A stretch of DNA of 63,727 nucleotides, counting the filler, from Dugesia japonica (Eukaryota), in NCBI GenBank assembly GCA_001938525.1. It is 6 parts of 6 records of this genome, joined end to end, with 100 filler letters (N's around TTAATTAATTAA, not from the genome) between each part and the next. Parts side by side here need not be neighbours in the genome. Positions count along the whole stretch, not along the records: positions 25,188 to 34,080 come from MQRL01615653.1; 5 more parts are not named here. One strand, 5' to 3'. Of the stretch, positions 1 to 63,727 are shown piece by piece (positions within the stretch are counted from its first letter, which is position 1; each line of letters opens with the position of its first letter). The notes under the pieces are model-generated. The model was given only the letters and a program-made list of their open reading frames with translations, had not been told where the DNA came from and ran no database searches. The position numbers were made by a program, and so were the translations under genes.

Positions 1-67
1 TTATAGGATAATCTAAATTTATTTTTAAATTATCTTCTGTTCCGACTACTAAGAATTGATGACTCAT
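1..67 (-). CDS. N-terminus of probable Polinton minor capsid (penton) protein, truncated by the window edge
   Basis: ATG at 67 gives MSHQFLVVGTEDNLKINLDYPI, which resembles polinton penton N-termini. Its position in the gene order fits. Only 22 codons are visible. Confidence 0.5.
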   Translation of the reverse strand, partial: MSHQFLVVGTEDNLKINLDYPI

Positions 68-132
68 TATTGCTAGCGATTTTCTATAGGAAAAATTTAG
101 ACTAACGTGATTTATTAACTAAAATATTTTGA

Positions 133-1016
133 CTTATATTTTTTATAAATCATGTTGGATAATAAACCTTGAGATTTTAATTTTTTACATACGGATTTAA
201 TTTCTTTAAATAAATTATTATGTCCAGATTTTGCAGCTGAAATTAATAATGTTAACTTTTCAAATAAAATAATTGGATTCCTTTTCCTTCCTTTGCCTTT
301 ATGGATTTTCCTTTTACTTTCTTTGCCTTTGTGGTTGTTGGTTCTAAACTTTTTTGTCTACCTCTTGGTTTTTGGTTTTTTATATTTCTTAAATAATTGC
401 AATATAAATCAACTTCAGTTGCTTTTACCATTTCTAAATATATTCCAATATATTTTTTTGTTTGTTCATCTGATTTTATATTTTTTTTATTTCCTGAAAT
501 TATATCTACTAAAACATCATTAAATACATGGGTTTTTTCACCTTCATCAATATAACTAAAATTTCCCCTTTTATAAAAAAATAACTCATTATCATTTTTA
601 GGAAATTTTATTGTCATGAATTTTTTATAGGGTACTTCTTTCATATTAATAGTTGTAAAATAAATTTTTGGTATTGTTAATTCTGTTAATATTTCATTAT
701 TAATTTTTAAATCAGGAAAAATAAGTGGTTGTACATCATCTTTCTTAAATATTTCAAATTTTTTATCTATGGGTTCTTCTTCCTTTATTATTAGTTGTTC
801 CTTTATTGGTTCCTTTATTGGTTGTTCTGGCATTTGTTCGGAGGTTAGCGTAGCGATTTTTGGTTCTAATGTAAGTTTTTCTAATGCTTTTATTGTTGGT
901 TTTTGTAAAAATGATAAGTTAGTTTGTAAAGTATTATAATCAAGAACTTTACTACAAAAAAAGTTATTATATTTTTCTTGAGCACTAATTAAATTTTTTA
1001 ATTCTTTAGCATCCAT
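133..1016 (-). pseudogene. Conserved Polinton protein (C-terminal L..L.LL..A..GN/H...EI motif), frameshifted near 265
   Basis: The 254-aa ORF ends ...GKGIQLF. An alternate frame continues LFEKLTLLISAAKSGHNNLFKEIKSVCKKLKSQGLL to TAA at 133-135, matching a recurrent Polinton motif. Confidence 0.7.
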
Positions 1017-1036
1017 TTCGTCTCTTTCTTGTAGAT

Positions 1037-1636
1037 TTAATGTACATCATCTTCTGTTTCTTCATCTTCGGTTTCATCTTCATCTTCATCTTCATAATCT
1101 TCTATTTCTCCTCCTTTATGTGTACTATATAGTTTTAAATAAATACCTTTTCCTTTATGAATTATTTTAAGACCTTTTTTAAATTTTTTTGTTAAACATT
1201 TAAATTTAGGATCAATATTTTTTAAATATTTATGAATCGCTGAACCTTGATATGGATTTAAATATATTCCCTGTCCTGTTGTAGTTGTAGTTGGAGTAGA
1301 TTTTTTCTGTAATTCAACCAGCTCAATTTCTTTTTGTTTTTTTATTTTTTCTAAATCTTGTACTTGTGCGGCTCTAGATTCTGTAACAGTTTTTGCAATT
1401 CCAGCTGCAACTCCAGATGCACTTGCTAAAGNNNNNNNNNNNNNNNNNNNNNNNNNNNNNNNNNNNNNNNNNNNNNNNNNNNNNNNNNNNNNNNNNNNNN
1501 NNNNNNNNNNNNNNNNNNNNNNNNNNNNNNNNNNNNNNNNNNNNNNNATTTTTACAGATTTACATTTTTTAGAATTTACTATTTTTTCTAATTCTTCTTC
1601 TGTTGGATTACTTCCACTTGTTGGATTATCTGTCAT
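1037..1636 (-). CDS. Polinton virion core/membrane-active protein (pX/pVI-like), partly in an N gap
   Basis: LASASGVAAGIAKTV amphipathic segment, a coiled coil, then two GxGIYL motifs (GQGIYLNPY, GKGIYLKLY) typical of Polinton structural precursors. ATG at 1636. Confidence 0.7.
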   Translation of the reverse strand: MTDNPTSGSNPTEEELEKIVNSKKCKSVKXXXXXXXXXXXXXXXXXXXXXXXXXXXXXXXXXXXXXXXXLASASGVAAGIAKTVTESRAAQVQDLEKIKKQKEIELVELQKKSTPTTTTTGQGIYLNPYQGSAIHKYLKNIDPKFKCLTKKFKKGLKIIHKGKGIYLKLYSTHKGGEIEDYEDEDEDETEDEETEDDVH

Positions 1637-1640
1637 TTTC

Positions 1641-4600
1641 TTAATTAACAATATGGCACATTAAGAGTCGATTTATTAATTCTAATCTAAAATGCCACAT
1701 TTCACATGTAAAACATTCAAATTGATTTCCATGGGGCGAAGTTCTAGTTGCATTATCTTCTATGATTCTTTAATCATCATATGCTATTAATGCTATTTTA
1801 TCTTGTTTTTCAATTCCAATTTCATGTAAATAAGATCTTAATGAATAATTTGTTCCATAAAATATTTTACTATGATTATTTAAAACTTCATCAAAATCTT
1901 TCATTAATAATTTATTATTTTTCTTAACACCTTTATTTCTAGAATCAAAACCTTCGATGTTATTGGTTTGATATGAATAAGCATAAGATTTTGCTTTTAT
2001 AAAATTACCTTGAGTTATTTCACAATTAGGTTTTTCATCTTTCATTTGAAATAAATTATCTCCTAGTAAACTTTCTAATTTCTCTAAATTATCTCTATGT
2101 TTTATTTCTACAAAGATACAGTCTGTATCGGTATAATGAATTTTATAATTATCTCCAATTAAAGGATCCATTTGATTGTAAATAAAATCATACATTACTT
2201 GTTTTGCATGTTCGAGGATAGTAAATCCAATATATGGAAATTTATTATATCTCAAATTACCTTTTATCATATTCATTGCTGCAACATTAGCTTCATTTAA
2301 ATCATTTAATGTGAATATTTTACTTGATTTAAAAGTTGGTTTTCTTGCAAACTTTTGATAATCTTTATCACTGTCAACAATTTCTATGTTACATCTATTT
2401 CTAATATTTTCAAGTGTCTTTCCATAGAATGCATTTAACATTAACTTATAAATGTAATCTCAGAAGACATCATTTATTCGTTTTGATTCTTTTCTTAGTG
2501 CAATTAATTTGTCTACATGATCTTTAAACCATGTAGATGTTGGCATTTTAATTTTCTTATGAACTTTTATTAGTTTCATTCCAAGTTTTAAATATAGATC
2601 TAATGTTGAACCTAGAACTGTATAATTTTTCTTGTTGAATTGATTCAATGTAAGTTTAATATTTTCCTTTCCAATTTTCTTTTCGAAACTTTTTTGGTAA
2701 TTACTTAACATCTCAGGTCTAATATTTATTCTGTCTGGACATAATGGAAAATGTATTTCTCTTGGATAATCTAGATCAACTTCATATATAAAATTTGTTG
2801 TATCTGTTGAGGTTTCATATTCTAACCCTGAGCACTCAAATAATTCACCTGTTGGTAGTGGTCTTGTCATACAACTTGCATATAAAGAATTTTCATCAAT
2901 ATATTTTATAAATGTTTCTTCTTTCCAATTTATTGGTGGAATTTTATTTTTAATTAGTGAAAATATTATATCTCCAACTTGTGCTTTATTTAATTGTCTG
3001 GTTCTTCCAAATCTAGAATTTGATTTTTCATTATTTGAAAATACTTGTCTTTCTCCTAAAACTCCAGAATATCCACCTCTAATTCCAGATTCAATTAATA
3101 AGAATTTATCATAAGTTTCAGGTTTCGCCTATTTAAGTTTAACATTTGCATTTAACATTCCAGTTTCCCATGAATATCCTGGTGCTGAATATGAATAACA
3201 AGGATCTAATTTTAAAATATTATTTAGACATGAATTTCTAAAGTTTTCAAGGAAATCAGATAATATTAAAACATCAAGTTTCATATAGTGCATCATATAA
3301 TTCCAAAGATTATCAAAATATTTAAAATCTTCTAGAAATATTTCATAATCTTCATCTGATATTTCTTTTTGTGATAGTGTATTAAAGAAATCTTCTTTCT
3401 CTGGAGTTTTATCTGATTTTAATAAATTTTCAATTTTTTGAATATTATTTCCTTTTACATATTCATATGGAAAACTAACTTTCTTCGGTCTTAAGTTGAA
3501 AGAATTTAAAATTGGATAATTATTTGATTGTGTTTATAATTTTCCCATTACTTCAACGGTTTTAAATGGAAGTAATCTTGCTGAATCTAGAAATCTAATA
3601 TTTTCATATTGAAATGAAATATAATTTTCTGATGAATGAGGTATTATTTTTTTCACTTTACCTGTGAATTTTGTTAATAATTCTCTAAAAAATAAATGAT
3701 TATCATAACTTGACGCATTATGAAAGTAAAATGGTATAAATAAATTTTTAACAGAAAGATCATTTAAGTTACAATTTGAATGTGCATATCCACGAAATTC
3801 TCCTGTGAAATGATTATGATCTAAAACTGGTTTTGCGATTATTTTATCACAATAATAACATTTTTGATCTGTAAATGTTGGATAGTTTGTGCCTGTGTAT
3901 TCTTTTATTAATTTATTTTCTTTTATATCTTGTAATTTTTTATTAGTTTCTTCTAAAAAGTTAAAGAATTCTGTATAAAGATTTTCTCCTGAAAATTCAT
4001 AATATTTTGATTCTAATAAATCTGGATATTCACTTTTAAGATAAATTCCTAAAGATATAGCTTTTTGTTTTTTAGTTTTAATATTTTTATAAGCTTCAAA
4101 ATCACCTATTAATATAAAAGGTATTTTATTTTTCATGTAAAATTTATTAAATGAATAATAATCTTTATATTCAAAAACAATGTTATTTGGTTTATGATGA
4201 ACACACATTTCTTGATGTTTTATTAAAATTTCTTCACTTGAATAACAATTCATACATCTAATACATGGATATTTTTTATTTCCATTTGCTGAAAAGAATA
4301 CAGTTAAATATCGAGATAAAACATAATGATTTTTATATATTAACAAGTTACATTTATTATCTTCTGATTTTGGATTTCTTGTGTGATGTGAAATGTGAAG
4401 TGGTTCAAGTTTTTTATTAGCATTTACTGAAAATACATTTATTTGAAAATTGTTTAATTTCTCAAATTTATTTACATCAATTATTTTCATTGGAAATGTG
4501 AAATCTGAATATTTTAAATCTGTTAAATATGGAATGTAATTACTTACACGTGTTGGATTATCAAATGGATATTTCTGAGCTAAAATTGAATATAAGAAAC

Positions 4601-5429
4601 ATTTATTATCTTCATTTTCTATATTAATAACTCCTGGTTTTGAAAATGGTAATTTAATATAAGTTGCTCCAGTTTGTGATTCATAATTAGAAAGATTTAA
4701 TTCATAATTTAATATATAGACCATGGTCCATCCTGAGCCTTCGCGATCTTCATCTTCAATATATCTTCCTAATTCTTGAAACATTTCATGTACACCATCA
4801 TCAATTTCAGTTAAAATTGTAAATGTTTTATTAATTGAGTATGATTTAAAATCTTTTTCAACATATTCATTATTTATTTCTTTTGCATATCTACATTTTA
4901 CTATCATACTTATAATAATTGCATCTTTTTTATGATTAAAATATTTTATAACAATTTGTCTCACTTCATTTTTAAATGCATTAATATTTCTAATAGGAAA
5001 AGAATATAATTTTTCCACATCATATTCCATTACTACTTTACTATTTAAAAAATAAGTTATATCAAAATCTGTGTAATGCCTAAATAAATCTCTAATACCT
5101 GCGTCATAATAAATTGCTTCTTCACCTGGAAGTTGGTCAAAATCAGCTTTAACTACCATTTGTTTATGTTTTAAAGAATTATAATGTGTTCTTGCATGAT
5201 TTTGTCTTAAAAATCTTTTATTAAAAATTTCACAGAATAATGGTACAATTTCATGATTACCACATATTGTTGCATTTAAATGAGATTGTAAATCATTAGC
5301 ACTTCTAAACATTTTATTACATTTATTACATTTAAAATTATCTGTTAATCTATAACAAGTTCTAGAACTAATGTGTCCTTTTAAACCTGCTAAATTCTTA
5401 AATGTTTTATTACAATTTTCACACTGCAT
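1641..5429 (-). pseudogene. polB: Protein-primed family B DNA polymerase (pPolB), 1262 codons in one frame with 4 internal stops
   Basis: Three N-terminal zinc fingers, EGSGW, INIENEDNKCFLYSILA, ExoI DFEA, EndoVII-type CYYC..DHNHFTGEFRGYAHSNCN and ExoII HNASSYD. Pol motifs are YIDENSLY, KLMLNAFYGK, YTDTDC and DD*R. In-frame stops at 3534 (TAA), 3129 (TAG), 2460 (TGA) and 1770 (TAA); terminal TAA at 1641. Confidence 0.95.
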
Positions 5430-5514
5430 TTTTATAAAGGAAAAATTTAATCATAGATATTAAAAAAGAGGATATTTTATATTTAAGAGGATTTATTTTA
5501 TATTTTAAAAGTAA

Positions 5515-5820
5515 TATGGGATTTGAAATATGAGTTTGATATATGGGTTTGATATATTAGTTTGATATATTTTTTATTTTTCATTTAACATTTCACATAA
5601 AATATATTTTTCATTTGACATTTGACATTTGACATAAAATATATGGGTTTGATATATGGGTTTGATATATTTTTTATTTTTCATTTGACATTTGACATTT
5701 TTTTGGGGATTTTATATTTGTTATTTGACATTTTTTTTGGGGATTTTATATTTGCTATTTAACATTTTTTTTTCATTTGACATTTCACATTTTATATTTA
5801 ACATTTTTTTTTCATTTGAA
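5515..5820. repeat. Subterminal short-repeat array of Polinton A (probable TIR interior)
   Basis: Interspersed copies of GATATATGGGTTT, TTTCATTTGACATTTGACAT and TTTTGGGGATTTTATATTTG upstream of the pPolB start. Confidence 0.75.
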
Positions 5821-6061
5821 GGGTACCCCCTTGAGTTAAAAAAGTCTTTTTCCTATTACTTATACTAATTAGTAATAACATATTGTGATGACATCATCAA
5901 TTTAATCATAAATTTATACAAAAAAACCAGATCGGTATTTGATTAAAACAAAAATAATTGTTAATAAAAATCTAATTTTGATTTCCTTTAATTTAAATAG
6001 AAAATATTTGCTATATTTATGACACACTTTTGGAAAATAATGATAAAAACTAGATATTGGT

Positions 6062-6094
<33 letters not shown>

Positions 6095-6507
6095 GTTTAT
6101 TAATTTTCTATTGCGTTTTCTTTCTATTATAACTCGAATAATATTAGCATTAATAACAATAATAATAAAAGTAATAATAATAATAAAGTATTATTTGATA
6201 ATACTAAATATAATATAAATATTCAGATTACTAATTGAAATACAGTTTTTTTTGGAAATTGTTTAAAAATATGTAAATTGAATTTATGCAAATGAGATGA
6301 ATTTGAGATCATTTAAATCAATCATACAAACAATAATTTATTTTCNAAATAAGAATTAAACAAGATTTATTTCAAGAAGGTTCTTTAATATAATTTAATT
6401 AGTTGATAAGATTGAATGTATGATATAAACCAGAAGAATTATATTTAATATCGAATTATGTCGACTATACTTTCAGAAAACTGATATAATTTTTTGTTGA
6501 ATAATAT

Positions 6508-9262
6508 CAGGAGTGACCAAAGCGTTGACCACGTGACTATTCCTAGTCGTTCACCTGTCTGATATGTACACATGTGATGCGCGTTCAACACAACGTGCGA
6601 GACATACCGTGTGATAGAGACAACAGGCTACAATCGGGAACTTAGACGATTATCGATGACAGTATCTTTCTGAAACCCTTTGGATCATGTCATACGTTGT
6701 ATTCCTTTAATTACCATGTTATTTTATATTATTGATTTTTTTTCTTAAATCATTAAAATTTGTTTAAATAAATTATCTTTTTTTGAAAAGATAAAATCTT
6801 TCAGTTGAAATGGGTTTTTTTCTGAAATAATTAATTCAATTTATTTTAATTTTATTCTTTTACTCACAATGATTTATTCGGCCACAAGTTTTAGTAAGTC
6901 GGAAATATATCACTATAATAATGAATGGGAACAGGAATTTGTTTTCACGATAGAAAAAAATAAATTCATTTTTATTATTTGTTTTTTAAGCGTTCCGCTT
7001 CCAAAAGGGTCAATGTTGAAAGAAACTTTACAACAGTTCATAATCAATATGAAGATAATTATTCATTTATCATGAAGTTACGGAAAGCAAAACTAGAACA
7101 ATTAATGACACAATTATATATGCAAAAGTCATTTCTTTTGAGATTAAGTATGAAGTAGAAAACATGCCTTATGGCCCAATTCAAGGTAGTTGAAATTTTA
7201 TAAAAACATATGAAGCCCTTTGAATAAGTCGAAATATGGAAAGAAAGTTTTATTAAAGCAGGAGAATTGTTGTTTCAAAGATTTGGCAATAAATGGGCAA
7301 TAAATGCATCAATAATAGAAATGTCGTTGACGAGAAACATTGTTATGCTTAGAACCGAAGCGACAAGTTGTGATTTAGAAGAGATTTTGAAAGAAAATAT
7401 TAAATGAAAGCAGATTCCTATACTAACAATTCATTTAATCAACGAATGTTACTGGTACCGCCCAGCTATCTATACTTATTTAAATGTGTTTCCAAGATAT
7501 GTCTGTCAGAGAATATCTGCTAACAATTTTACCGATGAAGGATCAAACGAGAAGTCAAGATATATAATTCGTTTATGTAATTCATTACTAAAACATCATT
7601 TCCAATAGATAAACTGGTATTGATTACGTTTCATGGAGCTCCTTCTATGGTTGGGAATCATATGGTAGAGATCTTTGTAAAAGTGATGAGGATATTAACT
7701 ACCATGACATGATTCATCACCTAAAATTGCGCTCAAAAATATTAAATTCAGATGATGTGATGAATTTCGTATTCAAAATAGCTAATTCTATTCGTGAAAG
7801 TAGTTTGGATCTTTTGCCAGAAAAAATACAAATCATATCCTCAATTGAAAAATAAGTGAATGTAGAATCTTGCTTTTCTTTCTGATGTTACAGGAAAGCC
7901 AAATCAATTAAATCTGTAACTTTAAAGAAAGAACAAAACATTGACTGAAATGGTTATTGACCTGAATACATTTAAAAGAAAACTTACATTCCTAGGAGCT
8001 CAATTGAGGCGAGGAAATTTAAAAATAATTTGAAAATATGGCAGCTAAATCTACAAATAAAATCTTATATGAATACAATCAATATGCTGATACGTCTCTT
8101 ATGAAAACATTTTGATAGAAGATTTACAAATAATTCAATATCAGAGGACATAATATTAATCATGTCATTCCGATTCGATGTTGAAACAAATATAGAGAAA
8201 TATCAATAAATTTTAGATGTTGACCAATTACTAGTTGAGAATAAAATCTTTAACTTAAAATGCGATATATTTTGGAAATAAAGAGCTTCGTCTCAAAATA
8301 ATTATTGGAATTTACTTTATGAAGAAAAATATCTATGTTTATGGAGATGTACAGCACATTTAACAACCATTTTTGATTCTACTAACCACTGAAAAACAAC
8401 ATTTTCTACCATTAATGTAATCAAAACAAAAGACTCTTCCGTTTGACAGATAACCATATGGCACGATCTTTACGAATAGCTAAAAGTACGTATAAACAGG
8501 AATATAAACAGTTTCCGGAAATATGCAATGTCATGTTTCCAGATAAATAATTAAGTTTCCACTACTTTAATAACTTCTTAAATAACTCGAAGTGACCGAA
8601 TTTAGTTGATTTTGGTGAAATATTTTCCCGCAATGGTCAATTTTGGATTTTTTTAAATTTTGAATTTTTTAATTTACAGAAATTCGTGGGTAAGTCCATC
8701 ACCAAAATTCCACCAAAATAGGCCATTGTGAGCAAATATTTGACCAAAATTAACAGAATTCGACCACTACGCGTATACTTATAACCAAAAGTGACAAAAC
8801 CGACCATCACGAGGAAATGTCTTACCAAAATTTCTTACATTCATTAAGTTGTTCATTTTCTTTATAAATAGTCTTAGAAAATACTGAAAAAAGTCAACAG
8901 TTAGAGAAATTTTTAATATAAGTATAAATAGGGGAAAATCTTCAAAAATCGGAGGAAAGTTACTAAATTAGGGGGAAATTAGCTATGTATTCCATGTTTT
9001 AGCGCGTTCTCCGAAACATCATCACAAATAATAGATATTATGTATTTACAAAACCATTAATAAGAGAATAAAAGAACATATTGTTTTATTTATGAACTAA
9101 TAAGTTTGTGAGACAAAATAATTATTTTCCGTTGATATTATCTATATTTTTTTTCAATTTGGACTTATTTTTGGCTTTAAATTACTACTTCTAATGCTAA
9201 TAGACTGCCACCAATAATTTCAACAGTAGGTCGCCCGTAGTGGTAAAGTTTAACCACTTCTG
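6508..9262 (+). mobile_element. Degenerate hAT transposon (GTF2IRD2/SPIN/Charlie-like) with decayed transposase at ~6870-8550
   Basis: Ends CAGGAGTGACCAAA...TTTAACCACTTCTG, with 8-bp flanks AATAATAT/AAAATTAT (6/8 match). Remnants include EWEQEFVF..IC and a C-terminal dimerisation region (F.ST....FS..N.IK...LTD.H....LR...MQCH.S). Confidence 0.8.
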
Positions 9263-10329
9263 AAAATTATCATATTTCATGCGTTTGTTTTAATGTTTTT
9301 ATTTTGTACTAGTAAAATTCATGAAAATTATTTTATATGAAGTGGAAGCTTTAAATAATATTGGTTAACATCAAAACAATGAAATTTCACTTCATTTCTT
9401 AACAATCATCTAGAATTATTTAAATTGATGGTAATTAATAATTTTTTTTATTTATTAATTATTATTTATTAGATGTTTTTTATCAACACATGTAATTTTC
9501 TATGGTGGTTAGTAACCTAAATTGTTAAAAAATATTTATTAGACTTTTGTTTGTTTTTATTGTTTATTTTGTAATAAACAGAAGTATCATCGAGCTAAAT
9601 TTTCAGATTCTCAAATATAGGTTTTCTAAAAATTTTAGAATCCATATTCCAAAGAAAACTAATAGTAAATCCATAAAGTATTATCCATAACGATAAGCGG
9701 GTGGTTCTTATTTTATTGTTATGTGAGCACTTGATAGATAAGTGATTGTATATTAATTATGTCAACAATTTTCAGACAATTATTAACATCTCTACCCTTG
9801 TCAACAATTGTCACACTTCTTTAACCTCCCATAATTTGGTCAATTAATGAACAACCCCAGGCCAACAGTTTAAATTCTTAAACATACAAACAAGAACTCA
9901 TACCAGGCATGAGTTTGTAAGTAAATATTGAAAACAAAGTTACAAAAAACTGTTTGTTTGAAAGCTGATTTTAATTCAAGTGCTTATTGGTATTACGTAA
10001 TAATTTATAATCTATTTAGAATTTATTTCTAAACGTTTATTCATTAAAAGTAAAATCAATCTTTTTTTCTTGTTATCAAAAACATTTAAATCTGAATATT
10101 ACAATTCAGCAAAATTATAATTAATGTATCAATAACACTATAATAAATAAGAATAAAATTAATAATTTTTAATAATTTGAATTTGAATTACACTTTTAAA
10201 AATTAATTAATATAATCATATATCCAAAATTAAAAATATAGAAATAAAATTTTTAGATGCTTTTAGACTTGAAAAACAAATTAAGCATAAAATATATATA
10301 ATCTAAAACACAAAATGGCATTGTAACAA

Positions 10330-11020
10330 ATATATATAGCTTTTGAGGAATCAGTTATGCAATTATGTCTGAGCACTAAAATCATACACACATTCAAACA
10401 GTCAATCATGCATTCACCTATTATCACATACATATATCAATTTACTTATATAAAAAATATTCTATTTTCTAAATTTTTAAAATTTTTGGAATTTTCATAG
10501 TTATTCAAATTGTTTATTATTCTTTTGCGTTTTAGATTTCTTTCATATAAATTTTTTTATCATTCCCAACAATCCATTCTTTGTGTAAATTTTTCCCAAA
10601 ACCCATTTCAACTGGAGATACATTCATCGTTCTCTGAATTGTGGTGTTCATCATAAATTATATTTCTGGTAAAATTCCGGCCCAGTTCCGCATTTTTTTT
10701 ATCCTGTAAACTAATATGAATAGTATCTCTTATATTTCGAAATTGTCTTTCAATTATTCCATTACTACTATGATAATATGGACTTGAGTATTGGATTTCA
10801 CAATTAAATTCCTTAGCTAATTGTTGGAATAGATTTGACTCAAATAATTTTCCACGATCTGTATGTATTATTCTCGGTGTAACATATTTCGAAATCCAAT
10901 TATTTTTAAATATTTTAACACTGGTTTTTCAATCTTGATGTGCAACTGCATTGAGATATAAAAATCTACCGAATTTTTCAATTATAGATAAAATGCATTG
11001 TTTTCAAAGATGTCATCAAC
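10330..11020 (-). pseudogene. Gypsy/Ty3 integrase fragment
   Basis: WISKYVTPRIIHTDRGKLFES...YSSPYYHSSNGIIERQFRNIRD...W...LPEI..MMN rve core on the minus strand. Confidence 0.88.
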
Positions 11021-11289
11021 TGGAATACTAATAATTTTTTCTTTTGTTTCAGTTGTCTGTGTTTTTCTTAATTATAATTTCTTTTCTGTCAGGAATTTTA
11101 TTGGTTACTCACGTTTTTTGCCATTTGATGGGTTGGAATTTTTCGGTTTGTGATTAAGTAATTTTAACAGTAATATTGCAACTTGATTGGTCGAAAATTG
11201 TATATTTGTGTGTTGATTACTCACTGGTGTTGTCATGGTTATGTAACTATTACTTAATCATTACATAAAAATTATGTTTGTTTTAATTG

Positions 11290-11545
11290 ATGAAATTTTA
11301 TGACTTTTTAGTTTAAATTAGGTCAAATTATTTATTTTTTGTTTAAATTAATTAAAATTAATTATTTTGGTTTAAATTGCGTGAATTTATGTATGTTTTG
11401 TTTGAATGAAGTGAAATTAATGATTATTTTTTTAATTAAACGAAATTAATGATTTTTTGATTAAATAAGGTGAAATTAGTGATTTTTTGATTAAATTAGA
11501 GGAAATTAATGATTTATGGCAGTGTGGTACTATCTATCTACTACT
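11290..11545. repeat. ~30-bp degenerate tandem array ending in a Polinton-like terminus motif
   Basis: About 7-8 units like GTGAAATTAATGATTTTTTGATTAAATTAG, followed by TATCTATCTACTACT. Confidence 0.7.
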
Positions 11546-13058
11546 ATATAACAGATCAATGAGTTAATTGATACGAGAATACTGAGTCACTTCCAAACCT
11601 TTTGTGACGCAAATGAATCCTGTTGTGTAATGAAAGTATCTGAAATTTGATATTTTAATAGATTTTTGTTCAAATTGGGTCAATGTGGATCAAAGTTTTG
11701 TCTAATTTTGGCCGATTTTTGTGTGATGTGGGCAATCTTGGTCAGAAAAATGTCGGCATAGTCAATGTTTGTAGATTTTGGATAATTTTGGTTAGCAATT
11801 TCTTCGGGATGGTCAAATTTTGGTTAATTTGGTTAAATGTTTTATGGAAATTTTGGGGGAAATTCGATTTTGTTTAAATAATAAATAATTTTCAAAAATA
11901 ATTTCATTTGTAATGAGCGATAAATAAACAGATCGATGATCAAATTTGTGATACTTTTAATTTATTTTATTTTTTTCAAAACTCAGTTTTGGTTCGAACT
12001 ATGTAATGAATCATTTATTTTACACTTGTATTTTATCCTCCATGTATACAGTTTGATGATTTTTAACTGTAATATTCTTACTCAACATAAAATTCTCTAT
12101 CAAATAGATGGGTTGATGTTAAAATTCGAGATACTTTTCAAAACTCCTGGTATAATGTTCTTCTGTGAAAATTTCAAATTTCCGTGGGAGAAATTAATAT
12201 TAAGAACTTGTTTTCAATTTATTTCACCAAAGTGATGACGATTTTATGTAATTTTATTCTTACTTATTGAAATGTTCACTATCGAATGGCTAGAGTGATG
12301 ATTTAATTTGAGTTATGTTTAATTTTTATAAATATCGAATTTGAAATATTATTTAATTATTGAGAAATAAACTTTAACTTATTTCAAAATAATTTCTTTT
12401 GTCAAATTTCACAGTCTATTTTCTTGATTAGTGAAACATTCTGCATTGAATAGTTCATGAATCATTAAATTTGGAGCTAAAATTATAAAAAGAATTTCAT
12501 TTGTGTTGGTTAAGTATCCTCGGGATTTTTGACCACGTTTTTTTAATCTTTCTCTGCCAAAATTTAGTTTAACAGTTTTAGGTAATGTTGTTTTTTAATA
12601 AGCTAGTAATTCTGCGTCAAATTATGTATGTTTCGATACAAATTGAGAAGAAATATTTTCAAAGTATTTCAGATTTATCAAATTTTCCTTGGCCTCCAAT
12701 GATTAAAATATAAAATTTCCGATATTATCATTACACCAAAAGATTAAGCTGCGTTATGCGCTCACATCCATGTACTAATTCAGTGGTTAACAAGTAAAAA
12801 TTCATCTATTACAATTTCTTATCAAGATATCTGATGTTTATGGGTGCTAGAATATTATTTTTAGTTTTACTAGAGCAGTATTTTCCAAATATTTCCTGTG
12901 ATGGAACATCCAATAAATTCTGTAATGGTAATGTAATACCTTTTTTCCATTATTAATTATTAATTAATTATTAATTCTACTTTTCCTTATACCGTTTGAA
13001 AAATAAAAAGGTAGAAAAAGAAAAAGTCAACAAGTTACATCGTCAATATATGCACTAT

Positions 13059-13593
13059 AGTAGGTAGATGTGAGCGCACAAGCACAGATGAAACAAAATC
13101 AAACACAGTTTTATTATTTATCGAGCTCCCCCCGATAACTAATAACCCTGTGTTTGATTTTGTGTCATATTTTATCGTGGATCATTCATAAAAAGATAAA
13201 AAATATTTTAAAAAATTTTTTACCAAATATTAAAAATTTACAAAGTTTTAAAAAAGATTTTCAAAAAAATTTTCAAAAGAAAAGAAAAGAGAAAAGAAAA
13301 ATTAACTATCAAAAAAATCTGATCCGATGAAAAATCTGATCTGATAATAAATCCAATCCAATCAAAAATCTGATCAAAAAATTCTTAAATCCAAGATGGC
13401 TAGTAACTTATACCGTTGATTGTAGCGCACAAGCACAGTGAACCTTGCTAAAAAAGTTAATTTTCGGTTTTAATCAATCGTGAAAATATAAATAAATATT
13501 AAATTCCCCGCCAAAACGTTTACAAATTAAAGCAACCAATCAAAAACNGACCAATGAAATCAAACACAAATTCAAAGTCCACATCTACCTACT
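13059..13593. mobile_element. 535-bp non-coding element with Polinton-type ends
   Basis: Perfect 14-bp TIR AGTAGGTAGATGTG...CACATCTACCTACT, 6-bp flanks CACTAT/TACTAT (5/6 match), and internal direct and inverted repeats. Confidence 0.75.
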
Positions 13594-14416
13594 TACTATT
13601 TTATTGGAAGCAATCAACTAGACTGGAAACTAGAAAAATGTTGTTTTGTTTTGAAACGGATAATATCACGGTCATTTTAAATACATACATTTAATTGAGA
13701 TATTTTTAGGTATTGCTTCTGTATTTATTTGAAAACCGTTGACTAAACCATATGTTCTATAAAAAAATTCAGTGAGATAAATTGGTTCCAGTAATATATA
13801 AAAGTTGTTATTTCTATCAATATGTTGTTAAATGAGTTTGTTAGACACAAGACCAGTTTATACATAAACATTCCAAACACACAAACAATAGATTTAATTT
13901 TGTAATTTTAATTTAATTTAAAATTTCATTTGAAGAATTTAAAAANNNNNNNNNNNNNNNNNNNNNNNNNNNNNNNNNNNNNNNTATTTAAAATTTTAGT
14001 TCATTTATTAAAAACTAATAAAATTTTAATTGATTTTTTAGAAAATGCTTTTTTACAAAAATATAACTTATTTATTTAAAAAATTTTGCAATTAATTTAA
14101 TTCTAAATTAATCGAATAAATCAAATTCAAAATCTCATATATTTTAAGTTTTTAAAAACATTATTTATATAATATAATATTTATATAATACATCCAAATT
14201 ACAATTGTTTGAAAATTTATAAAAATTATTGATTTTTTAATTTGTAATCGAAAACTAGTTTAGAATTTGAACAATTCTTGTTCTATCCTGAAATTTCTGA
14301 AAAGCCATTATTAAAATATTGACAACTTTATTCATCATTCGTCTTCATTCTTTAGAAAAATTCCGAAAAAGCTATTATTACCATATTTAAAACGTCATCG
14401 AAATAATTAAAATAAT

Positions 14417-14516
14417 NNNNNNNNNNNNNNNNNNNNNNNNNNNNNNNNNNNNNNNNNNNNTTAATTAATTAANNNNNNNNNNNNNNNNNNNNNNNNNNNN
14501 NNNNNNNNNNNNNNNN
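14417..14516. other. Artificial contig-join spacer (also at 25088-25187, 34081-34180, 42728-42827, 53219-53318)
   Basis: Each is exactly 44 N + TTAATTAATTAA + 44 N. The 12-mer has stops in all six frames. Confidence 0.95.
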
Positions 14517-14988
14517 ACTCTAAAACTTAAACGATTTTATGCATTTAAAACTCAAATTTAAAGACTCTTAAAGTAGACATGTAGCAATGAATATTTTAAA
14601 ATTTTCATATTTCTAATATTTCATTAACAATATTTTTAAACAGAGTCAAATTTAATTTTCCATTCATACACATATCCTATACAAATTCCTTTTTTTATTG
14701 NNNNNNNNNNNNNNNNNNNNNNNNNNNNNNNNNNNNNNNNNNNNNNNNNNNNNNNNNNNNNNNNNNNNNNNNNNNNNNNNNNNNNNNNNNNNNNNNNNNN
14801 NNNNNNNNNNNNNNNNNNNNNNNNNNNNNNNNNNNTATATATATATAACAGACTATTTTCAAAGAAAACTCAATTAAATTCCGGGATGTTTTTTTACCAG
14901 AATCCCATACATACAAAATACTTCGGGAGTTCAAATATACTCAATCTAGAACCTTAGAAACAGATACAAATATTCAGTTTTTACTTTA

Positions 14989-15669
14989 CTAAATGACCAA
15001 GTGTAAATATTTAGTGATTAACATTCTAAATAGCTGTTTAGAATTATAAAATTTAATACTTTCCGGGATAATTCTTTTCATTAAAGATCCCAAAGAATAG
15101 ATTGCACACCACAATTTACTATTTGGTGTATGCATAAGAATAGAGCATTTTAGGATAATATTTTCTGCATGATTGAAAACTTTTGTAATCGAAATTGCGT
15201 TAGAAGAAATGTAAAAATAATTTATGTATTTAATAGGTATTATTGTAAAGGTGTAAATAAATGAAACCGTTAATTGATATTGATTATTTGGCATGCAAAG
15301 AAATGATAATCCAGACCAAAGTGCAATATTCTGAGAATTTATGGATGGTATTATAAAAGAGTCGCCATCCATTAAAACTATATTACAAAAAGTACAGAAA
15401 AAATCAAATATAATCAAATAAATACAGTAAAATACGATTGGCCAGCTTCCATTGGAAATAATATAACTTGAATTTTTCCAAACTAATACCCAATTGAATT
15501 CTAAACATGACTTCTTTATATTTTCTACAGTAACATTTTGCAGTGGATTAAAATAATTAAATTTCGGATTATTAAAATGAAGAAATAAATTTAAATCAAT
15601 ATTATATATCTTTAAATGAGTATAATTCAAAATGTTTTCGAAATTAAGTATTGATCGCTGTAAAAACAC
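14989..15669 (-). CDS. Orphan open frame (226 codons), product unknown; probably continues upstream in another frame (15738-16037)
   Basis: Too long to be a chance ORF at this AT content. No recognisable motif, and the ORF call uses a non-ATG start. Confidence 0.4.
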   Translation of the reverse strand: MFLQRSILNFENILNYTHLKIYNIDLNLFLHFNNPKFNYFNPLQNVTVENIKKSCLEFNWVLVWKNSSYIISNGSWPIVFYCIYLIIFDFFCTFCNIVLMDGDSFIIPSINSQNIALWSGLSFLCMPNNQYQLTVSFIYTFTIIPIKYINYFYISSNAISITKVFNHAENIILKCSILMHTPNSKLWCAIYSLGSLMKRIIPESIKFYNSKQLFRMLITKYLHLVI

Positions 15670-16669
15670 TTTTTTAGTGTAAACATTATAAGTACATGGT
15701 AAAGAACAATTGATTTCAATTGTTTGTAGAATGTTTTCTATAAAGAAATTATTACCAATATAACGAATAGGAAAACCAATGAATAGAAACTTGATTTCGG
15801 TATTTTAAATTGGAAATGTCTTCTCAATTTGAATATTTCATCGATTACATTGAAACAACAACGACATAAAAGATCCGTTTTCAAATAAAGATTTTTAATG
15901 AAAAACATTGCATATTTTATTTTAATCAAATCCAAAATGTATTTTAATTCATAATTAAAATCTGGAATGATATTAGTTTCATTTATTATTATAAATGAAT
16001 TCTCGTATTTGCATTCCCAATATGGTTTCAAATTCAAATNNNNNNNNNNNNNNNNNNNNNNNNNNNNNNNNNNNNNNNNNNNNNNNNNNNNNNNNNNNNN
16101 NNNNNNNNNNNNNNNNNNNNNNNNNNNNNNNNNNNNNNNNNNNNNNNNNNNNNNNNNNNNNNNNNNNNNNNNNNNNNNNNNNNNNNNNNNNNNNNNNNNN
16201 NNNNNNNNNNNNNNNNNNAAAATTATTAATCAGTAAAAGTTGGTTAAAGAAATAATTTTAATTTAGAAAAGTTATTTGTTATTTACAATTTTCCTTTTTA
16301 GTAAAGCTGTCTTTGAATATTATTGAATAAATTATGTGTGAAATTAATTGTGCTCTTAATGAAAATAAATTGTTTTCCGATGATTTTCCTAAAAAGAAAT
16401 ATTTTACTAATTATTTTTTTAAAAAAAAAATACTAAAAAGAAAAAAAATGATAAGAATGGTTTTTTCCAAATAAAGAATTTACAATGGAGAAAATCAAGA
16501 CAAATATGTTGGGATTTTTTCAGAGAATAAAAGAGCTGAAAAATTGGTGATTTTGCAGAAAATAAAGAATATAGAAGAGATTGAGGAAACATTAATGTTA
16601 ATGGATCTATCCAATAAAGAAGAGATGAAGTTAATGGAGTTAGATATTCAAAATGGTGATGATGATTGT

Positions 16670-17180
16670 GAGTGTGTTTTGAAAAGCAAGTTGAGATTTT
16701 CGTGTGATTGGTGATCATATTTTTTAAATCTTTTGTTTAAAAGAGAGATTTAAATTATTGATGAAAATTTTAAATAACAAATATTTGGTTTAATGATAAA
16801 TTAAATTTTTTGAGTAAGCGGAAATTTGGCTAATTAAATAAATAAAAGTTTCAATTTGAAATTTCAAAAATAACGATTGAATAATAAAGTAAAAATTTTA
16901 ATAAATAAAATTTTAAACGTGAACGAAAATTTTGTCTCAGATTTTAAATAAATATAAAATGTTTTAAATAAATTAAAGTAAATTAATTTTAAATAAATAT
17001 AATTTCGATATAAAATTTTAAAAAAATGATCACCAAAGAAAACACGGAATTTTAATTTGTTTGAAAATCCAAAATTGTTTTTAGCATAGTTTTTGTTTGA
17101 ATAAATTTATTAATGAATTCAAGTTCTGATATTAAGGATCAGATGAGTTTTCCAAACTCATCTAGCAATGATAATGATGA
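16670..17180 (+). repeat. Dispersed repeat family copy (inverted copies at ~42640-43450 and ~44860-45330; partial copy at ~19240-19305)
   Basis: Shared blocks GTGTGATTGGTGATCATATTTTTTAAATCTTTTGTTTAAAAG, ATGATCACCAA..AAAACACGG.ATTTT and GATCAGATGAGTT.TCCAAACTCATCTA. Confidence 0.8.
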
Positions 17181-17209
17181 ATTCAACTATTTATGAAAAT
17201 TGAGTAGAA

Positions 17210-17600
17210 TAAAATATATTTGTAAAGTAAATATATTGCAAATTTTGTGATTAGTCATGAAATTGCTAATTAGAAGACCATCCAAAGTACGGCGAATACA
17301 TAAAAATTGTTTTAATATGTAGAATAGCAATTTTTATATAATAAAAACAAAGCAGATATTCTAAAATAAAGAATTACCATTGTCTAAAACAGTAAATGAT
17401 AGAATAATCAAAATGTCTTCAAATATAATCAGCCAGCGAGTCGAGGATATTAAACTGGTATCAGCATTATCAGAAGCAGTCACTTTTTTAACGATTTAAA
17501 TCTAAACCTAATAAAATCAAGACTGAAGTAGGAAAACGATTTATGTAAAATATCTAGAATATGCTTTCAAGTAATAAGAAAGGCCATAAATTATTATTTT
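17210..17600 (+). pseudogene. Second hAT (GTF2IRD2-like) transposase fragment
   Basis: ANFVISHEIA...GEYIK...KELPLSKTVNDRIIKMSSNI...EDIKLVSALSEAV, then FLNDLNL-like residues after an internal deletion. Confidence 0.75.
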
Positions 17601-18179
17601 GTTAGTTATTAAATAAATTAATTTTAAAAAATACTGACTTTTAATTGGTAAATCAAAAGTTTTATTTTTGCTTTTCCAAACTGGAAAAATTTTGAATTCT
17701 GCATTACAATTGCAAAAAATTTTATCTTCTAAAAAAATATANNNNNNNNNNNNNNNNNNNNNNNNNNNNNNNNNNNNNNNNNNNNNNNNNNNNNNNNNNN
17801 NNNNNNNNNNNNNNNNNNNNNNNNNNNNNNNNNNNNNNNNNNNNNNNNNNNNNNNNNNNNNNNNNNNNNNNNNNNNNNNNNNNNNNNNNNNNNNNNNNNN
17901 NNNNNNNNNNNNNNNNNNNNNNNNNNNNNNNNNNNNNNNNNNNNNNNNNNNNNNNNNNNNNNNNNNAAAGAAATATAAACCATTTTGATTTTTACTTTAT
18001 TTGTTTTATTAATTATTCATAATTCTTTACTAACGTTACGTATAAAATCAAATTAGCTTTGTAAGATTGTTTTTAAAAGCGCATTTAAATTTTTGTATTT
18101 CGATGCGGAATTTATTGAAATCAGATTTGTTAAATATTTGAATAAAATCATTTAAAGTTAGTAAAATAAATTAATAATG

Positions 18180-18780
18180 AATAAAAAAAGCAGAAGACAT
18201 AATCATGCGAAAATTGAAGAAAGTTTGAGATATAAAAGAAACTTTATCTCTAATAGAGAAAATAGAAAGAAAACCTATTAATTAAGTGAAGAGTTACGGA
18301 GGAAGAAGTTACGGAGGAAGAAGTTACGGAGGAAGAAGTTACCGTAGACAGGAAAAGAAATATCGAGGGAGTTATTTAAAAAAAACAGAATCAGACTGTT
18401 GGACATCCCAGAATTATGATCACAAAAAAATGAGTTTCCAAAGAAAGGGCATCTAAATAGAAATTGACCAGATAAGAAACCATCAAAATGTTTCGACTGT
18501 GGTAAAATTGGTCACATCCGAAGGTTGTGCATGGAAATTTTATGAAGTAGATGTAATAAACCTAGACACAGGGGGAAGAATGTATTACGAACATCAACAA
18601 AACGATTCAAGAAAATAAAAAACCGAATTTTGAAAACAGCCAGTCAAGAAAATATTGAATTCAGAATAAAGAGACACATGCTATTCGTGAAACGGATAAA
18701 GATAAAGAATTATTTTCTGAAATAAGTACATTGTAAAAATTACAAACTGATGAAACTTTAAAAGAATCTTAGAGCCGATC
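18180..18780 (+). pseudogene. Gypsy gag fragment with CCHC zinc knuckles
   Basis: KCFDCGKIGHIRRLC at ~18486-18530 and a decayed second knuckle. Includes a 15-bp tandem repeat (GAAGAAGTTACGGAG x~3.5, 18288-18341). Confidence 0.75.
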
Positions 18781-21079
18781 AAAAAAGATTGTTTTAAAAA
18801 GCGGAGTCAAATTTTTTGTGTTTTAAAACGGAATTTATTAAAACCAGATTTGTTAAATGTTTAAATGAAATCATTAAAATAGTTTGTAAAATAGATTTTT
18901 AATTTTTATGTAATTAACAGTTTAGAGCAAACAAATTATAAAATTTATTTTTTGGCAGAAAATGAAATTTTAGATTTTAAATTTATAATTTGTGTTAAAT
19001 CTAAAATTTGTAATTTTTATAATTTTATTGTAATTTATAAACTTATTAAATTTCTGATTTTATTCCAAATTATATTTTTTAATGTATTTTTGTTACGTTA
19101 TTTATTAAAAATTAAAATAAAAAAAGATTAATGGCATATTTGTGAATAAATTGAAATTTTTATAGATTTCCGTTTCGAATATAAATTTTTTAAATGTTTG
19201 AAATTTTGTTTTCGTTTGTTCTGTAATTGAATAAATTTTGAAAATGGAAAGTGTTGATTTTTTAATTTCATCGATAATTACTCCAAACTCATCTAACAAC
19301 AGCATTTACACGTAACTTGGGTACATGTTAAGGGAAACAACATTCAACACTAACATTCACAATACACACGAACCTAAAAGCTGATACGAAAGAAATTAAG
19401 AGCATCAAAATCAATCCAACAATATCCAATATATACTATTTTTGATCTGACTATTTAATTAATTATTCTAACATTCTATTTGAATCTGATTTTATTTACT
19501 TTATTCATTTAAACCAGCAGTATTCATTACAGCCAGTTTCAACTGATTATCTGTTATATCCAGACAAATTTTTTAGAAGAAACGGATTTCAAATATTAAT
19601 CAAAGGTTCAAGCATATATTTAATTGTTTAAATTTTAATAATTGTTGTGCTTTTAATTAAAGAATCTATAAAATTGTTATGGCCAGAAAAACAGACGAAC
19701 CATTTAAACATCATCTTTTACACTATTTAAATGAAGTCATTCATGACATATTACCGCGCAAAATCATCTCGTCACATCATCTTGCACACGGTTCAGCACT
19801 CGTTTCAACACATCTTCTCAACACTCGTTTCAGCACATTGTCTGTGCATATCGTCTCAGCACACTGCTCTTTACCTTGACCAACTAAAAATGACTGATTA
19901 CTTAGCTGACTTTTTAGCATGACTTTGTGCATATTGAATTGGTTGGTTTGATAGTGAATTATGAAAACTTGCACTATTATATAATAGGAGTCAGATTTGA
20001 GCAATATAAAAAGATAACCTTGAACGTTTAAATACATCAAGTATTTAAATGAGTTTTGTAATTTTTTTATAATTCTGTTTGTTTAATTTTTGACGTAAAA
20101 TCGAACGGAATGTAAATAAGGGTGACGATAAATCAACATTTTTTTGCAAACTAAAAACAGACGAAAAATTTAAAAACAGTTAATCCTATTACATAACATT
20201 TCACCGATTAAATTAATCTAATGACATAATTTGTGTGCAAATTCTTTCCTATCTAAATACACAAGGAAAAATCAAACCAAATTAAGTAATATTACCTAAT
20301 ATGATGACATTTTCAAATTCCCAACTAAATGCATTAGGATTATGTTTCATTACATCACTAATCCTGGAGGGGGGCACTGATTGTGAGTTATTATCTACCT
20401 ACTTAGGAGGCCAAAATTAATTTTATATTTGGGAGAGTTTAGATATTTGAATGGCTCGGGTATTTATCAAGAAGAATAATTTTTCTTTTTTGATTATGAA
20501 GACTAGTGCATAACTGCAACTCCTCATCACCAACAGATATCAAATGCAGTAGAAAATGTTACTTGATTTTTTGATGGAAAACATTTTGTAATTTTTGATA
20601 TTTAAAGTTGGATCGATAAAGTTTTTTTATATTTTAAAACACAAGGGTGCGATTTTTTGATCGAATCAAATTTGATATCAATGCACGTGAAATTTATAGA
20701 GCACATTTTAATGTTATTTTCATTTCAAAGTCTCAAATGTGCTAATCGATTTTGTACGAAAAGCCGTTTGCACACTCAAGTGTACTGTGCACAAATTGAA
20801 TTTCACTTTTTCGAATCGAAACTTTTACTAATTAGTTGGGACTGCAATTTTGTATATAGATTGTCTAGGACACTCTTAAGGCTAAGTGCATATTCTCGAT
20901 GTAAAGGTTACTGGCATATAACCGTTTATGGGTTACGAACATAAGTCCATAGTTTTTCTTATTGTTCCTTTGGATTTGCTACTTTAATTAGAATTAAGTT
21001 TCGTTACATCATTAATCTAGGGGGATACTGAATGTGTGCTGTTCCAGAGCGCAACTACCTATCCAATATAGTTCCTAGC

Positions 21080-21588
21080 GACTCACCAACTTTGGTACAC
21101 AGATCTGGAATTTCCAGCACTTTATTAAGCATTAATTCACGATTCTTTGTTTCTTCGAATCCACAGTAGCTACTGAAGATCGGGAATCATAACATGCTTT
21201 TGCTCTATTCCAAATACGATTAATCGTTTTGAGGAAACGTGAAAATCCATCCCCGTTAATGCGCTTAATGACACTGTGTTCTAGTTTACCATTGTGGAAG
21301 GGTTTTAGCAAAGATTTTAGAATTCTTTGCAACTGACTGCTATTGAATAAATTTGGTTTGGATCACTTTTGGGTCGTTTTTCGCTATGATGATTATAATG
21401 ATTTATCTTAAACAAATTGTCCGTGGGTAAAAAACCAAACTGAAAATTGTATCAAAGTTTTAACTGTTTATTTCAGACAGCTCTTAGATTAACTTTTTAT
21501 GCATAATTTAAATAAATAACATTTGGTTTTATTATTTCAATAATCCATTGAAAACTAAAATTTGACACTTATTTTGGAACGGGGAAAG
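21080..21588 (-). mobile_element. 5' end of a DD39D (plant-mariner/Stowaway-like) Tc1/mariner element
   Basis: Minus strand reads TA|CTTTCCCCGTTCCAAAATAAGTGTCA, close to the Stowaway-type TIR. It is followed by the N-terminal remnant ...KTINRIWNRAKACYDSRSSVATVDSKK. Confidence 0.65.
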
Positions 21589-21949
21589 TATTAAACACCT
21601 CAAAATAAACCATTATATTGTATTCTCTCAGTAAAAAGCTGCACATTTAGAGATTTGATCCACTTTGAAAAAAATACTTTCAACACTGAAGCAAACCTTA
21701 TTCAAAGTTTGAAGGGTTCAAATGGAACAACGCCGGTATATGCGAGTTCAAATAATCCAATAAAATTACGCCAACAGTTAAAAGTATTTAAAAAAAACTG
21801 AAAAAGAAAGCAGAATATAAGATTATGTAAACGTAATCTCAAAAATACCAGCATCTTTATTCCTCAAGTGTAATAGTAATTGAAGCGACGTCTTTTAAAA
21901 TAATGAAATCCAATGTATGTGATGATGTACATTACGAAAAGTTTTCTGA

Positions 21950-22300
21950 GCAGGAATTGCAAGAGCTATAGTAGTTAAATCTTCTTTCTGCTCTCAAAGG
22001 ATTAATTTCATAGCATTGAAATCAGAGATGTCCTGGATTCTTGCAATGTGAACATTTAACATTAGGACATTGTGAGCGTATGTGACCTTCTTCTCTACAT
22101 TTTCTCACTCTGAAAGTCTGAACATTGAGTTCATAATTTCTTCTCATAAAATTTCCGGTTTTTTCGATATATCTTGGAATCATATTTCTTAATTTTTACT
22201 TTGATTTTCATTTCCATTGAATCTAGGTTTATTAAATCTATTATTTGAATTTGGAATTTCATGCGCTACTGTTGCATATGTAAGTTTGTCTACTACACTG
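21950..22300 (-). pseudogene. Gypsy gag fragment (same family as 54230-54560)
   Basis: CREEGHIRSQCPNVKCSHCKNPGHL double knuckle. The reverse complement aligns with 54230-54560. Confidence 0.85.
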
Positions 22301-24250
22301 ATACTCCATTTTCGTATCATCATCATAAATAATCGTAAAATAAAAGTATTTCAAAATTTTAAATTATAAAAATTATTTTGTAAAAATTAGGTTTAAAAAT
22401 AATTGTAAAATAAAAATATTTTGGTATTTAAAAAATCAACATTTTTGAAAAATATTTTAATATTTCTCAAATTATTTGTTTGAAATTTGTGAATTGTTAT
22501 TTCATATTTTTAATTTTAATAAAAGACTTGTAATAATCAATAAACAATTTATGGAGACTTGCGAGACTTTAAATTTAACTAATACATATAATTTACAAAC
22601 GGAGTCAAATAAGAACTTTTACAACTTTAAAATCAAAATTCTTATTAAACATCTCAAAAGTAATTCATTATATTGACATATATTCTCCGAGAACAAAGCT
22701 AACTATGTAGAGATTTAGGCGTACATTGAGAGACGCTTACAAAAAATCGAAAATCTTCTTTATGAATTCTTTTTAGAGAGATGTCGAGAAAAGATAATTA
22801 ATTTAATTTAATTTTCTCTAGAAAAAGAATCTCATAAAAGATACAAACAGATTACAAGAAATATTGAAAAAATTATTTTATAAAAATCTTTACAATAAAA
22901 ATCTAATTCAAACGGGAATCTAATCAATCAAAACTGTAATTAATCTGCAGCATACAAACAATATTAAATATTACAAACGTGTTCAGAAAATAATTATTTC
23001 TATTGGCCAATATTTTTTAACAAAATCAATCAAATCTAAATAATCATTGGAACTACATTTAAAATTGTATTAAATTTATTTTAAAATGCCTCAATTATCA
23101 AAGAATAATAAAATTAATATTGAAAATTATATAAATTTATAAAACTTGCCTTCCGGCAAAAAGTAGTCTGAAGATGAATAATTTGTGTTATTTATTGATA
23201 CAATACATCTGATTTCTATTGTAATAGGATTGAATGTAAACCTTGTATATAAAAATTGAGGAGTTTTAACATTATATTCAATGTTATTTGAAATGAATTC
23301 ACTCATTGCACTCGATGTTTTATTGGAATTATATAAATCAAGTGTTTCGTTAATAAATTTCACTATAAAATAAATTGAATCGTATTTAAATCCATTTTCA
23401 ATAAAACATTCAGCTTTTNGAGATAAACCCACATCTTTTATTTTCACAGAAATATCTAAAAGTATGATTAAAAATTTTATGGAAAAATTAACAATTTACT
23501 ATTAAATAAAGAATGTTTTATTAGTAAAAGCAGACCAATAATTAAAAACATTCAATCAGTTGCTTTTCAATAACTACTAATCAAAAATAATTTTTTTTAA
23601 TACAAAACAATAAAATTGTAAATAATTAAAATATTATTAATACTATTAATTATTAATACATTTAATTTCAAATTTAAATTGTCACAAAATAATTTCTTTT
23701 AATATTCAAAAGTCAATTTAAAAAATTGTCCAAATTTCTTTTAATAAGTTATTTTAATTATTATTTAAGTATTGATATTAAATTTTAAGTACTTATATTT
23801 AGTGGTAATAATTAAAAATGTGTAAAATTAACTATTTTCAATTTTATTAACTATCAAAGTAAATTCTTTACAAGTTAAAATTTGTAAAACGAGCTCCAAT
23901 TTGATAAAAGAAAAATTTTAATCGAAATATTTTTGAAATATTGTACTTTTGTTACATCACAACCAGTACTGTAGGGAGGGTCAATTTTTTAAAATTTTTC
24001 AATAAAATATGGAAAATTTAAAATGAATTACGTTTTTTGAAATATCTAATTGTAATAACGTACATTGTATGTTTCATTTAAGTATTTTGTTCGAAGTAGA
24101 GTTATTTATGTTTTATTTTTATTACTTTTAAAATCTGGGAAATTGACTCAACGAAGAAAACGAAAAACAGTATGAAAAAGATCGTCTTTTNTTGTAATTT
24201 AATTTTAAAATGTGTGATTTATAAATTTCGAGAAGTATAAATTTTTTAAA

Positions 24251-25087
24251 TGTGTGGGGCTGAAACAGCCCAAAGCATTAAAGCAAAAAAAATTAATAAT
24301 AGAGAAGAGTAAATTGATCGAGAATAAAATGGATAGTACGTATGAAACTGACAAGTATTAACTAAGAATATAAATAAATGACGATTAAAATGAATCCATA
24401 AATTACAAAGAAAGATTAAGAAATAAATTTAGGAATTTAAAAGGAAAATGATAATCGGAATAAAAGAAACAGGTGAACATCGATTACTGCAATAATTAAA
24501 AGCTCAGAAATACTAAGAAAATAAAGAATTAATTATTATAAAAGAATTAAATAAATTACGGAAGAATTTGTTATTCTATCGTTTCATTATTATTTAAACT
24601 GAATTAATGACCATGAGAGAAGTGAATAGAAAAAAAATTAGAATAAAAGAAACGAATACACATTGATCATCGAAATTAATTAAAAGTTGAAATATAGCAT
24701 AAATAAGATTTAATCATTGTGAAAATATTAAATAACGAAACAAGTGATTATTAAATGAAAGTGCTCAAGGAGTTAATGAATCAGAAAAATTGCTCAAATG
24801 ATAAATTTAGAGATATAAGAATAATGTTAAATAATAAATGAACATCAGAAAGAAAAAGAATAATAATTCAATAAATTAATGAATGAATATTTTATACAAG
24901 AAATGTAAAGGCAGAAAATAAATAATTCAAAATCGATAAACTGCTCAAAGAAGTAATAATCAATAAAGTAAAAGTACTAAATAAAAGGCTTGAATTTAAT
25001 AATAAGTGATCGGCTTGAAGATTGAAAGAAATGTTGAACCTATATTATTATTTACAATTTATATGATTGTTATATAAGTAGAATTGT
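24251..25087 (+). repeat. Possible LTR/5' leader of a retrotransposon
   Basis: Starts TGTGTGGGGCTGAAACAGCCC, similar to TGTGTTGGGGTGAAACACC at 40307, and is followed by A-rich repeats. No partner LTR is seen. Confidence 0.35.
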
Positions 25088-25189
25088 NNNNNNNNNNNNN
25101 NNNNNNNNNNNNNNNNNNNNNNNNNNNNNNNTTAATTAATTAANNNNNNNNNNNNNNNNNNNNNNNNNNNNNNNNNNNNNNNNNNNNAA

Positions 25190-25693
25190 TTGGAACAATT
25201 AAGTAAATATTTGACGGAAAATTGTACTCAAATATTTAAGAAATATCTTATAAATGCAGATAAATATTTTGAATTCGAGCTTCAAGATGAAGTCAAAAAA
25301 GTTTTGTTTGATAATGTCTTGACAAGAACATTGGAATTAGACAAACAACAATATTCTCCTACAGATATGAAGGGAGGTGAATTCAAAGCTATTACCAAAT
25401 CGAAAATAATGAAGTTACATCAGCAAATGTTCATNNNNNNNNNNNNNNNNNNNNNNNNNNNNNNNNNGGATGTTAGTGTACCTTTGTTGAAATCAATATG
25501 GATAGAAAAGCGTGAAACTGATGAAGTATTACAAATAATAGTTGAGAATCAAATGTATTTATCTATTGCAATATCATGTGTAAACAATATAGAAATTAAT
25601 AGACGCGATGATAACGGAAAATTAATAAAGTTTCCAAAACATTCAAAAACTCATTTAACTTTGCATACTAGAAAACTGAATAATGAATCCTGA
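25190..25693 (+). CDS. Polinton minor capsid (penton) protein, C-terminal part
   Basis: DVSVPLLKSI...MYLSIAISCVNNIEINRRDDNGKLIKF....THLTLHTRK matches the penton C-terminal pattern. Confidence 0.82.
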   Translation: MEQLSKYLTENCTQIFKKYLINADKYFEFELQDEVKKVLFDNVLTRTLELDKQQYSPTDMKGGEFKAITKSKIMKLHQQMFXXXXXXXXXXXXDVSVPLLKSIWIEKRETDEVLQIIVENQMYLSIAISCVNNIEINRRDDNGKLIKFPKHSKTHLTLHTRKLNNES

Positions 25694-25958
25694 TATTTAT
25701 TCATTGTATAGTACTAGTCAAGCAGGTGAAGAATTACCTTTCTTTCTTGGAAAATAGTATGTATCTGGTTAGTTGAGAACAATAGGTAGATTTACTTTAC
25801 CGATTCTTAAACGTATTGGTTATTTTGGTATGAAAACCGCTCAGGATGTACTAGCTAATGACCGAAAAATACTATCCACATTGAAATTTGATGCATTAGC
25901 TGAACTTGGAAATGTTATGTCATCATTACTTAGCGGAGTAATCAGTATGATTTCTTAA
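25683..25958 (+). pseudogene. Small Polinton core/pX-like protein (Y..QAG..LP.F.G type)
   Basis: MNPDIYSLYSTSQAGEELPFFLGK*YVSG*LRTIGRFTLPILKRIGYFGMKTAQDVL, located between penton and major capsid, with two stops. Confidence 0.72.
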
Positions 25959-25959
25959 G

Positions 25960-27027
25960 TAGCAAACATATTACCGCAAAGTAAAATTATATGAAAGTGA
26001 AGGTAGTTGATCAGACTGGTAAAGATTTGACTGACACTCATGATGCAGTTCCGAGTAATTATATGTTACATACTCTTTTTATGGATGTAATTTTTGGTTT
26101 AATAATTTAAAAATTTAAGGTGGAAATGGATCTTATCATCACAAAGCATTGATTGAAACTATAATAAATTATAATGGTGATACTAAAAATATCTGTCTTT
26201 CAGCAATGGGATATAGATCAGAAGCAGATAGAAAAATGTCTATTAAAATACCAAAACAATTGGCTCTATGTGATTTATTGCAACTCTATTACATGGATCA
26301 ACCAAAATACCTTATTTCTGGTGTTAATCTTCATATTCGGTTGAAACGATAATTTTCTAAGATTTTATTGGAATCTGCAGCTAAGGAACCTAGATATGTA
26401 TTACTAGATTCAAAATTAANNNNNNNNNNNNNNNNNATGAACCCTCAGTACTAGCTGCTAATCAAATGGAACTAAAAAAGCAAAATGCTGTTTATCCAAT
26501 AAGAACCAAAAGAAGTGGTTGCATTTACAATTAGTAAAGATAGTTCATCATTTTATAAGGAACAAATGTTTGGTCATCGTCGATTACCTAGCTTTATTCT
26601 GGTTACATTTTAAAGTGGAGAACAATGTAATGGTAGTTATAAAAGCTCGAGTTCAACATTTCAAAGTCTTGATACTGTTTCTGTTTCCTTGACAAAAAAA
26701 CACTGATTATCGAGAAATATATACTCAAAATTTTACAAACGATAATTCTAACACAAAAAATATGCAATCTATAGTAAGAAATATCGGATATTTGGATAAA
26801 AATATGAATTGTGGAATAACACTTCGAGAATTTAAGGATAATTATCCCTTCTTACATTTTTTCTTGCTCCACATTTTGATGTAAATCAGAGTTAATTACC
26901 TCAACAAGGGAATTTGAGATTAGAAATCAAGTTTGCCAAAGCTTTAAAAACATCCGCATGTGCTATAATTTATGGGGTATTTGAAAAAGAAATTAAAATT
27001 TAAGAAAACGGAACAGTATTAGTGTAA
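25960..27027 (+). pseudogene. Polinton double jelly-roll major capsid protein (hexon/PY), N-terminus missing, multiple frameshifts
   Basis: NYMLHTLFMDV, YHHKALIETIINY, DQPKYLISGVNLHIRLKR, AVYPIR, RLPSFILV and GNLRLEIKFAKALKTSACAIIYGVFEKEIKI. Confidence 0.9.
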
Positions 27028-27089
27028 ACAGTATGTTGTGTAATTGGTACATGTTATGAAGTAAGTGTTATTTTATTAGTGATTTTTAT

Positions 27090-27460
27090 TTTAATAGTAC
27101 TATTCAACAACTTTGGTTCAGATTGATTGGATTGCATTAAAGTAGCTTCGATCAGCATGGCGAAGTGTTTATACGCTAGATAAACGTCCAAAATATATTC
27201 CAGTAATCAATGCCTTAATTTTCAGTACTCTTACATCAAATCTAGGTGGAGAACATTGGATAGCTGTTTACAATAAATCTGCTCGAATACTAGTATTCAA
27301 TCCATTAGCATTTTATTATCCATCAATGTTGGTGACACACTTCTTGAAAATATCAAAGCCAATAGTCTACAATAAAATTAAATATCAAGATACATTTACA
27401 ACTGCATGTGGTCAACACTGTTTATTATGGTTTAAAAAACAGCATTGTACTTACAATATT
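27090..27460 (+). pseudogene. Adenain-like (C5) maturation cysteine protease
   Basis: GGEHWIAV (catalytic His), VFNPL (Asp position reads Asn) and KYQDTFTTACGQHCL (Gln/Cys). Confidence 0.88.
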
Positions 27461-28089
27461 TATTTGTTCTTGTTGTAAAAAAATTAATGTCTTTTATTGA
27501 AATGAAATCTTTGTAATTTACTAANNNNNNNNNNNNNNNNNNNNNNNNNNTTTATAAAATATTTGTAAGTAATATGCTATTAATACATGTTTTTATTATT
27601 ATTTTGACACGTTTTATTATCAAAAAATTGAATTTGATTTAAAATAGAGCAACGTAATATGTCTGCAATAATTTAAATTTATTTGACATTTTAAAAACAC
27701 AATCGAATTTGATTGATTAGATTTGGAAACCTTGGTAAAAGTTATTATTATTCATCACAATTTCAAATTATTTTTACAAAACAAATGAACGATTCAAGAG
27801 AGCTTAAAGTAATTTATTATTATTATTAACATTATTAACTTTTATTTTTAGATTTATTATGAATTCGTATAAACAAAATAGGAGAAGATTTATTTCAACT
27901 ATGAATGCTNTNATTTATGATTGTTATTATTTATTATTTATAAATTAATTAAATTATTTAGAATNTTGACGAAATAAGACAAGGAGGTAAAGGATCTCGA
28001 ANGTTCGTGAACGNGGATTCGCATTAGTTTTTTTTGATTTTATTATNTTTTTTTATAANTTAAATTTTAGTAAGACAAACTATTATTAT

Positions 28090-28432
28090 AATTTATTATG
28101 AAAAAAAAATATGCTATGTTACAAAACCATATTCTATGCTATGATTCATACTATTATATTATGAAAAAATGCTCTATGTTTTTTTATGAAACAGTTCTAT
28201 GCTTTTATCATTTTGCATTAAAAATTACCTCTCTAATATGATTAATTTTAGAAAATTACCTCGCTAATATAATTTTTATTGAAAATCCCATCGCTAATGA
28301 GATTTATTGATTAAAACTTACTACACTAATGTTTTTTATGGAAAAATATCGTAGTTAATATATTTTATAATGAAAAACCTTATTAAAATCATTATGTTAT
28401 TATTAAAATTATTACATTATTATTAAATTATT
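28090..28432. repeat. Degenerate ~30-bp tandem repeats upstream of pPolB B
   Basis: Repeated AAAATTACC(T/A)CGCTAATAT-like and TTCTATGCT-like units. Confidence 0.6.
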
Positions 28433-28435
28433 TTA

Positions 28436-31400
28436 GAACATTGCCGATTGTACAACCATTGCGCGAGTGCGAGTCACAATGGTGATTGCCATACTANNNN
28501 NNNNNNNNNNNNNNNNNNNNNNNNNNNNNNNNNNNNNNNNNNNNNNNNNNNNNNNNNNNNNNNNNNNNNNNNNNNNNNNNNNNNNNNNNNNNNNNNNNNN
28601 NNNNNNNNNNNNNNNNNNNNNNNNNNNNNNNNNNNNNNNNNNNNNNNNNNNNNNNNNNNNNNNNNNNNNNNNNNNNNNNNNNNNNNNNNNNNNNNNNNAA
28701 AACGGAAGAAGAAACAACAAATATTGTACAAGAAGAAGGAATAAATATTACATCAGATCATTGGAACAATTTTGAAATAATTGATGAACTCGATGAAGAA
28801 GATTTTGTGTTTCGTGAGTTGATGAATGTAGAAGAAGCGGAAAATAATCAACTTTGTGGATCAGCAAATATAACTGTGAATGATGGAGTTATTGTAGAAT
28901 TGGATTTGTATCGTTGTCATAGGATACTTAAAATAAATGTTTCAAGATGGAATTGTCTTGAAATAATTTTACCAGAAGCAATAGTTGCAAAATTTTTTAA
29001 GACAATAAAAAAGGTGAAGCAAGTTAAAATTCAATTCGGGGTACATGTTGAGTTCAAAGGGATAACAACAACTGCTGATGGAGAGGAAGAGGAGTTTAAA
29101 ATCTGTAGAATATCAAATAGACCCGTTGGATTAACTGATAACTTTTTTGTATGTTGTACAGAATACTGGAAATTAATTTCAAAATCACAAAAGTTGCAGA
29201 TATTGGTCGACTTTCGGGGAAAAGTTATATTCCAATACCGAAAGATTTAAAAATAAAAATGGCAATAGTAAAAATAAAAGAACTATGATAATGACTGTTT
29301 TATTTACAGTATTCTTGCTATCATCAACATTATATAAAAATACATGTTGTAGCTTGTATTTGATGAAGTAAATATGCCGATGAAACTGATTGATATACCA
29401 AACTTTGAGAGAAATAATCCAGGACTATCCATCAATATCCTATCATGGAACCAAAAATCAGTGGATGATGAAGAAGAGAAAGTAATCATGAAACCTCTGA
29501 ATTGGGACATAATACACCGATCAAAAGTGATAGATGGAGAGAAAATCTATCTGTTATTATGCAACCAATGTAATTTAAGTAGACAATTGCATATTCAACT
29601 ACCAGTGGTCTTTTATAATTTACGAAAATATGATCTTCATCATATTCTCAAGTATGGTATTAACAAGTTCAAGAATTGGTCAATATCATGCATCCCATCA
29701 GCAACAGAAAATTTTCTATATTTAATTGTACGGCAAAATCAAACAACAACTAAATTCATTAACAGCTATCAGTTTAAAAATTTCTCATTGGACTCTGTTG
29801 TCAAATCCTTAAAAGCGACAATTTTGACTACAGAAAAGTTTAAGAATCAGATTATTACCAAGTCAAAGGAGAAATTTCCGTACAGTTTGCAACGAGCTTA
29901 CAGGTTCACGAGGAAACAAAGTAAATGTCACCAAAAGGGGAGTAAGTTAGCAGGGAAGAGTATAAGAAAGCATTATCGATGTGGGAAATATTTTCATGTA
30001 CAAATTTGTTGGACTATATGATGTTATATTTAAAGTTGGATGTATATTTGTAGCAGATTTTTTCCAGCAATTCAGTCCAAAGTCTTTAGCACACATTCAA
30101 TTTAGAGCGGTTTAATATTTTNNNNNNNNNNNNNNNNNNNNNNNNNNNNNNNNNNNNNNNNNNNNNNNNNNNNNNNNNNNNNNNNNNNNNNNNNNNNNNN
30201 NNNNNNNNNNNNNNNNNAGGTATAAGAGGAGGATTAACGTTCGTTAACAAGCACAATGTTGCCACTAGTGAAAATGTTGACTTTTTGTATATAGATGTTA
30301 ATAATCTATATGGTTTGGCACTGAGTCAAAAGTTGCCCTATGCAAATTTTGAGTGGGTCTATGATGGATTAGATAGGATTTTGGAAGAGTTTATGAATGA
30401 AGTCCTAGACTCATTACCATATGGATATACACTAGAGGTTGACGTGGTGATTCTTGCAGAAGTTCATGATTATTTGAATGATTTACAAGTTGTTGCAGAA
30501 CAAAGAAGCGCTCCAGGTTGTAAATTGAAGAAATTAATGTTAGCACATTACTCCAAGACCAATTACGTAGTGCACTGAAGATTGCTTCAAATGTATTTAA
30601 GTTTAGGAGTTCAAGTAACAGAGGTTCATAGAGGAATTAAGTTCATCCATGCTTCAATTTTCGTGAGTTATATCAACACCAACACAATTCTCAGGTCAAA
30701 TTGTGTTACAGAATTAGAAAAAAACTATTATAAACTGTTAAACAACAGTTTATATGGAAAATCAATAGAGAATCTTAAGAACAGGATCAATATGCACTTA
30801 TGTAATTCAGCAAAGAAGTTGATTACATATACATCAAAAGCCGGATTTAAGAAAACAACAAAAATTGATGATGATTTGATAGCAGTTCTTCTTAATGAGG
30901 ATATAGTTTGTTTAGATCGTCCGAGCTACATAGGAAAAACAGTGCTGGACTTGAGTAAACTACGCATGTACCAGCTACAGTATTTATAGGTTTAAAAATA
31001 TCAAAAGGAAAAAGAATTAATATTGTGGCCGGCGATACAGACAGTTTCTTTTGGGAGATAGAAGATATAAGCTTAGAGAAACTTACTAAATTAATGGGTT
31101 AAAGATAAGCTCCTGGATACTTCAAAGTACAGTAAAGAACATCTTCTTTATTCAAATAAATTAAATTCAGTGTTAGAGAAATTCAAGGACGAAAATAAAG
31201 GGGAGAAGTACCAGGAATGGGTTTTTTGAGGCCGAATAAGAACAGCATGAGAGCAAAAAGCATAAAATTGCAGAAAACTGAAATTTCTCATCAGTCTTAC
31301 CTTGACTCTTATAATGAGAACAAATCGTTCTCAGTAGAGCAATTCAGAATAACATCTAATAACCATCAGCTCTACAGCATTAAGTCAACCAAAATAACAT

Positions 31401-31456
31401 TAATAAACACGGACGATAAGCGGGTATTGGTTAATAAAAATCACAGTGTCCTGTGA
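28436..31456 (+). pseudogene. polB: Protein-primed DNA polymerase B of Polinton B, internally deleted and frameshifted
   Basis: DNDCFIYSILA, PMKLIDIPNFERNN..SINI, CNQCNL..PVVFYNLRKYDLH, GIRGG, YIDVNNLYG, KLLNNSLYGK, GDTDS (~31031), FKDE and DDKR. The start is approximate because of an N gap. Confidence 0.92.
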
Positions 31457-33037
31457 TCATTTGTGAATTCATTTTTGTGAATTCATTTGTGAATGTATAA
31501 CTGGTCTTCTTTAGAACCAAAATTGTACATTGTTGAATTTATTTGAAATAAAATATGTTATTTATACTATTAATTTTTATTATTTATTAAGTTTTATTAT
31601 TTATTAAGTTTTATTATTGCAAATATGCATTGTGTATGACGCAAGCATGCATTGTGTATGACACATGCATGTTAAATATAAACAAAATTAATTTAAATGT
31701 CCATTAATATTTAATTTGGACTTTATTATAGAAGAAATGCTTGAAAATATTGATAGAAATTATTTTGTATCTGAACTTAAAATATTACCAACAATTGAAG
31801 AAGGTCCTTTAAAAATATTTAATTAAAAACTATATGTTTAAAATAAAAAAAGCCTTTGATTAAATAAGATTTATTACATAACATTGAAAAACACAGAAAT
31901 ACAACATTTAGCCGTAAAGTAAAATCTTTCACAACCAATAAACAAGATGTTGGTGTGATTTTTTGACATTGCTTACTGGATCTAAACTATTAATTAATAA
32001 GTTTACATAAATTAAAAATATATTACCGCTATTTTTCTTCCTACCCACACGACACTGTCGTTGTTTTCCAAATTCAATGGGCAGAGCTTGCATTTTAACA
32101 TTTGTTTTGTTTATGTTGATTATTTCTGGACTATGATATTGAATGTCCATGTTCAATTTATTAGTAATATTTACTTCTTCCTTATAAATCTCTATAGTTG
32201 CTGTTGGTGGATCAAGTTCAAAAAACCTTACCAAGTTTTACATTAAAAATGTCATGTATTCAAGAACTTTTGGTACAATTGAAGTTTTTTAATGCTTTCT
32301 TCTTTCTTAATACCTAATTAAATATTAATTATTGTATTAATATTAATAATGATATTACCACCAAACTATCAAGAAATTGAATTTCTATCAAAGCATACAG
32401 GCCTTTCGTAGTTTCTTCTCCAACTTATGTCTATACAACGAAATTTTGTTGTTGGATATCTCTGTCATTGGCTTCATAAACGGTTCCGGATTGTATTCAT
32501 TCTTTATTAACTACATACCTATTCAAATTGTTCATATAATTCAGTGTATAGGATTGATTGACGATTGAAAACACTTCGTATCCTTCATTGTGTAGAGAAT
32601 CTACATTATCTTCATTATCTGTGTTGCATATATCTATCTGCTTGAGCATTTCATATTGCTTGTGTGATGAATTGCGAATATCTACCATTTTGAAAATAAT
32701 GAAATATTTAAAAGAATCTCTATTTATATATTTGTTGTGTATGTATGTATAATTTTATTGGTTGTAGAAGGAATAAAAACAAACCACGAACCAAATGTTA
32801 ATAAATTGAATACATCTTCTTTTAAATTAATATTGCTTAAATTTAAAACCATATTTTTAACACCAAACTTATAAATACCAAATAATTTCCTAAGATTTAA
32901 AAGTTTTTAATTCTGTGATGTAATTTATTAGACAAAAAAATGATCGTGTCAGTTGATCCTTTGAAATATTTAGCAATAAAGTTTTATTTTAAACGGCGTT
33001 ATTTATTTTGTATTAAACATTTGCCATCAATTTTTGC

Positions 33038-33085
<48 letters not shown>

Positions 33086-33760
33086 NNNNNNNNNNNNNNN
33101 NNNNNNNNNNNNNNNNNNNNNNNNNNNNNNNNNNNNNNNNNNNNNNNNNNNNNNNNNNNNNNNNNNNNNNNNNNNNNNNNNNNNNNATGTAAAACCTATT
33201 CTTATAGACAACTCTGTCAATGCAAAAGGTGAGGTCCAACGAGTGATAAGAAACAAAATCCCAATTAATCGATCAGCTCTTAAAAGTCTAAATTCCAGTG
33301 CAAGATGTTATATGTTTGAAAGCTGTAGTGGATAAGAGAAATTATAATAGCTAAACAAGAGTGAAAATTTTTACATGACTCACCAGAAATTTTATGCGCC
33401 TCTTCAGCAATGAATGGAGACAAGCAGTGGATAAATCTTATCACAACAGAAACTTGCGGGATCAAATGTAGGACGGATCACTCTACGAAAATTTTTTCAA
33501 ATGATCAGCAACCTTTAATACCTTGAATTAGTTTCATTTTTTAAATATTTAGCAACTTTTTCTTCCTTAAATTAGTTGTAATCTTTATTTCTAACTGATC
33601 GTCAATCTTGATTACCTTGAATTAATGTTTTTAATTACTTTTTTGAATCCATTATTATGAAAATAATAATAATAATAATTTAACTTAATAGTTCAGTTTT
33701 AATCATTTTAAAAAATTTATTAGTATCAGCTAAGTTAATTATTAACATTTATTAATTATC

Positions 33761-33792
<32 letters not shown>

Positions 33793-35069
33793 TATAATAA
33801 TAATTATAAATAATTATGATAATAAATAATAATAATAAAATTTTGTTGATTTATTATCAGGATTAATTTTATATTTTTTTAAATATTTTTTAGAATGAAG
33901 CGATTGTTTCATTATTGAAGTTGCAGTGCACAATCAACTGTGATCACAAATTTTGTCGTGAAAGTTAGGTTATTATTGATTTCGATAATTTTCCAACTAA
34001 TTTTTATGTCTATTTTGATGAATCAATTTTCAGAATAATCATCAATAATTTCATTTGTTAAAACAAACAATGTCTACTGTNNNNNNNNNNNNNNNNNNNN
34101 NNNNNNNNNNNNNNNNNNNNNNNNTTAATTAATTAANNNNNNNNNNNNNNNNNNNNNNNNNNNNNNNNNNNNNNNNNNNNATTTATTAAAAATGTCTTAA
34201 TGGTTTAATTTTATTAAACATGCCAATTTTATTGAAAAATTTAAAATCTGTATAAAAATAAAACTCATACGATAAATATTGCAAGAATTATTTGTTACTT
34301 TTACTGATGATTTCAAGGTCAAATATTTAAAAATCTAATTCTCGTATTTTGTTTATTATACATATTTATTAATATATCTTTTGTAATGCGCAAGTGTTTT
34401 TTATTATGAATATATTTCGTGAATTTATTTTTTAACTGATTAGTTTTTACATTCTCTTATTGTTTAATATTTTATGATTTTACATATGTAATTTGTTATG
34501 TATTATAAATATATTACTGGGATTTCTTTTTAAATTAAGATCAAAGAACCGTAACAAAAAATTATATAAATGAAATATTTGATAATCAAATTTGGCAGTT
34601 TATTTGTTATTTTAATAAAAACAATTTGTTTCTTTTTCATTTAATGAAATTAAATTTTTTGATCAAAATATTAGTGATAAATAAATTTGTGTTGAAATTA
34701 TTAATTTTTTAAATCTAAAATTTTATGTAGTTGTAAAGATCTTTTGAATCTGGTTTGTGGCAAAATATTTTAGTTGATTACGTTTGCTTGTCCACTGTTT
34801 TAATATAGATGAGTGACATGCAGTGATATTTGTTNNNNNNNNNNNNNNNNNNNNNNNNNNNNNNNNNNNNNNNNNNNNNNNNNNNNNNNNNNNNNNNNNN
34901 NNNNNNNNNNNNNNNNNNNNNNNNNNNNNNNNNNNNNNNNNNNNNNNNNNNNNNNNNNNNNNNNNNNNTTTTTTTTGTTAACCATTAATTGTATATAAGC
35001 AAAATTTGGTACTACCTTGTTATTGCAGGCAACGTTATTATTCGTTTGTTTTACTTTTTTCACAACGTC

Positions 35070-35560
35070 ATAATGAATTTCTTCAAACGGCCTCGTACCG
35101 AAAAAGCAATGGTAGAATTTTTAAAAATGGGTGTTCTTTCAAAATGGTCACAAAATGNAACTATCATGATTAGTGTATAAAACTTGTCACAGCCATTCGT
35201 TTCTTTTACTTTTGGTCAAAGCAATTGACGTCAGATTCCTTGGAGTGCCAAAAACCAAAGCAAAAGAACTGTAGTATAGGTTCTATCGTCGAAATATATT
35301 AAAGCTTGTTCACTAAACGTAAGAATCATGACGTCCGAGTGCTCCATACGTAGTGGATCTTTGGTGGGCTATATTAAATTACCAGATCGCAGTGCTAAGA
35401 CATGATGGTGGCAATTTCGGAAAATGTTAAAACTGGTTCGATTATATACTCTGATAGTTGGCGTTCTTGCAAGGTTAAAAAATGGGAAAAAGCTGAGTTT
35501 CGCTATTTTAAAATGAATCCTCAATATATTTTTATCGATCCAAATACTCAAAAGTTTATA
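35070..35560 (+). pseudogene. Merlin/IS1595-like (ISXO2) transposase remnant
   Basis: SIRSG joined to WIFGG, then LPDRSAKT...ISENVKTGSIIYSDSWRS and FIDP. Confidence 0.8.
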
Positions 35561-35954
35561 ATTTCCATTTAGGATAGTACCTGCAATTTTTATAATTTTT
35601 CATTTTATTGACTGAANNNNNNNNNNNNNNNNNNNNNNNNNNNNNNNNNNNNNNNNNNNNNNNNNNTAAGCAATAATTTTTCGGTGGTTCTCTTATATTG
35701 TTAATATCAGTAGTAATCATTCTTCAATATTTGATAATTTGAATATTTATATTAGATATTGTTAATCCAATGATTTTGATTATCTATAAATTAGCCTACA
35801 TGTTTATAACCGGTTTTGAATTTGTGTGCTTGAATGATAAAATATTAGTGTTTTACTAACTTATTTATTATTGAAAAGTGAAAACATTTTCCTTTTATAA
35901 ATAGAATATTTTTGAAAAATTTATATGATAACGTGATTGGTTGAGTTGAATAAA

Positions 35955-36960
35955 TTAGGTTGTCCGAGAAGTTCTTTCGGTTTTTACCAGCACGCCGGTT
36001 TAAAAACTTTTTACGTATTCGTGAAAGTTATAGATACTTGTTTATATTTATTTTTAATAATGAGTAATGCTAATTTTGTTTAAGTATATTAGTTGATTTG
36101 GCTTGCTTACATTTGTTTGGTTCATTTTTAAATGGACAGTAAATAAGTACATTTTAGACATAATTTACATTTTTATTTCAAGAAAGGCAAATTAACTGAA
36201 AATGCACATACAAAAATATTGATGCGTACGGTTTTGAAACAGTAAATAAACGTATTTGCTAAAATTGGTATTAAAATTAATTCTGGAAATTTCTCAGTTG
36301 AAAATTCAGTCCATTCAAGTAGACCATGGGAAATGTTTGAAGATCAAGTGAAGGCTTATTAATAAAGTTTTATAGACACAGAACAGTTCGTGAAATAGCA
36401 GGGCAGGTAAAATTACCGAAAACAAGTGCTAGTAACGAATACAAAAGTTTGAGTATGTAAAGAAATTCGATACTTGGATTCCACATGAATTGAAGAAAAT
36501 TAATTTAATGCAAAGAATCATTATCTGCGATATGCTCTTCACGCATAATCAGATAAATCCATTTTTGAAGAAACTCATAAATGGCAATGAAAATATGGAC
36601 TGTATACAATTATGTTAAACTCGAAAGACTAATAAGTCACCTCAAACAACACTAAATGTTTAAACTTACCAGACAAAGTCCTAGTTGTCAATATGGTGAA
36701 ATTATAAAAGAATTGTATATTTTGAACTAACGCCAGTTAACACTATAATCGACTCGAGTATTTGTGGTCAGCAATTAAACAAATTAAAGGTTTCCGTGCA
36801 GCAGAAACATCCAAAAGTAGTACATAGTAGAGGTATTGTTTTTCATCACGACAACACAAATCTCACATATCTTTGAAGACTCTACAAAAATTACTCAAAC
36901 TTGGCTAGGATTTGCAGCCATTNTTCACAAAATAGTCGTAATATGGAACCACTAGACTAT
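35955..36960 (+). mobile_element. mariner (DD34D, mellifera-like) element, 3'-truncated pseudogene
   Basis: TIR-like TTAGGTTGTCC...CGGTTTT. ATG at 36132 gives MDSK*VHFRHNLHFYFKKG. Also WIPHEL, FHHDN and a decayed YSPDLAP.DY. Confidence 0.88.
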
Positions 36961-37139
36961 TATAAGGCCGTCCATNTATTATGTCACGCTTCGNAGGAAG
37001 AGATTCTGAAACGATAATAATTTTCATATAGCCTTTAGCTGTCTTCGAAAAGTGTGTATTTGAATAGCAAGCAAATGCTTATATTTCTATACATTTGTGA
37101 AGAATGTTTTATTAATAGTATTTTATTTTTTAAATCGTT

Positions 37140-37930
37140 GCATTCTCAACTATTCTCTGGATATGTTACAGTGGAAAAGTAACTGTTGATTTCGTCCTAT
37201 TCTATTCATATTTAAAATTGAATTTTTTATTAAAATTTTATTTTATGTACTAATAAATTATAAAAATGGATCTATTTTACCAAATTTAAATAACTCCATC
37301 AAGACCAATTTTATCAACAGTAATAATGACTTAGTTCTGAAGTGCTTTGCTTTCGTATAATATATTTTAATTATTAAATTTAATATTAAATTCTATTTTT
37401 AATGTGTAGTTTATATTTTATATTAATTTTTATATTGTCAAATTTTTTTGAGATGAGTTGAAAGTTGACGGCCAATATCTTGTACCAACACATAAATATG
37501 TAAATCGTTTTTAGATTACCAATCATATTTTTCTGTATCAGACTAAGCAGAAATAATAGACAAATTATAGAATACTGAAAAGAATTAACAACTGCGGAAA
37601 AATCTTTTGAACATATAAGTTGTATGACGAAAAAATTATTGAGACACAAGAGTTTAAAATGTACTGAAAAAGTATTTTTAAAATTCCTTTCATTGATGAA
37701 AAAGAAACTCAGAAAGAAATAAAAGTGAGAGAAATAGGAGATGTTAAAGAAATTGAAAAAAATATTAAAAAGATGTTCAATATCATTGGAAGAAGTTGCA
37801 TCACTAAAGCGACTTACATATGTAGAGGTGACAAAGATGAGAGGAAATTCGGAGACTATCAAAACAAAAATATGATGCAAACTAGATTGAAGGAACATCA
37901 AATGCCACAAGTTACAAAAATAATGTACTA
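37140..37930 (+). pseudogene. Possible piggyBac transposase remnants
   Basis: Weak VTV(DEQ)LL.FR-like segment at ~37165 and a Cys-containing KRCSI...C segment; heavily decayed. Confidence 0.35.
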
Positions 37931-38322
37931 GTTATGTGGGTATAAAAGTCATTTTTCACGACAATAGAAAATTATGTCGAATTCAAAATTCTATGCTTTT
38001 ANNNNNNNNNNNNNNNNNNNNNNNNNNNNNNNNNNNNNNNNNNNNNNNNNNAGAAATAGGAGATGTTAAAGAAATTGAAAAAAATATTAAAAAGATGTTC
38101 AATATCATTGGAAGAAGTTGCATCACTAAAGCGACTTACATATGTAGAGGTGACAAAGATGAGAGGAAATTCGGAGACTATCAAAACAAAAATATGATGC
38201 AAACTANATTGAAGGAACATCAAATGCCACAAGTTACAAAAATAATGTNCTAGTTATGTGGGTATAAAAGTCATTTTTCACGACAATAGAAAATTATGTC
38301 GAATTCAAAATTCTATGCTTTT
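37731..38322 (+). repeat. Near-identical ~270-bp tandem duplication across an N gap
   Basis: 37731-38001 equals 38052-38322 apart from N bases. Confidence 0.9.
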
Positions 38323-38685
38323 AATGAAGAAGGTCATATTCAAAGAAATTTTCAGAAATTCAAATGTAATAATTATCATTAATCACCGTATGTGTAAAAA
38401 TGATGTTATTTCAAAACTGAATTTTACATATACCAATTGAGAAATCGATTTAATATAAGAATACAGCAAAAAATGAATGCAAATTATAAACAATACAATC
38501 TGTATACTTGTTAGGTAAATCTTCATTTGATAATTTATTTTCGAAATCAAAAGTATTATTGTTAGACATAATTTATTTCACAATTAACACAGATAACTAA
38601 TTAGATAAATATAAGTAAATAGAAAAAATTAATAATAATAATTACGTTAATCGCTTTCTATTAGCTGAAATTATTAATTTCATTA

Positions 38686-40300
38686 TATCTCCCTTCTTAT
38701 GAAACTTTCCACATTTTTCTACATTTCTTTCTAATCGCTGTTCATCTTCTCCTTTCGTGAATTTTCTCAGTTATTCGATAAGATCCTTCAAATCTGTCTT
38801 AACTTTTATTTCTTGTTTCTACTTTGATGAGTACAAAATCGNTTCCTTAGAATTCTCAATTAGTAGTCACGTCTGAAACGTTTTCTTTAGTTGTTTCTAA
38901 AATTTCTGACTCATATCACTTTTCTCTGCTGATTTTCTTTCCAAATTCGATTTCAACTGGGCTTTTTCCTGTCGTCATCTGCTTTGTTGCGTTCATTGTA
39001 AAAGATCTGCTCAATCTGTTGTCTTTCTCTCCTAAAGTGTTGCATTAATTAAATCTCGAATTGTCCTGATCTGCCTTTAATTTCTCCGTTTGTATTGTGA
39101 TAATAAGGACTCGAAAAGCAAAGTTTAATATCTAGCTTCTGGGCAAATTCTCTCACATCTCTTGATTTAAAGTTTTTTCCACAATCTTATTTCTGTTGGG
39201 CATCCAAATCTCAATACCCCCTTCTCAAAAAGAGCTTTTCCCATTGTATCCTTATCTTGTGCTATAAGAACCTGATATTTACTGAACTGGTCGATTATTC
39301 CATGAATGTATTTTTTCCGTTTACTTGTTTCCCACAATAGCTCACATATATCTATGAATATGACTTTAAACAAATTGGTAGCTTCTGACAAAATTCACAA
39401 CTACGAACTATTTCATGTATTTGGCTCCACAAATTCTTCACAAGGTATTTGTTCCTTATTATTTTCGTACACTTTTTCAACTCTTGTATGATATAATAGT
39501 TTAAGTATTTTTTATATAGTCTCATGTATTTTGTCATCCGGAATTTCTAGTTCCTCTTCTTTTTCCTTTTCAATTGTGTTCAGTATTCTTGTTTTAATCT
39601 TTCATTTCTTGGCATCTTCATGTGACATTTGAAATTGTAAACACACTTCAAATCTTAGTCTAGATAACATATCTGTATCACCATGTTGAATTCCTTTTCC
39701 ATATTTCAAAACCATGTCTAGACTACTCAGATAATTAATCTATGGTTGGAATTCTGACGTAATTGGTTTCTTTGTTGTCATCATGACTGTAAGCGCTTTA
39801 TGATCTATTCTAAGAGTAAATCTTCTATCCTACAAATAATGCTTGGAATACATGCAGAAATTAAAATCCAATATTTCCTTTCGTGTAACGCAGCACCCCT
39901 GTTCATGACTCGTCATTGAGTGTGATTCATAGGCAACAACTCTTTCTCTTCCTTCTTTATCTCTCTATGACAATATTGATACAATATTGATGTAATTTTA
40001 TCAAAACTGGCATCTGTATCTAAAATAAATTCTTTGTTTATGTCTGAAAAACACAATTTTGACGCAGACATTAGAGCTTTCTTCAGATCCTTAAAAGTAT
40101 TGCTTATTTCAACTGCTCATTCTAATTTCTTGCTGCTTAGTCCACTACACAACTGTTCTAAGATCCTTGATTTTCTTGCCTAGTTTTCTATAAACCTCCT
40201 GTAGTAATTTCAAATTCCTAAGAAACTTCATAACTTCTTCACGCAGTTAGGTTTGCTAAATTTTTGGATTGCTTCCATTTAAGTCGGATCAGTTCTAAAC
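38686..40300 (-). pseudogene. Gypsy pol (RT end, RNase H, integrase) with polypurine tract
   Basis: FILDTDAS, RVVAYESH..VTRKEIL, FTLRIDHKAL, GIIDQFSKY, GCPTEI and FSSPYYHNTNG. PPT-like AAGAAGGGAGA at ~38688-38698. Confidence 0.9.
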
Positions 40301-40306
40301 CATTCC

Positions 40307-41010
40307 TGTGTTGGGGTGAAACACCTGGTACGAAGAATAAAAATGGCGGTAGGTAAAGCTGAAAGTGAAAAGATAGTCACCAAATAAAGAAACAAAGAAT
40401 CTAAACAAAGGAAGGTCACAATTCATTGAAGAAAAGAAATAGTTAAAAGAAAAACCAAGGTTGGTAGTCAAAACCAACGTAATAACCAGAAAAATCTAAA
40501 GAAACAACTAATAAATAGGAAAGCCAAAAGGAAGAAAAGAAGTAATAGAAGCTATCAGCCAGATAAAGAAAATAATGGATAACAATTAGTTCATTAAGCA
40601 AAACTAAGAAACCATATTGAACTAATAATTGGAGAAGAAGAAAATAAATTAATGGAATCAATTAAATTAATTAATGAAAGAAAAAACGACGAACGAAAAT
40701 TAAATTTAGATCAGAAAAACAAAGAAATGAACATGTAATTAAAATTTTGAAGAAAATAAAATAAAATAATTTATTTATTTAAATAAAATAAATCATATGA
40801 ATTAGATGATTTATTTTGGAGCAGAAAATAAATTATTTGTCAAAAATAAGAAAGATGAAGGTTTCTGTTGGAGTTAAAATTAGCAAATAAGAAAATTATG
40901 GACTAGGAAAAATTGGGGAATTCAAAAATGCTAATTAGAAAATCATAACAAGATCCAGAAAGAAGTTTTAAGGGGTTGAAGATTGACCAATAATTTTGAA
41001 ATCCTAAAAT
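40307..41010 (+). repeat. Possible LTR-like insertion interrupting the Gypsy pol
   Basis: Pol similarity stops abruptly at TGTGTTGGGGTGAAACACC; A-rich non-coding sequence follows. Confidence 0.4.
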
Positions 41011-41374
41011 AACCACCAATAAAAGAACTCATGTGACGTTCAAGCCAATAGAAACGTCAGAAAAATCATACAATTCCAAATGACTAATAAAAAGNNNNNN
41101 NNNNNNNNNNNNNNNNNNNNNNNNNNNNNNNNNNNNNNNNNNNNACACCATTAACCAATATAGCTTGAGTAGTTCTAAAAATTTAGCGAGTATTACGAAA
41201 TATGAACCCAAACCAAAGTTATGCGAGTCTGTACTCGGATTCCGAGCCAACGGCTCCATTCCGAAGTTCTGGATTTTTTTGGTACGCCAGATTAAATTCT
41301 TCGAGGGGTTTTATTAGGCCGACTATCCTAGACTTGTCATCTCACCTAGATAAAACCCTAACACCTGTTAATTA

Positions 41375-41560
41375 TATGTCCAAGAAATTTAGTTTTGCTT
41401 TGTAGAAACTAGCACTTTTCTGGAAGTTTTCTTAAACCAACTTTCATTATTTCCACCAATACTCAGTCAATTACTTCATGGTGTTAATCTTTATTGTTCG
41501 TAAATATCGGAATGTCATCAAGATAAACCATGGCTCCATTGATTCCACCTACCACTTTTG
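41375..41560 (-). pseudogene. Gypsy RT fragment
   Basis: VVGINGAMVYLDDIPIFT followed by decayed EKC..FLGH-like residues. Confidence 0.8.
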
Positions 41561-42269
41561 CAAAAAAATTAAAAAAAATAAACAAAAAACGATTCTAGCA
41601 GAAGTGTTTTGGGTTTTAAGATAAACAAAACATAATCGCATGTAAAGGATGAAATGTAATTAAAAAATAAATGATTCAAGGAAATAAAAAATCAGTTGCC
41701 AATCAATCGACTAGTCGAACATTTGACGTTGTTGACAAGGTATTGATAAAAAATAGAATCGACATAAATATGAAGAAATTATAATGCACCGTATAAGTCG
41801 ACAAAAAGTATGCATGAACGAAATTATGAAATAACAGATATGAAAGGTAGAAAATTAATAAGAAATGTTGAAAGTTCAGGAATTTTATAGAATGGGTAAA
41901 TTAGGGATATAATTGATTATATGTTATTATTTTTTAATAAATATTTGAAATTAGTTTGTTTTTCAACCTAATCCTTGAGTTTAACAAAACAAATAACAAG
42001 GAACATGAATTAATCCAAGTAGTTAAATAAATTAAAAGAATAATACTAAAAAATAACAAAATAAATAAAAGTAAGAATAATAAATTTATTTACAAATAAT
42101 AATATTTTTAAGAAACTAATAATAGAATAATATTTATAGTAATTTAAAAATTTATACAAAAGAAATAATAACAACTAAAAAATTATTAAGAAATATAAGA
42201 AAAACAACATTTCGATCGAAGCTTTTAATTTAATGGAAAAAAATTAATACAAAACAAATAAATTATTAA

Positions 42270-42640
42270 TCAGCTTCAAGAGGTNTAAGGCGAAGAAGCC
42301 CCATCTAAGGCGACGATTTATAACTGGATCTGAGAAGTTTCATCTGGTTGAATGCAACCAAAAGTGAAAGCCCTGTCCAAATTAGTAAAGAAATTACTAA
42401 AAAATTGAAAGATATTAAGACAAATGAATGCAGCTATCTAAGAGGTTTAATGTATGTAAGAAAACTGTCCAGCTGCTTCTAGAGCAAATGGAAATTCGGA
42501 AGTTGTTTAGAAAGTTCTTGCTGAGATTTTTAACAGCTGAGACGAAGATTAGACGAAAAATGGCCTGTGAAAAAATTCTTTGTCTTCTGGATACAGTCTG
42601 ACCAAGGTTTTGGTCTAATATAATAACTACAGACAATACC
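42270..42640 (+). pseudogene. mariner transposase N-terminal fragment
   Basis: EEAPSKATIYNW, LLEQMEIRKLFRKFLLRFLT...R...C and FWSNIITTD (first catalytic Asp). Confidence 0.72.
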
Positions 42641-44114
42641 CCATTAAGTTTGTTAGATGAGTTTGGAGAACTCATCTGATCATTAATATCAAAACTCGAT
42701 TCCATACCAAAATTTATTCTCAAAAAANNNNNNNNNNNNNNNNNNNNNNNNNNNNNNNNNNNNNNNNNNNNTTAATTAATTAANNNNNNNNNNNNNNNNN
42801 NNNNNNNNNNNNNNNNNNNNNNNNNNNATATCAAAATTCGAATTCATTACAACACTTTATTGAAAATCAAAACTATAACCAACAATATTTATTAAACAAA
42901 CAAATCAAAATCCCGTGTTTTCATTGGTGATCATTTTTCAAAATCTCAAACTGTAATTTATTTATTTAAAATTGAACTTAATTTATTTCAAACATTTTAT
43001 TTATTTATTTAAAATTTAAGGCAATTTCTTTCACCTTGAAAATTTTATNNNNNNNNNNNNNNNNNNNNNNNNNNNNNNNNNNNNNNNNNNNNNNNNNNNN
43101 NNNNNNNNNNNNNNNNNNNNNNNNNNNNNNNNNNNNNNNNNNNNNNNNNNNNNNNNNNNNNNNNNNNNNNNNNNNNNNNNNNNNNNNNNNNNNNNNNNNN
43201 NNNNNNNNNNNNNNNNNNNNNNNNNNNNNNNNNNNNNNNNNNNNNNNNNNNNNNNNNNNNNNNNNNNNNNNNNNNNNNNNNNNNNNNNNNNNNNNNNNNN
43301 NNNNGTTTACTGAAAAGTTTTAATTTATCATTTAAAATAAATTTTTGTTATTTAAGTTCTTTATCAAAACTTTAAATCTTTCTTTTAAACAAAAGATTTT
43401 AAAAATATGATCACCAATCACACAAAAAATTTAACTTGCTTTTAATAATCAAAATAGTTGATATAAAATTACAGTTATAAAAATTCTAACTTCACTGCGT
43501 AAGTTTCCTTATTTTAAATCCAAATTTACTGTTTTTTTTAAACTTTCCAAAAATGATGTTTTATGTTTCTTATATTTAAATCTGTCACAATCTTTTTTTT
43601 AAAATTTCAATACTAAAACAATTCAATTTTAATATCATCAATTTTTAAATTCTTCCTCACATTTATAATTATTTATTATTTATTTGTAGGTATAAAGAAG
43701 TGATAGAAAACCTAACGTTAGATCTAAATCAGATCTCGAACGATTTAACAAATACAAAAGAACAACTTGCATTATCAAATGAAGAAAATTCGTCAATCAA
43801 GAATAATCTCATAAAAATTCAAGAACAATTTGAAAGCTTTTTGAAAATGCATTTCAAACTTTCACATAATCAACCGATTTATTTATTACCGACTCCGAAT
43901 TTAATCTTGGAATGTTTAAATAACAAAAAATTAGAAAATTGTAAAAGTATTGTACAACTGGTAAATAGACCTTGATGAAATGATAAACATAATATTCTGA
44001 GATGATGGAAATACTTTGACATTAAATAAATATTACCATTATTGTTTGTTGTTCATAACAAGTTTGAAAACAAAAATCATTTCTTTTATTTTTACAATTA
44101 AACGTCTAAAAATA

Positions 44115-44310
44115 CCGTATTTTACGGTGTATAAGTCGCTACTTCTTTACTATTTAGAGACAAGTTCAACTAATACAAAGCAGCGGCTTATATGCTAAAT
44201 TTTTATCTATTTTATCATTAATTTTTTTGAGTAATAAAAAATTCAGTTTTTATCTTGTTTATATTTCTGCAAAATTTAAGTAGGTCCGACTTATAACCGC
44301 GAGAATACGG
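44115..44310. mobile_element. pogo/Tc2-type MITE
   Basis: TA|CCGTATTTTACGGTGTATAAGTCG...CGACTTATAACCGCGAGAATACGG|TA. Confidence 0.85.
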
Positions 44311-45392
44311 TAATTGAAAAGTTAATAACAAAACATTTAAAATGGGATTTTTCGATTATTAATGACATCATGTATTTTTAAGGGAAAAGTTTAGTGGGAA
44401 TTCTTGATTTCTATTTTAAGCTTTATAAATTTATACGCTAGTTAATTTCTCTAAAGAATTCATTTAATTTCGTCGATCAATAATCCAAAAAAACAGCCTC
44501 TTACATTTAAAGACTTTAAAACAATTCTCCACAAAGATGTAATCTTCTAATAATATAAATAAATTAAAATATTATTTTTGTTTTGATTTCATTTTATTCT
44601 CATTCCGAGTGTATATTGGTTTTTTAATTTTTATTTTATATTTAAATGTATAGTTGTCCATTTTCCACTTTAAATTAATTACTCCCGATGGGAAATTCTT
44701 TAGTCTCAATTTGAAAACTTTTATTCCCAATTTTAAGTTGAAAGGTAAAGGATTGTCCATTGATCTCAGCTTTCAATATGAGCTGTTATTTTAAATTAGA
44801 TATCGATATAAAATTTTAAAAAATTGTTTTTCTGTATTTTCAAGACAAAATTACCAAAATGTTATTTTTAGATGAATTTTTAGTACTCGTCGGATCATCA
44901 ACATCAAAATTTAACTCCATAGTGAAATTCATTTCAAAGAAAACTATAACATCATTATTTGTTTATTCAAACAAATTAAAATCCCGTGTTTTAATTGGTA
45001 ATCATTTTTTAAATTATTTTAAATTCATTTTAAGTTATTTTTAAAAAATTTACTGTATTCTTCAATAGTCATTTAAAAATTTTAAAACCACATTTTCGTT
45101 TATTAAAAATTTTAATTTTTAATTAATTGTCATTAAAATTTAAAACTAAATTTTCGTTTATTCAAAATCTTAATTTTTAATTAAATGTCGTTAAAATTTA
45201 AAACTAAATATTCGTTATTAAAAATTTTCATCTATAATTTAAATCGTTTTTTAAATAAAAGATATTCTAAAAAAATGATTACGAATCTCACAAAAATTTC
45301 AACCCGCTTTTTAAAACACACTTACACTTATATTTTTTAATCTATCATAGGATCACTACTTTTTTGACTAAACGATAAGAAATAAATTTAAT

Positions 45393-45612
45393 CAGTGTTT
45401 GTTAACCTTTTTGTTAGAGAAACCTTTTATAATTGTTGGGAGTCGCGAACCACCTCTTCCATTATGTAAAACGAAAAAAAGAAAACGCAAAGATATCAAT
45501 TATTACAAAATATTCGATTTTATTATGTTTTTTAAATTTACGAATTAAATTTTAAATTGAAGTCGAAGAACCCCATAAAAATCACTGATGAACGACAGGT
45601 TAAGAAACCCTG
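45393..45612. mobile_element. hAT-type MITE
   Basis: CAGTGTTTGTTAACCT...AGGTTAAGAAACCCTG; the TSD is poorly preserved. A related lone end is at 46625. Confidence 0.65.
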
Positions 45613-46836
45613 ACACAAATGAATAAATAGCAAATCTTAACAAGATAAACAAATANNNNNNNNNNNNNNNNNNNNNNNNNNNNNNNNNNNNNNNNNNNNN
45701 NNNNNNNNNNNNNNNNNNNNNNNNNNNNNNNATTGAAATACATTAAATGTTTGTCTTGAAGAGATCTGTCTATTGATAATCATGGAGAGGTCAAACGTTG
45801 ATGAGAAATTCTTATCTTTTGTATCCTTTTAATGATACTTGTATAAAAAATGTATGAAGCATCAATTATTCAGTGAACCGTTAAAGATGTTCAATGAATT
45901 ATGCCATTAATATTTATTGATAAAAACTGAATATTCCAACGAACATAAAACACCAAACTCACGGCGAGTAGAACGAAACAACGATTGATTGTTTGTAACT
46001 TCATATTAATATTAGATTAAAAATTACCAATTTTTTATTATTAACTACATCGTCAATATCTATATAATTTTAAATCGATTTTATTATTGGTTAATTATCT
46101 ATAAATTTAGCATTGTTATTTAGCATGGATATTTTCAGTTATTTAAACAACTAATAAATTTCTAAAATAATTAAGTTAAATTTTTTTTAAAAAATCAACA
46201 CTATTTCAAAAATAATTATATCCCATAATTTACTTTTATAAATTAAAATACAATTTGTACAATAATAATTAAAGTATAAAAATTTTTTTTAATTTTCAAA
46301 TTAAAAAATATATCAATAAATATTATTTTTTGGTAATTAAATTAGTCGACTTATTTTTCATTAATTTTTGCCTTTTTCAAATAGAAGTTAAAGATCGATG
46401 CAAAAAATTAATTAAAGATTGCTCAGTGATTTAATTAAGTCTCAATGAAAATGTGGAACAAATTAAAAAAATATCTTGGGGAAATTTTAAAAAATTTAAA
46501 GTAATACTAAATGAGTAATTGATGTTAAATGTTTGAAGAAATTGAAAAAAAAATCGACATGAAATATTTTAAAAAATATCTATATAAAAGTAACTAAATA
46601 AATTAAACCAAAAATCATTTTAATCAGTGTTTCCTAACCTGTATGCTTCATGAAAGTAGGACATCTGAGCATTAATATAACTTCTACCTTCCTTTTTTTA
46701 CCGATATTAAGTAAAAAATTGCAAACTTTTTTTGTTCACAGTTTATTCACTCCACCTTATAAGTGTGGGTGTCAGAAACTAATCGATTTTATTGGTGGGT
46801 TTAATAAAGGATTTATTTAAGGGATTTAAAAAAGTC

Positions 46837-46871
46837 AATTCCTGACGAAGACAAAGTCGAAATATCGAATT
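46837..46871 (+). ncRNA. Minimal type I hammerhead ribozyme in a Penelope-like pseudo-LTR
   Basis: AATTC-CTGACGA-A-GAC-AAA-GTC-GAAA-TATC-GAATT. Stem I is AATTC/GAATT, stem II is GAC/GTC, and stem III is the palindrome ATAT. Predicted cleavage is after C46866. Confidence 0.8.
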
Positions 46872-47851
46872 TTTATCAAATAACAAAAAAAAATTTTTGA
46901 TCGAAGCTTTTATTTTAAATGAATTTAGAAAAACTATCAATGGTTACGTCCAACAATTATTCTCGCAATAATTGCAATTATGAAATCAATTTTAATATTA
47001 AAATTTCAAAAAATTAGTTAATTAAAACAAGAATGGTCTTTTTCGTTGATTTTCCGTGAAAAAATAAAATTTCCGAGTAGTTACGAAACATATTGCGAAA
47101 TTAATATTATCGCGAATTTCATAGCCCTTACGTAACCTTTTGCGTAATCATGTATGTATAACGTCGCAATGGTTCACTGATTACCTAATAAATTGTAAGA
47201 AAATTCGTCCAACTCTACGTTAATTGCGTCTATGGGGGGGTGGTGCGGTGCGCCACTATCCTGCTACTTCTTTCTTCCATGTTAAATGTTACCAACTTTG
47301 GATAAATGCAGATTTCTTTAAAAATATTTCTTTATATATAGTTCTTGTTAACAACATTAAATGTTTAAGTGTGTTAACGTTTAATATTTTAATGAATATT
47401 TTATTAATTTCAATTAAATAAAGTATTTATATATAAAGACCATTAGATTAATAAGACAAAATTTTCAAACACACCAAAATATAACACAATCGATAACGAA
47501 TAAATTAGAAAATCTCGAGATAACTTGAAATTAATTTTCTGAAAGTATTTGAAGTAAAAAGTAAAGTTTTGATTTTGGATTAATGCGAATTATCATGACT
47601 AATCACCTATCAAGGGCTAATCACCTTTAAGTTATGTAATTTCCGTAAAGAAATGGTGGATGTATTATAAATTATAGAAATTTTAAATTAATAATCAATT
47701 ATGAAGATAATTTGTAGCCGACAAGCATGTATTTATTATTATCCAATCAGAAAATCAACTAATCATAATTTCAGATAGATTCAGACTAGAAGTTTGTATA
47801 AAATCCTAATTTAATTGAGATTGAAATTACTAAACTATAAACTTTGTAAAA

Positions 47852-48985
47852 ATGAATAATTTAGGAGAATTAAAAGCAAATTACAGTCATATTGATACTC
47901 CGTACGACATGGTTTATTCTTGCAGTTTGTTAAAGGATGCAAATTCAACCGGAAATTTAATGACATGCTATTTAAGTAAGGTTTTAGGTATTACTTCGGC
48001 ATATATTTTCCCAGTCTTTGCCAGTTTCGGTTTAATTAGTAATTTATTGATTTTCTATATATTTTTTATTAAATATTCTAAAAAAACTCGACAAACGGTC
48101 TTACTTTCATTTTTAGCTATCGCAGATTTTTCCTTTATTTTATCTTTCGGTTGGTTATGGGTTTTTCCAGCTAAAGGTTTACCATTTGCCAGTGACGGGG
48201 CAATATATTTATTTTTAATAAATACAAATGACTTTTCTTGTAGATTATTTAGAGGTTTTTATACAGTTTGTTCAACATGGACTTACGGTGCATTTCTAAC
48301 TATATGTTTTGATAGAATGTTGGCTATTTATTTCCCAATGAAAATGATAAATTTCGGCTATAAATCAGCAATAATCGGATCGTTTTCTATGTTGATAATT
48401 TGTTGTTTAGTAACATGTCTTTATACGGCATTTGTAAGATCAATAAAAATCGGATCGAAAATATTTTGTACAGCTATGTCAGGTTATAATTCATCGCTTT
48501 TAGATTTTTTGAAAATCTACCGAATATTATTTGTATATTCTGGAATTGTTCCATTAGGAATGATTCTATTACTAAACATGTCATTGTTATGGAAAATCAT
48601 TGAACAACAAAGTAAAATGAAAAAACTCAGTGAGTCTGTATCGAAAAATACGAAAAAAGAAATCAAAGCAACAATTATTGTTTTATTATTAACAATTTTC
48701 TTTCTCATTGGTAGTGTACCACTAATTGCGTTGGATTTTCTTATTATTTCAACGCAAAATGTTAATGATGGATCGAAAGAGATACTCGATCAGTTGCAAA
48801 TCTTCTACAATTTAATTGATACTGGAGCTCATTTGACGTTTTTGATGGAATCGATAAATATTTTTATTTACTACACAAAAATGAAACGATTCAGAATGGA
48901 ATGTCTAAAGCTTATTGGAATAAAATTCAAAAACACTCAAAACCAACGAACATATCAAGAAAATATTTCAACCAACCAATTATAA
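47852..48985 (+). CDS. Intronless rhodopsin-class orphan GPCR, platyhelminth PROF1-like, 377 aa
   Basis: Seven hydrophobic segments with TM1 G..SN, TM2 LAIAD, WVFPAKGLPFASDG, a Cys before TM3, FDRMLAIYFP (DRY variant), ECL2 FC and TM7 NIFIY. The ORF is intact. Confidence 0.92.
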   Translation: MNNLGELKANYSHIDTPYDMVYSCSLLKDANSTGNLMTCYLSKVLGITSAYIFPVFASFGLISNLLIFYIFFIKYSKKTRQTVLLSFLAIADFSFILSFGWLWVFPAKGLPFASDGAIYLFLINTNDFSCRLFRGFYTVCSTWTYGAFLTICFDRMLAIYFPMKMINFGYKSAIIGSFSMLIICCLVTCLYTAFVRSIKIGSKIFCTAMSGYNSSLLDFLKIYRILFVYSGIVPLGMILLLNMSLLWKIIEQQSKMKKLSESVSKNTKKEIKATIIVLLLTIFFLIGSVPLIALDFLIISTQNVNDGSKEILDQLQIFYNLIDTGAHLTFLMESINIFIYYTKMKRFRMECLKLIGIKFKNTQNQRTYQENISTNQL

Positions 48986-49211
48986 TTCTTCATAACACCT
49001 TTTCATTATGACCTGCACCATTCCTAGTGCGGAATGTTTACAGTTGCATCGCAAATAAATTGATTTATAGTTTTCCTTCGTTATATATAATAAGAATATA
49101 ATTAAATATAATAATAATAATTATTATAATAATAATTATTATTATAATTATAATAATATAAGATAGTAATAATAATAATATAATATAACAACAGTATTTA
49201 AATACGTTTTT

Positions 49212-49468
49212 AATAAAAGTTTTATTTAAAAAAAATTTAACAAGGAAAGATCACAGTTGCTGTTCTTCTATTTTCAATATTTTTGCATAGTCTTCTCAAT
49301 TAAAAACAATTAAAAATCAATAAAAATTGATTTTACTAATTGATTTGTAATAAAAATTTACTGAACAACAGTTTCTGAATAAGGCTATTCTAAAATATTG
49401 GAAATGAAAGAACAGTAATTTTTATCTTTGCTTGTTAAAAGTTTGTTTAAATGAAATTTTTTTGTTAT
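49212..49468. repeat. Degenerate fold-back element (~70-bp inverted arms)
   Basis: TTTAACAAGGAAAGAT...CTGTTCTTCTATTTTCAATATTTT versus AAAATATTGGAAATGAAAGAACAG...ATCTTTGCTTGTTAAA. Confidence 0.65.
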
Positions 49469-49545
49469 AAACTTTATTGACAGATCAATGGTTAAAAAAT
49501 ACTTTTTAAGTTTAAAACAAATTTTAAAAATAGATTTAAGAATAA

Positions 49546-49700
49546 TCTATATAAATAAAATCTAAATGTTCGTTTCTTTAAAATCGATAAACTCAGAAAG
49601 GTTTTCACCGACTGCCTTGTAATTTCGAAATTTTTTAGCATTGATGAACAAATAATTCGGTATTATGGCCATTGTGAGATGATTACCCAATCAGTGCTAG
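49546..49700 (+). mobile_element. Short non-autonomous Helitron-like element
   Basis: A|TCTATATAAATAAAA...CTAG|T ends; the subterminal hairpin is decayed. Confidence 0.55.
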
Positions 49701-49759
49701 TATAAATAAATTATGTTTGATTGTATATGTGTGTGTTTATTTATTTTTTGTAGTCCCTT

Positions 49760-50000
49760 ATTATAATTTCATAGATTTCTCCAAGACTGTTGGCTTTAAG
49801 ACAATATATAGAAGCCTGCGATGTCATATTTTTAGAAAATATATTTTAGAAACTGTATTTCGACTTCTTAACAGCCATCATTATCTCAAACAATTTATAA
49901 GAGCAAAGTCTATACGTTTTGAATTCAAGCAATGGGCAATGTGTCATAGTGCAACTGAATATTTCTACAATGTCTAATTATATTAAGGAAGATAGGAGGG
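49760..50000 (+). pseudogene. Non-LTR (LINE) RT fragment
   Basis: FIDFSK motif (cf. F.DF.KAFD) and a weak downstream QG-region remnant. Confidence 0.45.
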
Positions 50001-50653
50001 AGATTTCCAAGAAACGGGACTAGGCACATCAGTCATAATGAGAATTCGACTATATGATAGATGTTAAAAATGAGAGAATTGTTTAAATTGTTTCAAGCTG
50101 TGCAAAAATTGCAATAAGCTATATGCAGATTGTTACCACTGATGTTTAAATTTTAGTAAGCTATCAGCAAATGATGCGTAAATTGTAACCAACTATGTAA
50201 ATTTGAGACATTAGTTTGAAATTTTTTATGTCTAAATTTATTTTGATAACATAATTTTTAAAAGTTCTGTAGATTTACACAAAATATTAATAAATATATA
50301 CTAAGTCCATAACCAATTTCATTAAAAAGTATTGACCCGCGATTAAAATATAGACTAATCTTTATTAGGATTTATTAAATTTCCAATAATTGCAGTAAAG
50401 TTAATTAAATTTTATTAATTTCACCAAAGTATATCGAATATAATAGGTTTAATAGATTTATAGTATTCATTAGGGGTACTTTTTTGTATTTATTTTGTAG
50501 AGTTCTGTAGTTGTATTTACACAGTGGACCAATAGTTATAGTAAAATAATGGAAAACCATTGACCAATTTTATTGAGATTTATTAAATTTCGAAGACTAT
50601 AGCTATTGTATTTACACAGAATGCCAATGGATGAGATAAGCTAATGTTATATA

Positions 50654-52116
50654 CAGTAATCCCCCGCTTTGCAAACATGATGCGTTCTGCAAAATTTGTC
50701 GTATATTGAACAATCATATAGCGAACTCAATATTTGTATGGAATTCCATTAAAAATAAATAGATACGTTCCAGTGAATAAAAATATTCGTAAAACGAAAT
50801 CTATTTTAGTAAATGTTCGTATTAAAAATAGATAGATGCGTACCTAAAATTTTTGTTCCATGAAACCCTACTCTATTGTTATGAAACAATATGATATGGA
50901 AAGAAAATCAAAACATTTATTCATTTTAAACATAAAATTACATTATTAATTAATCATTATTATAAAAAAATAAAATTTAGCATTATTAAGCCAAAAAAGA
51001 TTAATTATAAATATTAGATTTATTCCAATATGTCATATGACTCCTCGTCTAAGCTAGTATATGGATGATCTTTCATCTGAATTGGCATCTGAAATAGATT
51101 CTATGTTCTTAAATATAAGTAGTTGCTAAATTTTTGGGAGGTATAACCATTGGCTTCAACAATTTGTTTAAATTTAGCAGGATACATTTTTGTCGCTTCA
51201 ACATCTGCACTTGCTGCTTCTCTAGACGTTTTTATATTATGTAATGAGTGACGTTTTTTAAAGCGATCTAATCAAACTTTGCTAGTTAAAAACTGTTCAG
51301 ACTGAGAACCGTCCCCATTTTGCATTATTAAATACTGGCGAAGGCTATTAGCCTTTTCTTGTATAATAGTTGTGCTTATTGTAATATTTTGTTGTGATTG
51401 ATGGTCTATCCACACGCTAAGCATTTGTTCATTTTCCGCCATTACCGCACTTTGTGTGGAAACATTTTTTGCCGTTAAAGATGTTACTCTTTGTGCACTC
51501 GATCTTATTTTATCTACATTTTTTTAATTCTGCAATTAGTTGAAGCAGCAAGTCCTTAAGCATTTTCTATTTTATTATTTTTCTCATCTGCTTCAAGCCG
51601 TGTTAAAACATCAAGCTTTACCTCTTTTTTTGCAGAAGTGCTGGGAATTGTATTTCTAGTGCATTTACCAGACATTTCTTTATCAAAATTAGCCCTTATA
51701 TAAAAAATAAATAATTATGTAATATTATTCACTTAAACAACATACAAATTGCACTAAAGAAAATTTCAATTAATATAATTATATCTTTTTTTGAGAATTC
51801 CCAAATTAGAGTTGAAGAATTTGTTTATAATAGCGAAGTTTTCATAGTTATTAGGAATTTTATATTTTATAACTCATTTATTTAATATAAAAGCTGTGAT
51901 CAAAATTTAGGTTTTATTTATTGATATTGAATTTTTATCCAATATCAATAAATAAAACCTAAATTTTGATCAAAGCTTTTATATTAAATGAATTCTATAA
52001 AATGATCAATGTTTATGTCCAACAATTATTCTCGCAATAATTGCAATTGGGTTATTATTCGTGTTCGTAACTTTGAAATTTTGTAAAACGAGCTTTCGAA
52101 AAGCGGGGGATTACTG
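50654..52116 (-). mobile_element. Tigger/pogo internal-deletion derivative; transposase N-terminus at ~51130-51675
   Basis: TA|CAGTAATCCCCCGCTTT...AAAGCGGGGGATTACTG|TA. CENP-B-type HTH remnants EQMLSVWI..IIQEKA..F.TSKV*LDRFKKRHSLHNIK..EAASAD. No DDE domain. Confidence 0.92.
51880..52050. repeat. Penelope-like pLTR copy with a 50-bp fold-back, nested in Tigger
   Basis: Arms 51880-51929 and 51940-51989 are 49/50 complementary with a 10-nt loop. 51929-52048 aligns with 46867-46979. Confidence 0.85.
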
Positions 52117-52669
52117 TAATAAACCAATGCATAGAGTAAGCAAATGTGTAAGTAAAAGCCCATATGTTACTGTATTGACACAGTAAGCTCATTGGACACA
52201 GAAAACCAGTGTGACACAGTAATGTCAATGAACAAAATAAGTAAATGAACACAATAAATTACATTTCATGTAGTATTTTATCACCATACNNNNNNNNNNN
52301 NNNNNNNNNNNNCAAATTATTGTATTTAATTTTAGACTGTTAATAGAATCCAGATCAATTATGGTCAACTGAAGATAAAATTATTTGAAATAAATCTTAT
52401 AATTTATATTTGTGTGTTTTTAAATTTTATCAATAGATTTATTTTTTGTGAGTTTCTATTTTATAAATCGTATTTTATTTTGTTTCAATTTTGTAAATGT
52501 TTTATAAATTGGTATAAATATGGTATAAACTGTTTAGTTTGTTTCTTCTTTCCACTCTTTCTTTTTTACAATACGCTTTTTTGATCGTTTCTCTTTATTC
52601 ATTTTAGGAATACTTTTGATCTGATCAACTACAATTTTTTTAAATTTTGTCATTTTAAAAGTATAATAA

Positions 52670-53065
52670 TTACTTAGTTTGTTTGTACACAGTAATACCA
52701 TCAGGATTGAAAATATCGGTTCTCACCCTCAGTTCGTCTGAACATTGTTATGTAAAGTCGAGAAAAATATAACCATGTGATTTTATTGTTGCATCTTGAA
52801 ATGATTCAATAAGAAATTGTCTATTATTAGGATAAGCCTGTCTTGCTAGAAAATTAACAACTGTTTTATCTATTGGATTTTTAAATAGAACCAAGTATTG
52901 TATATTTAAATTACGCGTCCTATGACTTCCACCTTGATGGAATAATATTTGAGTAATGATTATAACAGTCACATTACAATGTCTGCTTATTTTTGTAAAT
53001 AAATTATTAAAGTCTTTTTCTTTGTTTGCCTCCTGATACAGATCATCTACTACGATAACATCTTT
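52670..53065 (-). pseudogene. Polinton A32/FtsK-like packaging ATPase, C-terminal half
   Basis: Walker B IVVDDL, LFTKISRHCNVTVIIITQ, RTRNLNIQYLVLFKNPID, HGYIFLDF and LRVRTDIF. One internal stop; Walker A is missing. Confidence 0.9.
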
Positions 53066-53789
53066 TTTTTTATTAAAATATTACTACTTAAATAGAGTTA
53101 ATTAAAGAGACAAATTAATAAATAACATTTATTATAATAATGACATATATATATTAAATATCAATATTTTGCATCATTTCTTCTTGTTTCAATGATAATG
53201 CATTTATTTTGCTCATATNNNNNNNNNNNNNNNNNNNNNNNNNNNNNNNNNNNNNNNNNNNNTTAATTAATTAANNNNNNNNNNNNNNNNNNNNNNNNNN
53301 NNNNNNNNNNNNNNNNNNAAAAGCTTTTCTTAATGAAAACATCAAAATAAAAATAAACATCACTAGAACAATTTACTAATACTTTTATTTATCTTATAGG
53401 ATGATCGGCCAACCGTCCACTTCGTCTTTGATCCATTGGCTTATTTTTACAATTCATTCCACTCTCACAGTTTTGAGTTCTGTTTATTAACGATAACTCG
53501 AAATCTGGATATTTCTATTTAATTAATTTTCGCCGTATTCTATTATCATTTCTCTTTAATTTGCTCCAATTTTTCTCTAATATTAATCATGTTCGTCCAA
53601 CTTTAGACTTCATTTATTAATCAGCGTTTAATTTCCTTTGAATTTGCAGCTACTTTGCACCAGATTTTTATCTTTTAACTTTTATCAGCTTGAAATCAGC
53701 GTTTAATTTCTTTTCAACTTCATCAAATATAATTCGTTTTCCGAATTTCATGATCCATTTTTCTTCTTTCAATTCTTCATCTAAAAGCT

Positions 53790-56029
53790 AGTTCATAAGG
53801 TTAATACACCTAATAATTATGTTCGTCTTTGAAGTTTTTGATATTATTTTACTGTCGTCAGACGCAGTCAAATTATATGAAACAGTAGATTCGAAGATTG
53901 AAGATTTCGAAACCAGGCGTAGAGAAGCATTTTCAAAGCCCGCAGACCTGGGTATGGATCTAATTAATGCCTTGAAATATCGTAAACTAAATGAATCCTC
54001 AATTTCATTTTTTTCAAAAGTTTAAAAATTAGCAGATAATATTCTGNGTCACCAGTTAACAAAGGAAAATTTCGTCAAATTCCTTTTACAAAATTCAATG
54101 GACGATAAAGAAGTTAAAAAGGAAATTAAAATGCGAGATATAGAAGATGGGGAAAAATGAAAGAAGTTATAATTAAAATTGATGGATTAAAAAAAGAAAT
54201 GGAACCAGAATATGGAATATCAGCGTTGAAGAAAAAAGTTACATATGCAACAGTAGTGTGTGAAATTCCAAATTCAAATAATAGATTCAATAAACCAAGA
54301 TTCAATGAAAATTTAAATTAAAGTAAAAATTATGAACAGAAATATGATTTCAAGATATATCGAAGAAATAATGGAAATTTTACGAGAGGAAATTATGAAT
54401 CCAATGTTCAGACTTTCAGAGTTAGAAAACTTTGTATATGCAGTGAAGAAGGTCACATCCGGTCACAATGTCCTAATGTTAAATGTTTGCATTGTAACAA
54501 TCCAGGACATCTCTGATTTCAATGCCATGAAATTAATCCTCTGAGAGCAGAAGACAAATGTAAAACAAGCAACGAAGATTTCAAATGAATGCCTATAATG
54601 ATGATGATTATAATGATGCCTGTTCCAGTGATGGAGTAGATCAAGGAGATTATTCGGGACATTCCAAAGTTCTGATGAGGGAGGATGCAGTTGAAGCTAT
54701 AAATCTAGGTTAGATAATAATGTTTTGAGCACTAATGTATGTGATATGAATGCTTGTGAATGTTTGTTTGATGAAAATAATGAAAATTCTAAAAAATTGA
54801 ATAATTTAGTTTGCTTGAATGAATGTAAATATTTGTTGATTAAGGATTTATGTAACAAAACTATAAAATATAAAGATGAATATTTTATAGATAATATTTT
54901 AATTCCTAATGGTGTTTCAGTTTTAAATTACGGATTTAAATAATGCAAATTTAATAAATAATTATGAAAATAAGATTGTTTTTAAAATAAAACCTTCAGG
55001 AAGACCTGGTTTAAAGTTTAAATTAAGTAACGAAGTAAATGTTGATTGTTTACTTGATACTGGCGCTAAGATTAATGTGATTGACCATGAAATATTTTTA
55101 AAATTAAATATTACTAAAATAAAAAGTGAATATATTAATGTTACTTGTGCTAATGAAACCCAACTAAAAATAATAGGAGTATTATATTAAAAGTTACACT
55201 TAATAATCAAACAGAATATATTAAGTTATATGTTGCAGAAAATATTTCTCCCTGTGTTATTGCAGGAATTGATTTTTTTATCGAAATTTAATATAAAATT
55301 AAAAATACTAAATTATATTAATAAAGAAATTTTGGAAATAAAAATTATGAACTTTAAAAATGAAGTAAATAAAAATATTAGTGATTTAATTGAACGATTT
55401 TCAGAAATCTTTATGAAAGTTAAATGGGATGTAGATAAGACTACACTATTTAAACATGAAATTGTTAACCACAATGGTCCTGTTGTAGTAAATTCTTGGC
55501 AACAACCTATTCATTTAGATGAATAAATTAATAAGGCTATTTTAGAAATGGAAGAAAAGGGTATAATTAAACAATGTGATTTTTAGTGGAATAGTCCATT
55601 AGTTTGCGTTTGAAAGAAAGAGAAAATATACATTAGAATTTTCCTAAATTTTAGATTATTGAATAGTATAACGGAGAGACCATTGTTTCCAATACCAAAT
55701 ATAGGAGAAATGCTTGACATTTTGAATGGATCAAAATATTTACAACTTGTAAGATTTGGGTAATGCATATCACCAGGTAGAATAAGAGGAAATTTCAAAA
55801 TACAAAACGGCATTTTCTACAAAGCTTGGTCAATTTTGCTTTAACCGAATGCCATTTGGAATAGCTGCAGCACCAGCAACATTTCAAAAATTAATGGCAA
55901 AAGTGTTAGGACCATTAAATTGTAAGAAGCAATTGTTTATCTTGATGATATACTGATATTTTCTAAAACTAAGAAAGAGCATACCAAAAGATTGGATAAT
56001 GTTTTTTAATCAAATTAAAAATTCAGGTT
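53790..56029 (+). pseudogene. Gypsy gag-protease-RT (degenerate)
   Basis: Gag with double CCHC knuckle (~54430-54530), CLLDTGA (~55047-55067), WNSPL, RMPFG and YLDD (55938). Confidence 0.92.
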
Positions 56030-58144
56030 TCATACTGGTTCTTGGAATGGGCTACAGATATAAATTTCAATACTCTCAAATGGTTCATTAGCCTTTAATT
56101 TTATAGTTTCCTTCTTTGTTCTTACTGTTGTTACTTTGATCATTTGGAACAATGTACATTTTTTTATTACTTTTGACACAGTTTCTTTCAAATTTTGCAT
56201 ATTATATTCATTTTTCAAATAATTTATCACTTTTTCTGTGCCTGTGTGCATCAATAAATTATGCATTTCTTTTACCATTTGAATTTTCTTTTCTGGCGAG
56301 ATCCATATTTTGACATTTTTTATTTTTATTATATCTTCTATTAATCGAAATTTTTACATTTTCCATTTTTTTATCATTCTTTATGTGTTCAATTTCTTCT
56401 ACGTTACTTTGCCATTTATATGTATCTGAGCTTTATATACCATTAATTGTTCTTGTCTTTATTTTTGCTTCCTTTGGATTTTAATGATATTTTAAGCATT
56501 GTACACACGTACCACAATTCATTCTCGACAGCATATCTGCATTCGTGTGTTTTGCACCTTGTCTAAATTCCAATATCATATCTAGGCTACTAAGAAAAAT
56601 CATCCAAGTCTAAAATTGCGGAGTAATTGGCTTGTTTATCTTTTTACTAAATGCTATCTCCTTGTGATCTGTTCTTACCAAAAATCTTTTTCCATACAAA
56701 TAATGTTTAAAATGGTTACAAAAGTAGTAAATGGCCAATAATTTCTTTCTTTTTATTCAATAGCTTCTTTGATGAGCTGGCATTGCATGTGACCCATATG
56801 CAAATGACTTGTTCTAAACTCTTTTCATCTATTTTCGATAGAACTGCTCCATTGGCATTGAAAGTCGCATATGTATCTAGTACACACATCTTTTTGATAT
56901 TTGGAAAGCTCAATATCGGTGCTTTTGTTAATGCATCTTTCATCTCATTAAAAATTTATCACAATTTTTAGACCACAGAAGTTTTTTATTATTACTTTCA
57001 GATAGCTCTTCCAAGCTTCTAGCTTTCTTTGAGTAATTATTAATAAACCGTCTAAAGTAATTGCATATTTCCAAAAAGCTTTTCAAGTTCTTATACATTT
57101 GGGTCTTCCGAAAATTTTTATCGCTTCAATTTTTGTTGGATCGGTTCAAAATCCATTTTTGTATATGACAAGTCCTGAAAATTTGACTTCTGCTCGCAAT
57201 AAATGACATTTTTCTAGACTAATTCTCAATCCTGATTCTTGAATTCTTTTAAAAATGTGGTCTAAAATTCTATAGTGCTGCTCTAAATTTTCTGAAAATA
57301 TCAATATATCATCCATGTATACCATCGTTCCTCTCAATCTTCCTAATACTTTTGTCATTAATTCTTTAAACGTTCCAGGTTCTGCAGCTATACCAAAAGG
57401 CATTCTTGTGAAACAATACTGTCTATTTATCTTCGAAAATGCTGTTTTCCCTTGTGAATCTTTATGTAACAGAACTTGATAATATGCAATACCTAAATAA
57501 ATACTACTAAAATATATAGCACCACTCAAATTGTCTAGTATTTCCTCTACATTGGGCATCATAAATGCCTGTCTTTCTGTGATTGCATTCAGTTTTCTAA
57601 ATTCAAGACATAATCTAACGTCTTTACTTTCTTTTTTCCAAACACATATTAACGGAATGTTCCATTGCAAGTTACACTTTCTAATAATGCCATTGTCAAA
57701 CAAATTCTTGATAGCTTCATCGATCTTATTCTCTAAATCAATTGGTTGTCTCCATGGTTTCGTATTTTTTGGTTCTCAATTTGTGATTATTTGATCTTCT
57801 GTCATTTCTCAGTTGTCTGTTATGAATATTCCTTTATAAATCATTATAACTTTCTCCAAATTCATTGTTGATGGCCTAAAGAAAGCCTTTCTGAATCTTT
57901 CTTCAAATCCCAATGATTCGTCTACATTTTCATAGATTTCACGCCGTTCTTTATCTATGAAAGCAACTACAAACAAACTTTTTTGGCCTTTCTTTGATCC
58001 GCTTTTATCAAAATATTTCGTTGTCTTCAGGATAAATCTTTCGACATCATTGCCTAATTTGAAAATTCCAGGGTTCATGGTTTCTTTTAGCAAGTCTAAT
58101 GATGCGTTGGATATATTATTTATATTAGTTAAATTCAAAACCAC
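56030..58144 (-). pseudogene. Gypsy gag-RT-RNase H-integrase N-terminus (degenerate, protease deleted)
   Basis: Gag at 57809-58144; RT with RMPFG and YMDD (57146-57703); RNase H VLDTYA..RTDH; integrase zinc-binding H...HTG...C. Confidence 0.92.
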
Positions 58145-58533
58145 ACAAGGCTGAATAAATTTGTATTTATAATTACAAGTGTTCTTTATTAAAATAAAAT
58201 AATGATGAAAAATAATTCATAATATTCAAACAAATAATCTCAAAAATTTTTCAATAAAATATTTTAAAAAAATCGATTCAATTTTTTACGAAATATTTTA
58301 ATTTACATAATGATTTCATAAAATATTTAAACAAATATTTCATGAAATATTTCACTTTNNNNNNNNNNNNNNNNNNNNNNNNNNNNNNNNNNNNNNNNNN
58401 NNNNNNNNNNNNNNNNNNNNNNNNNNNNNNNNNNNNNNNNNNNNNNNNNNNNNNNNNNNNNNNNNNNNNNNNNNNNNNNNNNNNNNNNNNNNNNNNNNNN
58501 NNNNNNNNNNNNNNNNNNNNNNNNNNNNNNNNN

Positions 58534-58598
<65 letters not shown>
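58534..58598. repeat. (ATT)n microsatellite; others at 33038-33085, 33760-33838, 59590-59646 and 62191-62260
   Basis: Direct reading. Several abut N gaps. Confidence 0.95.
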
Positions 58599-59220
58599 CA
58601 ATTATTTATTAATTTACAATACTTTGAATTAAATATGAAATCATTTTTATACATTTCAGTTTATTTACCAATATTTGTAAAATGTGAATAATTTTAAAAT
58701 GTTTAAAATGAATAATTTAAAATTTTTCATATAATAAAACAAAAATTAAAAATTATTAAAGAATTTTTAAATTTAATCAAAATAATCAGTAAATTAAGTC
58801 AATAAATTAATTAGATATTATTTAAATCGATTCACCGAATTAGACAATTTCATTATCTCGAATTCTTAGTTTGATATGACAACTCAAAGAAAATACCATT
58901 AATCAAATTTTCCATTGTCGAAGATTTTGATTCCTATCTATCTATAGTAGTATTTTCAACCAATCATTTAAGATGCAATTATTGATTTTCTACTAAATGT
59001 ATTTTTTTCTTCCTCTTGACAATTTAATGTTCTCATCGCTTAGAATTGCCAAATATTGTCGACATTTTTAAATAATTCAGCTTAGGTTTCTTGTTTAATT
59101 GAATCTTAATTTGAATTAGATATTTATTAGTTGGACACAGATATCAAACTCCGAAAATTCGGTAGTTTAAAATTTGAAATAAGTATTTAATTAAAACATT
59201 GATTAGCATTTCATTTCAGT

Positions 59221-59596
59221 ATGATATGGTGGCTAGGAGTTATTTCATTGGGATTATTCTATTTATTAATAATTGGCGTTGGAATATGGGCTGCTAGAAA
59301 GTCTAAAGCGCCACTTGAAGGTGAATCGGAGTGTGAAAATTTAATGTTAGCTGGGAGAGATATTGGATTAGTTGTTGGAATATTTACAATGACAGGTAAT
59401 CTATTATTTTTCTTGTGACTTTAAAGAATAATTTATTAATATTAATAATTTATTTAATTAAATTAAAAAATTAAAGTAAGAACATGAAAATAATTTTCAA
59501 AATTTAATTATAAATTGTAAATGAAATAATTTAATATAATATTGACTATTTTAATTTTGCATAGTAATTTTTTGTTTGTATACCTATATCTGTCTG

Positions 59597-59651
<55 letters not shown>

Positions 59652-62189
59652 ATAATCTATATTCAAAATTTGATAAATCATTGTAACAATTTATGAAGGT
59701 AAATTTCCTATGAAGCATAATGCCAAATTTGTCAACAAACTCTTATAAATAATTTTTTATTTAGTATTTATTTATTTATTATTAAGTTAGGCACCAAATT
59801 CAATAAATTATTAAAATGAATATCTTTAAATACCAAATTATCTTCTATAATCAACAAACAGAACTAAAAAGCCAAAGCAATTCATTTACTATATTCTACA
59901 AGCATAAATTCATGTATATCAACAAAAGTTTCCACTGCCACGACCACAGATTACGCGCCCTTATGTAGAATAAATTCTTGAATTTTTTATAATTTAATTC
60001 AATACATTCCCAGTATTGTTAAGATAATCCTTTTTTTAACTGTAAAATATTTTTCTACATAAGAAATCGGTTAAAAATTTATTTGTTATGTATCAGAAAT
60101 TTCTTTTATATGGATAGGCAGTAATGAAAGCTTTATTTTATCTTCATTTTTGAAACGATCAATAAACATTATATTTCGAATCAATCAAAAAATAAATATT
60201 TATTTGAATGTATTTTCTCGTAAAGATCAATTAGTTTATTCTAAGTCTATCTAACTGTTAATTAAAATATTAATTCGTTGATAATTTCAGATAATAAATA
60301 AATAATTACCATGGTAAAGCGATTCAATATTAAAAATTAAATTTGTGTCATTTTAATATTTTTAATACCCTGAAAGAATCCACCAGTTATTTTTACAGAA
60401 ACTCAATCCATCGTTTTAAGTTGTTAGAAATCCTACACTTTTGTTCTGGAAAGAAATTTTTTGAAATTATATTAAAAAACAAGTAGTGTATGTTTGCGCA
60501 TGATGCTCAAAAATTTTAATTTTAAACCGCAAAACTAATGATACAGATTTATATTCATTTTATTGAAAGTTTATTAAAGATTAAAATTTGTAAAAAAAAT
60601 TGAAAGATTTCATTGAAATAGTATAGACAATAACCAAGAAAGTATACGAAAATCATCAACTTCCATGATGATAATTTTAAAACTTTCAATGAAATTAATA
60701 TATTAAATATCTAGTGATGGATGTTTGTTTGTGTATGATGCTCAAAATTTTAAATTTTAAACTAAAGCTAAATGACAAAAACATGAAGAGTGATCATGAT
60801 CAGATAATTCCCTGAAGAAATTGATTTGATGGGAATATCAAAACGGACACGAGGTCCGTTGGACAACAGTAAGAAAGAGAGCAAGCCGAAGGCACGTGTG
60901 TCGAGCAAAATAAGATCTCATAAGTAAGACCTGAGTAAACAAACTAATAAGACAAAAATAAGGTGCCATAAAGGCAGAGGGTGTTTGAAACCCCTGAGCA
61001 GACCTCATTTGTATGCCACATTGACATTAAACACGTATTTTTGTTTTATTTTGAAAAAATATGATGATGCATTAATAAAATTTAATTCAAAAAAAATTCT
61101 GAAGTTTTTATACTACGCGTGGGGTGGTTTGCCGCTCACAAACCATCTAGTTGTTGCATTATTTGAAAACAATTTTTTTTAAAAATTTGTTCGATTATTT
61201 CCAAAATTGTTTAACAAATTATATCCGTCCAATAATTTTCATTTTCAAAATCACGAACTCAATTATTGTTAATTAATTTTATTTCGTTTCTATTTAATAT
61301 TCTAAAATACTGTAGTAACGTTTACAAATAAAAATCATTAATCATCTATGCTCTGTAAAACTTAATTATAAATTTTTCAACATTTCTAATTTATTTTACA
61401 TTTGATTAAGACATGGAATATTAATGTCATCTTATTAGCATTTTTAAAGCATTAATTTTAATTAAATATGACTTCTTATTTTAAATGTGTCATTAAAAGT
61501 ACATATACAATTTGTACAGTATAAAATAATCAGTAGTATTGATTAAAATGAAAATGAGCATTTATTGATTTGTGGAGTTCAATACAGTAATTAAACCACA
61601 TGAAAATAATAGTCGATTTTAACTACATTTAAATGCAATATTCTATAAAATAGATAGAACAATAATAAACAATTATAATATAATTGTAATATAATTGTTT
61701 ATGATGTATAATTTTAATACAAAAAATGAATTCACAATGACAATTCTAAAAACGCAGCAATAGATAGATGTAATTCCCATAAATTTTAAAATTTAATAAA
61801 CTAATTATTAAATTTGAAAAGTTAAAATTGATATTTGAATGTAAACAGAAATTTTTAAAAATATTTAATTTCAAGAAACTCTTTTCTGAAAAATAGTTTT
61901 CCTTGTTTNTTAAAATATTGAATGATCGTGTTGCATTGTATTTGTAATATATTCATGAATTGTTCTTATAAATAATTTGAAATAAATTTTCTACAGAACA
62001 TTTGTTTATTGATTATTTAGTTAAATTTTTTTATCTCATAAAATATTTATTGTGAATTTTATTTTTCAAACATTGATTACCAATATTAAACAGCAATTAA
62101 TTGTTTTTTGTGACTTTACAAAAACACAGAATGTAATTCAGTTTTCATTTAATATGGGCAATAATTTTGCAATAATAAAAATAATAAAA

Positions 62190-62260
<71 letters not shown>

Positions 62261-63605
62261 NNNNNNNNNNNNNNNNNNNNNNNNNNNNNNNNNNNNNNNN
62301 NNNNNNNNNNNNNNNNNNNNNNNNNNNNNNNNNNNNNNNNNNNNNNNNNNNNNNNNNNNNNNNNNNNNNNNNNNNNNNNNNNNNNNNNNNNNNNNNNNNN
62401 NNNNNNNNNNNNNNNNNNNNNNNNTAATAATAATAATAGTAAGCTCAATTATTTCACGGTTCTTGATGATTCATCTTATTGTTTTAAAAGTGTTTTTCAT
62501 TCATTACCTGGATAACTTAATTGCAGATATCCTACATTTTGGCTGAAATCTTTTAGAATTTATTAATAAAATATAACTAGTTTCATTGTACTATCCTATC
62601 ATTATTAACCATAACTTAATTACTGATATTCATATGATTTAAATAATATTATAAGGCTGTACATGAAAATTGTGAATAAGCATCATACACTAGGAACAGA
62701 NNNNNNNNNNNNNNNNNNNNNNNNNNNNNNNNNNNNNNNNNNNNNNNNNNNNNNNNNNNNNNNNNNNNNNNNNNNNNNNNNNNGATTTAGCTAAAGTTAC
62801 CAGAATTTCTTCTCAAATCTCTCGTATACAGAAAAATCTTAAATTGGTAATATTCTTGAATTTCGTATATTACTTTTCTCAAACTGATAGTTCGTTTATC
62901 CATTTCCTCATTTCGTGGGCTTGACGTCATACTTATGCACTTAGCATAGAATTTCTTAAAAATAAAAATTTTGCTGTCTACCTTTTACCGTTTACCTTTT
63001 TTCTCGGTTTTAACTTTTTATATGTACTATCAAACCGTTTATAAAATAATATTTTAGCAGTATATTAAAATTAATTATTAAACTTTAGCTACATGGGTTG
63101 GCGGAGGATATATAAATGGAACTGCAGAAAGTGTTTTTACTCCTGGTCAAGGATTAATTTGGTGTCAAGCCCCAATTGGTTATGCTCTTAGCCTTACAAT
63201 AGGTTAGAAATTTTTTAACACTTTATGATATATCCTTTATTATTAGGTGGTATTTTCTTTGCTGGTAAAATGAGAGCTCAAGGACACGTAACAATGTTGG
63301 ATCCATTTCAAAAGAAATTCGGTGAACGCATGGGTGGTTTGCTTTTTATTCCTGCTTTATTAGGTGAAATATTTTGGTCAGCTGCAATCTTATCGGCTTT
63401 AGGTAATTTATAGAGTTGCCGACTACTTACCTATTTGAAATTTGTATAATTTTAAGGTGCTACTATAACAGTTATTCTTAATGTGAATGATGATATAGCA
63501 GTTATATTATCTTCAGTGATTGCAGTAGCATACACAATGTTTGGAGGATTGTATGCTGTAGCATATACAGATGTCGTTCAGTTATTTTGCATTTTTGTCG
63601 GATTG
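59221..63605 (+). CDS. SLC5A7: High-affinity choline transporter (SSS family), first four coding exons: 59221-59395, 63089-63202, 63247-63402, 63457-63605; continues beyond the window
   Basis: Spliced frame [14 protein letters not shown]|[14 protein letters not shown]...[10 protein letters not shown]..|[19 protein letters not shown]...[12 protein letters not shown]|GAT...[25 protein letters not shown]. All introns are GT-AG (3693, 44 and 54 bp). Confidence 0.96.
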
Positions 63606-63727
63606 GTAATTTATAATATTTCAAAGAAATTTCTACGATTATTGTTTTATTCCTTTAATTAATTCGAGAACTAATCAAAATGCAAGACCGTTAATCGAGA
63701 AACAATTTGCTATACATTTTATAAACG

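Follow-up and report, generated by a model that had tools for sequence, protein, structure and literature searches.

Among described systems, the closest are adintoviruses that pair a Beta-class hexon with an Alpha-class PolB, a combination designated BA, known from spiders and other animals, that has already been published for the Parasteatoda adintovirus BK011008 (Starrett 2021, PMC8502044) and is also seen in Adinto12437 and Adinto18043 (Buck 2024, PMC11071296). In the latter work 12 of the 67 adintoviruses listed are of this type, and its naming key includes a Schmidtea adintovirus, endogenized and unsubmitted; BA-type elements have been proposed to derive from recombination of Alpha with Beta adintoviruses (Starrett 2021, PMC8502044). 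The unmixed classes are represented by the Terrapene box turtle adintovirus (Beta/Beta) and the Mayetiola barley midge adintovirus (Alpha/Alpha). Nematode Polintons likewise house a distant polymerase in an otherwise typical element, and near-identical elements from the same species carry either polymerase, the two being 16% identical (Jeong 2023, PMC10748475).

Examination of a window of 63,727 nucleotides from Dugesia japonica (the whole stretch of DNA analysed, filler included) reveals at positions 25188-31456, within a single contig (G000:C615653, MQRL01615653.1), a single decayed copy without ends of a multi-copy Polinton (adintovirus) family, with every gene part on the plus strand (hereafter element B; Table 1). 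It is another member of the known BA adintoviruses, and the class mix itself is not new. The initial annotation had placed penton, core protein, MCP, adenain and pPolB on one contig and one strand; the coordinates are confirmed and the motifs are real, namely LHTRK at the end of the penton (25661), YSTSQAG in the core protein (25707-25727), GNLRLEIKF in the MCP (26908-26934), HWIAV (27254) and CGQHC (27407) in the protease, and DNDCFIYSILA (29287), FERNNPGLSINI (29404), CNQCNL (29560), GIRGG (30219), DVNNLYG (30294), NNSLYGK (30741), GDTDS (31031) and DDKR (31412) in the pPolB. The core protein motif, given there as Y..QAG, is present with the spacing Y...QAG, one residue longer. Chance motif matches are excluded because intact relatives used as tblastn queries match the window at E 6e-94 for the MCP and E 1e-141 for the pPolB; Pfam DNA_pol_B_2 matches a piece of the window at E 1.3e-5, slightly below the cut-off, and Pfam searches with the MCP, penton, core and protease pieces returned zero matches.

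Table 1. Features of element B and its flank, in positions of the window
Feature	Position	Strand	Evidence or remark
Penton (minor capsid protein), 3' half	25188-25693	+	tblastn of L029 penton, E 6e-15
Beta-class core protein gene, YSTSQAG	25683-25987	+	E 1e-20; reference sequences
Beta-class double jelly-roll MCP (F54H12.2-like)	25988-27027	+	class anchor sequences; fold of P0001, an intact relative
Adenain-type maturation protease (HWIAV ... CGQHC)	27060-27478	+	motifs and identity
AT-rich spacer common to the family	27479-28438	.	66-88% identity in other copies
Alpha-class DNA polymerase B, protein-primed (pPolB)	28439-31456	+	tblastn, motifs, trees; broken
Right arm common to the family, decayed minus-strand frames	31484-32794	.	

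The decay of this copy is extensive. The contig begins inside the penton, the 5' part of which lies outside it; the core protein gene is broken and, compared with other copies, has lost its 3' end through a deletion of about 310 bp at 25988, and the MCP is missing about 60 initial codons. MCP, core protein and pPolB are each disrupted by stops and frame changes, many of them in the MCP, and the start of the pPolB was placed via other copies. The endonuclease VII of the pPolB insert is mostly deleted at 29559, where about 600 bp retained in other copies are missing; these retained inserts match Pfam Endonuclease_7 above the cut-off in two copies (L009, 25.1 bits; L019, 27.1 bits), which bears out the earlier view that CNQCNL is the residue of an EndoVII insert. 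The window copy is truncated short of the terminal repeat, and we rejected a reading of the drop in similarity at 32794 as the element end, the copy being cut there.

The assignment of the two modules to different classes, also made in the initial annotation, agrees with the motifs of published reference sequences. The Terrapene (Beta) reference has the hexon end GNLRAEIRF and a Y..QAG core protein, while the PolB of the Mayetiola (Alpha) reference has the insert RDHCHLTGKYRGSAH..CN; B combines a Terrapene-type hexon and core with a Mayetiola-type PolB insert and therefore mixes classes. On the virion side, a core gene is present in the window (Cupiennin in the naming of Starrett 2021, PMC8502044) and the hexon matches the Terrapene cluster: a profile of the relatives of B's MCP hits the F54H12.2-like MCPs of the Tiliqua and Amia Mavericks (E 4e-75 and 5e-63), whose capsid class is that of B and the first of which is, by eye, close to the Terrapene hexon, and the fold of the intact relative P0001 matches double jelly-roll capsids. 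On the polymerase side, comparison by eye finds the RDH.H.TG..RG insert and IRGG, and the fold of the intact relative P0075 is closest to bidnavirus-like and adintovirus PolBs, which fits the description of the Alpha class. The B family shares penton, core protein, hexon, adenain, ATPase and integrase with Terrapene and the vertebrate Mavericks, but its MCP is only 24-28% identical to that type and its polymerase is of the other class; with Mayetiola it shares the PolB class and the endonuclease VII insert, but not the short Alpha hexon and penton or the PLA2X typical of that module. The published BA adintoviruses, compared with this decayed multi-copy family by eye and outside the trees, resemble it in three motifs, GN(I/L)R(L/I)E.KF of the hexon, Q(A/V/I)G of the core protein and RDH.HLT.KYRGA.. 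of the PolB, as in VRDHDHLTGKYRGAAC of Adinto12437 against RDHDHFTGKYRGAAC of the B copy L009 (by eye). P0208, the hexon of which was matched by eye to those of Adinto12437 and Adinto18043, falls outside B's MCP clade.

Trees were computed for MCP and pPolB, with protease, penton and integrase covered by pairwise comparison. In the MCP tree a clade of B with P0001, P0013 and P0054 (support 93/94) is sister to one of L029, L037, L039, P0017 and P0019 (90/88); in the pPolB tree B groups with P0080, P0083 and P0091 (100/99), and L029, L037 and L039 with P0070 and P0072 (100/99). The trees are thus congruent, an outcome that the initial annotation had named as refuting its polymerase replacement, and neither the discordance nor the host donor by which a recent swap within the host would be recognized was found. 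Pairwise identities of MCP and pPolB are correlated (rho 0.86, p 1.5e-4) across 9 pairs, 4 of which were paired solely by the equal size of their contigs. The MCP of P0001, one of the closest MCP relatives (P0001-P0004), is 68-74% identical to B copies; B's protease is 41-49% identical to those of L037 and L039 and 30% to that of family A, and its penton is 28-37% identical to those of L029 and L039. The B pPolB, compared through the window copy and L015B, is 43-50% identical to L029, L037 and L039 and 53-54% to P0080, P0081 and P0083, and intact metagenomic relatives within this range (43-54%) have the B-like capsid type, by observation or by inference. Eleven long metagenome loci were read out of 69, and 4 of them have a pPolB, each with Pfam Endonuclease_7; no B-capsid copy or relative with the other polymerase class was seen; a search of viral_contigs for relatives found none.

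Together these observations suggest, with a probability of roughly 0.88, that B is a dead, truncated Polinton copy with a Beta capsid and an Alpha, EndoVII-bearing pPolB, and that this pairing is old and inherited, not made in the host. The ancestral virus would have acquired its polymerase long ago via recombination between Alpha and Beta adintoviruses and its descendants, among them the intact metagenome relatives that possess both modules, would have transmitted the two jointly; one descendant may then have entered the host germ line via its integrase, and the inserted element would have multiplied with its own pPolB and later decayed. B differs from the nematode case in that its trees agree. 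These findings add a multi-copy endogenous family and an intact metagenomic clade to the known Beta-capsid/Alpha-polymerase adintoviruses, and imply that a 'hybrid' adintovirus can be a stable lineage with co-descending modules rather than a recent chimera; they have a modest bearing on capsid- versus polymerase-based classification and point to no new mechanism.

The pPolB of B lies on the same strand as the capsid genes, opposite to its orientation in all four intact relatives, and this region was therefore rearranged at some time. The Alpha/Beta mix could thus be old and the polymerase arm have been exchanged or flipped later among sister BA families, possibly in the host lineage, and one contig, C579954, does join a sister-family left half (80-89% identical to sister-family copies, 67-76% to B) to a B pPolB and right end; moreover, the module border has a repeat also present in a terminal repeat. 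However, the C579954 junction occurs in a single copy and runs through a deletion, trees at such depth do not distinguish a flip from a swap, and the MCP and pPolB distances are consistent with joint descent, so that we consider this course of events improbable. A broader picture, doubtful though somewhat easier to entertain, is that the genome acts as a mixing ground in which Polinton families insert in or near each other and swap arms, B's flipped, repeat-bordered arm being a scar left where modules of sister BA families were joined anew within the host lineage, and C579954 the process caught midway.

That B took its polymerase from the lineage of the neighbouring element A while both resided in this host, as the initial annotation proposed, is very improbable. 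Alpha-class pPolB motifs occur in both elements, Polinton families neighbour each other in this genome (L015, L016, L107), and exchange of the pPolB has been documented for nematode elements (Jeong 2023, PMC10748475). The resemblance, described earlier as 'same type', holds at the level of class, but the two polymerases are just 26-27% identical in amino acids and give no blastn match; projected on A, the B pPolB is 35-39% identical to A against 53-57% to P0080 and P0083, and it clusters with relatives of B's own capsid. An A+B clade is rejected by an AU test run without a mixture model and with A as a long branch (p-AU 6.6e-5). All 14 A-family loci are devoid of a B-type MCP or core gene, and these loci did not reveal the MCP of element A itself either; since the A polymerase piece matched only 5 distant proteins, A's side of the pPolB tree is thin. 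A donor from a host family other than A, with a pPolB more than 55% identical to that of B and linked to an Alpha capsid, was not seen in a non-exhaustive search.

Across the family, in a frame assembled from different contigs, the left terminal repeat is followed by ATPase, integrase, penton, core protein, MCP and protease, after which come the spacer, pPolB, right arm and right terminal repeat; the copies are about 75-90% identical to each other, and all those examined are broken. Among 13 other contigs extending at least 2 kb past the protease (19 were examined, 6 being too short), 10 have the B pPolB 0.4-1.9 kb downstream of it on the same strand (9 of 12 when only contigs chosen by capsid search are counted), the exceptions being C634241, C613880 and C627359. 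A terminal motif lies past the pPolB in L101, L102, L104 and L108, and L011 has it in inverted form upstream of the ATPase; the left end of L011 is, over about 0.8 kb, 73-86% identical to the right ends in reverse orientation. The terminal inverted repeats of about 0.8 kb are thus seen across different copies, the window copy having none; they frame both modules, with no element end between them. The linkage anticipated for other copies therefore holds, though not as one TIR pair enclosing both modules on one contig, and none of the family contigs examined contains both ends or a target-site duplication around them. The interval 27470-28430, where the initial annotation would have looked for a boundary, yielded none: up to 28500 the motif (AGTAG or CTACT) is absent, and what resembles the right ends of elements is confined to short matches of low complexity. 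That remnants of a capsid module and of a polymerase were inserted independently and are adjacent by chance is hardly credible given the identical order and common spacer in 10 of 13 contigs, the lack of a terminal motif between the modules and the same terminal repeat outside both, even though C634241 has a capsid module without pPolB inside its own inverted repeats of about 430 bp, the inner part of which resembles the spacer minisatellite. This degenerate minisatellite (about 28180-28375) was itself considered as a terminal repeat and rejected, the polymerase frame following directly.

In L116 a B polymerase adjoins a sister-family capsid; a swap was rejected by eye, and the halves are read as neighbours because B right terminal-repeat sequence separates them. 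Downstream of sister-family capsid copies, no whole pPolB was found in 6 stretches, 2 of which gave weak short matches. An rve integrase (Pfam rve, E 4e-5) lies upstream in L011, L016, L017, L022 and L023, outside the window in the case of B, and a packaging ATPase was found in L011 and L017. Thus the Polinton hallmarks, namely pPolB, integrase, double jelly-roll capsid, penton, ATPase, cysteine protease and terminal inverted repeats, are all present across the family. L011, L017 and L104 also show a weak match to a GasderminX-like ORF, so named from motif likeness alone.

All the motifs by which the initial annotation had recognized element B, a decayed Polinton (adintovirus) copy, are present on the plus strand of a single contig (motif positions checked), within the stretch 25188-34080, one of the six that make up the window, whose first base is base 1 of G000:C615653. 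The MCP, core protein and polymerase (pPolB) genes are interrupted by stops and frame changes, and relative to other family copies B lacks ~310 bp at 25988, ~60 bp at 29147 and ~600 bp at 29559. With the last of these deletions went the greater part of the endonuclease VII insert; in the family copies L009 and L019 this insert exceeds the Pfam cut-off. Family similarity of the window copy ends at 32794, short of the terminal repeat.

DNA searches of the host genome, in which 40 candidates were scored each, gave at least 71 matches to the capsid module and at least 116 to pPolB. Nineteen other contigs carry B's protease, 13 of them extending at least 2 kb beyond it; in ten of these 13, B's pPolB follows after 0.4-1.9 kb and on the same strand (9/12 when restricted to contigs chosen by the capsid search), and was not found downstream of the protease in the other three, C634241, C613880 and C627359. 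The spacer between protease and pPolB is common to family copies, and an element end between capsid module and pPolB (27470-28430), as two adjacent insertions would leave, was looked for and not found, both AGTAG and CTACT being absent from the spacer. Across family copies the gene order is ATPase, integrase, penton, core protein, MCP, protease and pPolB. Four copies (L101, L102, L104, L108) bear a terminal motif past pPolB. L011 has it in inverted form ahead of the ATPase, and ~0.8 kb at the left end of this copy aligns with right ends in reverse orientation. No contig examined carried both element ends, and hence no target-site duplication was seen. The capsid module and pPolB of B are one element, not two.

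With regard to class, the intact metagenomic MCP relatives P0001-P0022 share 36-72% identity with a B copy; their profile matches the F54H12.2-like MCPs of Tiliqua and Amia, and in a structure comparison the model of P0001 finds double jelly-roll capsids. The model of P0075, an intact relative of B, is closest to bidnavirus-like and adintovirus PolBs. What had been called the VSR type of polymerase we take to be the PolBb entries, with FEFLGC..HGC and GGRT. These motifs mark PolBb in Buck 2024 (PMC11071296), where PolBa entries show IRGG and a Mayetiola-type insert; Starrett 2021 (PMC8502044) describes an affinity of Alpha PolBs to bidnavirus PolBs. In the protein file of Buck 2024, the Terrapene adintovirus (Beta capsid and Beta PolB, BB) has a hexon ending in GNLRAEIRF and an adjoining YYKAQAG core protein, both like B's, but differs in polymerase class, whereas the Mayetiola virus (AA) has a PolB with a B-like insert (RDHCHLTGKYRGSAHFTCN) but differs in capsid class. 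The Parasteatoda virus in the same file resembles B in all three: its hexon has GNLRIELKF, its core protein YSNQAG and its PolB RDHCHLTSKYRGALH. These likenesses, judged by eye, together with the models, bear out the earlier proposal that B is a class hybrid and assign it a Beta capsid and an Alpha PolB.

The initial annotation further attributed this pairing to polymerase replacement between co-resident lineages; the donor considered here is the Polinton element A (window 1-5450), whose polymerase it had called the same type as B's. A lies in a different stretch, C608461, and the two are therefore not genome neighbours. B's pPolB (window copy and L015) is only 26-27% identical to that of A, versus 43-50% to the metagenome loci L029, L037 and L039 and 53-54% to P0080, P0081 and P0083, which also rank first in unprojected tblastn. 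Even projected on A, the values are 35-39% to A versus 53-57% to P0080 and P0083. In pPolB trees (65-row FastTree, 22-row IQ-TREE) B nests among the metagenome relatives, several starred branches from A, and forcing an A+B clade lowers the log likelihood by 109 units (p-AU 6.6e-5, obtained with the mixture model switched off and with A on a long branch). MCP trees (72 and 16 rows) recover the same two sister groups, with internal order in part unresolved. Identities of MCP and of pPolB are correlated (rho 0.86, p 1.5e-4, 9 pairs, four of them inferred from records of equal size and B's two rows being different copies; without L083, rho 0.71, p 8.5e-4). In pairwise comparison, the protease of the B-family copy L011 shows 46-52% identity to those of L037/L039 but 30% to that of family A; for the integrase of L011, identity to those of L029/L039 is 54-55%. 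Among 69 metagenome loci, ORFs were read in 11 long ones; the four with a pPolB (L029, L037, L039, L083) all carry Endonuclease_7, and a motif scan found no VSR-like motif in any of them. A check of 14 A-family loci revealed neither a B-type MCP nor a B-type core gene. Identities and trees place B with its metagenome relatives, the AU test rejects an A+B clade, and a swap from A within the host is not supported.

Recent re-joining among sister families of B, rather than between A and B, has a small chance, given three observations: 1) B's pPolB runs in the direction of its capsid genes, opposite to 4/4 intact relatives; 2) G000:C634241:6143-13440 (L017/L018) is likely a non-autonomous derivative, in which inverted repeats of ~430 bp (86%) enclose a B-type capsid module and remnants of ATPase and integrase but no pPolB, the inner repeat portion resembling window 28180-28375; 3) C579954 (L104) is a dead chimera, joined through a deletion near L104:4160. 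Its left half, which has a TBP-like gene followed by ATPase, integrase, penton and MCP genes, is 80-89% identical to sister-family copies and 67-76% to B; its right half is of B type, consisting of the spacer, pieces of pPolB, the right arm and the terminal motif. Another Beta-capsid family with many copies (L116:2100-4600, L136-L153) shares 67-76% DNA identity with B; no whole polymerase of its own was found downstream of its capsid copies in six stretches.

In Polintons, pPolB starts copying the linear genome at the ends, insertion is the task of the integrase, and the ATPase, capsids and protease would build the particle. For the B family the analysis establishes which genes are present and in what order, the element ends, the decay of copies, the relatives and the agreement between trees. 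We infer that Alpha/Beta recombination occurred in an ancestor of a wide clade, before the family entered this host. L083, with an MCP identity of 27% and a pPolB from a different Alpha subclade, is compatible with a single very old event as well as with several. The class mix itself is real and already known. Starrett 2021 (PMC8502044) reported contigs that combine an Alpha PolB with a Beta virion module, and proposed horizontal transfer. Buck 2024 (PMC11071296) names the AA, BB, AB and BA pairings (capsid class first), and of the 67 adintoviruses counted in its naming key, 12 are BA, 13 AA, 25 BB, 2 AB and 15 other; there, Adinto12437 and Adinto18043 have hexon and core motifs as in B, and Adinto12437 also the PolB insert. 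Recent pPolB swaps are described in nematode Polintons (Jeong 2023, PMC10748475), module reassortment is called common, with tandem insertion a suggested route (Barth 2026, bioRxiv 10.64898/2026.10.13.758929), and homing endonuclease inserts in pPolBs were noted by Krupovic 2024 (PMC11161782). Our literature search found no paper on B's particular family, on which supplementary files outside its coverage may bear.

Several copies of family A keep polymerase frames of 1,000-1,450 codons, and the family looks younger; its window copy is a single frame with three internal stops. In 14 of its loci no family A MCP was found, a long ORF following the protease instead. Different Polinton families often lie within a few kb of one another. 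Among these neighbouring pieces are a third Beta MCP, with 43% identity to B, a module that includes a PLA2-like gene, and polymerases that are inverted or of A type. Further features are collected below.

Additional Polinton and host features (locus or window coordinates)
Feature	Location	Strand	Remark
Packaging ATPase piece	window 52679-53080	-	73% identical to L029's; separate stretch from B; likely of B or sister family
TBP-like gene of B's clade	L029:2160-2618; L017:5116-5286; L104:194-684; L039:225-722		Pfam TBP E 2.7e-17; L039 also has a ubiquitin-conjugating enzyme-like ORF (by eye)
Neighbouring Polinton pieces	L009:3555-5715; L015:334-1503; L016:5300-8900; L107; L111; L128		
Host 7-transmembrane receptor frame	window 47834-48985	+	intact, 383 codons; Pfam 7tm_1 E 7e-13
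LTR retrotransposon-like protease, reverse transcriptase and integrase pieces	window 10608-10928, 39107-39394, 54927-57775		by eye

What the first reader, a model, noticed from the sequence alone, without database searches (positions are those of the whole stretch)
51880..52050. Second pLTR copy begins at the predicted ribozyme cut site and is capped by a 50-bp fold-back
Seen: 51929-52048 (GAATTTTTATC...TTTTGATC.AAGCTTTTAT..TAAATGAATT...GTCCAACAATTATTCTCGCAATAATTGCAATT) matches the sequence just 3' of the hammerhead cleavage site at 46866. The ribozyme core is absent and replaced by a 49/50 inverted copy of the downstream sequence. The unit is nested in a Tigger. Inference: a molecular fossil of ribozyme-cleaved RNA being reverse transcribed, with the cDNA end folding back to self-prime. 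That would link cleavage in vivo to the inverted 5' ends known for Penelope insertions. A few bases of microhomology (ATAT.G) blur the exact junction. A third partial copy is at ~42205-42240.
Basis: partly seen in the sequence, partly recalled or inferred. Interest (0 to 1): 0.75.

Follow-up and report, generated by a model that had tools for sequence, protein, structure and literature searches.

The report
Hammerhead repeat copy with snap-back end
A truncated copy of a very abundant, roughly 150-base repeat that carries a hammerhead ribozyme starts within a few bases of the predicted ribozyme cut and is capped by a 57-69-base fold-back. This fits reverse transcription that ran to an RNA end and then primed on itself, but one copy cannot show that the ribozyme made that end.

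Summary
46862-46979 and 51924-52048 are homologous and end at the same base. Arms 51876-51932 and 51937-51993 form a 95% inverted repeat, extendable to 51864-52003. The ribozyme core is missing from the second copy, which lies inside a Tigger/pogo-type deletion derivative.

Two framing points change. No Penelope ORF lies between the copies; a GPCR gene does. The repeat is a unit of about 150 nt (46829/30 to 46979/86) present at roughly 10^5 copy-equivalents in three DNA runs. So these are two independent insertions of a short minimal-hammerhead repeat, not the two pLTRs of one element.

The single-copy TTTT centre indicates an intramolecular snap-back of a nascent strand, not two joined cDNAs. 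The switch point can only be placed between -5 and +2 of the predicted cut. Related copies carry a native 9-bp inverted repeat there, which could seed the fold-back without cleavage.

The best-supported family 5' ends and inverted joints lie elsewhere (46829/30 and 46885-88). The RNA run showed no ends at the cut. Self-priming at Penelope palindromic junctions was proposed in 2013.

Verdict: RT snap-back about 0.7; ribozyme-cleaved template about 0.4.

The parts
46829..46979 (+). Copy 1: full-length unit of the high-copy repeat. An alternative 3' end is at 46986.
   Evidence: read laying: summed contig depth is 0.6-1.08 million in bin 46837-47023, against about 10 for single-copy sequence. Loose ends from hundreds of contigs lie at 46829/46830 (before) and 46979/46986 (behind).
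46837..46871 (+). Minimal type-I hammerhead-like motif. Helix I AATTC (46837-41) pairs with GAATT (46867-71). CUGACGA is at 46842-48, a bulged A at 46849, helix II GAC-AAA-GUC at 46850-58, GAA at 46859-61 and A-UA-U at 46862-65. C17 is 46866, and the predicted cut is 46866|46867.
   Evidence: Read directly. Pattern CTGANGA-N7-17-GAAA: 3 hits against 0.24 expected. There is a weak RAGATH-1 hammerhead alignment of 13.9 bits, E 3.9, in the same register. The features match the min-HHR list in PMC4209133. No Rfam family reaches threshold.
46954..46979 (+). 3'-terminal stem-loop (8 bp, 5-nt loop) plus CAATT. This is the likely site where reverse transcription starts.
   Evidence: It is identical in copy 2 (52023-52048). 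By analogy, the anole PLE starts RT internally in a stem-loop about 90 nt 3' of the hammerhead cut (PMC11167929).
51929..52048 (+). Copy 2, direct part: the unit from the predicted cut-site G to the family 3' terminus. Homology with native copies could reach back to 51924.
   Evidence: Loose ends behind 52049 come from 192 contigs in X1.
51933..51936 (.). Single-copy centre (TTTT) of the fold-back.
51864..51932 (-). Inverted arm: reverse complement of 51937-52003. It lacks the unit's 3' terminus.
   Evidence: It shares copy-2-specific letters, including the partner of T52003, where the family has C (table 3).
50654..52116 (-). Tigger/pogo-type deletion derivative that hosts copy 2. TA duplications lie at 50652-53 and 52117-18.
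   Evidence: 24-nt TIRs, 92% complementary (I24). HTH_Tnp_Tc5 at 51275-51442(-), E 1.8e-7.

Best explanation
Region 51864-52048 is an independent, 5'-truncated insertion of a very abundant short retro-repeat, sitting inside a Tigger/pogo remnant. The repeat unit is about 150 nt. It has a minimal hammerhead near its 5' end and a stem-loop at its 3' end.

Proposed sequence of events:
1. Reverse transcription started at the 3' stem-loop. This is inferred from the shared discrete 3' end.
2. It copied about 120 nt and stopped within -5 to +2 nt of the predicted hammerhead cut.
3. The free cDNA 3' end (...ATTC-3') folded back on GGAT/GAAT four bases away. Related copies have a native 9-bp inverted repeat at this spot.
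4. The cDNA then copied itself for about 57-69 nt before it was joined to the upstream target DNA.

This is a snap-back 5' junction of target-primed reverse transcription.
For: Shown:
- The two copies share a discrete 3' end and have unrelated flanks.
- The unit is present at roughly 10^5 copy-equivalents, with sharp termini, in three DNA runs from three studies.
- The inverted arm copies the adjacent direct part, including its private variants, and lacks the unit's 3' terminus. It is therefore not a second insertion.
- The centre is a single-copy TTTT. Two run-off cDNAs joined head to head would give ...AAAAATTC|GAATTTTT... instead.
- The only mismatch near the turn is A51930 against C51939. 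Both letters match copy 1, and on the cDNA-sense strand the pair is a G-T wobble. This fits a pre-existing primer segment annealed with a wobble.
- The hammerhead core is absent, and homology with native upstream sequence ends at 51924.

From the literature:
- Snap-back 5' junctions are an observed minor class of R2 TPRT insertions (PMC11331408).
- Palindromes at Penelope inverted junctions have been read as self-priming (PMC3846280).
- The anole PLE starts RT internally, about 90 nt 3' of the hammerhead cut (PMC11167929).
Against: - This is one locus only.
- The insertion's left boundary and any target-site duplication could not be defined, because no uninterrupted Tigger copy was obtained.
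- The mismatch near the turn could be a later mutation. There are 3 mismatches in 57 positions, so the chance that one falls in the first four is about 0.2.
- No RT gene was found in the piece, so the enzyme is inferred.
- Read-level support for the hairpin was not obtainable. A tip-deleted form (joint 51920 to 51966) occurs in two runs.

Against the cleavage sub-claim:
- Most copies keep the uncut hammerhead.
- No loose-end class at 46867 is among those listed.
- Helix II is only 3 bp.
- 119 RNA reads show no ends at the cut.
- In the anole PLE, cleavage was not needed in vitro and no reads ended at the cut (PMC11167929).
Confidence: 0.7

Rival explanations
1. Reader's narrower version, contained within the best explanation. 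The template was a linear unit RNA already cut by its hammerhead. RT ran off the 5'-OH G (51929), and the cDNA end ATTC-3' snapped back. The copy would then be a fossil of ribozyme cleavage in vivo.
For: The cut site lies inside the 7-nt switch window 51924-51930, which covers about 5% of the unit by chance. T51928 is what fold-back copying predicts, whereas copy 1 and two other contig classes have C there. A 4-bp stem with a 4-nt loop ends exactly at the G. Running out of template is the usual trigger for RT strand switches. One head-to-tail joint class (52040 to 46829) fits the tandem or circular templates of retrozymes, which need cleavage (PMC7229834).
Against: Native copies have a 9-bp inverted repeat across the site, so the position is explained without cleavage. 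No 46867 class appears among the best-supported loose ends or joints. There is no RNA evidence. Min-HHRs cleave poorly in vitro (PMC4209133). n = 1.
Confidence: 0.4
2. DNA-level origin. A normal full-length copy was inserted first. Later a break or a replication template switch at the native short inverted repeat deleted the hammerhead part and built the palindrome.
For: Short inverted repeats are known seeds of palindromes (general knowledge). A native inverted repeat is present in related copies. Palindrome instability is visible in the tip-deleted joint 51920 to 51966.
Against: It needs a break exactly beside the inverted repeat, then hairpin opening and rejoining to the left flank with loss of about 40 nt of the unit. 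That is more steps than a snap-back during insertion. Such events usually give large palindromes or small quasi-palindrome corrections, not a 60-nt arm.
Confidence: 0.12
3. Two cDNAs: priming on both target strands (twin priming, or the two-strand extension seen for the anole PLE) produced a head-to-head pair.
For: The PLE protein cleaves and extends both strands in vitro (PMC11167929). Head-to-head joints exist in this family (46828-30 with 46885-88, opposite strands, in three runs).
Against: The left arm lacks the unit's 3' terminus. The centre carries a single TTTT instead of the duplicated, fully symmetric AAAAATTC|GAATTTTT. Both arms share private variants.
Confidence: 0.05
4. Assembly artefact: the inverted arm was created by misassembly of a high-copy repeat.
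For: Palindromes and repeats at 10^5 copies are hard to assemble. No read-level confirmation was possible.
Against: The arms differ at 3 of 57 positions and by an indel, as in an aged real duplication. A related tip-deleted hairpin joint occurs in two independent runs.
Confidence: 0.03

Closest known systems
Minimal hammerhead (min-HHR) repeats of Penelope-like elements, and animal non-LTR retrozymes (PMC4209133, PMC7229834, bioRxiv 10.64898/2026.07.22.740005)
   Same: Type-I minimal hammerhead with CUGANGA/GAAA boxes, an extra base before helix II, a G10.1-C11.1 pair and a palindromic AUAU in place of helix III. AT-rich, very high copy, mostly scattered single motifs. At least one head-to-tail joint class.
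   Different: No RT/GIY-YIG ORF nearby. The unit is only about 150 nt, with the hammerhead about 12 nt from its 5' end. Helix II is 3 bp, against 7-8 bp in the Schistosoma families. No circular-RNA junction or tandem array was shown here.
Palindromic inverted junctions of Penelope elements, interpreted as self-priming (Arkhipova et al. 2013, PMC3846280; structure summarised in PMC8557442)
   Same: An inverted repeat at the 5' side with a palindrome at the junction, explained by self-priming.
   Different: Typical cases keep a whole inverted pLTR, so two hammerheads lie on opposite strands. Here the arm is a 57-69-nt copy of the adjacent sequence, the hammerhead is missing, and the turn lies at the predicted cut.
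Snap-back 5' junctions in R2 target-primed reverse transcription (PMC11331408), and ribozyme-defined 5' ends of R2 (PMC3774820)
   Same: [quoted passage not shown] In R2 a self-cleaving ribozyme sets the RNA 5' end, and so the junction.
   Different: R2 uses an HDV-like ribozyme at the element's very 5' end and is site-specific. Here the ribozyme is a hammerhead whose cleavage would remove the first 38 nt of the genomic unit.
L1 5' inversions by twin priming (from general knowledge, not checked in a paper here)
   Same: An inverted 5' segment made during TPRT.
   Different: Twin priming inverts a different, more 5' segment and leaves only small duplications or deletions at the joint. Here the same segment is present in both orientations around a single-copy loop.

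Membership tests
Minimal hammerhead ribozyme of PLE type | Conserved core boxes CUGANGA and GAAA, with H17 not G | tested here: met
   46842-48 CTGACGA, 46859-62 GAAA, C46866.
Minimal hammerhead ribozyme of PLE type | [quoted passage not shown] | tested here: met
   AATTC/GAATT 5 bp; A46849; G46850-C46858; AUAU at 46862-65 (register confirmed by the alignment).
Minimal hammerhead ribozyme of PLE type | Stable helix II (4 bp canonical; 6-8 bp in described PLE families) | tested here: inconclusive
   Only GAC/GUC (3 bp) with an AAA loop in copy 1. The MFE fold does not recover the hammerhead (z = -0.23).
Minimal hammerhead ribozyme of PLE type | Match to a curated hammerhead covariance model | tested here: not met
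   No Rfam hammerhead at E <= 1. The best is RAGATH-1-hammerhead at 13.9 bits, against a gathering score of 56.3. Rfam models assume a helix III, which min-HHRs lack.
Minimal hammerhead ribozyme of PLE type | Self-cleavage, and covariation among copies | not testable with these tools
   No other copies could be fetched, and there is no bench assay.
Penelope-like element (pLTR-ORF-pLTR) | RT plus GIY-YIG ORF flanked by the two repeats | tested here: not met
   The only long ORF between the copies is a 7tm_1 GPCR. No RT or EN domain occurs in any ORF of 60 aa or more.
Penelope-like element (pLTR-ORF-pLTR) | Discrete 3' end, with alternative 'tail' ends, from internal RT initiation in a stem-loop | tested here: inconclusive
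   Two 3' end classes 7 nt apart (46979 and 46986) lie next to an 8-bp stem-loop. This resembles PMC11167929, but the enzyme is unknown.
Animal non-LTR retrozyme | Head-to-tail tandem units, each with a type-I hammerhead | tested here: inconclusive
   One joint class runs from 52040 to 46829 with 29 letters between, in X1 and X3. Most contigs end in unrelated flanks, meaning dispersed monomers.
Animal non-LTR retrozyme | Unit-length linear and circular RNAs | tested here: not met
   RNA run X17: 119 reads on both strands, 93% running on into unlike sequence, with no begin/end peaks and no RNA-supported joints among those listed. This is one run, about 6% sampled, so the test is weak.
Tigger/pogo DNA transposon | Terminal inverted repeats with a TA duplication, and CENP-B/Tc5-type DNA-binding domains | tested here: met
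   TIRs at 50654 and 52116 with TA on both sides. HTH_Tnp_Tc5 E 1.8e-7. No DDE domain remains, so this is a deletion derivative.

The most novel reading that the evidence does not exclude
Hammerhead-cleaved, unit-length linear RNAs of this repeat family are used as templates for reverse transcription in vivo. Their run-off cDNA ends self-prime, leaving fold-back insertions that begin exactly at the ribozyme cut. This would be the first genomic record of in vivo cleavage by a Penelope-type minimal hammerhead. With roughly 10^5 copies in this genome, the record could be counted statistically.
Probability: 0.35. Interest if true: 0.7.

Novelty: new member of a known kind. Interest (0 to 1): 0.42.

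Why it matters
What the hammerheads of Penelope-type elements do in vivo is an open question. [quoted passage not shown]

Insertions that begin at the cut site would be direct genomic evidence that cleaved RNA reaches the reverse transcriptase. This locus alone does not prove that.

It does show that the genome holds a family of roughly 10^5 copies, with a defined 3' end and a defined predicted cut. A simple count of 5' ends in that family could settle the question.

Otherwise the locus is an ordinary truncated retro-copy with a snap-back junction, which is a known minor outcome of target-primed reverse transcription.

Tried and rejected
1. Fetching other copies. An exact 21-mer from the conserved 3' stem-loop found nothing in viral contigs. 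It found four chance matches in metagenome contigs: one GC-rich bacterial contig and three copies of an unrelated coding region. So I could not make my own junction census.

2. Rfam. There is no hammerhead hit at E <= 1 over the piece. The MIR7127 hit on the hairpin (33 bits against a gathering score of 100) only reflects the hairpin shape, so I rejected it as a miRNA call.

4. Target-site duplication of copy 2. GTTATTA at 51847-53 and 52051-57 is a candidate. However, Tigger-like contigs align up to 51863, and the palindrome may start at 51864. This is left unresolved.

5. A TSD guess for copy 1 (ATGAAA) was dropped, because 165 contigs share the letters up to 46986.

6. The large loose-end class at 46885 is most likely an effect of the internal A-run. 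The loose letters are poly-A-rich, about 24 nt long, and contigs break in homopolymers. I do not count it as a true 5' end.

7. The joint 50557 to 52120 with 37 inserted letters was considered as an empty Tigger site. It looks more like a shorter related element, so I did not use it.

8. CpG deamination as the cause of T51928 is unlikely to be favoured here, since CpG o/e is 1.15. Ordinary mutation remains possible.

9. The organism was not identified. The GPCR's nearest Atlas clusters are molluscan, rotiferan, nematode and flatworm.

Full report
**1. What is in the sequence**

The piece (42828-53218) has 24.6% G+C and no CpG depletion (o/e 1.15).

Region 46862-46979 is homologous to 51924-52048. 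Identity is 83% over 125 aligned columns, with blastn E 2e-28 within the piece. Both copies end at the same base (...GCAATT at 46979 and 52048). The end follows an identical 8-bp stem-loop, CAATTATT-CTCGC-AATAATTG. The flanks after that base are unrelated: ATGAAATC after copy 1 and GGGTTATT after copy 2.

Upstream of copy 2 lies an inverted copy of its own first part. Arms 51876-51932 and 51937-51993 are complementary at 54 of 57 positions around a 4-nt centre, TTTT. With one small indel the palindrome extends to 51864-52003. Ten shuffles of the piece gave at most 22 nt under the same criteria. The DNA hairpin folds at -48 kcal/mol, z = -16.

**2. The hammerhead**

Copy 1 reads as follows:
- Helix I: AATTC at 46837-41.
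- Core box: CTGACGA at 46842-48.
- Bulged A at 46849.
- Helix II: GAC-AAA-GTC at 46850-58.
- GAA at 46859-61, then A-TA-T at 46862-65.
- C46866, followed by GAATT at 46867-71, which pairs back to helix I.

This meets the features that Cervera and de la Pena list for Penelope-type minimal hammerheads: an extra base before helix II, a G10.1-C11.1 pair, and a palindromic AUAU in place of helix III (PMC4209133).

The bare pattern CTGANGA-N7-17-GAAA occurs 3 times in the window, against 0.24 expected. Rfam gives no significant hammerhead hit. Its only alignment, to RAGATH-1-hammerhead at 13.9 bits and E 3.9, uses the same register and the same cut. Helix II has only 3 bp, and the single-molecule fold does not recover the motif. 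So this is a plausible min-HHR, not a demonstrated ribozyme.

In copy 2, similarity to the native upstream sequence cannot be carried left of 51924. The catalytic core is absent.

**3.

No Penelope ORF lies between the copies. The only long ORF is a rhodopsin-type GPCR at 47852-48985 (7tm_1, E 7e-13). No ORF of 60 aa or more carries an RT or endonuclease domain.

I laid contigs of three DNA runs from three studies on 46650-52250. Summed depth was 0.6-1.08 million over 46837-47023 and over 51886-52072. Single-copy contigs such as the GPCR gene had depth of about 10. That corresponds to roughly 10^5 copy-equivalents.

Hundreds of contigs leave the alignment at four places: 46829/46830 (5' side), and 46979, 46986 and 52049 (3' side). 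Their flanking letters are unrelated and AT-rich. The repeat is therefore a discrete unit of about 150 nt, mostly dispersed. Its hammerhead starts about 12 nt from the 5' end, and its 3' end has two variants 7 nt apart.

This resembles the internal, two-site RT initiation in a stem-loop about 90 nt 3' of the hammerhead cut in the anole Penelope element (PMC11167929). It also resembles the 'single, widespread' min-HHR copies and non-LTR retrozymes described elsewhere (PMC4209133, PMC7229834, bioRxiv 10.64898/2026.07.22.740005). One head-to-tail joint class (52040 to 46829, 29 letters between) appears in two runs.

The two copies in the window are thus independent insertions of a short non-autonomous repeat, not the two pLTRs of one element.

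Copy 2 does sit in a Tigger/pogo-type deletion derivative. The element spans 50654-52116, with TA on both sides and 24-nt TIRs (I24). A HTH_Tnp_Tc5 remnant has E 1.8e-7.

**4. How the fold-back was made**

The left arm lacks the unit's 3' terminus. It also shares copy 2's private variants, for example the partner of T52003, where the family has C (table 3). So it is a copy of the adjacent sequence and not a second insertion.

The centre is a single TTTT. If two cDNAs had each run to the same RNA end and been joined, the centre would be the fully symmetric ...AAAAATTC|GAATTTTT.... A single-copy loop indicates an intramolecular snap-back.

The structure fits a minus-strand cDNA ending in ...GGATAAAAATTC-3'. 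Its last four bases pair with GGAT across the AAAA loop, and the strand then copies itself.

The only mismatch near the turn is A51930 against C51939. Both letters agree with copy 1, and on the cDNA-sense strand the pair is a G-T wobble. That is the one place where a mismatch can exist from the moment of formation, because the primer segment is not copied. The other two mismatches (51896 and 51879) must be later changes. This argument is suggestive only: with 3 mismatches in 57 positions, one falls in the first four about 20% of the time.

Snap-back 5' junctions are an experimentally observed minor class of R2 target-primed insertions (PMC11331408). Arkhipova et al. already interpreted palindromes at Penelope inverted junctions as self-priming (PMC3846280).

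**5. Was the RNA end made by the ribozyme?**

The last templated base lies between 51924 and 51930, which is -5 to +2 of the predicted cut. The site is included, but the junction is not resolved to it.

Two other contig classes of the same subfamily read ...GAAATATCGAATTGTTATTCAATATCAATAAAT... and ...GGTCGAAATATCGATTTGTTATTCAATATC... (tables 7 and 5c). Native copies therefore carry an imperfect 9-bp inverted repeat, ATATCGAAT / ATTCAATAT, that straddles the cut. It would also place a fold-back here on uncut RNA, by a pause and strand switch, or at the DNA level.

T51928 is what fold-back copying predicts, and C is the common family letter. One base cannot decide the matter.

At family level, the best-supported loose ends are at 46829/30 and 46885. 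The 46885 class is most likely an effect of the internal A-run on contigs. The best-supported inverted joints pair 46828-30 with 46885-88. No class at 46867 is listed. However, only the top rows of 4,165 loose ends and 435 joints are shown, so a minority class is not excluded.

RNA run X17 placed 119 reads on the unit, on both strands. Of these, 93% continue into unrelated sequence, and there is no pile-up of ends. In the anole element, cleavage was dispensable in vitro and no reads ended at the cut (PMC11167929).

Weighing these points, I put about 0.7 on RT snap-back. Within that, I put about 0.4 on a hammerhead-cut template and about 0.3 on an uncut or randomly ended one. The remainder is about 0.12 for a later DNA-level palindrome, 0.05 for two-strand priming and 0.03 for an assembly artefact.

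**6. Comparison and novelty**

The unit belongs with Penelope-type min-HHR repeats and animal retrozymes by motif and abundance. Membership in a Penelope element proper fails locally, because there is no ORF. Retrozyme hallmarks (tandem arrays, circular RNA) were not shown.

The fold-back belongs with known snap-back or self-primed junctions. What would be new is the tie to the ribozyme cut. The nearest precedent is R2, whose HDV-like ribozyme sets the RNA 5' end and hence the 5' junction (PMC3774820).

The locus is a worthwhile lead rather than a discovery. Its practical value is that this genome offers roughly 10^5 copies in which the distribution of 5' ends around +1 can be counted.

**7. 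Limits**

- No other genomic copies could be retrieved.
- The single read-laying run shows only the best-supported rows.
- The insertion's left boundary and any target duplication are undefined.
- The organism is unidentified. Its GPCR resembles spiralian and nematode receptors.
- N stretches were left untouched.

Noticed in passing
window 51920-51966: Contigs in runs X2 and X3 (not X1) join 51920 to 51966. They skip 45 nt between two TTGAT direct repeats, which removes the hairpin tip. This is either a tip-deleted allele or a paralogue of the same palindrome, and is typical palindrome instability.
   Followed up: partly
window 46828-46830 with 46885-46888: Eight of the 15 best-supported joints are 'opposite strands' joints between the unit's 5' terminus and the start of its internal A-run, across the three DNA runs. 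This is a recurrent head-to-head arrangement in the family that does not involve the ribozyme cut.
   Followed up: partly
window 47852-48985 (+): Intact 377-aa intronless rhodopsin-type GPCR ORF (7tm_1, E 7e-13). It is single-copy by contig depth (about 10) and lies between the two repeat copies.
   Followed up: partly
window 45394-45612 and 46626-46645: A MITE-like element of about 220 bp with CAGTGTTTGTTAACC... / ...GGTTAAGAAACCCTG ends. A second left end (CAGTGTTTCCTAACC) lies about 200 bp upstream of copy 1. The TIRs were read by eye and not confirmed by the repeat tool.
   Followed up: no
window 45077-45250: Three tandem copies of a 58-nt AT-rich unit, 100%, 88% and 67% identical to the first copy.
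   Followed up: no
window 50203-50576 and 49268-49454: Other repeat families flank the Tigger. Summed contig depth is 10,000-35,000 in the first region and 5,000-10,000 in the second. They are unrelated to the hammerhead unit.
   Followed up: no
window 46935 and 52003: Where the family majority reads ...AAAACGATCAA..., copy 1 has T at 46935 (family G) and copy 2 has T at 52003 (family C). So each copy has lost the same consensus CG dinucleotide, at different bases.
   Followed up: no
window 52748-52972 (-): A 74-aa ORF (…LVLFKNPIDKTVVNFLARQAYP…). From memory it resembles the C-terminus of Polinton/Maverick-type packaging ATPases. There is no Pfam hit at E <= 1, so this is unverified.
   Followed up: partly
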